Source of the DNA: Blasia pusilla
Lineage: Eukaryota
Length of the DNA stretch: 64,000 bases
Assembly (NCBI GenBank): GCA_050084515.1
Contig: CM114271.1
Location: forward strand, 32,674,001 to 32,738,000
Direction of reading: 5' to 3'
Part shown: positions 1-64,000 of the stretch, in pieces
Layout of the letters: each line of letters starts with the position of its first letter
How positions within the stretch are numbered: position 1 is the stretch's first letter
Made by a program: the position numbers and the translations under genes
The notes under the pieces: model-generated
What the model was told of the DNA's origin: nothing
Seen by the model: only the letters and a program-made list of their open reading frames with translations
Databases searched by the model: none

Positions 1-1582
1 CCGGTGGACTCGTCTGCCTACGAGCCTCCCTTGTACCGTCCAGCCCGACTACCGCGATTTCGGCACTGTCTGCTAATTAGTCCCGAGCCTAGTCCTGGAG
101 GCTTGTGCCTACGAAACTAAGCATAGATTCCCCCCCACTCTACGCTATTGTACTCTACCCTAGCTACTCTACTCTACTCTTCCTGGCCGTGACTGCTGTC
201 CCCGTTTTGGCTCCTCCCAAATCTGGCGAACCTTCTTTTGGTAGGGTGCTGTCCACAGCTTTAATATCTTGGCTTTTCTCAGTCAGAACTGAATTGAATT
301 GAGGAAGGTCATTGAGTGTACACTTTTTACGGTGATGTGGTATCGTACTTCCAGATCTCCTCTCACGAGCCAAACCCCCGCGGTGTAGGCCCTCTGCTGT
401 TTCGTCGGGTTTTGTTGGTTCCAATCTCCGGCCCGAGATCAATCGGACCGGTTCAACTCCGCTTCACGTCAAAGGAATCACAAGCGTATCACGAACCCGG
501 CTGAGCCCTCGGCGAGAGCCGAGGTTTCGCTCAATGGGGATTTACGGTATGTCCAGTCTCCGTAGCCCGTACTCTTGTTTTCGGTAAGAAGATGAAATAA
601 AATGTTGAGTGGAACGCGGTGAAACGGCAGAGTATTTGAACTCATGCTCTTGCCGCGGAAGTTCAGAGGAAGTATGGGACATCAGAAAATAAGATGAGGA
701 ACTTAAGGAGGCAGAGCTCACGGTTTGGGAAAGTCTTTTTTATGCCCGTGATTTGATGCGAGGGGGTTTAGGCACTGAGCGATGTCCCGGCAACCAGGCA
801 TCTTTGTTGTTTGTCCTCACTCGAGGCGAGGCCAAAACGAAAAGAAGAACACGCATGTGAGGTTCGTAGCCTTATCATTAGTCCTACTCCTATCTTTATA
901 AACCTACAGCGGCCGGGCAAGGATACTGTTGAGGTTGGAATGGAAGCGGCCTCGAAATAGTTGCAAGCGTTCTCCAGGTGTGGGCTAAATGCAGGTGACA
1001 TCAAGATTGAAGACTTTCCTGGGACTTGCACCAAAGCATAGTGCCGCCTGCAGGAGCAGCAGCAGCTGCAGCACACGGTCTCGCTCCTCGCAGAGTAGTA
1101 ATGTAGGAACGCCGTAGGAGGAGGACGAGGAGGAGGAAGGGAAGAGTAAGGACAAGCGGACATAAATAAAGAAGGGCTCGAACGCGAAGGAATGTGTAGG
1201 TACAATATTCAGACTTCATGGCACCTCCTGCTCGAGTTAATCTAGGCTTGTGCGCCTTACGGAAGGAACGGATGTCGTGGAATACTGTTGAATCGGAAGC
1301 GCTCCATTCGGTGAGGCCGAGAAAGAAACGGATGGAGAGTCCTCCATTGATTCCCCTTTTTCTTCTCAGGCGTCTAAAGAGGGACACGACAGCGTTGTCA
1401 GGTGCGAGAGGCCTTCACGGAACGGGCCCAGCTTGGTCCGGCCCGCACTACCTACGAACGAATGAATGAACCAGGCGTAGCGCAGAGGAGTGGAGGGGCG
1501 GGTATGAACGAGTGCCGTTCCGTCCATCCCGTCCCGTCCCAACGATGTCCTGGCGTGGGCCGCGGCCAGGAGCTTCACTTAC

Positions 1583-3565
1583 AGGCTACAGCGCTATCAA
1601 CACAATCACTGGTTTTCTGTGCCACTCCTGCCCCCAAATCTTTGCTTGGTGTCCTTCCGCTGCCGCGCTCCTCCGAGTTCATCATCATGATCTTCCCGAC
1701 TACGTTGCATTGCGGCCCATATTTACAGTCAGCAGTACCACGGCATCCTTCACGGAAAGAAAAAGAGACGAGGCTACCCTTTAATTATAGTCCACCTTCT
1801 TTTCAAGAGCTTCTCCTGGACTCTCCACTCCGTCCGTCCTTAGTAGTTTCGGGTCTCGTGTCCAATTCCCAAATTGATAACTCCTAGAACGTGTAGCTGT
1901 TCGCCAGTATGTCATCATACGCCATCGCTAGTCCTATCGCTTTCGTTCGACCATGTTCCTCGCTCTCTCTCTCTCGTTCCTTCCTTCGTCCCGCTCTCAC
2001 TCTCCTGCGGCTTCGCTCGTTCGTCGGCCTCACAGACCCGTTCGGTACACTGATCTTGCGCGGAGAATGAGGCTAGCGACGGTAAGACTTCCAGCTATCT
2101 ATGTTACGCACGTTGAGCCCGGGAGCTGTCTCTTGACTCCCTCCGTCCGACGGGAAAGATTGGTGAACGGCGTCAAAGATGAGGGATGTGGAGGGGAGAC
2201 AGACATCGCCAGATCGAATGCCGGGTGGTAAACCCGGCGTCAGACCTTGAAACGGCAATATATCCCGAGTCCCGTTGAAGCCATAGGAAGACGATGAATG
2301 GGGACGGGTGGGTTCGTGCGGTCCACAGAGAGATAGAGGTGGGGGGGGAAGGAAGGCGTCGATTCTGCATGCGATTTTGGCGCTCCCTCTAATCCCACTC
2401 CCCTCAATCATCGCGCATTGAAGGACGACCCTCGTACGAACCGAAAAGTGTGGCCCCAAAGCACCTCCTCCTCTTGAACTGTCCTCGTCGTCCCCTACTA
2501 CTCGCGAGTCCCGACTCCCTGCCCGGCCCCACGAAGGTCCGTCATGGCCGTCACTTCCGCTGCACTTGTACTACGTCTCTCGTCTCGGCCCCCATATCCA
2601 ATCCCAGATCCTCCTTGCGCGCCTCATTTACTTTTACTGCACCTTATTCTCTGCCCCCTCTATGCGTAGCCCACTCCGAACCTACGTTTTCGGGACAGAG
2701 CGACGAGGCCGAACCTAGCCACCATGATTCCCGTAGAGTGCGGGCCCGGCGCCCTCATCGTACAGAGTACTGTACCTGTACTTCCTGATCCGGGTCGGTC
2801 TGGTCTCTTGAAATGGCATCGGGTGCCGGTGCAGCCTTTGTCAGAGGCCGAGCAGTGCATGGGGAGGCAGTGGCAGCAGCAGATCCAGTAAGAGCGGGCA
2901 GAAGAAAAATCTTTTCGAGGCAGCCTGGGTGGCCCGAATCTGAAAAAGTGGGCAGCGCCTGCCTGCCCGCCCTGCTTGGGCTCTTACTTTTAGTCGGAGC
3001 CATGCAAAATACGAGGAGCCCCCAAACTCCCACAGTATGATTATTATTGTAGGCGTTCAATGCTGCCATTGCAGTCAGAACGCTTTCCCACTCAGGGAGG
3101 GGCCGGCGTCCTGTCAAAAAAAGAAAGCGATGTAATCATCTCTCGGCCCGTGCGGCCGCGTACCTCATCTCATCTTCTCATCGCGGGCCAGGCCTACAGG
3201 CCCTCCAACGAACGACCAATTTATCTCTCTCTCTATCTTTCTGGGACCGCTCCCTAATCTACCTCTGATCGATCCGATCGCTAGTGGAATCCTGTCAGTC
3301 ACTTCTCATCTCCTCTCCTCCCCACCATCACTCTCCTTCCTTCTGTTGTTGTTTGTTGTACCCGACGTCCAGCTTACCAGAAAGTCACGAGCAGATTTAG
3401 GGACCGGCGAGTGCTCTTCTTCCAGAGAGGGTGGGGTTGAACGAGGTCGAGAAGAGAAACCCGAGGGAGGAGAGGAGAGAGGGGGAAGTGGGGGTGGATG
3501 AAGGGGAGAGAGGTGTAGGTGAAATATTCTTCCGGGCTACGACTACAATGGTCGTTGTGGGTCAT
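1583..3565 (-). other. Possible 5' end of an unidentified minus-strand spliced gene (UTR exons plus a possible first coding exon), continuing off the left edge
   Basis: On the minus strand: CT-rich leader ~3420-3510; donor CTG|GTAAGC at 3378/3377; acceptor TTTTTTGACAG| at 3110; donor CAG|GTACAG at 2776/2775; acceptor CTTTCCGTGAAG| at 1747; ORF MMMNSEERGSGRTPSKDLGAGVAQKTSDCVDSAVA (1688-1583) ending at donor |GTAAGT. No protein homology recognised. Confidence 0.25.
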
Positions 3566-5876
3566 CTACAATAATGCCTCGTAGTGCCGGCGTGTATGCA
3601 TATCTGACCCGCCTCCATGTCTGCCTGCCTGCCCGTCCGTCCGCCCGCATGGGGAACACGGATGTGCAGGCGGACTCAGAAGTGCCTTCTTCTTTTCTCT
3701 CCCATAGCTTCCTTTCTTTCGTCTCGGGGGAATTCCCGCTGGCTCGAGGTCAGGCGGTCAAACTTTGGGACGACCGACATCGCATTTTGACTGCTCCATC
3801 CATTCGTAACTACGACATACCCTTCGCTCGAGATCTCCTTTCCTTCATTTCGCTATTATCATCCACACACACGCAGGGCGTCAAACAAATGACGGCAGGG
3901 AGCTCTCTGCTGCTGCAGCACTTTTACATTCGAGTTCATCATCATCAACAGCTTCGTACCGCCTCCAGCACTTATGTCACCCCGAGGACTGCATGTATTA
4001 ATTGTGGAACAAACAAAGTGTATGGGTGTGTGTGTCACCCTTTTCATCGCACGCCCTCACCCAACTTCAAAAGCCAACCAAACGAACTCCATTCTCTCTT
4101 TTCTTCTTTCCCTACCCCTTCCCGGCCACCGCATGCTTGACTTTTAGGTCTGTAAATGTAACTTCGCAACGATTTCCCTCTTTGCTCCTTCCACACTCTC
4201 CTCCTCGTCTTGATGCCACGATGCCAACCTCCGCCCCATTCCACGAACAAAGTTGGATATTCCGTCCCCTGGTTTGTGGTGTGAGGGAGATCAGGGGAGA
4301 ATCCACTTATGGGTCCTTTCTTTGTTGCCCCCTCCCCACTAAAGTTTGGGGGGTTGCTTTGATATGTGAGCCTCGCTCACAAAATCACAAGAAGTGTATG
4401 CCAAAAGCCCCGACGTCGAAGCGTGAGCGACGATGCTTCCAATAGTGAAAGGAATCTTATCATATGCATATTCTACCGGCAAGTCCTGTCCGCATATGGA
4501 GGAGAGTTGGCAGTTCTTGCGACTCTAGTTATCACTTTTTTCGCAAAAATCGATGTACATGTCAAAGCCCTCCACCGCGAGCGGCAGTGTTGCGAGATCT
4601 TGCCGTGTGCAACAAGAAAATTTATGACTTCTTTCATCAAGAGAAGGCAATAATTTCTACGTGCTAGAGATTTGTTTTTATATACTTCCCGAAATGCTTC
4701 CCCATTTTTAGGAATCTAGCCTCTATGGTCATGAAAAGCTTCGCAAATCTCTCTCTCTCTCAACATCAATGTTTGGGTCCTTTTTGGGTGCTCTCACCTT
4801 TTGGACCAAGATCCGCGTGTGGAGAAGACAAGAGAAATAAAAGTGACTCCAGGAATTGCATCACAACCCGCAATTTTCAAAATACGGCCTTTCAACATTC
4901 TTTCTTGACACACTAAAACGTTTTGATCCTAGCACTATTTTTGTTCCCATCTATCATAGATCACCCACTACATCACTATAAGCTTAGGCCTAACTGGGTG
5001 GTAGAGACTGATAATATCTGGTACTTATCTAGGTCTAGGATAAAAGAACCAAACATGAATTATTAACCTTCAAACTCGTCGTAGAAGGTGTAAATTTTTT
5101 TTGCATTGTAGGGAGTAATATCGTGAAGTTGCAAGGCCGAGGAAAAGTGAGATATAGAATTTTCATCTCTAAGCTATGTGCATAGGGTACACGTTTATTT
5201 AGTTATTTATCTATTTTTATCGACTCGTAGATAAGAAGGATCGCCTACTAGTTTGTATTTCAAAACCTGACAAAGGTATATAAACTTGGAATCCAGATTT
5301 TCTTTAAAAAGTCCTATTTCTTTTGAAATATTTCCTTAAAATTTGGGTCGTCCAGGAAAAACAAAACGTGGGAAATAATTTGGTTTGATAAAAATAAAAC
5401 AAAATATCATGCCAAAAAAGGAGATTGAAAGAAACTCATCCGGAAAACCCAGGGAGTCACGAAATCAAGCACGGCCCATGCACACAATTCGTGGATTTAT
5501 ATTATTAGATTTTTTAAATGAAATAATCGTCTATGATATTATAAACGTGGTGAAAGGACGTGGGTATAACTCCTTGAAAACATGTTGAGATTAGCCCCTA
5601 CTTGGCCCACTTGAGAAAATTCCATACTTCCAAACACTTTCTAGTTTCAAGATATTCTTGAATATTTTCCATCTCCATGCCATTGGTAATGTGGTATCAC
5701 ACGAACTTAGGGAACGCTATATTTGCACTCTTTATGAATGTTGACCTTGGGCCCTATTTAGCCTATCCTTGGAGATTCCCTATTTCAAAGTTAGAAAAAG
5801 TTCCGATCGTTTTTCAATGTTTCATCAGATGTGCCTAAATTGTGAGCCTAGTGTCACAAACATCAAGACGTTGTAA

Positions 5877-5929
5877 GGGTTTTCCATGGTGATTTTTATG
5901 AACTCAATAAAAATCACCATGGAAAACCC
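5877..5929. repeat. Perfect 23-bp inverted repeat with a 7-nt loop
   Basis: GGGTTTTCCATGGTGATTTTTAT (5877-5899) and its exact reverse complement (5907-5929). Confidence 0.9.
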
Positions 5930-7149
5930 ATGAAAAAAACAAAAGAGGGTTACTCCAAGGGTCCAGTACCCAAAAGCCATAACCGGCCCTCAAAAGGAAG
6001 AAGGGGGCATTTTCCCTATCGACTAAACTCACCAACATCAGAGACAATATCAACAAATCCTAGAGAACTATGATTACTACTAAGTGGGCCTCTAGCGCCG
6101 GCTAGCAAGAACATGTAGTCAACTTCGTCTACAAATTTTCAATCGGGAGCAACTATAACCAATTCCATGTTTGTGATAAAAGTAAATGCTTTCACCTGCT
6201 TCATTGTTCAAGAAAAACATTCTCCCTCCTCCTTGTTGAAAAAAAATTCCCCACACCAATTTTCCATTCTATTAACTACTCTCTAAATAAATCCACCACT
6301 TCACCCTATGTCTAACCATTGCTAATTTTTTTGAAAAAATGACGATTAATTTGTCCTCCCATTCCTTCATAACCACTTATTACAAAAGATATTCAAGTGC
6401 AGTTGACTATTTTATGATTTGATTCCTTGTGCATCCTACTATAATAATATGCACTAGTGAATAATGGTGGCTCCTATGCACTGAAAATTCAAACAATCTA
6501 AAAAATCAAGGAAATATTGTAAAATAAAAATTTAATTTTAGTGGATAGAAACTGTATAGGTAAATTATATTTTATTGAAATTTCTTCATTGGAATAAAAT
6601 ATGCATACATCCAAAAAAATTATTTACATTCCAAACCTATTATTTAGGTTACATCATAGTTTTTGTTTTGTTTTCTTTATTGTCTTATAGTTAGAATTTA
6701 TGTGTATTTAAGTTAAAAAAACCTGCACATTCATGAGAATTTTTTAATGAAACTTGGTAGAATTTATATTTTTTAAATAAAACTTAGTAGAATTTATTTT
6801 TTAATAAAGAAAATTATGAATAATTATTTATTTGAGTAAAAATATTGAATTTTTTAATAAATAAATCAAATTGAAGGAATAATAATGTTACATTATGACT
6901 AGTTGACCTAACGTACATGCTCTCAAAATCACATGACTTGGATTTGAGGGTTTGATTTTTAGAAGGGAATTTTGGCATTCTCAACGATTAATTTCGGTCG
7001 CTCTTAAACTTTTAAAGATGAGTATTTTTAAAAATACAAGCGTATGAAGATGAAATTTCCATGTCTAAATGTGTGAGCATAGATCCAACATGGATGATAA
7101 AGTTATATTATATTTTAGAACTTAAATTTAATGGAATTCCCGGTTTTTT

Positions 7150-7800
7150 GAATCATCCCAATATTTGAAATTATACAAATATGATTGTGACAATTTTGCA
7201 TAATATTATCAAAGAATGGAAAGGTAATATTCCCCCCGTTCTATACTTGCAACCTAAAAATACTATGCAAGAGAATAAAAATAAATGTTTACTTGTATAT
7301 CTTAATATGTTGGTGGAGAAAGAGGTGTTTCGCAAAATGAAAGTTAGGTTTCTAATGGTTGGACATACTCATTATTAGATTGATCAAATGTTGAGTTGCT
7401 TCTCTCCACACCTTCGTCACAAGAACAACTAGTGCTTGAATTCTTTGGAGAAGATTGTCGAATGTTCATATTTCCCTAAACCTTTGATTACTTTTTTGAA
7501 AGAGACATATGATTTCAAGAATTCTTTTGTTGCATTGTCCAACTTCTCCAATCAAAGACTTACAAGATCTGACTTTCCAAAGGTGATTCCAAATCAAGAA
7601 AGTTGAAGACGATGCTACATCAATATGGAGGAAGCAATCAACTATAGTTTGGTCGTGGGGAGAAGGCCTTCCATTCTTGGATTTTGTTCGAATAGGAACT
7701 ATGTGGTTATCAATACGAATTCCTTTGAAAGATTTAAAGGAAGGGAAGATGGACATGATTTCTCCAAGTATTATAAGGAAATTTTATAGGAATATAGAGA
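7150..7800 (+). pseudogene. Degenerate DDE-type DNA transposase fragment (Sola-like/DUF7869-like motif pattern)
   Basis: Translation IPPVLYLQPKNTMQENKNKCLLVYLNMLVEKEVFRKMKVRFLMVGHTHY*IDQMLSCFS fits the QxDN..ENKN...FLxVGHTHEDIDQxFS signature of transposase-derived proteins; stops and frameshifts are present. Superfamily assignment is from memory of the motif only. Confidence 0.6.
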
Positions 7801-8089
7801 AGCAATTGAAGTTAGGAAGATTTACAATGAAGATCTTTAAAAAGAATGGTGGGCAAGTTTTTCTCAACATCTACAAGAGATCTTGTGTGATTATTTGCAA
7901 CTGGGATCTTGGTCCGAATCATGGGAATGACATTCATGTTCATCAAAGTAATCTGATCCATTCTATGAATAATCAAATTTGTGTAAAGGGTGGGTGGGTT
8001 CTTGACGAAGCCAAATATGCGACTAATCACCTTTTGTCCTACGATTGATCAAATTTAGCCTATGAGTGATTATGTTATATTCTACAATC

Positions 8090-8258
8090 TTTCGTGCGCA
8101 TACATATCACTACACAACATACATCGCTGGTCACATCTACACCACACAACACCGATCTTCCCCACACACGGGTTGATCCACACATGAACAAAAATCAACT
8201 CATACATATACAAGGAGATCACACAACCATTAACCATTAACATTATCATTACCCACAC
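8090..8258 (-). repeat. 3' LTR fragment (outer end only) of copy A
   Basis: TCGTGCGCATACATATCACTACACAACATACATCGCTG closely matches 47920 onward and 34104 onward; it is fused directly to integrase coding sequence at ~8259. Confidence 0.75.
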
Positions 8259-9261
8259 ATAACACCTCCGCCATGTCACGTCGAATTGCTGCAGGTAAAT
8301 CTCGCTCTCTCCCAAAGAGCAAAAAGTACGATGAAAATGACGCCAAGGATGCATGCCGACTAAAGCGATAACCCATAGCCAACCATGGCAACTGTAGGTC
8401 CCACTCCCTCAACTGTCCCCGCTGCAAGCCATACTTGCGCAATCCTCTCTTCACCATATGTACCACTCTCTCTGTCAACCCATCTGCCTCAAGATGATCT
8501 CTGGACGTGGTGCGGTGATCTATCAGCACCTGATCACACAAGGCCTGAAACTCTCCCCTAAACTTGGTACCCTGGTCAGTCAACACCTCCGCCGGTGCAC
8601 CAAAGTCACTAAGCACACGATCTAGAAACGCATAAGCTGTTCCCTTGCTGGCCTTGTCTGGTAGTGCCACCGACTCTATCCACTTGGAGAAATGCTCCAC
8701 CATGACCAACACGTACCTATGATGACGTCTCGTCAATGGCAAAGGTCCCGCAAAGTCTAAACTCCACTGATAACCTAAACTCATAATCGGCAAAGGATGT
8801 AACTGCGGAGTGGGAGCATTAAAGGATGCTCGCACTCTGTCACATACCATACATCTGGCCACAAACTGCTGTACCCCAGTATGCATGCCGCGCCACCAAT
8901 ACTGAACCTAGAGTAAGTTGTAAGTACGCTTTACTCCGAAATGTCCCAACTCCTCATGGGCATGTCGCACTACACCTGCTTTCTGGGAAGGATGAGGTAC
9001 CACTCGTATCCTACCATCTCCCCATACGCGCAAAATGTGAGTCCCCTCCCACCTGAACCTCTTGGCTCTCTGTAGGATCCGATCCCGCTCCCTAGCACTC
9101 ACTGTACTCGCAATGACGCCAGTCCGCAAGAACTCCACAACCTCCACGTCGTCATGGATATCAAGACCACCTGTCGCCTCCTCACTAACCTCCGGATCCA
9201 AAGACTCCTCATCCAACCCCACCACTGGAGTCATTACCTGTGGCTGACCTGCCATAGTCAA
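8259..9261 (-). pseudogene. Integrase of copy A (HHCC zinc finger plus DDE core), C-terminus deleted
   Basis: HAHEELGHFGVKRTYNLL...CMVCDR; WSLDFAGPLP; VLTDQGTKF; EADGLTERVVH (ORFs 8908-9261 and 8230-8886). Confidence 0.92.
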
Positions 9262-10860
9262 CCAACAAAGATAGGCAGATGCATGCAGCTGGGCACCATC
9301 TCCTCATCACTCTCTCCGTGCCATCGAGCTCCTCTGTCGTCTCTCCGACTCGGACATGGGTTACGACTCAACCCATCCACATCCTGGTTCAGCCAACCTG
9401 GCCTATGAACCACCTCAAACTCATACTCTTGTAGTAATAGAGCCCACCTGGCAAGCTTTCCCGTAAGCTTGTCGGACTCCATCAACCACCTCAAACTCAT
9501 ACTCTTGTAGTAATAGAGCCCACCTAGCAAGCTTTCCCGTAAGCTTGTCGGACTCCATCAACCACCTCAACGGCTAATGATCAGTGATAAGTGTGAAAGG
9601 GTTGCCAAATAAATAGCACCTGAAATGTGCCACGACCCACACTGCAGCCAAGCACTCTCCCTCGTAGGAGCTGTACTTTGCCTATGCAATGTTGTTTGAT
9701 CGGCTTCGCGTAAGCCACAACGAACTCCCTCTCCTCGTCATCCCTTCGAGTAAGCACTGCTCCTAGACCCAACTTGCTCCAATCCGTATGTAACTGGAAT
9801 GGGCGACCCCTAACCGGTCTCTGTAAAATGGGTGAGGACGTCAACCTGTCCTTGAGCTCTTGAAATGCTCGCTCTTGATCATCTCCCCACAACCAAACTT
9901 GATCAAGTCTCGTCAACAAGGTCAAAGACTTTGCGATCGCACTAAAACCCTTGACATACCATCGATAGAAGTTCGCCAGTCCAAGAAATGCTCGGACTCG
10001 ACTCACATCTGTAGGGCGTGGAATCTGCGCAATAGCCTCTACCTTCGTCTGCTGAATGCCTAACCCACTTGGGTATATGGTGTGTCCCAAGTACTCAATC
10101 TGCTCCTGAAAGAATCTGCACTTTCCTGGATGTAACTTCAGTCCATGTAATTGCAATCGCCGAAATACCTCCTCCAAGTGTCGCTCATGCTCCTCAACCG
10201 TGGAACTGAAGATAAGAATATCATCTACGTAACATCATACAAAATCCAAGCCAGCCAGAATCCTATCCATCACTCTCTAAAACTCTGCAGGTGCGTTCTT
10301 CAACCCAAATGGTAAGAACCGCCACTGATACAAGCAATATCTCCCGAACCGATCTATCCCCTGAATCGTTTGTCTTCTCCCTATCCTCCAACCTGATAGG
10401 AAGCAGATGATAGCCAGCACGGAGATCTAAAGTACTGAAGATCTTTGCATGCCCTACCGCATCAAAGATCTCCTCAGGAGTTGGCATGGCGTACCGATCT
10501 GACCTCACCTGTTGGTTGATAGGACGGTAATCTCCACACATCCGCCTATCCGTCCAATTGCCATACATATCCTTCTTCGCCGGCATGACTGTGGCACATG
10601 CATATTCCCCATGTGATAACTCCACGAGTCCTGCCTCCAACAAGTCGTGACTTCTGCTCTGAATCAAGGCTCGCTCCATATCAGAATACCTGTAGGGTCA
10701 ACGAAAGATCTGCGTATCACTAGCCAACTCAATCCGTATCTCGGGACCCTTCAGCGTACCCAAGTCTCTCATACTGAAGGAAAAAAAATTGACATGCCCT
10801 CTCAGAAACCTATGAACTCGCCGTCGCTCTCCTCCTATCAACTTGAGACCTATCACAGGC
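9258..10860 (-). pseudogene. Reverse transcriptase and RNase H of copy A, with frameshifts and stops
   Basis: RRMCGDYRPIN, FSTLDLRAGYH, LPFGLKNAPAEF, YVDD (10220-10231), KLHPGKC...IEYLGH, LHTDWSKLGLGAVL, KLARWALLLQEYEF. Confidence 0.93.
9408..9570. repeat. 76-bp tandem duplication inside RNase H of copy A
   Basis: The unit starts at 9408 and 9484; the 11-bp AACCACCTCAA recurs at 9408, 9484 and 9560; one mismatch between copies. Confidence 0.9.
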
Positions 10861-11189
10861 TCCCAAGTCTCCATCATGACCTTGCTCGGAGAGGACGCAA
10901 CCTCCGGCTTTGGTTGCTATGTAGCAACCCTAGCCACCTCCGCAACAACCACTCCACTTTGACCTCCTACACCATGCTCCACATCCAAAAAATGAACATG
11001 TGCTACTCTAGCCGCCTTTGCACTCTCTGCTGGAACGACGTCCCAGGAAGTCCATGGGTGCCTATCTCTCCTCGTCTCGCCCCGACCAATGCTGTCACAG
11101 ACCACTGAGGCAATGGTCCAACTCGTGGACGTGACGGCATGGATGACACTCGCATCCGTCTCTGCTCAGCCATACCTAGGCTGACTATC

Positions 11190-12150
11190 CATGTGAGACA
11201 GTTGAGGTCCATTGCCTGCCCCAACACCTGTCTCCGGGATGCCTCAGTTATCCTTGACATCGCCGTAGTACCGGTAGTGAACCCCATGGTGTGCTTGCGA
11301 TCATTTGCTGTAGGCTCCTCCAATGCTCCGGTCACCTTATCCAAAATCATGCCTGGCCTTCCCTAACGAAAGGCATGGGATGCTGGGAAGCTCACCAACG
11401 TAGGTAAGGCTGCCCTCAACTCCCCCATCCAATTGGCCATGGCCAACGGTGGTCTATCATCGCGTGTCATCACCTGAGATCAACGCCCTGAGCCCAAAAT
11501 AGCATCCACTGTGAGATGTGGTGCTCTCTGGACTCCATCGTATGCTCGACTCAATACCTCTAATGGTATCAGGTTCGTCCACAACAGTCGTGGACGATGG
11601 GCACGTGATCCAACTCTCGCCGCATCTAATAACACAGCAGGTCCCAACCAGGACCTCACCTGATACACACTCTTCATTACACGTGCACGAGTGTCTCCCA
11701 ACAACGGCACGTTCTCCAAGATGTACGTTGGAGAACATGTTTGACTCTCCTGCAAGTGTCGTACTACTCGTAGCATCTCCTAAAACATCCCTGACCTCGG
11801 ATGGTGCAATCCAAATCCTCAGCCAGCTGATGAATGACCTTGACATGGCCATCCAACAATCACCAAATGAATGGTGCCAACTCTATCCAGATCGTGCGCC
11901 CCCACCAAAGAGATGTCGGCGGGTAGTGTATGATGATATCCTCGTAGTGCAGATACCGGAGACAAATCAGGATACCTCTAGACCAATCTCGCCACGTGAC
12001 GTAATGATACTCTCCGCGCGGTCTCATCTCTCTCCACATAAGGGTATTGATGCACCCGTATGCCCGCCTGCAATACTGCAGCCAATCCGGTGCTAGTCCC
12101 TCCGAAGAGATCTAACACCCTAACACTCTCCTCTGGGCACTGCCACACAA
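11190..12150 (-). pseudogene. C5-cytosine DNA methyltransferase domain (DNMT3-like) within pol of copy A
   Basis: Motif I VRVLDLFGG (LDLFGG 12098-12115), II YPYVERD, IV VGWPCQG (GWPCQG 11837-11854), VI YILENV (ENV 11708-11716), VIII LDAARVGSRAHRPRLLWTN, IX EPTANDRKHTMGF, X RRQVLGQAMDLN (11204-11236), all in canonical order. Confidence 0.9.
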
Positions 12151-12499
12151 CGGGTGTGGTATCCAGTGGGGTCAACGTCTCCACTCCAAGAGCCCGATCG
12201 CCACGTGACTCTCACTGCTCCGGAATAAAAGCATGACTCCACGCTTGCCTCACGAGGTCGTCGACACTCCTCTGTAGCTCTCGAGTCATATGCCACAATG
12301 GTGAAGAGGTCTCACCAACATGGGAAGAGACACCCGCCATGGCCTGTCTCTTCGTGTGACTATGCACTATTGGGACATCCTCCGCATGTGCGTTCCCCTT
12401 TAACAACTCTCCTAGCCAGCTAACACTACCTGTGAAAGCCGCCAACATGGTCACAGACTCGCCTCGTGATCGACCACCTTGTCTCGCAAACTGCACGGG

Positions 12500-13117
12500 T
12501 AACTAACTCATCCGGCCGTCACCTGACCGCCCCCCTGGCCGATAAGAAACGGTCTCCTCCCAGAAGTCAAGGATGAATCCTAGGGGATATAACAGTGTAC
12601 TCCCCACCAACACATCCTACGACTCAGTTGGTGTCGTAATCGCACGTGTGCGCACCATAGCACTATCCATCTCATGCTCTGGCTGGAATCTGACAACTAT
12701 CTCCTGTCGAGTCATATACTGCGTGGGTGACACGCCCCCAATCGAGGTATGTATCTGTAAGGGAAAAGGCTTAATGTCGGCCTTCCGTAACCCCAACGCT
12801 AAACACGCCGCCTTCCCTAACATCAAGGGTTGCGCTCCCGAATCCACTAGGACACGCTGCGGGTGGTATACTGTCCCCGTCGGACTAACCAAGCAAAATA
12901 CTCCAGCTCGGTTATCCAGTAACACTACTCTAGGTGTCACCACTGCTTGCTCTATGGCCAGTCGAGCTGGCATATCTACCAACTTCGCCGCCGCTGCATG
13001 CCATGACTCTATGGGGAACGTCCCGAGCACCGGCATTGAGGGCAAGTCCACCACCTCCTCAACTACCTCTGAACAAGAAACACTCAACTCTCCACGCTCA
13101 CACAACGTGGCGGCCAA
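12500..13117 (-). pseudogene. Aspartic protease of copy A
   Basis: RVLVDSGAQPLMLG (retropepsin D-S-G) and a downstream YDVLVG motif. Confidence 0.85.
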
Positions 13118-13251
13118 TCAGAACACCTCAGCTGGTCCAACCCCCAACGTCGCCATCTCTATGGCGGAAAATAGCAGAGTCTGACTCACTCTGGTGGCCA
13201 CCTCCAACACTATGGTCGACTCTGACTCCACTTGAGCCGGGATAGGAGTTT

Positions 13252-14985
13252 TCACTCCAACTCCTCGAGGCGTCGACGTAGGTGCTTGAGCTGTAGGCAC
13301 CGCTGGTCGTCGAGGCACCATCGATGGTGTGTGTAGTGCCTCCGACAATGTGAATGATTGTGGAACCCTGGCTTGCCCCCATCGGTCCCCTCTGGTGGGT
13401 CAATCTCAACTCCACCTCTTGATGTCTCGGTGCCTCTCGCAGCACCCCGAGTCACCACTACCGCTGCCTCAACCCGGGTTGCACTACACATAAGCCCCAT
13501 ACTGGCGAGATCCTCACTTGGGTCAGGGTAAGAGGTAGAAGCTAGAGTCCCACTAGCTGCTTGCAGGTCCGTGCCTTCCCTAAGCTGCATCATCGTCATG
13601 GCAGCAATCTTCTGCTCTAACTTATCGATGCGTGAGAGAAGTGTCGGCTCTGGTACTCCTGCTCCCTCTCCTCTGGCTGGTGGTGGTCCTCTACCATCAC
13701 GTCCAGGAAGAACTCCCCGACCTCCTCCAAGACGACCGGCCCCAAGCCCTCGGCCTACCTCTAGACGTGCCTCTCGGCGAAGGTCAAAACACCTATCCCT
13801 AGTGTGACCATATCTATGGCAATAGTCACACTGGTGCTATGGTGGGACCATCCTCTGTGGCACCTGAGCAATCGGAGGCGCAGGTGGTTCTCTCCCATGC
13901 TGTGGGCAGTCTCTCTGCCTATGGGCCCCTCCACACGTCCAACAAGACCACATCGGTCCCTTCTGGGCAACATATGTAGGTACGGGTCGTTGCCTCATAG
14001 GCTCATGGTACCCGCCCTGCTCTCTAGGCACACTGGCCCGCTCCCGTGGTATTGGTGCTCGCTGTGGCACCTGTGGGGTCACCTTTGCTCGTGGACCCGT
14101 TGACTCTCGAGAAAATCCAGCGATGACTATCTACTCCTCACTCATGTTGAGCTCAATACGCTCAGACAACTCAAAGACCACCTTCAATGTGGGCTTCGTT
14201 GTGTGAATCAGCACCACATCTCGGACTCTCCTCCGTAGTTCTCGGTCCAGAACCCCGTACCAATACTGGACTGATTGCGCTTTAGTCACTCCATACGTAG
14301 CAATGATCAGCCTCCTCATGCGTGTGAATGCCTCTCTCAAACTCTCACCCGATCGTCGCTAAAAATCGTGTAGACTCTTCAGCTTGTCGGTGCGTACACC
14401 CTGGTTGCTCTTCCCCAAATGTCAGAAGAACTCCACTGTGGGGCTGAAGTTGGGTGGCCCTCTACCACCAGAGGTCTCTGCCACATCGCTTGTCTCACTG
14501 CCCTCCTCTCCATCTAGTCTCCGGGTTGATGGTGTGGATCTCTCTCCTCTCACAATCCCATCATATGCCTTGCGACCACTAGTGGACACATACCCTAGAG
14601 CCCAATACATCCTCCAGGCATTGATCTCTACTGAATATAGTGATCGAAACTCCATGTAGTCATCCATCGGAGGACCCCCCAAGTGCTGGAACAACCCCTT
14701 CCATGCCATGAAAGGATTGAACCGTGTCGGGGTCCATATCTCTTGGAAGTTGCACCACGTGTCGAACTCCTGGATAAAATCATCTAAGTGGATGATACCC
14801 ACTGCACCCGAGAATTGATGCATGCCCCGATGGCCCATGTCGTCCATCTCCTGCCAAGTGATACTGCCTCCGTCTGCGATCTCGTCACCAGACCCAGTAT
14901 CTAGTGATGACGATCCAACCATGGATGGATGTCGAGGTAGATCCTCACTCTTAACTCCTCGGTATCTCACTCCACTCCGTGTCAC
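13252..14985 (-). pseudogene. Gag of copy A with two zinc knuckles
   Basis: ORF pieces 14422-14985, 14131-14340 (GESLREAFTRMRRL) and 13837-14082 (CWTCGGAHRQRDC), then CDYCHRYGHTRDRC at ~13790-13832; homologous to the gag of copy B. Confidence 0.8.
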
Positions 14986-16836
14986 TCCACTACTACTGCT
15001 TGCACTACCCCGTTCTTCCGAACCCTGGAAGAACGCTGTGATGACAAACCGTGTCTCACCTACTCAAGGACTCAGACTCACCGAGAGTCTCCCACACTCC
15101 TCACTAGCTCACCTATGCTAACGCCAATCCCGTGATGACACACCCGGCCTCAGGCACACTCAACACTTGGGCTCACCATGAGCCTCCCAACTGACTCATC
15201 TAACCTAGCGACACTCTCTCCGGTCATACACGCAACCCCTACTTGGCAACCGCCGTATATCTACCAACATGCTACACGTGAAAAGATTCTATACTCGTCA
15301 CCATCACTCAACCCACCTAGCACCAGCTACTACCCGATACCCAACACTCTCAATCACACATGACAAGTGCAGGGAAAGGGACTCGAATAGGTAACCTGAT
15401 CACGCCCACCAACCTACGTACCGTCAACACTCACTCATCCATGTCGTATGACAACGTCCGCAACACAACACTCTCCTCAACTAACACGTCGATCCTCCCG
15501 TCAACAGATATGGACAACCCGTTTGGATCATGTGCACTGACACTCCATCGTCAATTTCCCCCCGCAAACTGTCACGTTCGTCGAATTGTGTCCGGTCTCA
15601 CCACGTAGCTCAACATCAACCACATCCACTGTCCAACTATATAGGTCGCTTACCACATCGATATTCTCACCGCTACCACGAACGTGTCCTTATGGACGTG
15701 ACCATGATCTTAACCCCCGAAAGCCTTTCTGTCCCGCTTCCTGCTTGATGCGACCTTGCCTTCTCCACACCCGACCTGCGTTTCTGTCTGTCAAGCGAGC
15801 CTCCTCTCCTGATATCCTTACTTCCGTCCCGTGGCCTTGTGTGGCTGCCTTTCGCAGCTCCGCTCTCCAGACTCCGTCTGACTCCCCTGCTTCCTTCCTT
15901 GGCCCCTACCTTGGAGCCTTGAATGCGGGAGAGGGGCGGTGGCCTGTGCCCCTATGCCTCTCCTCTAACCTTAGATCCTTAAAGGCTCTTGGCCCCTTGC
16001 CTAGCTGCGGCCCTGGCCCCCTCATGCCAACTTAACCTCCTCTCTGCATCTAAGGGCACGTGGCCCTATGCAAGCTCCCTCCAACCTCAGAGCTTCTTGC
16101 TCCTTCCTCCTCCAAACCTTCTGTGTACTCGGGCACCGTACCCTATGCACCTCCCGCGTTCCTGGAGCTCTGGGCTCTTTCTTTCCTCGAATTCTCTCGG
16201 ACCCTTCTGGCCTCTACAAGTACTCTCCACGGGCCCACGGCCCTATGCAGCCCCACCCAATCCCACATGAGCCTTCACACCCCCACACCCAATTCTAACT
16301 CCCTGCCTCGGACGTAGACGAGTCCCTTGCCTGCGTGAGCCTCTCTCCCCGTTTTGCTTCCACCCGCCCCGCGCAATTCCTCGCATCCGTTTAGACCTAA
16401 ACGACTACCTCCATGAAAAGTGTGACCTAACTGTGACCTAGGCGGCTATGATCTACAATCCTCTTGGCGGTTGTAGCTCTCAAAGCTACTCTTTTCTCTC
16501 TCTTGACACACTCGCCCATGAACACCCGTTGTGAAACTTCCCGCTACACTCCGCTGTTGTCCCCCATAGACCCACACCATCAAAATCTGAGAAGAAACGG
16601 ACAGCGCTTCCGCACGTAGGTTTTTGAATAGAAAAATGACCAACACCTGCAACAGACGCGTCTCCAGGGACTCCCGACCAAGGCAACTCTCTTGCCTACC
16701 TGCAAACAACGAGTTCCCACCAACCCCATGACATCTTTCTCATGTAAAAATAAAGAGTAGTAAAAACGGCACACCCGGCCTAAATCTCCACTCCTCAATT
16801 TACATCGGCATATTGAGCCTCGTCTACCCTGTGCTA

Positions 16837-17506
16837 TCAAGGAATCCAGACGCTAGCACCCTAGTCCTATCTCACACACATACAAGAGAGGTGCTCCAAC
16901 GGCCCAACATGAGAAAGATGGCTTAGGAAAGTCATCTTCCTCTCTTATATAGGGTTGGAAAAGTGTCAAAAGGCTCTTCCCCCAAAAATAGCCATCCCCT
17001 TGGTAACCTACGCGCACAGGTTACGAGGGTCGGGTGACCTGGTCAACAACTCACCCGGTTGTGAAAGACCTCTATATGAAAGTTATCAGAAACGACATTC
17101 CTGACACAATGGACCTATCCTCAAGGAATCCAGACGCTAGCACCCTAGTCCTATCTCACACACATACAAGAGAGGTGCTCCAACGGCCCAACATGAGAAA
17201 GATGGCTTAGGAAAGTCATCTTCCTCTCTTATATAGGGTTGGAAAAGAGTCAAAAGGCTCTTCCCCCAAAAATAGCCATCCCCTTGGTAACCTACGCGCA
17301 CAAGTTATGAGGGTCGGGTGACCTGGTCAACAACTCACCCGGTTGTGAAAGACCTCTATATGAAAGTTGTCAGAAACGACATTCCTGACACAATGGACCT
17401 ATCCTCAACCTCATCCGACTGGGACAAAGTTACACTCAAGATATTCCGCTAGCTCCTACGCCCTATCCACGATAGATCACGGCCTATCGACTACCCAGAT
17501 GTGACA
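16837..17506 (-). repeat. 5' LTR fragment (U3/promoter part) of copy A, containing a 284-bp tandem duplication (16837-17408)
   Basis: Ends in GTGACA like the solo LTR and shares GGTAACC-N10-GGTYAC and CTCTATATGA with it. Minus-strand TATA CCCTATATAAG near 16950 and 17234. Duplicated units start at 16837 and 17121, with about 4 mismatches. Confidence 0.8.
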
Positions 17507-20500
17507 TCATCAAAATCAAACACACGCTTACATGGAAGATCAAAACTTTAGTGGGCTTCCACTAGCATGGAAACATGTTGGAGTTTTCATGAGTGTGATA
17601 TGGGCATAGAAAAATGTCTCAAAAGTGATGGTTGCAATGTGGGAGAGCATGATCAAATGTTGTGTAGAACTTAGGGTGATCTCAAGTTCCACAATAGTCG
17701 AACTCCAAGGAGACTGCAACCTAACTTGGAAAATGATTGAGCGTTTGGGATTGCTCCACATTTTAGTTCATAAAAACTAGACTAAAGGTAAGCTTGGAAT
17801 GAATGAGGTGGGGTTGGAAAGCTTGTAAGAAGCCAATTCCAACATACTAAAGATTAAAAAAAATTACATCGGAAGACATTTAGAAATGGTCCCAAAACAA
17901 ATCGAAAGGTAGCTTTGGTTGAGGTCCACAAGTTACCTATGAGGAATCCCTTGGATAAAGGTAGGGGCCAAGTTCTTTGGAACTTTATGTAAAGGGAAGG
18001 GTTTCTAAGGGTATTTTGAACGTAAACCCCACCTTAGGCATCATGGCAGTTCACTAAGGGCACGAGATGGATTGAAAGGTTGGCTTTGGGGTTTTGACAT
18101 CAAGCCAAGTTAAGGTAGTCCAATGATGGATGCCAACCTTGAATTTTGACCCATGACTCAAATATGGAGTCATGGTTAGAGACTTGTTCAAGCTCTATTG
18201 GTACAGTTAGAATCATCAAACGCTGTTCCATGTTCCTAGACTATAAAGGAAGTGTGTCCCAAGGTTTGAATGACTTACCTGAATTGGGAAGTGAGCAGTT
18301 AGGTTAATATGTGATCATGTCTAGATCTGCTAAGTTTGAGGTGTAACCCAAGATGCCAACTCAAGAGACGTTAGGCTGGTTAACCCAAACTGTGCCTCAT
18401 GTGAGTGTTTGGGTGCAAATGAGTAAGAGGATATGATTTATTCAACGCAAGTTTCCGCAACACACAAGAGTAATGTCCATGGAAGTAGGTGCATGACAAG
18501 AGAAATTTTGAGGTAAGCACCCACCCATGGCTCCATGAGGCAAGTAATCCAACCCTCTTCTATGAGAGAACCATGTTTTGGGAGTAGGAACAAATATGGG
18601 TCCTAAGGTGTATGGGAATATCCATGTAGGACATAGTATCTCTAAAAATGGCCATAAAGTGAGCATCTATCAAACAGATTGGGGTTCAGACTTACCACAG
18701 ATACCTCAGGAGGAGAAAGTTGACAAACAATCCTAACTTCATCTAGAAGAAAATCTTGAAATGCTTTAATACAAGATTGCAAGGAAAGGGAGCCCTCATA
18801 CTATAGTAGAAAGTACAAAAAATCTAGAGCAAAGAAAGGGTGTGTCTATGGCCTACCTAAGAAAGCGGAAGGGGCCACTAGCTCCCTTGAGAGAAGACCT
18901 ACACCACATAAGGCAATCTGCAAGGAGTTCTCAATAAGCTAGTAGATCCATAAGACACTCAAAAGGTCCATGCCTTTAAAGATTTCCAAACATTTGAAGA
19001 ATTCTCTTATCAAAGGATCTAATAAGAGTAAGGAGGTGGCTAAACAGTCGTAATGAGATATCAAGAGCGTCTAACAAAACAAGAGGAAATGATTCCAAAA
19101 GCAATTCGAGGATCACCAATCCTTGTGAGGTCATCAATAATTCATGTATGTGTAATCCACTTCTTCTTTCTCCTCCGTACATATAAGTATGAGAAGCCTA
19201 CGATTTGGAAGCCTTTTGTTTCCATTCCATTGTAAGTTCCTAGACTCAACCAAGCGAGATGGCCAATTGAGTTCTACACATACCAAGAGCTTATTTTCTT
19301 TGTAATCCCCAACCACCACAAGAAATTAAGAGTTTCCATTTTGTCAAAAATTGTTTCAGAATAAATCCAAGATATGCAATTTCTTCATAAAACTGGAAAA
19401 AGGGTAAATTTTTAGAAACTTTTGGTGAAGCTAGTAAGTTTAGGTTCAAAAAGACAGATTGGACTAAAAACACCCTACTTGGACGATTCACAAACATCCC
19501 ATTCCTTCCACAAAAGCAAGAGAAACGTAATCTTTTAGCTACCATTTCTTAGACCTGCATGGACTCCTTCCCAAAGTGACGTGGCTCCACGAATAGGTCT
19601 TCTCATCTACTTTCCAAACAACAAACTTTGACGACCATCGCCTAGAAGTTTTGGAAGTCTAAACATATGAATCCTTACCACAAAAACCAACCTCGGCCCA
19701 GGTTCTCACATGGACAGTTGTCAAACGTACTGGCGGCGTTGCACAGCAGTCGTGGTGATATGCTCCTCCTGGGGGGCATTCACTCACTCACTCATGAGTG
19801 ACTGCGTGAATCGTAGCGATATGAGACAGGATAATAGTACCGACCATAGGATAATAGAGCAGCTGGTCAGTGGAGTGGGACTAAATCCCACTACCGAGGG
19901 ACTGCGGTGGAGTGGAGTGGAGTGGATGATATGGAATTGTAGAGTGGAGAGTGTGGGTATGGCCGAAAATGGCATGAATCAAGAGAAATGGCTGAGAGAC
20001 GAGGTCTAGATTAGTAGTAGGGATGGGTTTTGTCCTATAGCTGAAATTTATGAGTGAGAAACCAAGTGATCTCCTTGAACGAGTGAGTGAGTGGACAGGT
20101 CTATCTATGCTGCTAGTAGTAGTGGTAGTATTGTCAGTCAGCTAGTGAGAGGAGTAATAGTACGAACGAAATAGGATAATGGTATGGCAGATTCAAGTTC
20201 GAGCTACACTTATGAACTCGACAAGCTTCACCGTTTGTGTCATGTGCTGTTGCCGCAGCAGAAGAAGCAGAGGGATATGATAATGCCTGCAGAATTCATA
20301 GGTCTGGGCGTCCACTCTACTCTTCGTCCCTCACCTCCCACTCTACTACCACTACTACTCTCCAGAGACGGAGCCTCTTCAATGTCTCCATTCGCTTTTG
20401 CAGGTTGTGGGAGGATTCTCCTCCCGCCATCTCCTCGCCTCTTTCGTCATCTGCGAGCTGCGGCTGCTGCTCCTGCTGCCTCCGCCTCCTCCTCACCTGA

Positions 20501-23271
20501 CACACCCACGTATCGCAGAAACGGGAAATTTCACATCTCGATCACTTCAACCTGCAATGCTCCAGAAATCATGCTACACATCGCAAGAATGTCGTAAGAC
20601 CAAGACGACCAGACGCCGTTTGAGCCTGGCTGTAGCAGAAGCACATCATGAATCAGTATCTGCTCCGACGATACGATCCAATGCAATTCGATGTGATGCG
20701 CGCAAGGTCTGGGAAAGTAAGTACGTACTGAAAAAGATGGAAATACTTTATATCTCTCTCTCTCTCGCACTCACTCACGGACTAAACATTTGTTCTCTTT
20801 GGTTGGTCTCTGCCGTGGATGTCAGTGACGCAAACGGTTCCGGCACCGGGTCTTACCACAATCCCATGTACGACGTGGATGATATCATTTCATTCGAAGA
20901 GCTCACGGTTAGTTCCAGCCACGCATCGCTCCTTCCATTGCTTCTGCAGCCGACTCGGACAGCCTCCGGCCTCTCCTACCTGCGTACAAGAGCTTAACAA
21001 ACAAAAAAAAGAAGAAAACCACGCAAATGTCATGATGAGTGAGGGCATGCCTCTTGCTGGCAAGGGTGCTCGCGCATTTAAGGCACTTCCATGCTGAGGT
21101 AGACCTCCTATGGGCAGAGCTAGCTTCCCTCCAAGACGCGTTCGAGTGGAAGTGACGTCGCTGTCCTGCGTGATCGCGCATTAATTATTACTCCACGGAT
21201 TCAAAAACCTTGGAAAACCATTGACCGGAAGTCGACGAATCGTCCTCGCTGCTCAGGTAATTGTGTCTCCCAAGGACCAGGTCTGGAGAAGAGCGATGCA
21301 GAAGAGCTCTAGAGAATCTTCGAACAAACAAGTTGTGAATCCGGACAAGGAGACAAAGTGCGTGAATTTTTCTTCACTGGAGTCAGACTGGTCTCGATGT
21401 TGCGATCGATCGATATACATCCGTGCAGACGACCAGGATGGCAGGTAGATGTCTCGCAATCGCTGCCCAAAAGCAAGTGCCATGCGTGAAAGTGACGGCA
21501 CTCTGAGCTCTGACGATGTAATGGCACTGCAGAATGTCAAGTGTGACGAATTCACTTCTCCGAGGACTGGCTCTACTTGTCCACGGCAAACGTACGACCT
21601 CCCGAGACCGCTAATTCAAATATCGCAGCAAGGGATCACAAATGGAAAACTGAACCTGCCGATGGCAACCCTTCCATACCTATGTTTCTTTTGGGGAGTA
21701 GTCACTGTCTATATGTTCTAAACAGTGTAGCTACGATGCGCGTGCGAGTGACCGTAATCGGCTTGAAATCAAACCGCACAACCGCACGGATCGGATGAAT
21801 GTTTCTGGCTCACAAATGACAGCTCAAACTGCGTAAGAAAGAAAAGAATAGCGCCATCTTGCATGGCCTAAGAATTCTGGAATCGCCACGACCCTCCAAG
21901 AAAGTCACCAGCCCAATCACAACCCTACTTCTCTGACGACTGCGTCAAACCGTGCATAGCCTTACATCGCTACTATGAAAGTACAAGTCACTGAATTTGA
22001 AATCGAAAACGAACCTCCTAGCCACCGGTTGGTGCGAATTACAAATACAATCAAATCACTGTATGTATACACTGAGAACTAACCGTTCAAGTGAAAAAAG
22101 GCCTTTCTAACGCATATTCTAATGTTGCTGCTATCAATTCAACCCCTGGGTGTCATGCATGTGGCCTCGTCGAATCTCGCAGCTTGTGATCAAGAACCAT
22201 CTCAGAGAAAAATGAAGGCCCCGTCCCGCGTACATGTCCTACCAATTCTGGATTGAAGGCGCTCTGAGTTACTGTGAAGATATGAGAAAAGAACAAACCC
22301 ATTCTGGTTATCGCTGCGTCGATTTGGGGCCCGTCGCACATCCTGGTTCTTGCAGTCGCTTGACATGAGGTACGGCAGATCGCAATGGACGGAAATTCAA
22401 AAATCTGTCTTCGACCTCTCCATTTCATCAGTCTGAGAATGAAAACAATCTGCAACTGCGAGAGAGTCCTTGGCACAGAGGTAAGAGAGAATGTCCTGCT
22501 AGCTACATGAACACGATCGAATGAATTGAATTAAAAGTGGTGCCTTAGGGACCTCAAGCTCCCGAAACTCAAACGCCTTTGCGAGGCACGTTACAGTTCC
22601 ATAGTGGGTGATACTACGTACGCCGTATAAAATCATGAGCCCACTGAGGGCTAATCCCGCAGCAGCGAGTCTCTGAATTAACAATCCTTACGACGAAATG
22701 CAAACAAGATAGGGTGAGTATCAGTACCAGAAACTAGAGTCAAATCTGGTTGTCCATCTCCCGTACCCTCACAGAAATTTAATATGGACCTGTGAACATT
22801 ACCCGGGACTACTAGAACTGCATGACTCACATCTCTTGGGGACTGAGAGATACCTCAAGAAACTAGTCCTCGCGTGAATGTAATAGAAGGCATTAACTGC
22901 CTTGGAATCCCATGTGAAAAATCGAGCTCACTGTGGAAGGCTCATCTCTCGGTTGATCAGAGTACCGTGACCAATCCGCCTCCTGTGTACATCGTCGCAC
23001 AATCCTCCCGATTCCAATTTGAAGAAAGGGCAATATCTGTAGAGTACAACACGAAGAGAAAACGCGCGCAGTGTAAACCTATTTCCAACTTCATCATCAA
23101 TGATAACTGGAATATACACTTAAATGCACAGTTAGCGATGGCGGACAAACCAGAGCATAGGTGAACAGTGAGCCTACTGCATGATCGCGAAAAGTGCGCA
23201 TTCTTTTCTTTACGGTACCCTAGACGTTTCGAATTCTTTGTGACCCTTCAATCCCCATCAGATCAGAATTT

Positions 23272-23335
23272 CTGTTAGTGAGCAGTGCTCTCTATGATCC
23301 CTCACGGGAGGGATCAGAGCACTGCTCACTGACAG
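23272..23335. repeat. Short near-perfect hairpin (about 28-bp stem, 4-nt bulge, 4-nt loop)
   Basis: CTGTTAGTGAGCAGTGCTC-TCTA-TGATCCCTC / ACGG / GAGGGATCA-GAGCACTGCTCACTGACAG. Confidence 0.85.
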
Positions 23336-24119
23336 TATCCGTTTATCCAGCAAGAAAACGGGGAAGCTGACGTGCGTTGCACATGATCAATATCCCACTT
23401 AGAGCACACATTGTGCCAACCAATCAAATAGAACTCATAGAAGCCCCCAAGTGAAGACCACACTCGAAGTGGAGACCGGAGACCATGCAGGACCCCCAGG
23501 GATTCCAGTGAAACAGAATCCAGTAAGATTCAAGTAACGTCTTGCCTCACATTCAGATTAATCATATTAAGTGCCAATGTAAAAGATCATATTCGTGTAC
23601 GCAGTAGTACGAAGCGAGGGAGGGGGTTAGATGTATGGACTTTTTGGAAACGAAGGTTAATTTGTTAAGATGAGAGTGGAAACTTTTACCAGCATTGGAT
23701 TTAACGACGCCGGATTGCATACATGTTAGAGAATTTGGAGACGTCAGAGTCTTAGCAGAGTGGCCTTAGAATTATTCGGTGTTGTGGAGAAACATGGGAA
23801 GTATGTACTTAAACTACGTGCACTCTTATGATACTCTTGCAGATACCCGTACTTGTGCAGATTGCTGATACATTTCTTTGCTATCATCTTACATAGTCAT
23901 TCACGCAGAATCCAAAAAGGGAGGAGAGCTTTTCAACAAAGTTTAAGGTGTGAGGATGTATTTGAACCAGGAACTTGCACCCATCTCCTAATGAGGTTGT
24001 AATCATTGCAGCAAAATCTCCTACACATCATGAAGTACTTCTTTTCATGTTCCTACACATGGTAAAGTCCTAGTTCATCTACTTAGTGATATCATATGAG
24101 TAGGTAACAAATATCACTT

Positions 24120-24583
24120 AGACATAAATTCAAATATTTTACGCTATCATTCACCTGTAACCCCCACCCCCCCCCAAAGTCAGAAAGTCACATGTGCATA
24201 GCGCAAACCAGAAAGATTTAGAGAAACGTGTGCCACAAAGAAACGATGGTTGCGAGCGAAGTAACCATGTGAGGTGAAACAGATGAAAGGGCTTCCTTCT
24301 GACAAATGAATGATCTCATTGCAAGACTCGTATCCATCCAGTGCTCTCGTTTCAGAGAACTCGTCGCACTACTTCGCAATTTCGCTGCAAAGTAGTACAT
24401 TTCAGCCATCTCCGGACGTCAGATTCTGCAGGTTGCTACTGCTGCTCTGTCTACACATGAATCCACTATCTGTGGATGTCGCGGTTCCATGATCGCCTCG
24501 CTACCAGAGAATCTATCTCGCCCCCAGGGAATTCAGGGGGGGTTACAGGTGAATGATAGCGTAAAATATTTGAATTTATGTCT
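24120..24583. repeat. Perfect 46-bp inverted repeat pair enclosing ~370 bp
   Basis: AGACATAAATTCAAATATTTTACGCTATCATTCACCTGTAACCCCC (24120-24165) and its exact reverse complement (24538-24583); no TSD seen. Confidence 0.9.
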
Positions 24584-26812
24584 TCCAGCAATGGAAAGAG
24601 GCCAAAATTGATGGAGTTTCCGTATGCTTCTGGGTTGATGTTTGAAAGTGATATGTGAAGTCTACAGATCTAGAAGCATAGTATATATGCATATAGCTGG
24701 GATTAGTCCGGTTCTGGTTAATACCCTTCTCGAAAACGGAGGCCCTCTACATCTGGACCCAAAGACGTCGTTTCTGTTCAGGTGGGTTGTTTCTCAAATG
24801 TCAGCGAAGCCTCCATTCAATTGACGCTAGTCGTGTCTTCTGCAAACCATTTCTTGGGGTCGACGACGTCGTCTTGACCTTCCAGCGAACTAGGACTGCG
24901 AGCACTGGATCTCGAACGCCTTCGCATTTGCTCGATGCGCGTTCTAACCGAAACCAATCACTCGGGATTTCGGGCTTTAGACCAAGAATTTCATCTCGCC
25001 GGGCTAAATGAGCCGAGTGCTATTGCAGCTGAGATACCGTAAGCCATCGCCTGGAATGGTAAAATCTTTCGGGCAGAATGTTATCCTCCGGATGCCGCAA
25101 GTGCTCCAGGAGCAATCCGGAAGACTAGCGGGGTTAGTGATCGACCTCCAGGGCCGACCGAGCACACAGCCGAGCTTCAGGTCCCAGTAAATGGGTGGTG
25201 TGTCTTCCCTGTCCACATTACTGTAGCAACGGCAGAAAGCAAAAGCTGGACGACTTGCGCGTATTATGGCAAGCTCCGCCCGAGCAATCATAAAGGTGTG
25301 GCTCCCCAAACGTGGAGAATAAATTAGCCGGAAAAGATCTATAAAGGTCGAGCACGCCCCTAGCTAGCTCCAAGAACGTGAAAGGTCACCACGGATGAAA
25401 CGACCGAGTATCGACGGAGAGAATTATATCGACTCCCCACTTTTTCTCTTCTCATAATTCCCTGACATATATCCGAGTGGTTTTCCAGCTTAAAACGCCT
25501 TTCCATCTCGAGTGGGATAGAGGAAATATCTCCAGGCTATAATTTAAAGTAAAAAAAGAAAGAAAAAGCATGATCCAGCACTGATCACAGCCAGGGCTGA
25601 GCACACTGCTAAACAACATCCGTCAAGTATATACCCAAGGTTTATTTGCGGACTAGGATGTCTCCTATTCATTCAGTTGGGATTCTTTTATTTCTGCTTG
25701 GATCAGGGGTGGTTTTAATTAATTATATCATGGCTAGGACGGAGTCACTTGAGAACGGATTTCACCCAGAAGCGCTAATGATTTGTTAGTTTTCTCTCCG
25801 GCTGGGCGAAAAAGCCTACTGTCAGGAGACCTCCTCTACAAAAGCGTCACGATGTGGTCTGAGAGACAGCCAATGCACCAGTGAAAAGCGAGTACACGGA
25901 TCTGCAGTGAACGCTGATCACGTTTAAGGAGAAGCCCTATCATGCGGCCTGGCATTGTGCACTTACTCGATCTAAAAAAATGGAAAGTTTCACTTTGCAG
26001 ATCTGCGAGGTCGTCGCTGCCGTACTTTGTCTTACGCCCAAGGCTGAAAAGGGAATCCGCTACATTCCGTGAACAACATACGCATCACGTTGTTTTTCTG
26101 AACAATGCAATTGAAGCAAACTCCGGTGAAGATTCAAGGAGCTCTGTAGGAGCTCGTTAAATCTTCTCTTTCTGTAAGTATCTACGTCATGGATGTCTGA
26201 AGTTCATCAGGATTGCAGCTCCTGGAATGCAAATCTACTTCTGCAGCCAGGCATGAAATTGAGATTCGTTATCCTAGTCCTGGAAAGAAAACATCGATAT
26301 TACGTGAACAGCATACGCATTGCATTTATTCTGATCGATGCACTAATTTGAAGCAACTCCCCATGGAACTGAATGCACCCTTAAATCTCCTCCCTCTAAA
26401 GATAACTAGATGCATCATATCATCAGCTGTGTGGCTGCATCTCCTGAAATGCGAGTCTTATGGAGCGGACATGAACATTGAGAAGTAGTCATTGGACCTT
26501 ACCGCAACGTTAACCACCGACTTCAGGGTGGTTGAGCTGTACATAGGTGACATACATGGCTAGCAAGATGAAAATTTTAAAAGCAAGAGGTAACTGGAAT
26601 TTCTCAGCTTTTCCGCAAACATTTAGGAGAGCCGCTTCCATGCATTTTACTGGACAGCCGAAAATTATATCTTGTGGCTTCTCGACCGCTCTGCTTAACC
26701 AGCTTCCTTCCCATTGAAATCCGGGTTTGAAATGTCGTCGATCGCTCATTGCCTTGGTGAGAGTGGTGTACGAGCTCCGAGAATAGACTCTCACTTTCAG
26801 ATGAGTAAACGC

Positions 26813-26833
26813 ATATATATATATATATATATA
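26813..26833. repeat. (AT)n microsatellite
   Basis: About 10 AT units. Confidence 0.9.
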
Positions 26834-28996
26834 AGGATCAGCTAGTTTGATCGAGCTTCGTATCAATGGCTTCGGCTTTCGAACGTCCGAAGTAACCTCG
26901 GAAACGTTCTTCTAGCTCGGATTGGCCCAAATTGAGGATGAGGTCTGCTTCTTCCAGTTTGGAGGAGTTTGTGCGTTTGGTATATTTGGCCGAAATCGTG
27001 AACGTCGTCACAGGATCGAGAGGAAAATCCAGGATTCTAACAGTTACTGTTTCACAGAAATACTAAGTGATAGGAGTGAAAATGTGAAGGAATGAGGAAA
27101 AACGAAAAACAGGGTGAGGTGCTTTATAATTGGAGTTACGTTGAATTGAAGACTACCTCAGTGAAGTTCAAATCAGGTCAAAAAGTTGAACAGTCTACCA
27201 ACGGCTTTTCGAAATCGGAAAAAGTGTGAAAAAGCTATCGAAGTCTCCCAGAGAAATATGCAGGCTTGTATCCAGATCAAACTTACGAAACCTCAAACTT
27301 CTTGTCTGGCCCCTCTTTCTGTTAGGAGCCAGCTATGAATAAAACAAACCATAGGTACATAAACAAACTAGGGATCGAAAATTGCATATATATACATATA
27401 TACTGGCATGCTTCAAGAACTTATGGAAGCAAAATTTAAGAGCACGAAACAGCGACAGACAATTTTGCCACCTACCTTTAACATGGTGCGTCCATTAACA
27501 GCCATTGGAACTGGTCAATATACGTCTCGCAGTTCGCATGACTGATGAGTAATTCCTTGATTACTTCTGTCTTTTTGTAGAGTACGCACAGTCAGGCATT
27601 CAGGTACATAATCGATTTCACCTGTCAGCAAGAAACAATTGGATGACTTTGTTAAGCAGAAACGGGAGCTACAGGTAAGACGCAGACTCATATGTTATTA
27701 ATGTTCCACACACTCCACTTGCAAGCGCGGAATGTATGTCGCGCAGTACGAGGTTGTCGTCGATTCAATCTGGGGGGGAATTTGGAGAAATGTTGTGGCT
27801 AATTTCTCAGAAATTTGGCTACGCTCCGCAATTAATTCTTGGAACAATTCCAAGGCCTTCGAAAACAGAAAGAAAATCTCCCTCACTCAAGAAACCTCTC
27901 CTCCATGGAGAGCACAAGCCTAGCTAGCTCAAAGCTTGAAACCATATGGCCGTGAAGTGTGCATACCAGGGCAACACACACTCATAGAAAAGGGCTTCGC
28001 CTGGATTAGAGAATCATGTTAATCCTCCAGAGCAATTAAAGGTCAGATTGCGAGAACGTCAACTACACCGACGAGACTTCAAAAAAACGCCAAGCAGACG
28101 GTCCAAAAACCAATCAAAATAGATTTTGACCTGCACACATTTGGACTTCATTTGAGGGAATTCTCGACAAGAGCCCCAACAGCTGGCTACCTGATGCGGT
28201 GACCGGTGAAAATGGGTGCAAGTTGAGTTGGAGTAAATGAACCGGGACATTCCAAGTTTAAGGCTTCGTTCGCACTTGTTTCCTTGACCATTCAAAGCTA
28301 TCCATCAATCACGACATGCTTGTAGGATGCGGTGACCATTATAATTTCGTTAAAGAATCATAAATGCTCTTTTGGAAAGGTCTACTTGACGGGGAACCGA
28401 GAAGAAAGCTGCCACGGATCGCGAGTCGTTGAAGGAACAAGGGTACACACGATGACGATTTCTTGCAAGGATTCTGCGGTGACCGCGTTCATAATATCTG
28501 ATCTCGCCTACTGTGGAAATGAGGTCTATTCAGAGATAGTATTCCTGGTGCTCGGAAGCACGTTCTAGATGGCTCGACATGAAATTGAAAGTCGAAGGGT
28601 ATGGATCGAGCCCGCGGCCCATGATGATCATGGGATGCGGCAATGGCATTTCGGTTGCGGGAACGATGTCGATCGTACTCCGAAAGGCATCATCACAGAA
28701 AATTAGAGGTCTACCAGTGTCGAGCGAGCAGCGGTCGTCGTCGCTGAGCAAGGTCTGGTGCTTATTCGGTCGACGGGCCAGGACTTCCGCAAACCTGTAT
28801 CGAATGTTGACTGAACGGCCCGAGACTTAAGGGAGTCGATCATGACGAAGCCTGCTGCAAGCCCCGTCATGAGTTCGCGTGACAGTGGAGACAGCTAGCA
28901 GTAGTATTTACTAGGAGCCTCTCATGCTATGATTCAGATTGAGCTCTTTTCCATGTCCGAACATCTCCATAGCAATCAGTGCTGCGTACCTAGGAA

Positions 28997-29203
28997 TTAA
29001 ATATTACGACCTGCGCTGGAGAAGTGGTCCGGAAGTCCTCCCCGTATGTCGTTTTCAAAACAAAAATAAAATTTTCGCAGCTCTTGCGGAAGTCGCAGCA
29101 CCATGACATTGTCTGGGTCAGAATTTGTACACAACGCAATCTGGTCAGAACTGCCAGTGCCATATTCAGTTCTGTCTGTCTCTCTCCCTCGCCTGGCTGG
29201 CAT
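28997..29203 (-). other. Short ORF (68 aa) in a putative exon of an unidentified minus-strand transcript; possible uORF or first coding exon
   Basis: GC-rich promoter-like region 29300-29960; donor TAG|GTGAGT near 29768; acceptor TTCTTCCCTAG near 29233; CCCGCCATG start; MPARRGRETDRTEYG...LRKFYFCFENDIRGGLPDHFSSAGRNI; donor-like sites at ~29010 and ~28990. Confidence 0.25.
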
Positions 29204-31710
29204 GGCGGGTCCTGGGACTCCCAAACTCTACTAGGGAAGAATAAAATATATATGGAAACCCATCACGATACAAAAGAGGGGGTATGGAGACCCAAAAAAT
29301 AGACCTCAAGAGACCGGAACCGGCCCCGAGGAGAAAGAAGGGGGCCTTCCCCTAACGACCAAAATCAACAGCGGAGACAATGAGGGCTCCGAGTCCGAGA
29401 GTTCGGTTTCTGGTCCGAAGAGGGACGAGAGTGATAATTTGATAAACATCCATTCAAAGATAACTATTGACGAGAGAATCTCCAAGCCCATAGTCACAAC
29501 AACAGCCGCAGCGCCAGCACGAGCTTCTCGAGATTTCGGGTCTGGCAGAGCAGCGCTACTCGTACAGCACAGGAAGCACAACTCTTGGCATTCCTCGGCG
29601 TTTTCTTTATGAGGAAGGCCCAGTCTTGCATGATTGCACAGCGCTAGCGGTAGCAGCAGCAGGAGGTTACGTGGGGTCTCAGGCCCGGTCGTCCTTCCTC
29701 GTGCTAGAGCCTAGCTAGAGCGGATCCCGCGAGCTTCCAGAGTACGAACGGACAGACGCCTGACTCACCTATGCTCCTCTGCTCGGAGCCTCCGATCCTT
29801 CTTACCCCTCCCCTTTGCCCAGAGTACGGTTTTAGGTGGGCACCGGGGGCTCTAGGACCGCGTGGCGTAGAGGACGCGGGACCTACCGAGCTTTCTGACT
29901 GACAGAATTTTCAACCCGGAAACATTTACTCCTCCGGGATCCTGGAAATGGAACACGGGGAACGCCTACAAATCGTTTTAATTCATTTTTTCCTAATTTT
30001 GAAATCTATTTTATTAGAGAGTGCTATTTCGTTTGGCATTTTAAAGTAATAAAATCGATTTTTTTCAATAATGAGATTTTTCTAAATTAATTTAAAATTT
30101 TCTTTGAAAATTTTGAAATTTAAGTATGGTAAGTAAATTAAACTGGTGCTTACACTAGTGGATTTCTAATTCCAATATCAACCGGTGACCCCTCGCCACC
30201 AAAGGTCAAAATGAACGAGATATGGTTGCATGATGTGATTTGAACGAGTTCGAAGAGAGAGTTTTAGATACATTCCATGTTCAAGGCAGAGGCCATAATT
30301 AAAAAATATGTACGGCTCCAACTACAAGGACTTTTTTCTCACAAATGGCCGCCAATGGATGACATGTGGTTCTAGGTGCAATGTTAGTAGTCGCCTCTTT
30401 CGTGTGGAAGGTTGTACGTGGTGTGAGGTATGCCTTTTGATCAATCTAAGGTTTGAGTTTCCTTTTCAGGCCCTACATACACTCCCCTTTTTTTCCTATC
30501 CATCTAGGCTATCCACATGTACTCCACACGTCTTAATTAATTATTTTCTCTCCCATCTCTCGCAAAGGGCCGGATATTGGCTTTACGTATGGGGTGTTTT
30601 AACATAAGCAACCATCCTAACATGTTGTTTAGCGTTTCTTATGCCATGACACATGGTTGGAGCACTCTTCAAGGAGTTTAGAGGCCTCCTTCGTGTGGAT
30701 GGTCATACATGGCATGAGGTGTGCCTTTCAATCAATCTAAGGTTTGCGTTACTCGTGCAATGTTAATCCCTTGTTTTGCATGTAGCGATGTTTTAACATA
30801 GGCAGCCATTCTAATAGGTTTATCGACGTCACTTTAAACATGAAAAATGAATAGAGCACTCTCGATTATCTTCTTGAAGGAGTGCACACACGATTTTGCA
30901 TATATTACACACATGCGTTTATAGTAGTAATTTGGTACTCCCTTCCACTTTTGCACTTAACTACTTTCTGGATGGACCTCTATTCTTCAACATACTTTGA
31001 TTATTGATTATTCACAATCTTTCAGAGTTAACATCTTACGTATTGCCCTAATACAACTTCAACATGACCTAAAATCCAATGATGCCTTGCATGTACTATG
31101 CTTCTCCTACATATTGTTAATCCGCTACTTTGGGTTTTATATGTGTGAGGAAGTTAAGCATTCTCTCTTCTTCTTCTCCTATTATCTCATATTATGTATG
31201 CATTCATATGATGATTTTTTCTTTCTATCGGCCTAGCTCAAATCAATTATCTAACGTAAGAAATGCTTTCTTTTATGCACATCGAACTTACATTATGGTT
31301 TGATTCTTGCAACTGTCGATAAATATTTTTCGTCATCATATATGCAAGTCCAACAATCTTCTTTCAGTATATATTTGAATTCATTCCATGTCTATTTTGT
31401 ATTTTGGGTTGGAAAAACACCCTAAAGACACGACTGCATTGTGGAAACATTCCATATGCATAACGGTTAGGCAAGACATCATAATTTCCTTTCCCGCTTC
31501 TATTCAAGTAACATCCATATGACTCTCACTACATTTGACCCTCTCATTCCATGTTATTTACCGTTTTCTTCCTTGGATCCCTAAATTTGCACAATCCACT
31601 TATGATGCAAGTAAGTACAATATTGGACCTTTACAGAAATCGTCATCATGGTTTACATTCCTTTACGCCTCCACGCTTTGTATACAATTCCTCTAGGAAC
31701 AAAATTCACA

Positions 31711-32312
31711 TGTGACGAGTTGATCATCATTGATGTCTTGCGAGTAGACATTGCCGCCAACATACATCGGCTATCATGCCGACAAGTCTAAGATCCATCT
31801 AAGTATGAATCCTAATACATCTACACATGAACAATTGGACAAACCCAATATAAAATATGAAGTTGATGAAATATGTTATCAATATGTGTGATCTCCGATC
31901 AATCCTAGCCCATTCTTCAAGAAAGAATCCAAGTTCAACACACATGCAAGCTACAATTTTGTCACGTATCCCAACATGGATATGATCTAAGAATGATGAG
32001 CTTTGAAATTTGAGCTTTATTTGAGGTATATCCCCCTTGGGCATCTCTATGGGTGACATATACATCTAGGTAACCTCCTCCAAGTATGTCATCGATAACA
32101 TGGAGTATACAAGGTACTAACTCCCTAACAATAACACACATGGTCCTCTCATAGGACCAACTACTACTCAATTGCCAACTAACCTAGTCTCGAATCCTAT
32201 AAGCCTAAGTGGCTCCGCACAAAGGATAAGAAGGTCAATCTCTCCAAGGTTGCCACTCTTCATAAAGAAAGTATGACCTACATTCAAGGATACCTTCTAA
32301 TCGCAGGTCACA
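31711..32312 (-). mobile_element. Probable old solo LTR related to the Gypsy LTRs in this window
   Basis: TGTGAC...GTCACA termini, 602 bp; internal similarity to 44380-44710; GAGGTATATCCCC plus GGTGACA-N10-GGTAACC, as in the solo LTR at 47918-48563; no TSD. Confidence 0.55.
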
Positions 32313-34212
32313 TATGACCTCTCAAAATGAGTAAGTAGAAGACACCTCTAAGGCCTCAATACCATTTGCCCTACTTCTCATCTACCATAACATTGACCAA
32401 CCTTCATCATTATTATTTATTTCTTATTTTCTCATCCTTCTACGAATGTTTTACATGGCCACTTAGCATCCTATATGCTATGGAAATAAATGGATCTTAT
32501 TCTTCATATTTTTTTAACTTATTCCGTAAATATCTATTATGACAATTTTTTTTTCTTCATGATCGGCCCTATATGTAATGATTCCATTGTCAATGAACTC
32601 AATCTCCTGCTGTGACAACATTACAAATATTAAATGAATTATAGCAAGACCATTGATTCACGTACTATTCTTACTTATCTCATTTTGATAAAAAAACATT
32701 GATAATGAAAATAATTATGGTCACATCTTAACGCCACACTCTATAGCCTACACTAGAACCTACTATTTTTTGGATTTCTCAAAATTTTATGAATTTTGAT
32801 AAATCCTATTGTTTTAGTTTATTTTCTTACTATTCTTAAGATTCTATCAGAGTTATGAATCCTTCTGTCATTGGGACGCCTTTGCATAACTTTATCCTTT
32901 GGGCTTGTGAAATGCTCTTTAACATTCAAACAATTACATTCCTTTTGTTCTTGGTTTACAAAAGATTCTTTTGGAGTTAGATCTCCTCTTTCTACGCTTG
33001 CTCACATGCTTATCTACTTCAGAACCTCAACAATTAACAGGTCTTTGAACTCCATGCCATCTTTTTGTATATACCTTTCATTGATGCTTTGGACTTTTGT
33101 GTGCATTTCGCATCATCCATACTTACCTTCTCCAAATGTAGGTCATTCCCATTATTCAATTACCTCTCGTAGCAATCTTATCTTATTACACTCTATGAAC
33201 GCACTTTGATAAATTAGTTTCATTTTTTTAATTTGAATGATATGTTGTTTCCATTGTGCAGTGTGCATATAGGTAATTTCATCTTCTTGTCCAATTTCCT
33301 TTCATTGGAAATTTCTTGTTCCTATGGAACACCTCCACAATAAATATAGGTACGTCGCATGCATAAAAAATGTGTAATACGAGAAGGTTCCATCAATTTT
33401 CCCCGTGCTCACTTTGGTTCCAAGCTCACGTATTTTTTCATTAGAAGTTGCTTTTGTCCAAAACCACTTTTAATGAGATGCAATGTTGTGGATTTTGTGG
33501 CTATGTCTGCCTTGGTACTTCACCGAGATTTTTCTACATTAGAGAGTACTATGTACCCTCTATAAGCTCTATATATGTAATAGTTAAATGACAAGTTTTA
33601 TATTACCTCATAGTGGTTCTTTTTACATATGTAATAAGTGCTCTAATGATGGTGGGCAGTATGATGTAAATGTTTATATTATGCCTTCCTACACCCGCGA
33701 TTTACTTGTGGCAAACCCACTTTATTTACAATTTTTGTTGTTAATTGATAGTACGTTAGGAATATGTCCCCAATACAATGGTTTCCTTTAGGGTCAGAAT
33801 TGCTTCTAGATAGGGTTAACTAGAACATGGAAACATTTAGATGTGAGAATCTTGATTGAATATATACGAAGATCCATATTGTAATCCTTGTCAATCTAAA
33901 GGGCAACAAGTTATACGAGGATTACCTTTCCTTGATTGTATTACAAAGTCAATCATGTGGACTTGTGCTTTTTCCTTCCACCTTGATCGACAAGATTTTG
34001 GACGCATAACACGAGAAAGACATAGTAATGCATTCCATGAATGTCGATCCTTATGCTAAGGATTTAAACATTCTTCAAGACGTATAGTACTCTATGCTTG
34101 TTGTTGTGCACATACACATCACTACACAACATACATCACTGTCACCAAACACACGCACAATCCCATGTTAACTCATGGCATCCAAACAACGAGACAAGAA
34201 GTACCAAAATAT

Positions 34213-35074
34213 CTCCAGGAGTATGACTTCCACGTGGTACATAGATCTGGGACGCTCAACCAGGATGCAGATGGTTTGAGCCGTAACCCATGCTCGAGTT
34301 AGCGAGATGCAACTCGAGCTCAATGGCATGGAGAGAGTGATGAGGAGGTGGTGCCAAGATGGCACGCGTCACCCTATTTGGGCTTGTTGGCTATAGAAGC
34401 CAGATGTTGAGACTTTGATGGCTAGGTCTGATGGAGAGTCCTTAGATCCAGAGGCCGATGAGGAGACGATAGGTGGCTGAGACATTCACGACAATGGAGT
34501 GGTCTTGGAGTATTTGCATACTCGTAGAGTCGCGAGCACAATGGGTGCTAGAGAGCAGGATCGGATCCTACAACGAGCCAGACAGTTCCGGTCGGAGGGG
34601 ACACATGTGTTGCAAGTTTGGGAGGATAGTAGAGTGCGTGTAGTGCCTCATCCTTCGCAGAGAGCACGTTTGGTGCATCATGCCCACGAGGAGTTGGATC
34701 ATTTTGGAGTGAAGCGGACGTACAACTTGCTCCAGATATAGTATTGGTGGCAAGGCATACAGACTGACGTTCAACACTTTGTTGCGAGGTGCATGGTGTG
34801 TGATCGAGTCCAAGCATCGTTCAATGCTCCGACTCCACAGTTGCATCCACTTCCGATCATGGGTTTAGGTTATAGATGAAGTTTTGATTTTTCAGGACCT
34901 TTGCCTTTGACGGAGCGCCAGAGTCGTTATGCGTTGGTGATGGTCGAACACTTCTCCAAGTGGATAGAGTTGGTTGCATTACCTGACAAAGTGAGTGAGG
35001 GAGTAGCGTATTCCTTCCTAGATCGGATGCCGAGTCATTATGTCGCACTAGCTGAGGTGTTGATAGACCGTGGT
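34213..35074 (+). pseudogene. Inverted RNase H tail and integrase N-terminus/core of copy B
   Basis: LQEYDFHVVHRSG, HAHEELDHFGVKRTYNLL, CMVCDR, VMVEHFSKWIELVALPDK, AEVLIDRG. Confidence 0.9.
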
Positions 35075-35099
35075 ATCTACAACCAGATTGAATATTTGG

Positions 35100-35727
35100 G
35101 TCAATATAACACCTAGCAAAATCCAGACCTGCCAAGATCCTATCCATGACCCTTTGAAACTCAACCGGGGCGTTCTTTAACCCAAATGGTAAGAACCGCC
35201 ACAGGTACAAGCAATCCTTCCCGTGAGGATCAATGCCCCAAAATGCTATTTTCTGCATGTCCTCCAATCTGATAGGCAGATGATGGTATCTGGCTCGAAG
35301 ATCAAACGAACTGAAGACCTTGCATGCCCAATAGCATCAAAGATCTCCTCAGGGTGGGCATGGCATACCTATCAGACTTTGTCTGCCAATTGATAGGTCG
35401 GTAATCTCTACACATCTTCCTATCCGTCCAATTTCCATGCACATCCTTCTTGGCGGGCATGACAGTGGCAGATGCATACTCTCCATGCGACATCTCCACT
35501 AGTCCTGCTCCAACCAAGTCATGGCTCCTACTTTGAATCAGAGCCCTCTCCTTGTCACTGTACTTGTAGGGTCTTCGAAAGATCGGCGTGTCACTCGACA
35601 ACTCAATGCGGATCCTTGGACCCTTCAATGTACCCAAATCATGCATACTAAATGGAAAACAGTCCCTATAACTCCTCAGGAAGTGATGTATCCGCCGCCG
35701 CTCTCCTCTTGTCAACTTAGGGCCCAT
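35100..35727 (-). pseudogene. Reverse transcriptase N-terminal half of copy B, broken within YIDD
   Basis: PIFRRPYKYS, RKMCRDYRPIN, AFWGID, LPFGLKNAPVEFQRVMDRILAGLDFARCYID, then the breakpoint. Confidence 0.9.
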
Positions 35728-36094
35728 ATTTGGCTCTCAAGTCTCCATTGTGACTACGGTAAGACTCTTTGACGTTGGTGTAGGTGGTTGGTATGGTGCA
35801 ATCCTATCTCGGACAACAGAACTCGACTGCTCCCTTACAGCCAATTGCAAAATCGGATCTCCATGTGCAGTACCCGACACCACTCTAGATGTTGTGGCTA
35901 CCATCTCTAGGCGTACCTGCAAAACATCCCAAGAAGTCCAAGGATGTCTCTCCCGATCACCCATGGTGTGTCGATCTCCTCGGGTCTCGCCCCCAGCCAC
36001 TGCCTCAACCGTCTTGGTAGACATGGGGCTCACCAACGCAACAACTATGATCTATCACATCCGCAAACAACGTTGCTCAACAATTCCTAAGTTG

Positions 36095-37065
36095 AAAATC
36101 CATGTCAAGCAATTCAGGTCCATCGCCTGACCCAAGACATGACGTCGTGATGCCTCTAATAGTGATGGTATTGCCGTCACTCTTGTGGGAATCCCATCAC
36201 TCGCTCTCGCTCATCGGCGTTGGGCTCCACCAACTGCTGTACTTGGTCATCCCAAACCAAGCTAGGTCTGGCCTCCTTGAATGCATAAGAAGCTGGAAAA
36301 CTCACCAAGGTGGAAAAGGCTACCTATGGCATGCCAATCTTGTTGACCACAGTCAATGGCGGTCGATCATCGTATTGTACTGCCTCTGATCGATGACCTG
36401 GATCCAAAATAGAATCCACCAATAAATCAGAGGGGCGCTCCACTCTTGCATATGCCCTCCGCAACACCTCGTGTGGTACCAAGTTGGTCCACCAAAGATG
36501 CGGGCGGTGTGCTCTAGAACCTACACTTGCCGCATCTAATAACATTGTCGATCCAATCCATGCGCGCACTTGATGTGCACTTATCACCACGCGGGACCTC
36601 GAGTCGCCCAAAATCGGCACATTCTCAAGAATGTATGATGGAGAACAAGGCTGATGCTCTTGTAAATATCACAAGATCCGCATCATCTCCCAAAAAAACC
36701 TGGACCGAGTTTTAGTTAACCCGCTACCTCCTCCAGCACTTGATTGGCCTTGACACGGCCAACCAACAATGACCAAGTGTATGGTCCCTACGCTCTCCAA
36801 GTCCTGCGCCCCCAGCAATGAAATGTCCCTCGGTAGGGAACTCTGGTAACCCTGGATGGCGGACGCAGACAACAAGTCGGGAAAGCGGAGGCGTAACTGC
36901 GCCACATGATGAAGTGAAGCGCGCCTCGCAACATCATCAATCTCCACATACAGGTACTGCTGCACGTGTACTCTTGCTTGCAAAATAGCAGCTATATAAC
37001 CTAGTGTTGATCCCTCCAAAGAGATCCAACATCCGAATACCCTCCTCTGGGATGCGCCATACAAT
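36095..37065 (-). pseudogene. C5-cytosine DNA methyltransferase domain (DNMT3-like) of copy B
   Basis: IRMLDLFGGINT (LDLFGG 37012-37029), YLYVEIDD, LPRDI, IVGWPCQG (GWPCQG 36747-36764), ILENV (ENV 36618-36626), LDAASVGSRAHRPHLWWTN, VEPNADERERVMGF, RRHVLGQAMDLN (36112-36147). Confidence 0.9.
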
Positions 37066-37399
37066 AGATGTGGTGTCCAAGGGCGTCATCATAGCACTTT
37101 CGACTACCTCGGGTTCCTCTGACCCCTCACACTCTATTGCAAATGCCTCGCTCCATGCAGTCTGCACATGCTCAATGGCTAAGCATCGAAGCTCCTCAGT
37201 CGAGCCCCAAAGCGGCACCTCTCCTCCACGGACTGATATGGCGACCATGACACTCCTCTCCATAGAAATGTCAGGAACGGACGTATCCTCTGTGTGGACA
37301 TGTCCCTCAGTCAAATCACTAGGCCAAGTGATGGCACTGCTAGATGCTGCTAAGGTCGCCATCTCTCTTGGCCGTCGCTTGATCACTGAACTTGTGAAT

Positions 37400-39900
37400 C
37401 AAGTAATGAGCTAAGGCGCCATCACCTGAGTGCCATCCTTGTGTGAAGCGTGCTGACTCCTCCCAATAATCCAGGGAAAACCCTATTGGTTGTAACAATG
37501 CTCCACCAACCAAGACGTCGTAGGACTCTACATCAGTCACTATTGCCTTGGCTCGCACCACGGACTCATGTGTAGGATGTCCCGAGCGAATCCTCTCCAC
37601 GACCTCCTATCGGGTGATATACTATGTGGTACTTGCTCCATCCAAGGATGTCTGTATCCGGAATGGACAACGCTCCACATCGGCTCTAGTCAAACCCAAT
37701 CCTATGAATGATGCTTTCCCCAACATCAGGGGTTGCGCTCCTAAATCCAACAAGATGCGCTGCGGACTAAAAGCTCTACTTCTAGGACTCACCAATTGGA
37801 AGACCTCTCCCTGCAACACAACTCCAAGAGAAGCCATGGCCCGCTCTATCGCGGGTCTAGCGGGCATCTCCGCCATCCTAGCAGTTGCAGCCTGCCATGA
37901 ATTTGATGTGGACGGCCCGAGCATCCGCTCCAAGAGTAGGTCCATCACCTCCTCTACAATCACCTCTGAACGTGATGCAAGAACTCCAACTCCACGCTGA
38001 CATAGCGTAGTGGCCAGCCAGAACACCTCGGCGGGCGTACCTCTCAATGTCATAACATCGGAAGCAGAAAATAGCAAAGCACGGTACACCATCATGGTCG
38101 CTCCCAACATTGTATTCAACACATGCTCCTCTTGAGCATCAGCAATAGGAGTCTTCGTACTCGTTTCTCCCATCACTTTCCCTATGTGCACAACAGTAAT
38201 ATTGCCAACTCTCCGGGAAATTTGATCAAGACTCATCTATGGGGTCCTCATCGCCTTGGACAACGTGAATGATTGAGGAATCCTCGTCTGTTTCTTGGCT
38301 TCCCTCCGCTGTGGATCTAACTATGCAGTTGCTCCACTCGTCACAACTACGACAGCCTCCGTCTGGAAAATCTCGCATATCCAACCAAATCCTCCATATC
38401 TCTGGATGCTCCATATGATGTCGATGCCACGGATCCGGCATCGGGTAACCTCAATGCCATAGCGCAATCTACTCTTGTAGCTGTTGTATCTCAACAACCA
38501 TCCTTGCCTCACGCTCGGCATCTCCCTCAATGCGTCTAGGTGGTGAGACTCTACCTCCTCAACAGGAAACTCCACCACCTTGTCGCGCAACTCCAGCTCC
38601 TCGTCCCCCAACAGAACCACCTGATGCACGACTTCTAGGCCCATCCGGACTGGCTACTCGCTCTCGTGCCCTCTCTGGCCCTCGCTCCGAATGTAACTCA
38701 AGGTGTAAACTGAAACACCTGGCGCGTGTGTGACCATAACTTTGACAATAGTCACATTGATAACCTCCTAGTGCATCACCATCTCCTCCTCCATGCTGAG
38801 GCACACGTCCATGACCCTGACGAGTGCAATCACCCTGATGATGGGCTCCACCACATGACCAACAAGTAATCATAGACTGCTGGTGCTGAGCCGCATGTGA
38901 AGGCGCAAGTTTCTATGGCATGGCCTCCCGGTATCCTCCTTGAGCTCGTGGTGCCACAGTCAACCTATCTTGGAGTCCACATTGCTACACTAGTGGTACA
39001 GGCAATTGTGACTGCTCTTGCCTAGAACCCATGGCGGCTACGCTTTCCTCCGCCATATTGCGCTCAATGTTCTCTGTGGTCTTAAAAACATCTCTCAATG
39101 TAGGTGAGGTGTTCATAAGAAGCACCCCCTCCCACTCCCGTGCCCGTAGGGTCCGATCCAGCATCGCGTACCATGACTGGATAGCCTGAGCCTCTCTCAT
39201 CCCCTGAGTGAAGTTGATCAACCGACGCAAGTGAGTGTAAGCCTCACGCAAACTCTCACCCAGGTGCCCGTGGAAGTTGTGGATGCTCCACAACTTCTCT
39301 ATTCGTACCCCCTGGTAGCTCGCCCTCAACTCAGCAAAGAACTCAACCACGGGGTTGAACTTGGGACGAACGCGACTAGACGGTGCAACTGCTCCTGTGC
39401 GAGTGACGCCTCCTAAAAAATCACTAGTGGAAGAGGAAGTAGCCTCTGCTGACTCCTCCTCCTCATGTGGGAACGACTCTGTCCATGACACATAGTGTGG
39501 GTCATAGTAGAGTCACCATATCTCAATCTCCTCGGCATATCTGTGGGAGAACTCATGATAATCGTCCATGGGTGCCCCCTTTAAATGCTGGAATATACCG
39601 TTCCATGCTGTAAATGGGTTGAACTCTCTAGAGTTCCTAGCCCGTTGTGAGTCACACCAACTCCTAAACTCCGCAATGAAGTTGTGTAGCTCTATAGTGC
39701 CTACAACACCCAAAAACCTACGTGGTCCTCTACCTTGATCGTCCATCTCGTACGCCCAACTAGTAGGACCACTCAATATGTATGGTGGATTACTAACACA
39801 CTCCTATACACGCTCTCCCTCGTTTGAAGATGATACAGAAGGAGATCAAGGTGGTCTCTCACGTGGAGACCCTCGAAACCTCGCACCACTCCGGGTAAAC
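37400..39900 (-). pseudogene. Gag (two Zn knuckles) and protease of copy B
   Basis: GESLREAYTHLRRL, CWSCGGAHHQGDC, CDYCQSYGHTRARC, RILLDLGAQPLMLG, YDVLVGG. Confidence 0.85.
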
Positions 39901-40744
39901 CCTCCATAGCTACTCTCAGGTCCACTACCTCTCCTCTCAAAATCCCGAAAGGCTGCCTTGATGACCCTTATGCCCCTCTCACACGATCACTCTCAATCTT
40001 GCAAGTAATCCCTCAATCACTCAAACTAAACATGCGGCACTCAATCTACACTCTCTCACTAAGACGTGTGTTGTGCGGCAACAAGCGGCGTGGTCCGAAA
40101 AATGAACTGATCTATCGTCTCATGGATAAACCATCCTCAACTCTGGACATCCCACACAGGTCTATGTCCCCTAAACCCATACATCATCGATGCTCTCAAC
40201 ATCAGCACGAAACCTAATATCCCAAATAACTTCCCAATACCCGGAAATCCCACACACGTGTAGGGTAAGAGACCAAAATGGGTAACCTGACAATAATGTC
40301 AATGTCGCTCCTCTACAACTGCAAATCTTGACCCTAACTCGTTCGTGAAGATAACTCCTCCAATCAGCAAGTCGTACTCTGCTCGTACTGATGTTGCTTA
40401 AACCTCCTCAATATGCGGTGTGGATCTAGCAATTCGGTGCGGCACTAGCGGCATGGAACGGCTACAAAATGACATGGCACTTGATAATGGGATGTGGCAC
40501 TCCATAGCATACCCTCCTCAATCAGCAATACACACTCTTTTCTCCTTAGTGAAGGAGCGGCTCCGCGATCGAGACGGTGCGGTGCGGCCTCGAGCGGCAC
40601 GACGCGGCAATTGGCGGTGCATTGCGGCTACGGGCCTCACGCATGCATCAACATCTGCGACAATAGCACTCCTCAAAGGCCATCTAGGGATCATCAATGG
40701 GGTCCAAAGAGCTCTAAAAATGGGAAAGAGTGGATAAGTCTAGC

Positions 40745-41186
40745 TTGCCTGCCAGCTTCTCCCCTCTGGAGATCCAACTCCACATCGGATCGTTGTGGCT
40801 TAGAAGCTCTCATCGTGCCTCTCGTAACCACTATATCTGCATCCACCTGTGCAGTGTTGCACAAAAATCCCATACCTCCTAGAGCATATAGAGGGCCACA
40901 GCATATCGAGAAGTAGACACGCCCCCCATACTTGATGTAGATGCCTGTTGGGCCGTCATAGCGTGAAGGCGTTGCTCCAACTGAGCAATCCTCACCAAAG
41001 TTGCCTCTAATGCAAGTGTTGCACTTGCTCTAGAAGGTGGTGGGGTCCTGCCTCCACCACATTATCGACCTCCTACACCTGGTCCTCTGCCACCTCCAGG
41101 TCCTCCACCTCCCTCTACGCGCAGCTCGGGGTGGAGCTCGAAACATCTCTCAGGTGTGTGGCCATATCTCAAGCAATGATCACACT
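40745..41186 (-). pseudogene. Gag fragment of a fourth copy (D) of the same Gypsy family
   Basis: The minus strand reads CDHCLRYGHTPERCFELHPEL and ...CNTAQVDADIVVTRGTMRASKPQRSDVELD, homologous to copy A CDYCHRYGHTRDRCFD and CSATRVEAAVVVTRGAAR...GVEID. Confidence 0.75.
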
Positions 41187-41775
41187 CACTAGAAGAAATC
41201 CTTGGGTTATATGACTCATACAAGTCATACTTTACATTCCACGACTAGAAATGACTGATGACTACTTTAGACACAAAAGCCAAGTCATATTTGTCTGGCG
41301 ACTAGGCTAACTAGGATGGTCGGCTTAGGTGGACGTTGGTATATGACTAGAGGATGTAGTCATGAGGCCATGATTGACACATCACCAAGATGACGTGGAA
41401 TAATGACACATCAACGTATGAAGTGGACTAATTGGTGTGACATGTCACTAATGATGTGGACTATGGAAGATAACTTGTGTAGTCATATCTAGGGTATCTG
41501 TATAGTTACCACTAATGACTACAATAGTCATGTTTAGTCATGTCAAAGTACACAATATCCAATGACAATGTGACTGGTGTACCCCATGGGTGAGGAATCC
41601 ACTTGGCAGTAATAGTCATGTCTCCACCAGTCATTAAATTTTCAGGTTCAGTTGTAGTTAGCGACTTGTGTACTCATTCCAATTTTTTCCAATGCTATAA
41701 TGTACTCATGTAGTCACCTTTAATCACTCACCAAGTAGTGACACATGGCTAGAGTAGAAGGCCCTACAACTAGTG
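41187..41775. mobile_element. CACTA-like non-autonomous DNA transposon terminus/fragment
   Basis: Begins CACTAGAAGAAAT exactly where the gag fragment stops; followed by dense ATGAC/GTCAT subterminal-type repeats; possible right end CTAGTG at 41775 or TAGTG at 41740; 3-bp TSD not confirmed. Confidence 0.55.
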
Positions 41776-42018
41776 TAGACATATCATAACTGTGAGAAAA
41801 CAAAAAGTGACGAAATCACTGAAATCTTTACAAAACTTAGAGATACAACGTGGCCTAGTCCGTCCGTGCGCTCACGGAAGAGCTTCGATGGAACCTGAAC
41901 ATGGAGATAACTCGACATACGAGAATGCGCTACCGCTGTGGCTCCCGACTATTTGACTACTCGGGAAAACTAGGGTTTTTACTTATTTTTCTTTGTTTCT
42001 ATTAATAGAAAAATTTTG

Positions 42019-42067
42019 AACCCTATATTGCATCATGGTGCCCCGCAACCTGATGCAATATAGGGTT
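42019..42067. repeat. 17-bp perfect inverted repeat (hairpin)
   Basis: AACCCTATATTGCATCA (42019-42035) / TGATGCAATATAGGGTT (42051-42067). Confidence 0.85.
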
Positions 42068-44379
42068 AGATAAACCTAGTAACGCTACTCCTAAAACCAC
42101 CTACGTCATATTACTATGACTCCTTCAACGTCTAAGTCGGAACCGTCAATCTAGGCTTCTCCTCATACAAGGGGGCCGATCAGATTAATGGTGCTCAGAG
42201 GAGTGGATGTTGAGAATCCAAAAATAACAACTGTGGGAGTTGGGGACTAGACAAAATGAGTTGGATAATCATCCCAATTGGACTAAATGATTCATTTTTA
42301 GTGAGTAAATAGGAATGAAAACTCACTACATCGGTAATATTGATATCAATAGTAGTAAATGTAGATTTCCTTTTTGGAGTTTTTGATGAATTTATTTTGA
42401 AAGATCTTCCATTTGTAATTGGATTTGAATTACTCAAATCCTCATGTCCATTTCTGTTTGAATTGCAACACTAAAGCATACACCTAAGCATAAAATGCAA
42501 TATGGACTAAGGGCACACAACCAGCAACATGGCAACTCAACTACAAGAGGATGAAATGCAAAAGAACAGAGTGTCTTAAAAGTAAGATCTGATATTAGAA
42601 TTAGCACAATTTATGATTCTCATATCCAACAAACTAGAAAGGTGTCTAAAGCCATTAATTGAAGTCAACTCAAAAGAGAAGTCTATGCACCTTAGGTAGT
42701 TGGGTGCAAAAATAAAAAAACTACTCTACTGCATCATCTTTCTCAAGGCATCTACCTGGGGTCCTAGCCCCTAGGATCAAGGCTCAAATCCAAAAAATTT
42801 GGGAGGACGACCATAGCTGCAACCAAGCTAATGCAAGGTTGAGATGACTTCGTCTACTGGAATCGAATTGCAGAAGAATGGAAATATGGCATGCACCATT
42901 AAAATTCCAAAAAGTACCAATGGAGATTCATTCCATAAAAGATCTGATCATATTCCTCACACATTTAGAGTTTATCAATAATCATAACCCTAGTCGCGTG
43001 GATAATCTCTCCTATCAGATTCCAGAAAAGCAAGAAGATAAACGCAATGAAACTTTCGCACCTTACGTGACAGTGAGTTGACACCTATTGTCATTCTATG
43101 TTAACTTTTACGAAATTAACAACACTAAGATAAAAAACATCGCTGAAATTGATAAGCTAGCATCAATGAGTCGTATATCAAGTTCAATAGCCTAGATTAA
43201 CGGCCCAAAGCTGTTGCACTGGGAAGCATCAACTTTAGAGGATTCTCATAAATTGGCCTAGCTTTATCTTGTCCTAGATAATTCCTTGGCTAATACCTAG
43301 AAGCTCCACATCAACACTTGCACTTCATGACTGTCTTCATCATGTCACGAGTTACTTTCTTCACTTCTTCCTGCCTCTAGATCAATCCCAATCTTTAGCA
43401 CCATCCAATCAGAGCGCAAGATCTATCGCACAAGACTACACTTGGAACTACTTAATGACTCTCTCACCTGCAAAATATCCAATCACTTGGAAATGTTGTC
43501 TTCTCCATCCCTAGCTTTTTGCTCTAGCACACACAATCACAACTCCAAACACTTGAAGGACATCTAGCTTAAGAACTTAGTCAGGTAAGAGGATCGAGCC
43601 TCGTTTCAGGAGACGGGGTAATCCGTTCCACCAACTGAATTGATTTAGAAAAGCATGGCCATGGCTTGGCGTAACCTGTCACCCAAACTCGTAGCATATG
43701 CCAGTGAAAAATAACCCAGAGACCTATCTGTTGTGATCCACACAACTCTAATTGCATTTTGGCCTTGAGTTCTTGCTCACGAGCGAGCTCTTTTCCCAGT
43801 AATTGGGATCAATACTCATAAAATTTTGCACAATCAAACACCATTGTGCCCTCCTTACATTCGCTTCTTGCTTGATTTTCCTCGAGCCCAAAATTCATCC
43901 GATGTGGTCCAGAATCAAGCCCACCTCACTCAAAATCAACAACAAAGTGCCCACGCACTTGCTAACTTGCCCACACTCAATCACGTCACGATTGACACTA
44001 ATTTCCTCACCAAAATTATCTCAAGAATTCCGTCCCTACGATTTGATCTTTAATTACTCCACCAGGATTGAGAAGCATCCCCCTTTTCAAATCTTGTCGA
44101 ATATATCACATTGCACAGATTTCTCAATTCTGAACATCTCACTTTGATTTCACCAAATCTTCTGCCCCATGTTCTCCCACATGGTCAAGATACACTAGCT
44201 TGAAATTCTTGCAAACCCCATAGTACCACAATTATGCTCTACATCAGATATTGAGTCCCACGTTCTCTTCTATTGAAAACCAATGTGCATCTCTTCAGGA
44301 TATAAAGTTGAATATGCATTGTAAACTTTGATGAAATCTGCAATCAACCGTGCTTCATCCAAACAGCCATATACATGAA

Positions 44380-44710
44380 TTAGATACACACTGATGTAAC
44401 ATCAAGAGAAAGTGTACACAAGGACTCCCAATATATGTGTGATCTTCCTGATTTATCACTTCTAGCCCACTCTTCAAGAGAGAATCCAAGATCAATACAT
44501 GCAAGCCGCACTGTATCACAGATCCCAACAAGGGTATGCAATCCTAAGGAGATGAGCTCCAAATGAGCTTCATCCTAGGTATATCCCCTAGGCACCTCCA
44601 TATATGGGTGACCTGTACACACAGGTCACCTCCCTTCTAACAGGTCACTACCAACCTGTATTACATTCATACTAGCTCCCTAATAACTACACATGTAGTC
44701 CCCTCATAAT
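44380..44710 (-). repeat. LTR-like fragment homologous to 31800-32170
   Basis: Shared blocks ATATGTGTGATCT, CTAGCCCAYTCTTCAAGARAGAATCCAAG, CATGCAAGC, GGTATATCCCC and GGTGACC-N10-GGTCACC. Confidence 0.65.
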
Positions 44711-45929
44711 TTCACAAAAATCTAATACTTGGTCCATGTCTTACACTTGAGACTAGTGTTTTCCTTATCTTATTTATGTATTTGAGATATTTCTATCAAG
44801 ATGGCATACCTTTCTTAGAATATTTATCTCGTCGTACTAGAGAACTATTTTTGAGTTTTACCTTATATAAACCCTACATGTTATTGATGTATCAACTAAG
44901 ACAATCTATACAAGAATCTATAGCACTTGCCTCCACCTTTAAGGATCCGATCCCATGTGGCCAAGATCGCCAAGACTTATGTGTACATGTCACGTTGTTT
45001 TGCTATTATTGTTTTAGGTAAGTATCATTCTATACTTACCTACTATTATTGGGAGTGGGTTTGATTTGACATTGAGAGAGAAATGTAAGAGTGCACACAT
45101 GTGAGAGCTATGGTGTTGTGAGAGAGATTTGACCTTATTTTACAAAGAGAGAATGAGAGGGTGAGAGCTAGTTTTGATAGGGATTGAGTATGGGGGGGTT
45201 GCCCTATGCTGGTGCTCTCGGGAGCACCATATAGCTTGCTGATTTGTATTTTCACAGGTTTTACATTTTCGTTGGGAGAAATCAGCGCGGAAGCGCTGCC
45301 AAAATTTATGTAGGAGAAGAGATGTTAGGATTTACAAGAGTCCCAGTAAGTTTTTATTGGAATGTCCGATTTAAAATATTTTTTGATGCCATCGTAGATC
45401 ATAAAGTTGCGCACGCTGTGCAATAGACGATGCACGATTTGGAGTATGAGCATAAAGTTATGGCCGATTTTGAAAAACCGCCATTGTTAGGTAATTTTTA
45501 GGATAAAATTGTTCAAACCCTAAACCAACCGCCGCGCCGGCGGCGGCCGTCATCTTCAACGGTCCACCATCATCTTCGATGGCCTATTGTCACCATCAAC
45601 GGTCCGCCATCACCGTCGATGGTCTATCATCATCGTCCGATGTCGACCTTTGACCGTCGATCGTCGTTGAGAGCCGCATTCGGCTGTTGTCCGTTGTTGG
45701 TTGCCAATGCCACCATTATGGAGTGGACGGTCTTCCACGACAACCGTTGATTCTTTGACTTACACCGCCACCATGTACTTTTTTGTGGCCGCCACTATCA
45801 TTGCAATTCCGTCATCAACCAGTGATGGCAAGTAACCTCGGGTTACGGTGTTTGAGATTTCATTTCATTTTGCTCTGTCCCACGTTCTCTAGGAGTGAAG
45901 ACGTTGATACCCTTTTACACCACATCGAT

Positions 45930-46880
45930 TTTGTGGCAATATCCCGAGGAGGGTGTATGTATACTTGATCTCTTTGGAGGGATTAGTACAACATTGATTG
46001 TAGTGTTGCAAGCTGGAGTACAAGTACATCAGTACTTGTATGTTGAGAGAGATGAGACTGCACGGAGAGTCTCATTACATCATGTGTCGAGACTAGTCTA
46101 GAAGTATCCTCAATTATTGCCAGTGTCTGTTGTCATGGGATATCAACATGTATTGTCAGCCAATATTTTGTTGATGGGGGCACCAGATCTGGATAGGGTT
46201 GATCCGATACACTTGGTGGTGGCAGGATGGCCATGTCAGGGTCATTCTTCGGCGGGTTAGGGACATGGTTTGCAGAACCCGAGGTCGGCCATTTTTTGGG
46301 ACATGTTGTGAGTTCTCCGATACTTGCAGACTACCCAGTGATGTTCTCCAGCTTATTTTGGAGAATGTCCCATTGTTAAGTGACTTTTGAGCCCAAGTGG
46401 TGGCAAGTGTACATCAGGTTTGGTCATGGATAAGACCGGCTGTGATGTTGGATGCAGCGAGTGTTGGATCACGCGCACATCGGTCACAATTGTGGTGGAC
46501 AAACCTTTTACCATCCGAGTTGTTGAGGTGGGCTTATGATGGAGTCCAGAGACCATCACTACTAACACTGGATGTGATCTTGGATCCAGGGCGGCGATCT
46601 TAGGTTGTTACCCGTTGGTAGTGGGCCAGCAAAAGGCAGCATCTCAGGCAACATTGCCTACGTTGGTGAGTTTTCTGGCATCTCATGCTTTTTGTCAGGG
46701 AGGACCAAGCATGATATGGGGTCAGTAGGAAGGTACACTGGTGGAGCCCAACGCTGACGAGTGAGAGCGAGCTATGGGGCTATCTACAGGTACGACGATG
46801 ATGCCTATGATGGAAAAGGCATCCCTCAGATAGGTATTGGGTCAGGCTATAGGACCTGAACTGTCTTACTTGGATGTTCA
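45930..46880 (+). pseudogene. C5-cytosine DNA methyltransferase domain (DNMT3-like) of copy C
   Basis: VCILDLFGGIST (LDLFGG 45964-45981), YLYVERD, VVAGWPCQGH (GWPCQG 46225-46242), ILENV (ENV 46361-46369), LDAASVGSRAHRSQLWWTN, VEPNADE*ERAMG, LR*VLGQA (46825-46861). Confidence 0.9.
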
Positions 46881-47190
46881 GTCTTGGTTTGGCTAAGCAG
46901 TGACGCCTGCGAGAGGCGTCTGTGACATTACGTCCACTTTGCAGCGCTACGTCTACCCGAACGGGTGAGACATTGGCTGGGGGCGTGATGGTGATGGAGA
47001 GGCATCCATGGACTTCATGGGATATGTCACGAGAGCACAGAGAGATGGAAGTTCATTTTGTTGATGCAAGACATAGTGGATGCCTAGAAAGTTGGTGTCT
47101 GAGTTGGGAGAGCATGTTGCTGCTCCAGAGGTTGCTAGTTAGCAACCACCACCCTCCTCTTCTCCAAAGATCGCAAGAGAGACTTGGGAG

Positions 47191-49020
47191 ATGGTGATTG
47201 GTCCTAGGTTGACAGGAGCGGAGAGGAGACGAGTGTTGCAGTTCTTGTGGAGATTCAGAGATTGTTTTGCATATACTATGAATGACTTGGGTACACTAAA
47301 GGGTCCAGATATTCGGATCGAGTTGGATAGTGATATTCCTATCTTCCGACGACCCTACAGGTATTCCGACATGGAGCGAGCCTTGATTGAGAGTAACAAT
47401 CGAGACTTGGCTGACGCTGGAATGGTGGAGAGATTGCTTGGAGAGTATCCATCTACTACAGTTATGCCGACAAAGAAGGACATGCATGGCCAATGGACTG
47501 ATAGACGGATGTTTGGGGATTACCATTTGGATTGAAGAACGCCCCTGCACGTTTTCAACGAGTTATGGATAGGATTTTGGCTGGTTTGGATTATGCGAGA
47601 TGTTACATCGATGACATTTTTGTCTTCAGTGCCACGGTTGAGGAGCATGAGAGACATATGGAGGAGGTGTTTTGATGATTGCAATTACATGGGCTGAAAT
47701 TACATCCAAGCAAGTGTGGATTCTTCCATGACCAGATCGAGTACCTTGGACACATCATTTATCTAGGGGGTATTGGGGCAGCGTATGAAGATGGAGGCCA
47801 TAGCGCGCATTCCCCACCCTACAGATGTGAGTCGAGTTCGAGCTTTCATGGGATTGGCGAACTACTACCGACGGCACGTGAAGGGCTTTAGTGCCATTGC
47901 GAAGGCATTGACTTTAGTGTCGTGCGCATACACATCGCTACACAACATAGATCGCTGTCAGCGAACACACACACACACAAACACACACAATCCCATGCTA
48001 ACTCATGGCATCCATACACAGAGACGAGGAGTACCAAAATATCTCCAATAAAGTAAGATCCAATTTATCTCTACACCATCTCACACCATAGCTCTCAAAG
48101 GTGTGCACTCTCTCTCATATCAAACCAAACCCACTCTCCTAATGAGAGGCTTGGGTTACACTCACAAAGCAAGGGACCATAGCTCCGCCGCCTTATGCCA
48201 AGAGGTTCAACAAAGAGAGAATGAGCTCTCAAAGCTCCCTCTCTTGGAGGTATATCCCCTTCCCTCTACCAAGCCCTCTCAACGGTAACCTATGCTCGCA
48301 GGTCACCTCCTTGGCTCTTGAACTACTGTAACGGGTCAAGGGCTATTTCCCAAAGTGGAAATTCAACTATCCCCAACATGGAAACTTACCCCGAAATAGT
48401 AAGTTTCTCTATATGACTCCAAATGAACCGAAACGAAGGGGAAACCTCCTCTCTCAGGTTTCGTGGGGCCTCTGCATGTCATTCTCGACCTCCTGGGCAT
48501 GTCCTCCACTACTTGTGAAGACGCTTTGCTAGATCCCACCGATCTATCCTAATAGTCGTGACATTGCTGACTAGGTTGGACCAGGAGTGGTTTTGGGGAG
48601 ATGATCAAGAGCGAGTATTTCAGGAGCTCAAGGATAGGTTGATGTTCTCAAACATTTTGAGGAGACCTATGCGTGGTCGTCCGTTCTAGTTACATACGGA
48701 TTGGAGTATGTTGGGGTTAGGAGCGGCTCTCACTCAAGAAGATGATGAGGGGAAGGAGTTCGTAGTGGCAGATGCAAGCCGCTCGAACAACAAAGGCGAA
48801 GTTCCTATGAGGGGGAGTGCTTAGCTGCACTGTGGGTAGTGGCCCATTTCAGTTGTTATTTGTTCGGGAACCCTTTCACACTCGTCATTGATCATTAGCC
48901 ACTCATGGTTGATGGAGTCTGACAAGCTTACAGGGAAGCTTGCCAGATAGCCACTCTTGTTACAAGAGTATGATTTTCAGGTTATCCATCGCCCATAACA
49001 TCTAAACCACGATACGGACG
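47191..49020 (+). pseudogene. RT and RNase H of copy C, with an internal deletion and interrupted by a solo LTR
   Basis: PIFRRPYRYS, RRMFGD, LPFGLKNAP, YIDD (47604-47615), IEYLGH, SAIAKALT | LTR | LLTRLDQ, LHTDWSMLGLGA. Confidence 0.9.
47918..48563 (-). mobile_element. 646-bp solo LTR of the same family, inserted antisense into the RT of copy C
   Basis: TGTCGTG...CGTGACA termini; it interrupts AKALT/LLTRLDQ, which is contiguous in copy A; its ends match the LTR pieces of copies A and B; TSD degenerate (TTAG vs TTGC). Confidence 0.88.
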
Positions 49021-49199
49021 GGTTGAGCTGTGACCCATGCACAAGCCAGAGTGAAGTGGCATGGTGAGAGTGATGAGGAGATGGTGTCGGGTTGGCACGC
49101 ATCTGCCTATTTGTGTTTGTTGGCTATGTCAGGTTAGCATGAGGCATCCACTCCATGAGGGAGGTTGGATGGTGAATCCTTAGATCCACATGGTAGTGA

Positions 49200-50262
49200 G
49201 GAGTCGACAGGGATTGGAGATATCCACGATGATGAGATATGGTCTTGGAGTACCTACGCACTTGTGTCTTAGCGAGCACGGTGGATGCTAGAGAGTGGGA
49301 TTGAGTCCTATAGCAAGCCAGGAGGTTCAGGTGGGAGGGGACGCATGTGCTTTGAGTTTGGAGGATGGACGAGTGCGTAAGGTGCTGCATCCTTCGCAGG
49401 CAACACGAGTCATGAGACATGCTCACGAGGAGTTTGGGCATTTTGGAGTCAAGCGGACGTTTAGCTTGATTCAGATTCAGTAGTGGTGGCTTGGTATGCA
49501 GACTGATGTTCAACAATTTGTAGCCAGATGCATTGTATGTGATAGGGTGCGGGCATCGTTTCAATGCTCTAACACCACACTTGCATCCTTTATCGATCAT
49601 GGGATTAGGGAATCGCTGGAGTTAGACTTTGCAAGGCCTTTACCATTGACGGCCTTTACCATGCCATAGTCGTTACGTGTTGGTCATGGTGGAGCACTTC
49701 TCCAAGTGGATTGAGTTGGTAACATTGCCGGAAAGGTTGAGTGAGGGAGCGGCTTATGCATTTCTTGATAGAGTGCTTAGTCATTTTGGCGCACGAGCAG
49801 AGGTGTTGACAGACCAGGGTACTGAGTTTAGGGGTAATTTAGGCCTTATGTGATTAGGCCTTGATAGATCATCGTACGACTTCTTGAGATCATCGGGAGG
49901 CAGATGGTTTGGCACAGAGAGTAGTGCAGACGGTGAAGAGAGGATTGCGCAAGTATGGACTGTAGAGAGGTCATTTGGGAGATTGGGACCTACAGTTGCA
50001 GTGGTTGGCGATAGGTTACCGCTTTAGTTGGCAAGCATCCTTGGCATCATTTTCATCGTATTTCTTGCTCTATGGGAGAGAGCTAGAGTTATCATTGTCG
50101 ATTTGACGAGATGTGGTTGAGGTACTTGACCTTGACGATCCAGACGTATAGGTACGAGCGTGTTCTCAACAAGTTGAGCTCTTTCCGAGAGTCATGCTTA
50201 TGGCCTTTGAGAACCTGGCTATGCTCATCATTGCGATACTCTGAGGTACACGACTACACGTG
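49200..50262 (+). pseudogene. Integrase of copy C
   Basis: HAHEEFGHFGVKRT, CIVCDR, VMVEHFSKWIEL, VLTDQGTEF, EADGLAQRVVQTVKRGLRKYG; many stops. Confidence 0.88.
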
Positions 50263-51521
50263 GAGAGATTTAGTGGAATAGAAAACAAAATCAAATAAAA
50301 ATTTATAGGGATTTGAGTGGAATAGAAAAAAAAATCAAATAAAAATTTATTTAGTATTATTATAGGTGATTATAAATATTAATAAAGTGGAATAAATATG
50401 ATAAATAACCAAAATTTTATAATTTGTGCCTTAATTCATATATGATGGATAGGGAAAATAAATTTTAATGGAGAAGGACTAGATTTTGTTTAAATTTTAT
50501 GGAAGGATAAAATTACTTAGGGGATTGGGATATCATTTAAATTTGAATGGAGGATTTTAATTACTTAGAAGAGTGAAATGTTATTACTCTTCTAAGATTT
50601 TAGAAAATAAAATTTAAATTTAAAATCTTAAATGAATAATATAATTAATTTTAAAATTAATCGTATTAATTCACATGTGATATTTTGGGAAAGGAAAATG
50701 AATTTGAATCGAAAAGGAAAATAATTTTTTTAATTAAAATAAATTAAAAATTTAGTTAGTGGATGTTATTTTGGTGGGAAGAGTGGAAGTGGAAGGGGAA
50801 GAATAGTTATTATTCATTGTTAGAAAAAAAGAGATTTCATATATGGGAGAGTAGGTTTTAATTTATAATGGAGTGTTAAAAGGAATTGGATGTTATGATT
50901 TTCCACAACATAGGTTTTACACTAGTTATCATAAATATAAAAAATAATTACGGCCTATATAAGTGCTTGTCGACTTGTCCCATCCTAATCAATATTTTGA
51001 AGTTACGAGTTCTAAAATATTATAAGATCATGACACTAGACTAATTAGTGCCATAAGAACACATAATTACAACCCCTACTACTAGGCTATATTAATTAGT
51101 TCTCTCTCGCCTGTTGCCACGTATTCTTGTGGCATTTGGGTGCTAAGTTGATTTCGAGTGTAGGCGTTGAAGAATACATGTCATTTTGCAGTAACTTCTC
51201 AACCATTGCATGTAAATGGAGATGTGAGTCAAAATAAAGACATTTTATAACTCCATTGTGTGTTATATTATTCCATAAGAATCTTGTCTATAGCGTATTA
51301 ATAATTTTTATCCCTTTCCTCTATTCTTCATGTTGTGCTATCTTTCTTATTCTTTCTCATTTTCATATCGTGTTTCCTCAATCAATTCCATATTCTTCTA
51401 CTCTCCACGCCGTGTTATTGTTATCTATGTCGTGTTAGTACTCATTTAATATCTTGGTTAAACAAACCCAAAAACAAGGGCCATATACTGGTTTTATAAA
51501 TTTCTCCACGTTCTAGTCCTA

Positions 51522-51550
51522 ACTAGTTGGTGCCCATGCGATGCACGGAC
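51522..51550 (-). mobile_element. Helitron-type 3' terminus (GC-rich hairpin followed by CTAG-T)
   Basis: Minus strand: GTCCGTGC-ATC-GCATGGGC-ACCAA-CTAG|T. The element body would extend rightwards into the AT-rich sequence; the 5' end was not located. Confidence 0.5.
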
Positions 51551-52846
51551 GTATAATTTTGAATTATTTATCCATTTTGAATTATAAATCTATGTAATTA
51601 AAAGATGATGGAGTGAGAGGAAACCCTCATCAAGTGTTGACATATGTCCTTTAGAGCTTCCTTTGGTGTTGACACGTGTCATTATAAGAGAATAAGCTCA
51701 ATTAAGAGGATTAAATTAAATGAAGAAATGAAATGAAAATTTTAAAAATTTGAAGATAACTCGTACACTAATTAGTGCACAATTAAATTTGAACAATCCT
51801 ATGGGTTTAGACAACTAACTATTTAAAAATTGACACAACTAACTATAAGGTGTTCAAAGTAGTTATCTTCTCAAAATGATAGGAGCTCTCTAGTAATGAA
51901 CTCATAATTACGGCATGTACAAGATCTCATCGTTTTTTTCCTCGCCCATCTAGACTATCCACATGTCATATTCATGCATGTGTTAATTACTCTTTTCTCC
52001 ATCCATCGTGATCCCGTGCACTAGTCAGGACTAGAACTCTTTAAACATTACAAAATTATGAACTCATAATTTTATTTATCACAACATTTACAAGTGCATC
52101 ATTTTTCTAACCATCTGGACTATCCACGTGTCTAACGTGTATAACATTACATGAACGAAAAAGCCTCTAGCACTTGCAGAGGCCACGCACTCGTTATAAT
52201 TATAATGTTCTCCGAGATCTAATGCATATAATCTCGCGCATGCGCTACACAACTGTCCGGTGGAGTCACGTGGAGGTGGCATAGAGCCGTGTCACGAGTG
52301 AACTGGTGCTAACTGTAGAAGTTGATAGTCCTACTACGTGGACTAAACGGGATGCTCCACTGCGTCCACGGAAAGGGAACGGATGGAACGTGTGGACAAA
52401 GATGGATGGTGTTCTCGCCTGCTGCCATCCAAATGGCGGATGTCTCTCCCCTTCGCTTCTGTCTGTCCGTGTCAGTTGGTGGCAACAGGAGGAGCTCAAT
52501 GCGAAGCTGAAGAATCACTCGCTCGATCAGCCTTGATGCGATCGCTGGCTGACTGTAGGCGGCGATCGATGCACTGTTGGGTGGTGTGTTCGGGTGTCGG
52601 GAATAGCTGGACCGCCCGCGCGGCCCTCCATTCGATCCACGGGGCGCGGAGCGCGGGCCAGCCATTGAGGCGGTTGTGGTGATGGTTTTAAGGCAATTTC
52701 TTGCGCAGGATTGGGGTTTCCGAGATTGGATTTGTATGTGGATTCTCTTGTGAGCGGAGCGGGTGGGAGGAAAGGAAGAAGGTTGGTTGGAAGAAGCGAG
52801 AAGAGGTGGGTTGAGGAGGATTCGGCCGTGGGTTTAAGGAGCGATA

Positions 52847-53758
52847 ATGGCGACAATTCCTGGCACAAGAGTCTTAGGGTGCTCGCAAATTTCGCTCACC
52901 GCCAGGATTCCGAATGCCGCTGGAAGCCACAGGCAGAGTGTGGCCGTGCGGAAATCTGTGAATCACTGTGCTTCTCCCTTCCAACCGTCCTCTTCTGGGA
53001 TCCTGTCTAAGAATTGTGGCCAATCCCAGTCTGGATCACAATTTCAAATCCGACTGAGATCCATCTCCAAGTGCTCCTTGCAGCCTCCTGATGAGAGCTT
53101 TTGTCCTTCCGTCGGTACCGCTTCGAATAAGGAGATCCCGAGATCCAGAGCTGCTGCATCTTCCGCGTCTACCGCTCCTTTAGATGATGATGGCTCTGAA
53201 GTTGCGCCGGTCACTTGGGCGGGTGCAAAGCCCATTCCTTTGATACTGTCTGTTGCAGTTGGACTCATCTTGAGATTTTTGGTTCCGAAGCCCGCCGCTG
53301 TTTCGTCGCAAGCATGGCAGCTGTTCGCGATATTCTTGTCTACGATCGCTGGTCTGGTTTTGGCTCCTTTGCCCGTGGGAGCGTGGGCGTTCTTAGGTCT
53401 GACGGTCACTGTTCTGACCAAGACTCTGCCTTTCACCACTGCATTCAGTGCTTTCACAAATGAGGTTCTTTGGTTGATTGTGATCTCCTTCTTCTTTGCT
53501 AGAGGATTTGTGAAAACAGGGCTCGGGGATAGGGTGGCCACCTACTTTGTTAAATGGCTGGGCAAGAGCACGCTTGGCTTATCATATGGACTAGCTGCCG
53601 CCGAGACTCTGATAGCTCCCGCAATGCCCAGCACAACCGCAAGAGCAGGAGGAGTATTTCTTCCTATCATCCAATCTCTGGCCAGTGCCAGCCAGAGCTT
53701 CCCGAATGACAAGAGTTCTAAGAAGTTGGGATCATTTCTCGTCCAATCCCAGTTCCAG
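52847..53758 (+). CDS. DiT2: DiT2 exon 1
   Basis: ATG at 52847 to QSQFQ|GTGGGC. Confidence 0.93.
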
Positions 53759-56700
53759 GTGGGCTTTCAAATTTGTCCGTCCTCCGCTGTCAATTCAACT
53801 TGCATTTCATAGCAGAAAATTCTCTTTTTGCATTGTGCCCGCTTTTTCAATACCGAATTTCATGTCTTGTGTGGGGTGCAATTGCCTGTGCTTTGCGTTT
53901 CCCGTATGATTTCAATGTGGAAGCAGTTTACTTTCAAAGTCCACCGGATCGGGTGGACTTTGAAACTTACCGACCATCGGTTGTTTGGGTGTGCTGATTG
54001 TTGCTACCCATCCACTTCCAATCTCAATTACGTCCTGGAGGTTTAATGAGAACCAATTATTGAAAGCGGGTTCTTACATGACTCTGTTATACACATAGGA
54101 GACAATTATGGTCTAATAGTTATACTGCAGATGATGGCTAGTTTCTGACGCACATTCTAGTAGGGGATACGTTTGATTATCTGCAAATTATGAGTTCTTA
54201 TGTTATGACAAAACGAGTGATATAGAGTCGAATGAGGCATAAGGAATCAAAACTGCACAGTTCGGCGCCAGAATCTAGAGTTTATCTGAGTTGAATTCGT
54301 AAATCACTTTAACTGGTGACCTCATGCATCAAACACACTGTCTGCAAGTGTCGGACACCTGAACCAAGTTATTTAAATTCACACTTCAGATAGAGTCTCA
54401 AATGTTGCTCGCAGGGACACAACACTGTATACACTCCCACAGAATATCGGTCCTCAAATTTCAGTGACCTGATCACCCAGCTTGGGCAGAGTGGATTACC
54501 TGTCAATCCCAGGGAAGTAGCATCCCCTACCTAGAGCATGAATGACCAGTGCTCAGGAGATAACACTTGAGTGCCTGATGTGTGTGATTTGACTAGGCTC
54601 CAGCATTAAGAACTTGGAGAAAAAAAAGATTTCTTCATGGCAGAGCCCAAGTAAATGCACTTCAAAAACCTGAACTCTTTATGAGAGATAGTGACAATCA
54701 GAGATACTTGTCACTATCTCTGATTGTCTCCTACAAGTGATCACAAAGACCAAAAATTATGGGCAGAAACTAAGACCAGGAGGGGTCACTTCTCTCATAA
54801 AGAGTCATGGATTGCTATAGATCTTTTAAGCCATCTTCAGAGATGATTTATAAAAACCCGGATTGGCTCATAGACCATACCAGAACTTAGTTCCAAGTCT
54901 TAAGGGTTTTGCTTCTCATCTAGGCCTTCAAAATATGCCAAAAGCATGTTGACAAGAGAACCCATTCTCCTCCAAAAACGATGTTTCCAGGAAGAGAATC
55001 TTCTTGGTCACTAGAGATCAAGAATGTAACTGAACTGACGTTCACCAGACCGGTAAACTTAGGATTCAGATAAGTATGAAGGGCATTGACTCTCCTAGTA
55101 GCAACTGAATTAAAACCTTTTGGGACAGTATGAGAAAGGCATTACTGTCCCTTATTGTCTTCCAAATTCTGATAATTCCTTTTACCTTAGTGAATGAGAA
55201 ACACTCATTGTAGAGTCTCCCAACCATTTTCTGTTTCTTTTGTAAGGGATTCTTCCACCAACTTTCCTCAAAATTCAGTTTTTGCCGAGGGGCAACAGTG
55301 TGGTCCCTCAGCACTTCATTTACTCTCCCATCCCCCACATTGGTCCCTAAGTTGTGAAATCTGAAGGGCAGGAGTCACCAGAGGCCTGCACGTATTTTCC
55401 ACAGTAAGTGTTGACATCGTGCATTACCTCTATGTCTCTACTCAAGTTGCAGAGCTCGATTCGGTGGAGGTTCACAGCTCCTTATTCAGCGTTTATCAAT
55501 TACAGCCAGCATGGGGTCTTCAACAGGCAGTTCCTTAGATTTTGAAGGCTTTATTGTCTCGGAAAGTTGGCTGTCATGCATTTTTCTGGCTTGGTTATTC
55601 TATCTGGCTATGAGATTATAACTGAGAGGGAAGCAGGGGATCGATTCGTGACGAAGTATTTTTGGTGCTTCTACTTTGGGCATCTCTAGTAGGTTTTTTT
55701 CAAAAGACTTGTGCTTGTTGATGTGTTGGACTTACTAGCACTTATTGTGACTTGTGTTCTCACATTTTCTCTTTCACAAAAGTTAAGTTTCCCCTTCAGA
55801 TCACATTGACTTATATTCGCTTGAGCTTGTCTCTATTTCCAAGAGAAAGAGAATATACATTAAGTAGAAGATGAAAATCTTGTGCTCTTCTTCTGTGCAT
55901 TATACCATGAATTAAGAGGAAGATTCTTCTGCTTTTGTGAAGATAGTCCCACTAATGTATTACTCTTTGCAGCTATTGTACTTAGAATTTCCTAGGCATC
56001 CCTCTAAGAAAGAAGGAAAGTAAATAACCAAGCCGGGAGGGGGAGACCCAAATACTCAAAAGGGTAAAATCCTGCTAGTTGGGTTTCCAGGTTCAGAGAT
56101 GATTAAGTGGAATAGTTTGAGATCAGATGGCTGAGTGATTTGCGTAGTAGGTTTCCATGTTTGTTATGGCTTTCTCAGGAGTGCACTTTTGGGACTGGTA
56201 TGTTCTGCACTATCGCCTGGCCTGGCTTGGCTATGTTCGGCCATTACGGATGGGCAATGTGGACAATTCATTGGACTTTTCTCAGAAATTCCAACTGAAC
56301 CACTTCACAGTGGAATGGAAAACCACTTTCATTCTCTCTTTGTTTGCTGCTAACCTACTCACTCTTTGGAGCAACTCAATTCGTCAGAGCATGTGTAACC
56401 TAAATTGTAACATCAAATTAGTCCAGGGATTATTGATGAAGCCCCTAGCTTATTTCTGCATAAGAAACAGAGAAGACTGAAGAACTTGAGCATTGGTAGT
56501 TGGAAAAGTAGCATTGACCCTCACAGTGACATGGTTGGTTTCTTGTGCAGGCTGCAGGTCATTCAAGTGCCCTCTATTTGACAGGGGCGGCTCAAAATCT
56601 ACTGTGTCTCAATTTGGCAAAAGAGCTGGGCGTTAATATCCCTAATCCTTGGGTTGCCTGGTTCAAAGCTGCTAGTGTTCCAGCCCTTGTGGCCATGCTT

Positions 56701-58429
56701 ACCACTCCGCTTCTGATGTACAAACTCTTTCCTCCGGAGATAAAAAGCACACCTGATGCTCCTGCCATGGCTGAAAAGAAGCTTAAAGCTCTGGGTCCTG
56801 TTACTCAGGGAGAATGGGTGATGTTGGGAACCATGTTCTTGGCCGTGACTCTGTGGGTGTTCGGGTGAGTGATCTTTCCATGCCTTGCTGGAGGGCTTAC
56901 TTAGTTTAGGTCTACGGAATGCATGAAACTTTGTTTTGACTAAGTTTCAACTAGTCCATGGGAATTGCAACTAGTTGCATTAGGCAAATACCTGGGATCC
57001 ATAAGGTGTAGTACACTAGTAAAAGTTTCAATGAGACTGGCAGGTTGAGGTAGGAATCACATTCAGAGGACAATAAACCTCAAGCTAGAAAAAGGCAATG
57101 AATTGGGATTGATACTCATGCGTAAAAGTACGAATCATGATTTGTTTAACGCTGCATACCTCATTGTGATGTTTCTGGTCCTCTGGTGCTCAGCGGGATC
57201 AAATTGTCTAGAACTCCTGATCTACACGTAGATTTTGATCAAGGAATTCTTCTCTGAAAACCACTGTGAACTATCTTCATGACCTTTGTTCTATTGGTAA
57301 TCTTACAGTTTCTGAAATGACTTCGGATGTGATATCAGAGATGCCCTTGGAGTTGCAAGCGTGGTGGCAGCTATGCTCGGATTATCCATTCTCCTCACAA
57401 TGGGAGTGTTGAAGTGGGATGATTGTCTTTCTGAGAAGTCAGCTTGGGACACCCTGGCATGGTTTGCAGTGCTGGTTGGAATGGCAAACCAGTTGACGAA
57501 CTTGGGTCTAGTGCAGTTCCTTGCTGACTCTGTTGGGCAATACCTCTCTGCTTTCTCTCTTGGGTGGCCTGCAACTTTTCTAATTCTTCAAGGAGTCTAC
57601 TTCTTGTCACACTACTTATTTGCCAGTCAGACAGGTCATGTAGGTGCTTTGTACTCAGCAATTTTGGCCATGCAAATTGCTGCGGGTGTCCCTCATATGC
57701 TTGCAGCCCTTGCATTGGCTTTCAACACCAATCTCTTTGGGGCGCTCACGCACTACAGCAGTGGACAGGCAGCTGTGTATTTTGGTGGTAAGGAAAGCTT
57801 CTTAAAGACAAGATTCTACTGTTTTGTGCTCAAACGTGAAAATCAATATGCTGTAAGGGATCCAAGACCAAAAGAGGAATGCAGCCATAATCTTTGAAGA
57901 TGTCAAATGTATTCTGGTGCTGCTAATAAGATTATGAATTACACAGGGAGAATGATGTCTTGAAAGGAATGCAATAGATTAGATCTTTGCCCGAACAGTC
58001 ATATTGGTAATTGATGAAAGATTAACCAGAAAGGAATCTGAAAGGTTTTGTCAAAAAGAGAATTAACAGATGGAGTTGTAATAGTCAGTATGCAATGTTT
58101 CAACAGTGTTGAATGGCTCTTGAAATATTCTACCCCACTGATATAGAATCAAGTGAGAACTGAAGAGGAGAAACCAAGATTTTGTAGAAAATGAACAAAT
58201 ATCTCTTATAATCGTCGGGGTCAATTTGCTGCTGACAACTTGTTTTGCCTTAAGTACCACAAGGTTCAAGTGTGTATGCTTCTTTTAACTATTTTCCTGT
58301 TTCTGTGGCACAGCTGGTTATGTTGAGCTACCGGATGTATTTAGGCTGGGAGCTATTTTTGGAGCATGGAACATCCTGGTATGGGCTGTGGTTGGTGGTG
58401 CTTGGTGGAAGTTCTTAGGTCTGTTTTAA
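52847..58429 (+). CDS. DiT2: Plastid inner-envelope dicarboxylate transporter 2 (glutamate/malate translocator, DASS family); join(52847..53758,56551..56864,57339..57787,58314..58429), 596 aa including a transit peptide
   Basis: DiT2-type motifs WAGAKPIPLILS, LPVGAWAFLGLT, TNEVLWLIVISFFFARGFVKTGLGDRVATYFVKWLGKSTLGLSYGL, PAMPSTTARAGG, FASQTGHVGALY, THYSSGQAAVYFGAGYV, WWKFLGLF*. All three introns are GT-AG with consistent phases (0, 2, 1). Ser/Ala-rich N-terminus. Confidence 0.95.
56551..56864 (+). CDS. DiT2: DiT2 exon 2
   Basis: TTGTGCAG|AAGHSSALYLTGAAQN...LWVFG|GTGAGT. Confidence 0.93.
57339..57787 (+). CDS. DiT2: DiT2 exon 3
   Basis: ATATCAG|A GAT: DALGVASVVAAMLG...AAVYFG|GTAAGG. Confidence 0.93.
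58314..58429 (+). CDS. DiT2: DiT2 exon 4
   Basis: GGCACAG|CT GGT TAT: AGYVELPDVFRLG...WWKFLGLF TAA. Confidence 0.92.
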
Positions 58430-60089
58430 GTTATCCTCTCTCATCTGGCAGTAGATGGTTGTACGGTGTTGATGAACCTTCATGAGATTCTCTCAAGGAA
58501 TTCAGGAGTTCTGCACCTGATGCTAATATTGGGGGTAGTACTATCCCCCAGGAAAGCAGCATCATTCCCTGCAGAGATAATCGTGTTGTTCCAAACATGC
58601 ATATGAACTTTGGCTAATGCTCCCGGGTTGATTCTTGGAAAAATCCAAGGCTTTCACTATCCCAAGAAAAAAATCTCCTGCATGGTGAGTCCAATTTTCG
58701 AAGCTTGAAATCCGGCGGTGAAAGATGTGATGCCAATACACACATGGAAATGGTTCCATAAGTGGGCAGGCTTCCGGAGGACTAGAAAATGAAATCAATT
58801 ATTCTTGCTTCTTTTATTTTGATTTAATTTCAAAATGTCCAATAAAATGAACAAATTGTATGAAGTAAAAAGCAACTTGTTCAGGATTAATTAGCCGAGG
58901 TTTTTTGCCGAACAGGGAAAGGAGCCCAGTTTAGAAATAGTTCATGGTACAAAGCAAACTCACATATTGTTGTGAGTGCTTAATTTATGAGTCTTTTACC
59001 AGGTATTATAGTAGGAGGGTAGTATACTTTATCATGGAGCTCCCTTCACCAAGCCCATTGATGATTATCCTGTCTATATCAGAGCTGTTTTTTGGCGGCA
59101 TTTTTTTATAGTGTAAGGGTCGCTTTCACAATAAAAAGGAAATTCCAGAGTTTGACAAGCAACATGTTGGCAAAGCTGATGTGCATGAAGGTGCTCTGGT
59201 GCTTGTGAACTATAAATTAGTTGCACCCTAATCAAATACTGATATGAAAAAGTCTTCTCACTCACTATTTCTACCATGCTTTAGTACCGAAACAAGTGCA
59301 AGACACAAATGCAATGATTCATTTCCGTTCTGAGAACTTGTAATAGAATTATGCTATTTTTGGTAAGGAAATCAATGTCAATTTCTCTGTAATGTTCTCA
59401 TTAGAAGTTACTAAGTTCTTATGGTTTGCCTACAAGCCATCTTGGCAAGGATTCCATTCCAAAGTTGTGATAAACCCTATACGTGTAGGTATGCCGAGTG
59501 CATCTGCTCCTTTCGTTGTGGTTGTCTGTATTGATTGACCATGTTGTATCCAACATCATTCACTGCTGTGCAACAGAAGCGTAAGTCAAAATTTTGACAA
59601 AACTCACAGGAGCAGGATTGAACTCCAGTGTTTCCCACAGAATTAAAGAAAATACTAAGTAGAAGGACAATATGCAATCTACCTGATGATGCACTTTGCG
59701 TCCCGCAGATCCATTTTATGTTCTTCATGGATAGATCAAGTTCAATTTGTTGTGGGAATTCATCCTTGGTGTAGAGGTGATTATTGCATTTCCTAACAGC
59801 TCCAAGATGCTTAAGTTGTGCTTGATTGGTTGAGTGGTAGGGCAATTTCATGCAGTCACAGATGAACACTGTCCTCACAGCAGCCTTGATATTCTAGCAA
59901 CTTTCAAGAGGAGTTACAGGTATTCCCACATATTGAAGTGCTGCATGGCCAATTCTTTGTACTTCAATTGCTGGGTTAAGCACCTCCAGTTGTCCAACCA
60001 CTTGCGTCTCTTGATAACCTCAATTTTATCCCTGGTGAGGTTTTCATGCACGGCAGATCGCACAAGGCTTCTTCAGGGAGTTTAAGGGA

Positions 60090-60458
60090 TTCAGTGACAG
60101 GCGATTCTCAACTCATATTGGTGGGAAGTCAAATTTTTGTCCATGACTTGCTAGGGTGAGCAAATTGTTGTTTGTCTAATGACTTATGCCTCTCCATGGC
60201 CTATTTTTATTCCTAGGTGAAGGTTTTGTCCATGACAGCTCTCACAAAACTTGTTCTGGGCCCTGACAGAAATTTCAGTGACAGGTGATTCTCAACTCAT
60301 ATTGGTGGGGAGTCAATTTTTTGTCCATGACTTGCTAGGTTGAGCAAATTGTTGTTTGTCTAATGACTTATGCCTCTCCATGGCCTATTTTTATTCCTAG
60401 GTGAAGGTTTTGTCCATGACAGCTCTCACAAAACTTGTTCTGGGCCCTGACAGAAATT
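60090..60458. repeat. About 184-bp near-identical tandem duplication
   Basis: Units start TTCAGTGACAGG at 60090 and 60274; a partial diverged third match lies near 60705-60750. Confidence 0.9.
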
Positions 60459-61259
60459 TTATGAGATTCCCAGATTCAAAGCTGTGCAGAGTCTGTTCTG
60501 ACCGTGACTTAGTAGGTCAATCATATGTAGTTTGTTTGTCTCACCATTTCTGCGTCTGGACTGTCTCTCTTCATTCATAGGTAAAGATATTATGCGTAGC
60601 AGCTCTCACAGGACTTTTAAGAGAGCTAATGGGGAAGCAACGTACGGAAGGTGAAAGGCATTCCCGGATTGAGCAACTAGTGCCTCTCACTCATTACCTG
60701 TTGTTATTTCCAGGTGAAACTTTTGTCCATGGCAACCAACCCTCACAGTACTTGGTCCAGTAGCTTGTGCAAGGGACAACCATGTGTGGGTTTGAGCTAG
60801 TCCCTTCCGTCCATAAATTGCTAGTTGAACATGCACATTTTTTCTAACTTTTGCCTCTTTGGCAGCCCCTCGAGTTGAAACCTCTTTGGCAGCTCCTCGA
60901 CCATGTGAAACTTTTGTCTCTCAAGACTTTATATACAACCTGATTGGATTGGAGGTAAGAATATTTCACAGAGATCATTTTCCACTGCTCCTACATCCTT
61001 ATGTCAGTGAGTAGCTTATAGCAGCATATCTCTATCCTATTTCTTCAGTATTCGGATTTGATGTACATTTCAATTAGTGTGTGGTTACTGACCCCATCAT
61101 AACGTCTCCTACTTCTGCACCTGTCTCCTTGTTCTGGCTACTCTCCCACTTTCATACTTGCCCATTCTTTCAGCTTCTACAGGCCCATGCTTGTTGTGGC
61201 TTCAAGAAAATGCACACTGATCTCCACATTATAACGAAATGTGAATACCTCTTATTTGT

Positions 61260-61554
61260 TGCTGACCGGTGCACAGTATCTGTATCTCTTGGTCCTCTAG
61301 ATATTTTCCCATTGATTTCCTCGTTTCCTGGTTTTCCTTCTCCCCGTTCTCTTGAGACTGTGTTCTGAGGGAAAAATGGGGTTCCTATTATACCTCCATA
61401 GGATTGATATGCTGACTGGGTGCACAGTATCTGTATCTCTTGGTCCTATAGATATCTTCCCATTGATTTCCTGTTTTTCCTTCTCCCTTTTCTCTCGAGA
61501 GACCGTGTTCTGAGGGGTAAATGGGGTTCCTAATATACCTCCATAGGATTGATA
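61260..61554. repeat. About 150-bp imperfect tandem duplication
   Basis: TGCTGAC..GGTGCACAGTATCTGTATCTCTTGGTCCT...ATACCTCCATAGGATTGATA at 61260 and 61410. Confidence 0.85.
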
Positions 61555-64000
61555 GATGGAAACGATTAGGATTGCTATGAGCCCTTAGCCAGATCCAGGA
61601 TTTGGTTGTGATTTCCATGTTTCGCCCGGTTTCTGGTTCAGTTTACTGGTAACCCAGTTTCAAGCACTCCTTATCCCCGACATACCACTATTGTCATCTG
61701 CCTGGTTCCCATTTAAATCAAGTAGAGAATATGCAGCCCAAGCCAATGCTGTCAACCTCCCTTCCCATTGCCCTCCTGCAAGAGTTCCTACTTCATGTTT
61801 GTGCTTCTCCCTCTTCTCCCTAAACACCTGTGTGCTGAATGGAAAAATTGAGTTTTTGTGCTCTCTTAGGAGCATTGACAGAAGGGGGATTCTTTGACCC
61901 CTTCTCTAGATCCACAATGATTGAATGATGTGGAGACTTGTACAAGACAGGACTTTGTCTATGCATCACTCATTTGAGAAATGTGGCTGCCTTAAGGTTC
62001 CAACAATAAGGGCTCTTGACGAATAGAGTGCACTTAAGTGATATCCTCACACTCTACTAAGTGAATCAAAACGAGATCATGCCTGTGTTAGTGGTCTTTC
62101 TTTGTGTGGTCTTGGGTTTAGGTCAAAGATAGTGATGCCAAAATGTTTGTGTGTGTCAACTTGGTACTATGTAGTTTTCCATTTTCCTTAGGGATTACAT
62201 GTGATCATTTTGATGAAGGTAGGAGACATTAATTCTTCATGATATTTTTGTCCACTTAAGTATGACGTGAGTGCATAAAGTAGGAAGCATCCGCTTGAGT
62301 ATGATGTTTGCACGGCTAATTTGAGGGTAGATCCTGTGGCTTTCATTTGAAATTGTATCCTCGTTTCTTTAATTTCTTTCTCAATTTTCATACTAGAAGA
62401 AAATTTTCAAAATACTTGATTAATTTTGGAAGGATGTCCGTGGAAGTCATGTGGAATTGGAACCACCGACCTAGCACAAAAAACCTCGCATGATTTTGGT
62501 ACCCAAAACAAGACGATTGAGTATGATAGTAAGAGCGGAAGAAGCAAGATACCTCATGCAATGGCAACCCTATTGAACAAAAACGCACTTAGTGGATCAC
62601 GTCAGGATTCCTCATGTTCACATTCTAGAGATTCTTCACTAAATCACCCAAAAGTGGAGCACGGAATAGGCTAAAGGATTAAAAGGCATAAGACGGCATA
62701 TCAGAATTGAAAATCTTCCAACCCATTCAGTTTTAAGTATTTCGCCAGACTCAACAACCGTTCATTTTTGAAGAACTACAAATTATCGAAGTATGCTCTT
62801 TGATTGACTTCCCAATGTATGCTATCTACCCTTTTCGAACATTAATACATGATATCCCTTTGAGAATTAATCCCAATCTCTTTCACATGATGAGAATCGT
62901 CCCAACTCTTACATTTTTGTTTTTAGAATACTTCCAACGAAGATTGAATAGAACTTTTCGAACTAAGGTTCATTAGTTATCAAATTTTGAGGTGATTGAA
63001 GAAGAAATTAAGGCTTAAGGGTTCTAGATTGAAGTAGCGCGCAGATCAGGTTTAGGTTCAGACTTTATACGAGGTCTAACTATGATGCAAATTGGAGCCT
63101 ATAACCTGCTGTAGATTTACTACTTTGAAATTCTTTCTGATGAAACATCATAATTATGAAAGTTTACATTTATTACATTTTGTAGATCTGAAGAAGTGGC
63201 GAGAGCCAGCTACCTCAGGGCTCTTTCTCATCGGCGAATTGTTACCAAGTGGAGACACTAGACTACTGGACTTTATAAGCGTATGAGGGTATTCAAAGTG
63301 ACTAATCTCTGCATGCATATCTGATCTGACAAAACCGAAGATGTTTTGCCAAAAATCTATAAGTGTCCTTACAAGAGGAAAGTCTGAGTACCCTTTGAAC
63401 ACTTGACACTAAGTGTGTAGATCCACTAATCAGTGAATAGGAATATCTTCATTATTCATTATATGAACGAGTTAGTAGAAATATCCATATGGGGAAAAGT
63501 GGGAGGTAATTATTAAGTCAAACGTCGATGCAGACTAGATTCTACACGAAGATTCTAAATTAAGGTTGAGTTAGGTCTTTACATGAGTCAATTCGAGGTT
63601 TGATAACTCGGAATCATAATGGAGCACTAGAACCAGTAAGGCTATTTAGCGCCTTTCCAAAACAAATGACAAAGTTTCCTCCAGCCAAAATGGTACACGT
63701 TTCGATGGAATATAATCCTCTTGGAGCATCACACCACCCGTTATTTATACATGTCACCAAGTGTGCGGAGGTTTTGGGTACCACCCGTGATTAATCCATG
63801 TGCTTCGTCGAAATGTGGGACACAATATCGGGTGGGAACGACCGGTTTTCTCCGGTTCTCTCATGTGGGCATTCTAACGGCCTTACATGAGAGAACCCCC
63901 ACTTTAGAATGGGGTGTCAAAGACCCCTCTGTCCTGGGTAGTGGATTAATCCGGAGGTGACCCAGCAGGTCTTTCCCCGGTTGGAAATTGGGTTGGCCTT

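Follow-up and report, generated by a model that had tools for sequence, protein, structure and literature searches.

What a retrotransposon gains from carrying an enzyme that normally silences it has been an open question since 2018, when the Gypsy-DNMT3 kind of element was published for the green alga Klebsormidium (de Mendoza et al., PMC5890265). The present locus lies in a 64,000-nt stretch of DNA of Blasia pusilla (the window); a sequence-only reading had proposed for it a Gypsy LTR retrotransposon with a cytosine methyltransferase between protease and reverse transcriptase (RT). Copy A, on the minus strand at window positions 8092-17506, is a decayed 9.4-kb Ty3/Gypsy-type element with the domain order Gag, protease, C5-cytosine methyltransferase, RT, RNase H, and integrase. 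It is very probably (about 0.95) a dead member of a high-copy Ty3/Gypsy-type family of the streptophyte 'Gypsy-DNMT3' kind, of which KnitGypsy-Dnmt3 was the first to be described, with one reading frame for Gag, protease, and a DNMT3-type C5 cytosine methyltransferase and another for RT, RNase H, and integrase, the latter continuing in phase beyond a UAG that looks leaky. The features of copy A are as follows.

16746..17506, minus strand: terminal repeat A at the 5' end, beginning TGTCAC (joints 8227|16746 and 17506->8092 in DNA reads; sequence)
14848..16745, minus strand: leader from repeat A to Gag (read depth table)
13378..14847, minus strand: decayed Gag bearing CCHC zinc knuckles (CX2CX4HX4C strings in ORF translations; tblastn to Marchantia P0006 residues 1-477)
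12617..13117, minus strand: aspartic protease, VLVDSGAQ (weak Pfam matches to Asp_protease_2 and gag-asp_proteas, E 0.02-0.04; alignment to P0005 and P0006; translation)
11150..12172, minus strand: DNMT3-like C5 cytosine methyltransferase domain (PF00145, E 6e-8; AF2 pLDDT 94.7; Foldseek to DNMT3A/B/C, E 1e-16)
10911..10919, minus strand: conserved in-frame stop and context, TAG CAA CCA, between Gag-PR-DNMT and RT-RNH-IN (consensus UAG_CAR_YYA as given in PMC3542737)
9644..10865, minus strand: RT, decayed, in two frames (RVT_1 matches; tblastn to P0005 residues 696-1050)
9318..9705, minus strand: RNase H, broken by a 76-nt tandem duplication at 9405-9556 (RT_RNaseH_2 match; reads skipping 76 nt)
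8230..9303, minus strand: integrase, H2C2 zinc finger and rve core (Pfam Integrase_H2C2 and rve; sequence)
8092..8227, minus strand: terminal repeat B, 136 nt (joints and loose ends in DNA reads; B1/B2 repeats of related loci)

The minus strand from 13399 to 11003 is a single frame with 10 stop codons and no frameshift, and the DNMT domain within it spans 341 codons with 5 in-frame stops. In the continuous translation the motifs follow one another as DSGA (protease), VLDLFGG, YVERDE, VGWPCQG, YILENV, SRAHRPRLLWTN, and SRRQVLGQAMD, which bears out the proposed canonical order of C5 methyltransferase motifs between protease and RT; the motif given as ERxMGF has to be amended for copy A, which has DRKHTMGF, and holds for relatives, which have ERERAMGF. 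None of the 5 separate ORF fragments of the region matched PF00145. With X at the stops, the whole frame of copy A matched it at E 6e-8 (32.9 bits) and copy B matched at E 4.9e-8 (33.2 bits), both above the curated cut-off of 22, and the domain of copy A was predicted to fold with confidence (AF2 pLDDT 94.7). A profile search of the PDB returned DNMT3A (1.8e-11), DNMT3C (6e-10), DNMT3B (1.3e-9), HaeIII (1.5e-5), tobacco DRM (1e-3), and DNMT2 (2e-3 to 1e-2) and no match to DNMT1 or CMT, and the Foldseek matches listed were all DNMT3A/B/C (TM up to 0.83). By profile and predicted fold, then, the domain is DNMT3-like, as had been proposed; it aligns collinearly with DNMT3A and is thus not circularly permuted like DRM. 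Nor does it carry the chromodomain of CMT: Pfam matched PF00145 alone in the 799-residue protease-DNMT frame, with no sign of a chromodomain, PWWP, or ADD, and PF00145 was also the sole Pfam match in proteins P0004 and P0006, again with no PWWP/ADD. Across the family, G107, C110 (the PCQ cysteine), G121, E153 (ENV), and R195 (motif VIII) are invariant in 44 of 44 aligned domains. Chance similarity was considered and rejected, since profile, fold, and more than 100 homologous loci concur. Host DNMT3 proteins (human DNMT3A/B, mouse DNMT3C, and Marchantia MpDNMT3b, Mp5g09290) share the catalytic fold and motif order (TM 0.78-0.83 at 18-21% identity to isolated catalytic-domain chains in Foldseek), whereas the domain of the element lacks PWWP/ADD, is fused to Gag and protease, is multi-copy, and flanks its PC motif with Trp and QG (GWPCQG).

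The remainder of the element is of Ty3/Gypsy type, with RVT_1, RT_RNaseH_2, Integrase_H2C2, and rve matches in that order and the integrase after RT on the minus strand, an arrangement with which the tblastn map agrees. Pfam gave no zf-CCHC match on the Gag of copy A, where the knuckles are seen as CX2CX4HX4C strings in Gag ORFs and the frame shifts to another at ~13378-13399; a zf-CCHC match was obtained in relative P0050. Junctions in public DNA reads place the ends of copy A at 17506 and 8092, so that of the ends proposed earlier 17506 stands and 8090 is replaced. Repeat A holds a 284-nt tandem duplication (16837-17404) with TATA-like CTATATAAG, and the integrase stop codon lies 3 nt upstream of repeat B. 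Repeat searches in the window found no LTR pair within or around copy A, and the term LTR retrotransposon does not apply in its strict sense: A|B and B|A joints in DNA reads give the family split direct repeats of the form A-coding-B-A-B, and among related loci an A pair is present in 7 of the 20 long ones and a B pair around the second A in 5 of 6. Copy A itself is A-coding-B, without the subsequent A-B pair of full family members. As read by eye from related loci, family ends appear to be TG..CA with 4-bp target duplications (CATA on both sides in L014 and L050, AATC in L055, AACA versus AATA in L054). Copy A begins with TG, its other end is altered, and no target duplication is seen. A DDE-integrase element with DIRS-like split repeats poses an unexplained replication problem in itself.

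Whether the methyltransferase belongs to the element, or is a nested insertion or captured fragment of a host gene peculiar to copy A, can be judged from its relatives, two of which lie in the same window.

34213..41184, minus strand: copy B, a diverged relative with rearrangements (DNMT at 35989-37067; TAC CAA CCA at 35791-35793 in place of the stop)
45887..50091, plus strand: copy C, a diverged relative in fragmentary form (DNMT at 45913-46851; TAG CAA CCA at 47140-47148)

The three copies are 65-79% identical and hold the DNMT domain at the same position, as do predicted proteins of Marchantia, Calypogeia, Sphagnum, and Closterium, and a homologous domain occurs in 110 metagenome loci. The domain has evolved under purifying selection like RT: between lineages, pN is 0.22-0.31 versus pS 0.63-0.73 for DNMT (L061 pair left out), similar to 0.15-0.19 versus 0.58-0.68 for RT, dS being saturated in these comparisons so that dN/dS values are rough. 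Shared placement and purifying selection like that on RT together mean that the methyltransferase is not a nested insertion, and the proposal that it is integral to the element therefore holds. At first sight, DNA depth hints at copies without the domain, RT-IN being covered 3 to 5 times more deeply than Gag-PR-DNMT. The drop, however, spans the whole of Gag and protease rather than DNMT alone (depth over DNMT equals that over the adjoining protease and Gag bins), 0 of the 15 joints listed, of 60, removes DNMT alone, and the domain is in unbroken frame with the protease. An insertion peculiar to copy A is hence scarcely credible and for practical purposes refuted.

The sequence-only reading had made the methyltransferase part of Pol. 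It lies instead in the Gag-PR-DNMT frame, upstream of a conserved in-frame stop, which in copies A and C reads UAG CAA CCA. RT is in frame with the DNMT tail in 36 of 45 loci, and in 35 of these 36 the stop is at the same aligned place; among 42 junction codons, TAG occurs 26 times, TAA 15 times, and TAC once. Predicted Gag-PR-DNMT proteins from Marchantia, Calypogeia, and metagenomes terminate 60-100 residues past the last methyltransferase motif, and two other lineages (P0044 and Closterium protein P0050) have no stop at that place. The in-frame UAG upstream of the polymerase is shared with the leaky UAG of tobamoviruses (type I, UAG_CAR_YYA) and the gammaretrovirus gag-pol UAG as described in Firth and Brierley (2012, PMC3542737), and copies A and C have the exact six-nucleotide type I context given there. 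In contrast to the viral stops, that of the element follows protease and methyltransferase rather than Gag alone, most related loci have CAA CCC (38 of 42 junctions) and not the exact YYA, and readthrough is here a prediction from sequence. Taken by itself, the 9-nt motif is no rarity, with 4 occurrences versus 3.7 expected. From the conservation and context of the stop we infer that readthrough would be the source of RT; since the UAG splits Gag-PR-DNMT from RT-RNH-IN, the enzyme would be made with Gag and RT only by readthrough, which alters its expected dose and packaging.

Under such an arrangement every Gag-PR-DNMT chain would carry a methyltransferase, making the enzyme as abundant as Gag, and RT-IN would be made only on rare readthrough. 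The methyltransferase, which is probably catalytically active, would reach the virus-like particle as a Gag fusion and be freed by the protease. It may then methylate the newly made DNA of its own element, either ahead of integration or during it, a step that we put forward tentatively and at somewhat less than even odds, and the new copy would thereby arrive pre-marked, resembling resident, tolerated DNA. Self-methylation of cDNA was proposed by de Mendoza et al. (PMC5890265), in whose account dinoflagellate DIRS enzymes methylated CG in yeast and KnitGypsy-Dnmt3 gave no methylation there, a result that its authors call inconclusive; no Gypsy-borne DNMT3 is known to have shown activity. The explanation as a whole, mechanism included, appears the best overall and falls a little short of an even chance. 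Whether the enzyme acts on cDNA, on host DNA, or on RNA cannot be read from the sequence.

DNMT3 family members can serve as non-catalytic partners, and the domain might likewise act as an inactive DNMT3L-type partner does, binding DNA or methylated chromatin to steer integration. That the only relative tested gave no methylation in the yeast assay of PMC5890265 agrees with such a role, but all 44 aligned domains keep the catalytic cysteine, the glutamate of ENV, and the arginine of motif VIII, residues that a mere binding module would not need, which makes this role improbable. There is a similarly slim chance that the enzyme places m5C on the genomic RNA of the element, as DNMT2 does on tRNA, possibly with effects on packaging, stability, or escape from RNA silencing. 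RNA methylation was suggested for a LINE-borne enzyme in PMC5890265, and the enzyme here would be made along with an RNA-binding Gag; against it, the sequence is far nearer DNMT3 (1.8e-11) than DNMT2 (2e-3 to 1e-2), and DNMT3 accounts for all Foldseek matches listed. Unlikely, if less so, is an active enzyme that works in the nucleus on host chromatin (the insertion neighbourhood, other transposons, or host genes) rather than on its own cDNA, damping insertion damage or reshaping the host methylome. Host DNMT3 acts on chromatin, a hundred or more apparent copies with transcription could make the enzyme plentiful, and an effect on the host epigenome is raised in PMC5890265. However, Pfam found no PWWP, ADD, or chromo reader domain in the type seen here, fusion to Gag and protease favours a particle over a free nuclear enzyme, and the K. 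nitens methylome is described in PMC5890265 as ordinary and plant-like despite its copies.

Judging from public DNA reads, the near-identical copies would number roughly a hundred or more; public RNA reads show low sense-strand transcription of the family. Within the leader, the segment 15471-16372 has single-copy DNA depth (1.1-3.2 versus 30-480 elsewhere in the element) and carries sense RNA reads (RNA depth 0.6-5.0). The CpG o/e of copy A is 0.69, inside the range of 0.28-0.91 of the remaining window, and compared within the window gives no sign of special self-methylation. A wider proposal, which we regard as quite unlikely, is that in the bryophyte-type family a methyltransferase upstream of a leaky UAG, one per Gag chain with few RT-IN, would let an element with a DIRS-like split-repeat genome deliver pre-methylated DNA by means of its DDE integrase, and that with a hundred or more transcribed copies the DNMT3 borne by transposons would make a genuine contribution to the de novo methylation of these plants. 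If true, Marchantia, with its near-identical gene models, would be a genetic system for testing the purpose of transposon-encoded methyltransferases; the findings point to testable natural material.

The family belongs to a published kind, and its nearest relatives are liverwort sequences. As described in PMC5890265, KnitGypsy-Dnmt3 of Klebsormidium nitens likewise has a non-permuted DNMT3-type methyltransferase in a Gypsy-type polyprotein of a streptophyte, a DNMT domain under purifying selection, and A-coding-B-A-B repeats (Fig. 4c legend; found here for the family, copy A having only A-coding-B), a likeness judged from the paper's description. It differs in host and in being present in few copies, where the copy number here looks far higher. 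No protein named Klebsormidium was among the protein-search matches. SymbioDIRS-Dnmt3 of Symbiodinium, also from PMC5890265, shares a DNMT3-type domain in a retroelement polyprotein and A-coding-B-A-B repeats, but it is a DIRS element with a tyrosine recombinase, whereas the present family encodes a DDE integrase and, as read by eye, seems to have TG..CA ends and 4-bp target duplications; the enzymes of the dinoflagellate elements methylated CG in yeast. The literature search brought up no paper describing a family of this kind in bryophytes or any other land plants. Marchantia gene models related to it can already be found in public databases. The group of Gypsy-DNMT3 elements is large, with 596 clusters at 50% identity and E <= 1e-30 (the best 150 of 19830 matches are all family members), and has members in the genomes of bryophytes, among them gene models from Marchantia, the model liverwort. 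At 32-42% identity, a homologous methyltransferase domain occurs in a second architecture, RT-RNH-DNMT-IN-PHD (e.g., Haematococcus lacustris P0010 and metagenome P0048), for which no paper was found and in which DNMT lies instead between RNase H and integrase, followed by a PHD finger. In the DNMT tree, the two architectures part at one branch.

Copy A is a single decayed retroelement that runs on the minus strand from position 17506 down to 8092. Its coding parts, located by tblastn with liverwort proteins and, where named, by Pfam, are as follows.

14847-13378, minus strand, Gag
13399-11063, minus strand, protease and methyltransferase in one frame
10865-9644, minus strand, reverse transcriptase (RT; Pfam RVT_1)
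9705-9318, minus strand, RNase H (Pfam RT_RNaseH_2)
down to 8230, minus strand, integrase (Pfam Integrase_H2C2 and rve)

The Pfam domains follow Gypsy order (RVT_1, RT_RNaseH_2, Integrase_H2C2, rve). The protease-methyltransferase frame (13399-11003) contains no frameshift and 10 stop codons (four TGA and six TAG), and its motifs occur in the order VLVDSGAQ, VLDLFGG, YVERDE, VGWPCQG, YILENV, SRAHRPRLLWTN, DRKHTMGF, and SRRQVLGQAMD. A 76-nt tandem duplication lies within RNase H (9405-9556); a small number of reads pass over this unit, which is therefore absent from other copies.

The sequence-only reading had placed C5 cytosine methyltransferase motifs between protease and RT, and both this translation and Pfam bear it out. 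None of the five separate ORF pieces of the methyltransferase (DNMT) region matched PF00145, because stop codons cut the domain; with X at the stops, the copy A frame scored 32.9 bits (E 6e-8) and copy B, a diverged relative in the window, 33.2 bits, against a cut-off of 22. The 341-codon domain (11150-12172, X at 5 stops), folded with an alignment of 43 family rows, gave a confident prediction (pLDDT 94.7, pTM 0.93), for which the Foldseek matches listed from the PDB were DNMT3A, DNMT3B, and DNMT3C chains only (E ~1e-16), with target TM scores of 0.78-0.83 on isolated catalytic-domain chains. A profile built from nine relatives, when run against the sequences in the PDB, matched DNMT3A (1.8e-11), DNMT3C (6e-10), and DNMT3B (1.3e-9) best, then HaeIII (1.5e-5), a tobacco DRM entry (1e-3), and HhaI (1.6e-3), and most weakly DNMT2 (2e-3 to 1e-2) and Arabidopsis DRM2 (0.19); it matched no DNMT1 or chromomethylase among these sequences. 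The label DNMT3-like therefore holds. The copy A domain aligns collinearly with DNMT3A and is therefore not permuted, and Pfam detected no chromo, PWWP, or ADD domain, in agreement with the earlier description of an unpermuted enzyme without a chromodomain. The PCQ cysteine, the ENV glutamate, and one motif VIII arginine are invariant in all 44 aligned domains.

The domain is the element's own part, as had been proposed, being present at the same place, between protease and RT, in copy A and in both copy B (~34213-41184, minus strand, partly inverted) and copy C (~45887-50091, plus strand), which share 64-79% DNA identity among one another. The integrase part of copy B (34213-35100) is inverted relative to its own RT and DNMT parts. 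The nearest database proteins are predicted Gag-protease-DNMT or protease-DNMT-RT-RNase H products of Marchantia polymorpha and Calypogeia fissa, which in their best local alignments are 53-64% identical to copy B. Judged by its relatives, the element probably has a land-plant host. Wider protein searches (67 and 39 matches) added 20 Marchantia models, one cluster of which has 18 members, as well as Sphagnum, Closterium, and many metagenome ORFs; no protein named Klebsormidium was among the matches. A metagenome scan found 110 loci encoding a relative; 80 of these were retained. An exhaustive profile search of clusters at 50% identity returned 19830 proteins at E <= 1e-3, of which 3127 reach <= 1e-10 and 596 reach <= 1e-30; the best 150 of the 19830 are all family members, and the weak end surely takes in ordinary methyltransferases. 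Because dS is saturated, pN and pS are given in place of dN/dS and their ratios are rough: between copy A and other lineages, pN is 0.22-0.31 and pS 0.63-0.73 for the DNMT domain (0.38 and 0.82 for the pair with locus L061, left out of these ranges), pN is 0.15-0.19 and pS 0.58-0.68 for RT, and pN is 0.32-0.36 for the protease-linker part. The domain is shown to be conserved and selected, with its predicted catalytic set intact across the family.

Family-derived domain probes, applied to 211 family proteins, revealed two architectures. In one, to which the copies in the window belong, DNMT follows the protease (PR-DNMT-RT...); in the other, DNMT lies between RNase H and integrase and a PHD finger is terminal (RT-RNH-DNMT-IN-PHD). 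In a FastTree phylogeny of the 211 DNMT domains, which is unrooted and contains family domains only, without host enzymes, a single change separates the architecture labels (57 rows against 98, with a local support of 99). A supported 17-row group unites copies A, B, and C with all nine rows from Marchantia, the one from Calypogeia, and metagenome locus L002. The RT-RNH-DNMT-IN-PHD form, apparently undescribed so far, carries a homologous methyltransferase in ~98 of the 211 proteins (for example P0010, P0048, and P0063), and one annotated example is from the green alga Haematococcus lacustris.

The element had also been called an LTR retrotransposon, a term that does not fit its repeats. Two tools and relaxed BLAST found no LTR pair in the window, and neither repeat A of copy A (17506-16746, at the 5' end, with a TATA-like box and a private-looking 284-nt tandem duplication at 16837-17404) nor repeat B (136 nt, 8227-8092, directly after the integrase stop) has a partner elsewhere in the window. 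Among 20 long related loci, seven carry a pair of A repeats ~8.7 kb apart, and in five of six loci examined a pair of B repeats of 111-118 nt flanks the second A; the order is therefore A-coding-B-A-B. The gap between the first B and the second A is 0-7 bases by BLAST borders, and a 4-letter spacer is commonest in reads. Ends read by eye appear to be TG..CA with 4-bp target duplications, CATA in L014 and L050, which are one insertion, and AATC in L055. Split repeats thus ordered (L014, L042, L050, L054, and L055) occur alongside a DDE integrase and apparent TG..CA ends and 4-bp target duplications; the canonical two-jump reverse-transcription model with a DDE integrase does not give this order. 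The legend of Fig. 4c in de Mendoza et al. (2018; PMC5890265) describes A-coding-B-A-B repeats for KnitGypsy-Dnmt3, the Gypsy-borne DNMT3 of Klebsormidium nitens, the same arrangement as in the family studied here.

The methyltransferase had been regarded as part of Pol, a view that a conserved in-frame stop between it and RT does not support. Among 45 metagenome loci having both parts, the DNMT tail and RT start share one frame in 36, and 35 of these have a stop at the same aligned place (...VFA*QPMASS...TWEPLI). Of the 42 junctions caught by pattern (41 loci plus copy A), 26 carry TAG at this codon, 15 TAA, and one TAC; the hexanucleotide that follows is CAACCC in 38 cases and CAACCA in two. 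The corresponding sites in the window are as follows.

10911-10919, minus strand, TAG CAA CCA of copy A, in-frame stop before RT
47140-47148, plus strand, TAG CAA CCA of copy C, in-frame stop before RT
35791-35793, minus strand, codon TAC (of TAC CAA CCA) of copy B, at the position of the stop in copies A and C

The sites of copies A and C fit UAG_CAR_YYA, given in PMC3542737 as the type I readthrough consensus of tobamoviruses. The motif alone is about as frequent in the window as expected (4 occurrences versus 3.7), and the weight of a readthrough interpretation would lie in the conserved in-frame position rather than in motif rarity. Gag-protease-DNMT predictions from Marchantia, Calypogeia, and metagenomes terminate at the corresponding place; the more distant P0044 and Closterium P0050 continue into RT without a stop. 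From the conserved stop we therefore infer that, in this branch, the methyltransferase would form the C-terminal part of an abundant Gag-protease-DNMT product, with RT, RNase H, and integrase probably dependent on readthrough; this would put the recoding site behind protease and DNMT instead of behind Gag.

Given the fusion of the methyltransferase to Gag and protease and the conserved stop before RT, an enzyme that is active could enter particles along with Gag, be freed by the protease, and methylate the element's new DNA. Such self-methylation was proposed for DIRS elements in de Mendoza et al. (2018; PMC5890265). No feature of the sequence points to a particular substrate, and rival explanations are that the methyltransferase acts on host chromatin or on RNA, or that the domain has a non-catalytic role.

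Elements of this kind are already published, as KnitGypsy-Dnmt3 (2018; PMC5890265); a 2025 paper mentions DNMT3 inside retrotransposons of streptophytes, and a 2026 preprint that cites de Mendoza et al. (2018) uses the wording "streptophytes (Gypsy-DNMT3)". A literature search of article text found no published liverwort, moss, or other land-plant Gypsy-DNMT family, nor is one mentioned in the text of two papers on Marchantia methylation or of the paper on moss DNMT3. The algal element may or may not share two of the features seen here, the stop behind the methyltransferase and the high copy number.

Copy number was gauged from one public Hi-C DNA run, and transcription from three RNA runs, counting reads of at least 95% identity. 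The DNA depth for each read orientation was as follows.

Flanks, ~0.4-2.5
RT, RNase H, and integrase, 300-480
Gag, protease, and DNMT, 47-185
DNMT bins, 81-91
Protease bins, 61-91
Leader segment 15471-16372, 1-3 (rest of element, 30-480)

These depths suggest roughly a hundred or more near-identical family copies, and DNMT is as frequent as its ORF1 neighbors. Reads crossing an A-B joint (8227|16746; 157+131 reads) and a B-A joint (17506 to 8092; 37+41 reads, most of them with a 4-letter spacer) are evidence for the split-repeat form; the final A-B is absent from copy A, perhaps owing to recombination between the two B units. The leader segment is either a private insertion or a fast-evolving leader. 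RNA reads were few and nearly all ran in a single direction, a sign of sense transcripts in most stranded libraries; their depth was 2-12 over RT to integrase, 0.2-1.9 over DNMT, and 0.6-5.0 over the ~900-nt leader segment. Because this single-copy segment carries RNA, the dead copy A itself seems to be transcribed.

Where copy A shifts frame, reads from other copies differ by small indels, so its frame breaks look private. Copy A has T or A where reads have C or G at 143 and 112 differences, against 53 and 46 in reverse, as would be expected if methylated cytosines had been deaminated in a silenced copy. Among 35 near-full metagenome DNMT matches, one (L002) is stop-free and 34 carry 1-9 stops. 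Metagenome copies are mostly decayed like copy A, with many in-frame stops, few frameshifts, and few ORFs of >400 residues, a pattern that points to probable heavy C-to-T decay of silenced copies. CpG depletion in copy A does not discriminate as a sign of self-methylation. A candidate editing signature, a sense-strand CpA > TpG excess with G-richness, was rejected, as G is not depleted and codon make-up accounts for the excess.

Elsewhere in the window, sharp loose ends of RNA reads fall at 6062 and 6096-6102 in the segment 6000-6450 (DNA depth ~20), which resembles an exon that is expressed and belongs to a multi-copy sequence. Two host-gene exons of the Na_sulph_symp family, probably of a dicarboxylate or 2-oxoglutarate-malate type transporter, lie on the plus strand at 52838-53812 (E 1.7e-47) and 57316-57897 (E 1.3e-39).

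Follow-up and report, generated by a model that had tools for sequence, protein, structure and literature searches.

Cytosine methylation is the main weapon of the host against transposons, and a transposon that keeps a de novo methyltransferase of its own is therefore a paradox, one that has already been published for a charophyte alga and for dinoflagellates. KnitGypsy-Dnmt3 of Klebsormidium nitens is described as an LTR retrotransposon of the Gypsy type that carries an un-rearranged Dnmt3-type domain in its polyprotein, with conserved key residues and a Ka/Ks below 0.2 between copies (de Mendoza et al. 2018, PMC5890265). The same report describes SymbioDIRS-Dnmt3 of Symbiodinium, in which a Dnmt3-type domain in Pol is under purifying selection, two domain orders coexist and de novo CG methylation was demonstrated in yeast (PMC5890265), and it proposes that the DNMT3s of retrotransposons act on the element's own cDNA or insertion (PMC5890265). 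The sole published bench test of a Gypsy-Dnmt3 domain, i.e., that of KnitGypsy-Dnmt3 in yeast, yielded no methylation, a result that the authors call inconclusive (PMC5890265). A 2026 preprint mentions "streptophytes (Gypsy-DNMT3)" and presents EpiLTR elements, in which the DNMT groups as the sister of DNMT4 and follows the rest of pol at its 3' end (10.64898/2026.05.21.726589); for both of these reasons, EpiLTR represents another acquisition.

Here we analyzed a stretch of 64,000 nucleotides (the window) that, as we can say with good confidence, holds three old and dead copies (A, B, and C) of one Ty3/gypsy LTR retrotransposon family of a liverwort-like land plant, the polyprotein of which carries a DNMT3-type C5 cytosine methyltransferase (MTase) between protease (PR) and reverse transcriptase (RT). 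Membership in Ty3/gypsy is apparent from the Pol order of PR, RT, RNase H (RH), and integrase (INT), from a gag with CCHC knuckle and from an RVT_1 match, with the MTase inserted between PR and RT. Copies A and B lie on the minus strand and copy C on the plus strand. Copy A has the domain order gag-PR-MTase-RT-RH-INT, which is the same in the related loci L001, L004, and L024, while copy B comprises gag-PR-MTase and a truncated RT and copy C begins in the linker preceding the MTase, without gag and PR. A preliminary description of this DNA had placed the MTase after the protease in the two copies that retain the latter, as is indeed seen in A and B, and its domain limits agree with our redrawn ones to about 30 nt. 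It had also placed the domain directly upstream of RT, which has to be corrected because about 110-130 codons of linker with a conserved in-frame stop intervene. The features of the three copies are as follows:

8293..9705, minus strand: copy A RNase H and integrase
9854..10865, minus strand: copy A reverse transcriptase, with YVDD
10866..11155, minus strand: copy A MTase-RT linker, interrupted by one frameshift (near 11078) and containing the conserved in-frame stop as well as a conserved motif, RHPWTSWD
10917..10919, minus strand: copy A conserved in-frame TAG in the context TAG CAA CCA, at the ORF1/ORF2 boundary
11156..12133, minus strand: copy A MTase domain, a DNMT3-like C5 methyltransferase (PF00145) in a single frame, with motifs I, IV, VI, VIII, and X present
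11978-80, 11819-21, 11780-82, 11480-82, and 11363-65, minus strand: the five in-frame stops of the copy A MTase
12554..12904, minus strand: copy A aspartic protease region, with VLVDSGAQ
13378..14847, minus strand: copy A gag with CCHC zinc knuckle
35100..35739, minus strand: copy B reverse transcriptase (PF00078), truncated, ending just after YID
35791..35793, minus strand: copy B counterpart of the boundary stop codon, here TAC, this dead copy having lost the stop
36067..37047, minus strand: copy B MTase domain (PF00145), the locus of the preliminary description, with SRAHRPH as motif VIII
36669-71 and 36324-26, minus strand: the two stops of the copy B MTase, which has also gained 4 nt near 36994-36999 and lost 1 nt near 36188
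37457..37807, minus strand: copy B protease region, ILLDLGAQ, with the DSG motif mutated
38463..39749, minus strand: copy B gag
45946..46906, plus strand: copy C MTase domain, with SRAHRSQ as motif VIII and, as lesions, ten stops, a 2-nt and a 16-nt deletion, and a 1-nt insertion (three frameshifts in all)
47140..47142, plus strand: copy C conserved in-frame TAG in the context TAG CAA CCA
47185..47940, plus strand: copy C reverse transcriptase, with YIDD
48504..50079, plus strand: copy C RNase H and integrase

A search for direct repeats flanking A, B, or C found none (no LTRs were seen); at the related locus L004, 300-nt direct repeats that are 94% identical and 8747 nt apart bracket the element from gag to INT. 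Pfam searches with single open pieces of copy B returned no family for the protease, gag, and C-terminal MTase piece, and these were identified by homology to relatives. Present activity of the window copies is impossible because none of the three is intact. As to the MTase itself, the motifs GWPCQ and ENV are present in all three copies, but all three domains are broken and RxR is intact in A only. One TAG lies at a homologous codon inside the MTase of both A and C; should this stop date back to the ancestor that the two copies share, it would speak against a functional domain there. An alternative genetic code was considered for the in-frame stops and rejected, given that TAG, TGA, and TAA are scattered at non-homologous codons and that a host DiT2 exon reads normally. 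RIP-like mutation was considered for them as well, but in the singleton spectra the excess of C>T/G>A changes is no more than moderate in B and C, and copy A lacks it.

A six-frame motif scan located GWPCQ at 11854(-), 36764(-), and 46225(+) and ENV at 11716(-), 36626(-), and 46361(+). PF00145 matches copy A, read through its stops with X, at 34.7 bits (cut-off 22) and the N-terminal piece of copy B at 25.2 bits. In copy A the catalytic motifs follow in canonical order as LFGG, GWPCQG, ENV, SRAHRPR, and GQAMD, while the second arginine of motif VIII is lost in B (SRAHRPH) and C (SRAHRSQ). The motif names used here, which we take to be I (FxGxG), IV (PC), VI (ENV), VIII (RxR), and X, were checked for position on an alignment with DNMT3A. 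Judged by search ranking, the MTase is closest to DNMT3 rather than to DNMT1, DNMT2, DRM, or bacterial MTases. With copy A as the sole query, all 29 PDB matches are DNMT3A/B/C, and with a profile built from 13 open domains the first 29 matches are DNMT3A/3C/3B (E 8e-21 to 1e-13), followed by DRM (1e-9) and M.HhaI (8e-7), with DNMT1 absent from the matches at E<=0.01. Pfam detects PF00145 only and neither PWWP nor ADD in the MTase part of the polyprotein; TE-borne and dinoflagellate Dnmt3s are likewise described without these domains (de Mendoza et al. 2018, PMC5890265), so that their being missing does not define the DNMT3 clade.

We compared the MTase across 35 unique related copies, i.e., the three of the window and 32 from metagenome contigs, the latter drawn from 80 metagenome loci. 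GWPCQG is kept in all 35, ENV in 29/35, and RxR in 19/35, and the MTase is broken in 31/35. The preliminary description had suggested looking at the retention of catalytic residues, and the outcome favors its view: PC, ENV, and RxR are all retained in each of the four copies with an open MTase, and the 16 losses of RxR are confined to copies that are otherwise broken. Most of these replacements are R to H, C, Q, or a stop, which are the outcomes expected of CpG transitions.

We see roughly even chances that the MTase would have catalytic activity, namely de novo methylation of DNA cytosines, with the element's own reverse-transcribed cDNA or new insertion as its putative substrate. It is unlikely, though worth weighing, that the domain is instead kept for another role such as nucleic acid or chromatin binding, RNA methylation, or particle structure, in which case selection would have acted on the fold and the SAM/DNA pocket and the cDNA would not be methylated. 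Such a role would fit the lack of DNA methylation by KnitGypsy-Dnmt3 in yeast (PMC5890265) and the replacement of the motif IV proline in several open relatives (GWECQ in L047, L048, L059, L069, and Closterium P0038). However, the catalytic cysteine, the Glu-Asn of ENV, and H-R-x-R are invariant in 13/13 open domains and kept in 4/4 open type-1 copies, which is the pattern expected if chemistry and not just the fold is selected.

The MTase had been proposed to be a fixed part of the family under purifying selection, and this claim withstands scrutiny: while the lineages were active, purifying selection on the MTase was nearly as strong as on RT, and after insertion the copies decay about neutrally, mostly through C>T and G>A substitutions, by which arginine codons are altered and stops arise. 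For the MTase, pairwise dN/dS among A, B, and C (Nei-Gojobori) has values of 0.13-0.21 (bootstrap 95% limits 0.07-0.28), close to the 0.10-0.18 of RT; for linker2, downstream of the MTase, it is 0.39-0.68, a rough value from A/B/C counts only (burst-clade linker columns are mis-framed in the L001 frame). The greater divergence of the linkers at the protein level, also noted previously, is equally evident, with amino acid identities that reach 0.59-0.65 in the MTase and 0.70-0.78 in RT versus 0.34 in linker1 (A-B) and 0.36-0.39 in linker2. The codons quoted earlier for motif IV (A GGA TGG CCA TGT CAA GGT; B GGT TGG CCG TGT CAA GGC; C GGA TGG CCA TGT CAG GGT) and for ENV (GAG AAC GTG in A, GAG AAT GTG in B, and GAG AAT GTC in C) are found as such in the nucleotide alignment. 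By themselves these two motifs offer too few sites for a test; whole-domain tests put the pattern far beyond chance.

On the tree of 35 copies we estimated omega with a branch-class codon likelihood, the one-ratio lnL of which (-14315.44) equals the IQ-TREE value. In this comparison of internal branches with tips, which the preliminary description had named as a check on its claim, omega is 0.18 on internal branches, 0.99 on the short tips formed by dead copies from a recent burst, 0.07 on other long tips, and 0.05 on the window tips, the last being unreliable as a point estimate because of saturation and implausibly long fitted tip lengths. The hypothesis omega = 1 can be rejected for internal branches (2dlnL 158.6) and window tips (161.5) but not for burst tips (0.04). 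In a set of 21 copies, internal omega amounts to 0.23 (MTase), 0.10 (RT), and 0.30 (PR); its burst tips reach 0.88 in the MTase and 0.67-0.71 in PR and RT, and pairwise omega in the burst clade is 0.55 by counting and not 1, so that the neutrality of these tips is only approximate. The contrast between internal branches and tips is clean and indicates that the MTase was selected only during the active life of the element. It had further been claimed that active ancestors needed a catalytically competent methyltransferase; the selection part of this claim is supported, while "needed" and "catalytically competent" go beyond it and are a reading of the conserved motifs.

It is very unlikely that synonymous saturation, the choice of alignment, a bias in codons or CpG, or the masking of stops produced the low dN/dS artificially and that the domain drifted as a passenger. 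Codon columns did follow a nucleotide alignment, with copy A or L001 setting the frame, stops were masked ahead of all dN/dS work (which lowers omega slightly), and synonymous sites come close to saturation (pS reaches 0.57-0.71 in the comparisons of A, B, and C, and several deep pairs lie above the Jukes-Cantor limit), for which reason the omega values are rough, though omega < 1 is secure. However, uncorrected pN is one third of pS in frame (pN/pS 0.33-0.38) but matches or exceeds pS once the same MTase columns are read in the two shifted frames (0.72-1.68), and the same pipeline yields omega 0.99 on dead burst tips. Moreover, pairs of intact relatives with unsaturated dS (0.07-0.22) show MTase omega values of 0.03-0.12, and the 45-69% amino acid identity to proteins from other plant orders could not have outlasted neutral drift, so that the artefact reading is largely refuted. 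Scarcely credible, and likewise largely refuted, is a single capture of the MTase that was then carried in non-autonomous copies amplified in trans, with recent common ancestry and not selection behind its conservation: the TAG shared by A and C and the many broken copies would suit it, but divergence among A, B, and C is 57-71% at synonymous versus 19-26% at non-synonymous sites and their ancestry is therefore not recent, A-C omega is 0.21 though about 275 of the 306 compared codons lie downstream of the shared TAG, and the same architecture is found in liverworts, mosses, and a zygnematophyte alga.

Relatives form 211 clusters at 50% identity (E<=1e-30), with Marchantia, Riccia, Calypogeia, Sphagnum, and Closterium as named hosts. 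The MTase has the same position in the relatives from Marchantia, Calypogeia, Sphagnum, and Closterium, and there was therefore no one-off capture in one dead copy, just as the preliminary description had argued. In the literature searched, we found no published description of these bryophyte and Closterium relatives.

In this lineage, one in-frame UAG that is conserved separates MTase and RT, and the MTase is therefore the C-terminal domain of a gag-PR-MTase ORF1. The same aligned codon is a stop in 19 of 21 copies, the exceptions being copy B with its TAC and L024 with a TAG two codons upstream and in frame, which brings the copies with a stop at or near the site to 20/21. L024 is otherwise open, with an ORF at 976-5085 followed by an in-frame ORF at 5086-8229. 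The stop contexts UAG CAG UUA in L024 and UAG CAA CCA in A, C, and L001 all fit the type I leaky-stop motif as given in PMC3542737, UAG_CAR_YYA; in the burst clade CAA CCC follows the stop, i.e., the second codon is CCC instead of YYA. Fifteen metagenome gene calls (gag-PR-MT or PR-MT) terminate 55-181 residues past the MTase. In the type-1 relative P0061 (2188 aa), one gene call runs without interruption through PR-MT-RT-RH-INT, and the boundary stop is therefore not universal. Probably, then, the element would be expressed as ORF1 (Gag-PR-MTase) and a predicted read-through fusion, Gag-PR-MTase-RT-RH-INT. With such expression the MTase would come with every Gag molecule and would then be released by the element's protease.

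What appears new beyond the published paradox are the relatives in liverworts and mosses and the conserved in-frame UAG with leaky-stop context between MTase and RT. Liverworts and mosses commonly carry elements of this sort, and one of these hosts is the model Marchantia polymorpha, for which genetics, methylome profiling, and transformation are available, and an MTase in ORF1 ahead of a leaky stop makes for a testable expression model. As a tentative and rather speculative extension, bryophyte genomes may harbor a widespread Ty3/gypsy lineage in which a predicted DNMT3-type de novo MTase forms the C-terminus of an abundant Gag-PR ORF1 product, upstream of a UAG-CAR-YYA leaky stop in a small conserved hairpin. 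The enzyme would then be made in Gag-level amounts, well above RT and integrase, and might methylate the element's own cDNA or insertion site, while any spillover of this activity might contribute to the methylome of hosts such as Marchantia or Sphagnum. If the enzyme is active, counts of "DNA methyltransferase" genes and methylome models for bryophytes must allow for TE-borne enzymes.

Stops that separate retroelement reading frames are familiar: gammaretroviruses read through a stop between gag and pol, and the Dictyostelium element Skipper has a stop between gag-PR and RT. Like the type I leaky stops of plant viruses such as TMV, the boundary described here consists of a single in-frame UAG before the downstream ORF, in this case that of RT, with CAR YYA following in A, C, L001, and L024. 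It lies, however, after PR and MTase and not after gag, and its read-through is a prediction. Among solved structures, the cellular DNMT3A/3B/3C are the best matches to the MTase, which shares their canonical motif order and aligns with DNMT3A at ENV and (A)HRxR(x)W(x)N. It differs from cellular DNMT3 in that motif IV reads PCQ and not PCN, in having no PWWP/ADD by Pfam, and in being embedded in a TE polyprotein. A related MTase with 33-41% identity to copy A resides in the Ty3/gypsy Pol of what we call type 2 gypsy elements (e.g., "pol [Scenedesmus sp. PABB004]"), likewise under strong purifying selection. Type 2 elements have the order RT-RH-MT-INT, with the MTase between RNase H and integrase, are mostly intact, and stem from other, probably algal, sources. 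SymbioDIRS-Dnmt3 resembles our elements in combining a DNMT3-type domain inside a retrotransposon Pol with purifying selection and two domain orders. However, it is a DIRS element with tyrosine recombinase that resulted from an independent acquisition in a dinoflagellate, and activity was demonstrated there, whereas that of our domain is putative. KnitGypsy-Dnmt3, compared by its published description only, is alike in Gypsy type, in the DNMT3-type domain of its polyprotein, in its low Ka/Ks, and in having a streptophyte host, but that host is the green alga Klebsormidium, whereas here it is a liverwort-like land plant.

A six-frame scan found motifs IV (GWPCQ) and VI (ENV) of C5-methyltransferases three times in the window, and translation together with tblastn against relatives showed that these occurrences belong to one Ty3/gypsy-type element present in triplicate (copies A, B and C). 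The copies share 64-79% nucleotide identity over their aligned parts, and no LTRs flanking any of them were found in the window.

Elements and host gene in the window
~8293-14847, minus strand: copy A, with gag (CCHC knuckle), protease (PR), methyltransferase (MTase), reverse transcriptase (RT; YVDD), RNase H and integrase
11156-12133, minus strand: MTase domain of copy A, motifs IV/VI at 11854/11716
34213-35095, plus strand: integrase fragment of the same family, inverted, adjoining the truncated RT of copy B
~35100-39749, minus strand: copy B, with gag, protease, MTase and RT ending just past YID
36067-37047, minus strand: MTase domain of copy B, motifs IV/VI at 36764/36626
~45892-50079, plus strand: copy C, from the pre-MTase linker through to integrase
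45946-46906, plus strand: MTase domain of copy C, motifs IV/VI at 46225/46361
~52.8-57.9 kb, plus strand: host gene for a plastid dicarboxylate transporter (Na_sulph_symp; DiT2-like), exons 52838-53812 and 57316-57897

The inverted integrase fragment is a rearrangement or nested insertion. Just upstream of copy B (40709-41205, minus strand) there is an extra gag fragment from this family, and a 76-nt-period duplication in the RNase H region of copy A (9405-9570, minus strand) repeats the peptide ...LMESDKLTGKLARWALLLQEYEFEVV. Tandem duplications are also present at 16837-17404 (2 x 284 nt, 99% identical) and 60090-60457 (2 x 184 nt, 98% identical). The element bodies (GC 0.48-0.56) lie between AT-rich stretches of GC 0.31-0.37 at 6001-8000, 30001-34000 and 50001-52000. 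One exon of the transporter gene matches the proteins of Marchantia polymorpha, Riccia and Calypogeia at 87%, 84% and 81% identity, respectively, which points to a liverwort-like land plant, among or near the liverworts but distinct from these species, as the host.

For profile and structure searches, the MTase of copy A was translated straight through with X at stops. It scores above the cut-off for Pfam DNA_methylase, and all 29 of its matches among solved structures are DNMT3A, 3B or 3C. The best 29 matches of a profile built from 13 open relatives are likewise all DNMT3 (E 8e-21 to 1e-13), followed by plant DRM (1e-9) and M.HhaI (8e-7). The motif order is canonical, unlike that of DRM.

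The preliminary description had presented this domain as a fixed part of the family under purifying selection, and the motif IV and ENV codons that it listed match our nucleotide alignment exactly. Absent from it was that all three MTase domains in the window are broken: the five stops of A are all in frame and come without a frameshift; B combines two stops with an insertion of 4 nt and a deletion of 1 nt; and C has ten stops, deletions of 2 and 16 nt and an insertion of 1 nt. Motif VIII of A, B and C reads SRAHRPR, SRAHRPH and SRAHRSQ, respectively. The majority of the stops are a single transition from CGA, CAG or TGG of the other copies. One codon is TAG in both A (11978-11980, minus strand) and C (46099-46101, plus strand), with CTC in B and Q, Y or R in relatives, and at another homologous codon A has TGA where C has TAG; these homologous stops are probably parallel C>T decay. 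The shared TAG may instead be an ancestral stop, but the A-C omega of the MTase is 0.21 even though ca. 275 of the 306 codons compared lie downstream of it.

Selection among the window copies was estimated by the Nei-Gojobori method on homologous codons read off the nucleotide alignment in copy A's frame, excluding gap and stop codons (306-318 codons for the MTase).

Omega and amino acid identity among copies A, B and C
MTase: omega 0.13 (A-B), 0.21 (A-C), 0.18 (B-C), bootstrap limits 0.07-0.28; identity 0.59-0.65
RT: omega 0.10 (A-B), 0.18 (A-C), 0.12 (B-C); identity 0.70-0.78
MTase-RT linker: omega 0.39 (A-B), 0.58 (A-C), 0.68 (B-C); identity 0.36-0.39
Linker before MTase: omega not estimable (pS 0.78, saturated); identity 0.34 (A-B)

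The flanking linkers are thus indeed more divergent in protein than the domain (0.34-0.39 vs 0.59-0.65), as had been noticed by eye. On the same columns, pN/pS is 0.33-0.38 in frame vs 0.72-1.68 when shifted by one or two bases. Synonymous sites are near saturation (pS 0.57-0.71), so the sign of the omega result is secure and its size is not.

A scan of metagenome contigs yielded 80 related loci. The tree set comprised 46 sequences with enough MTase coverage, reduced to 35 by removing 11 near-duplicates (at least 98.5% identity). The resulting tree consists of a recent, tight and star-like burst clade with 27 copies, and of eight long branches (A, B, C and the metagenome loci L001, L077, L032 and L024/L025), among which A and C group as sisters with bootstrap 97. 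Four branch classes were compared with our own Goldman-Yang codon likelihood, whose one-ratio lnL of -14315.44 equals the IQ-TREE value.

Omega by branch class in the 35-copy MTase tree
Internal branches: omega 0.18; 2dlnL 158.6 with omega fixed at 1
Burst-clade tips: omega 0.99; 2dlnL 0.04 with omega fixed at 1
Window tips (A, B, C): omega 0.05; 2dlnL 161.5 with omega fixed at 1
Other long tips: omega 0.07

For 21 copies covering the stretch from PR to RT, the internal branches have omega 0.23 (MTase), 0.10 (RT) and 0.30 (PR), and the burst tips 0.88, 0.71 and 0.67, respectively. Counting against so clean a picture, the median omega of the burst clade by pairwise counting is 0.55 and not 1, saturation inflates the branch lengths of the long tips, and stops were masked in all omega work. 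The burst-clade locus L004 carries 300-nt direct repeats, 94% identical and spaced 8747 nt apart; these are LTRs, and their 6% divergence is consistent with short neutral tips. The original observation is confirmed, and low omega among A, B and C and on internal branches, as opposed to burst tips, supports its interpretation as purifying selection. This result is solid but expected.

The catalytic residues agree with it. GWPCQG is kept in 35 of 35 copies, ENV in 29 and RxR with both arginines in 19; all 16 copies that have lost RxR are also broken elsewhere, and the replacements are mostly H, C, Q or stop, the changes expected from CpG transitions. An open MTase is limited to four copies (L001, L004, L024 and L025), all of which retain PC, ENV and RxR. 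A set of 13 open domains, covering both architectures described below, shows no variation at the catalytic Cys, Glu-Asn and His-Arg-x-Arg. In four open, selected domains (L047, L048, L059 and L069; alignment A3, columns 100-104) and in the Closterium protein P0038, GWECQ replaces GWPCQ, i.e., glutamate takes the place of proline in the catalytic "PC" dipeptide. From gag to integrase, L001 (618-6809) has one premature stop (3192) besides the one discussed next. Near-intact elements are strongly depleted in CpG, with observed/expected ratios of 0.27 in L001 and 0.55 in intact L024 (976-8229); those of the window copies are 0.57-0.68.

Absent from the preliminary description was also a conserved in-frame stop in the MTase-RT linker, which separates ORF1 (gag-PR-MTase) from ORF2 (RT-RNase H-integrase). 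Of 21 copies, 19 have a stop at this position of the alignment (14 TAG, 5 TAA).

Boundary codons in the window
10917-10919, minus strand: copy A, TAG
35791-35793, minus strand: copy B, TAC
47140-47142, plus strand: copy C, TAG

In L024 the TAG lies two codons upstream, in frame (L024:5083-5091), and the element is otherwise fully open, with a gag-PR-MTase ORF (976-5085) followed in the same frame by an RT-RNase H-integrase ORF (5086-8229). Metagenome gene calls of gag-PR-MTase or PR-MTase type (n=15) end 55-181 residues past the MTase. Over the next two codons 3' of the stop, A, C and L001 (L001:4509-4517) read CAA CCA and L024 reads CAG TTA; all four contexts match UAG_CAR_YYA, a leaky-stop motif described for plant viruses (PMC3542737); burst-clade copies have TAG or TAA followed by CAA CCC. 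The stop also sits inside a short palindrome or hairpin in A (10911-10930, minus strand; GGTTGCTA-CA-TAGCAACC), C (47129-47148, plus strand; GGTTGCTA-GT-TAGCAACC) and L024 (L024:5073-5089; CTGCTA-CAGAT-TAGCAG), which RNAalifold retains in an 8-sequence alignment. We consider it likely that RT, RNase H and integrase would be made by read-through, and that the MTase would be the C-terminal domain of an abundant ORF1 product. Protein P0061 is a continuous call from PR through MTase, RT and RNase H to integrase, and the boundary stop is thus lineage-specific.

The closest named proteins of copy A are annotated as hypothetical and come from Marchantia polymorpha and Calypogeia fissa (57-69% identity), followed by a hypothetical protein of Sphagnum fallax (44%) and Closterium proteins (30-41%); Riccia, Marchantia paleacea and additional Sphagnum species have relatives too. 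When cluster representatives were searched exhaustively, 2176 proteins matched at E<=1e-3, of which 211 reached E<=1e-30. Domain mapping of 196 proteins with our own phmmer queries revealed two arrangements. GAG-PR-MT-RT-RH-INT is carried by the window, bryophytes and Closterium, and RT-RH-MT-INT by 40 full cases and some partial ones, including "pol [Scenedesmus sp. PABB004]". Where a protein of at least 1000 aa contains both domains, the MTase comes before RT (12 proteins) or, more often, after it (47 proteins). The RT-RH-MT-INT group, whose MTase is a relative at 33-41% identity, is mostly intact among the metagenome loci (L046-L069, e.g., L046:4123-7968; proteins P0058 and P0059), and its pairs with unsaturated dS (0.07-0.22) have omega of 0.03-0.12 for MTase and 0-0.12 for RT. 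The two orders may reflect a single capture followed by a domain move, or two captures.

We found no literature on bryophyte members, ORF1 placement or the boundary stop, which is weak evidence given that subscription journals and supplements were mostly outside the search. The points that merit follow-up are the distribution in land plants and the model of a leaky stop after ORF1. The idea that active ancestors needed a competent MTase, and that this was no one-off capture, is supported but not new, since it is already the published conclusion for such elements (PMC5890265). According to de Mendoza et al. (2018, PMC5890265), the polyprotein of KnitGypsy-Dnmt3, a Gypsy element of Klebsormidium nitens, contains a Dnmt3 domain that is not rearranged, has conserved key residues and shows Ka/Ks < 0.2, and a 2026 preprint contains the phrase "streptophytes (Gypsy-DNMT3)". 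The 2018 paper also describes DNMT-bearing DIRS and LINE elements in Symbiodinium and proposes cDNA methylation; two SymbioDIRS-Dnmt3 domains performed de novo CG methylation in yeast, while the Klebsormidium domain gave no methylation there, a result that its authors call inconclusive (PMC5890265).
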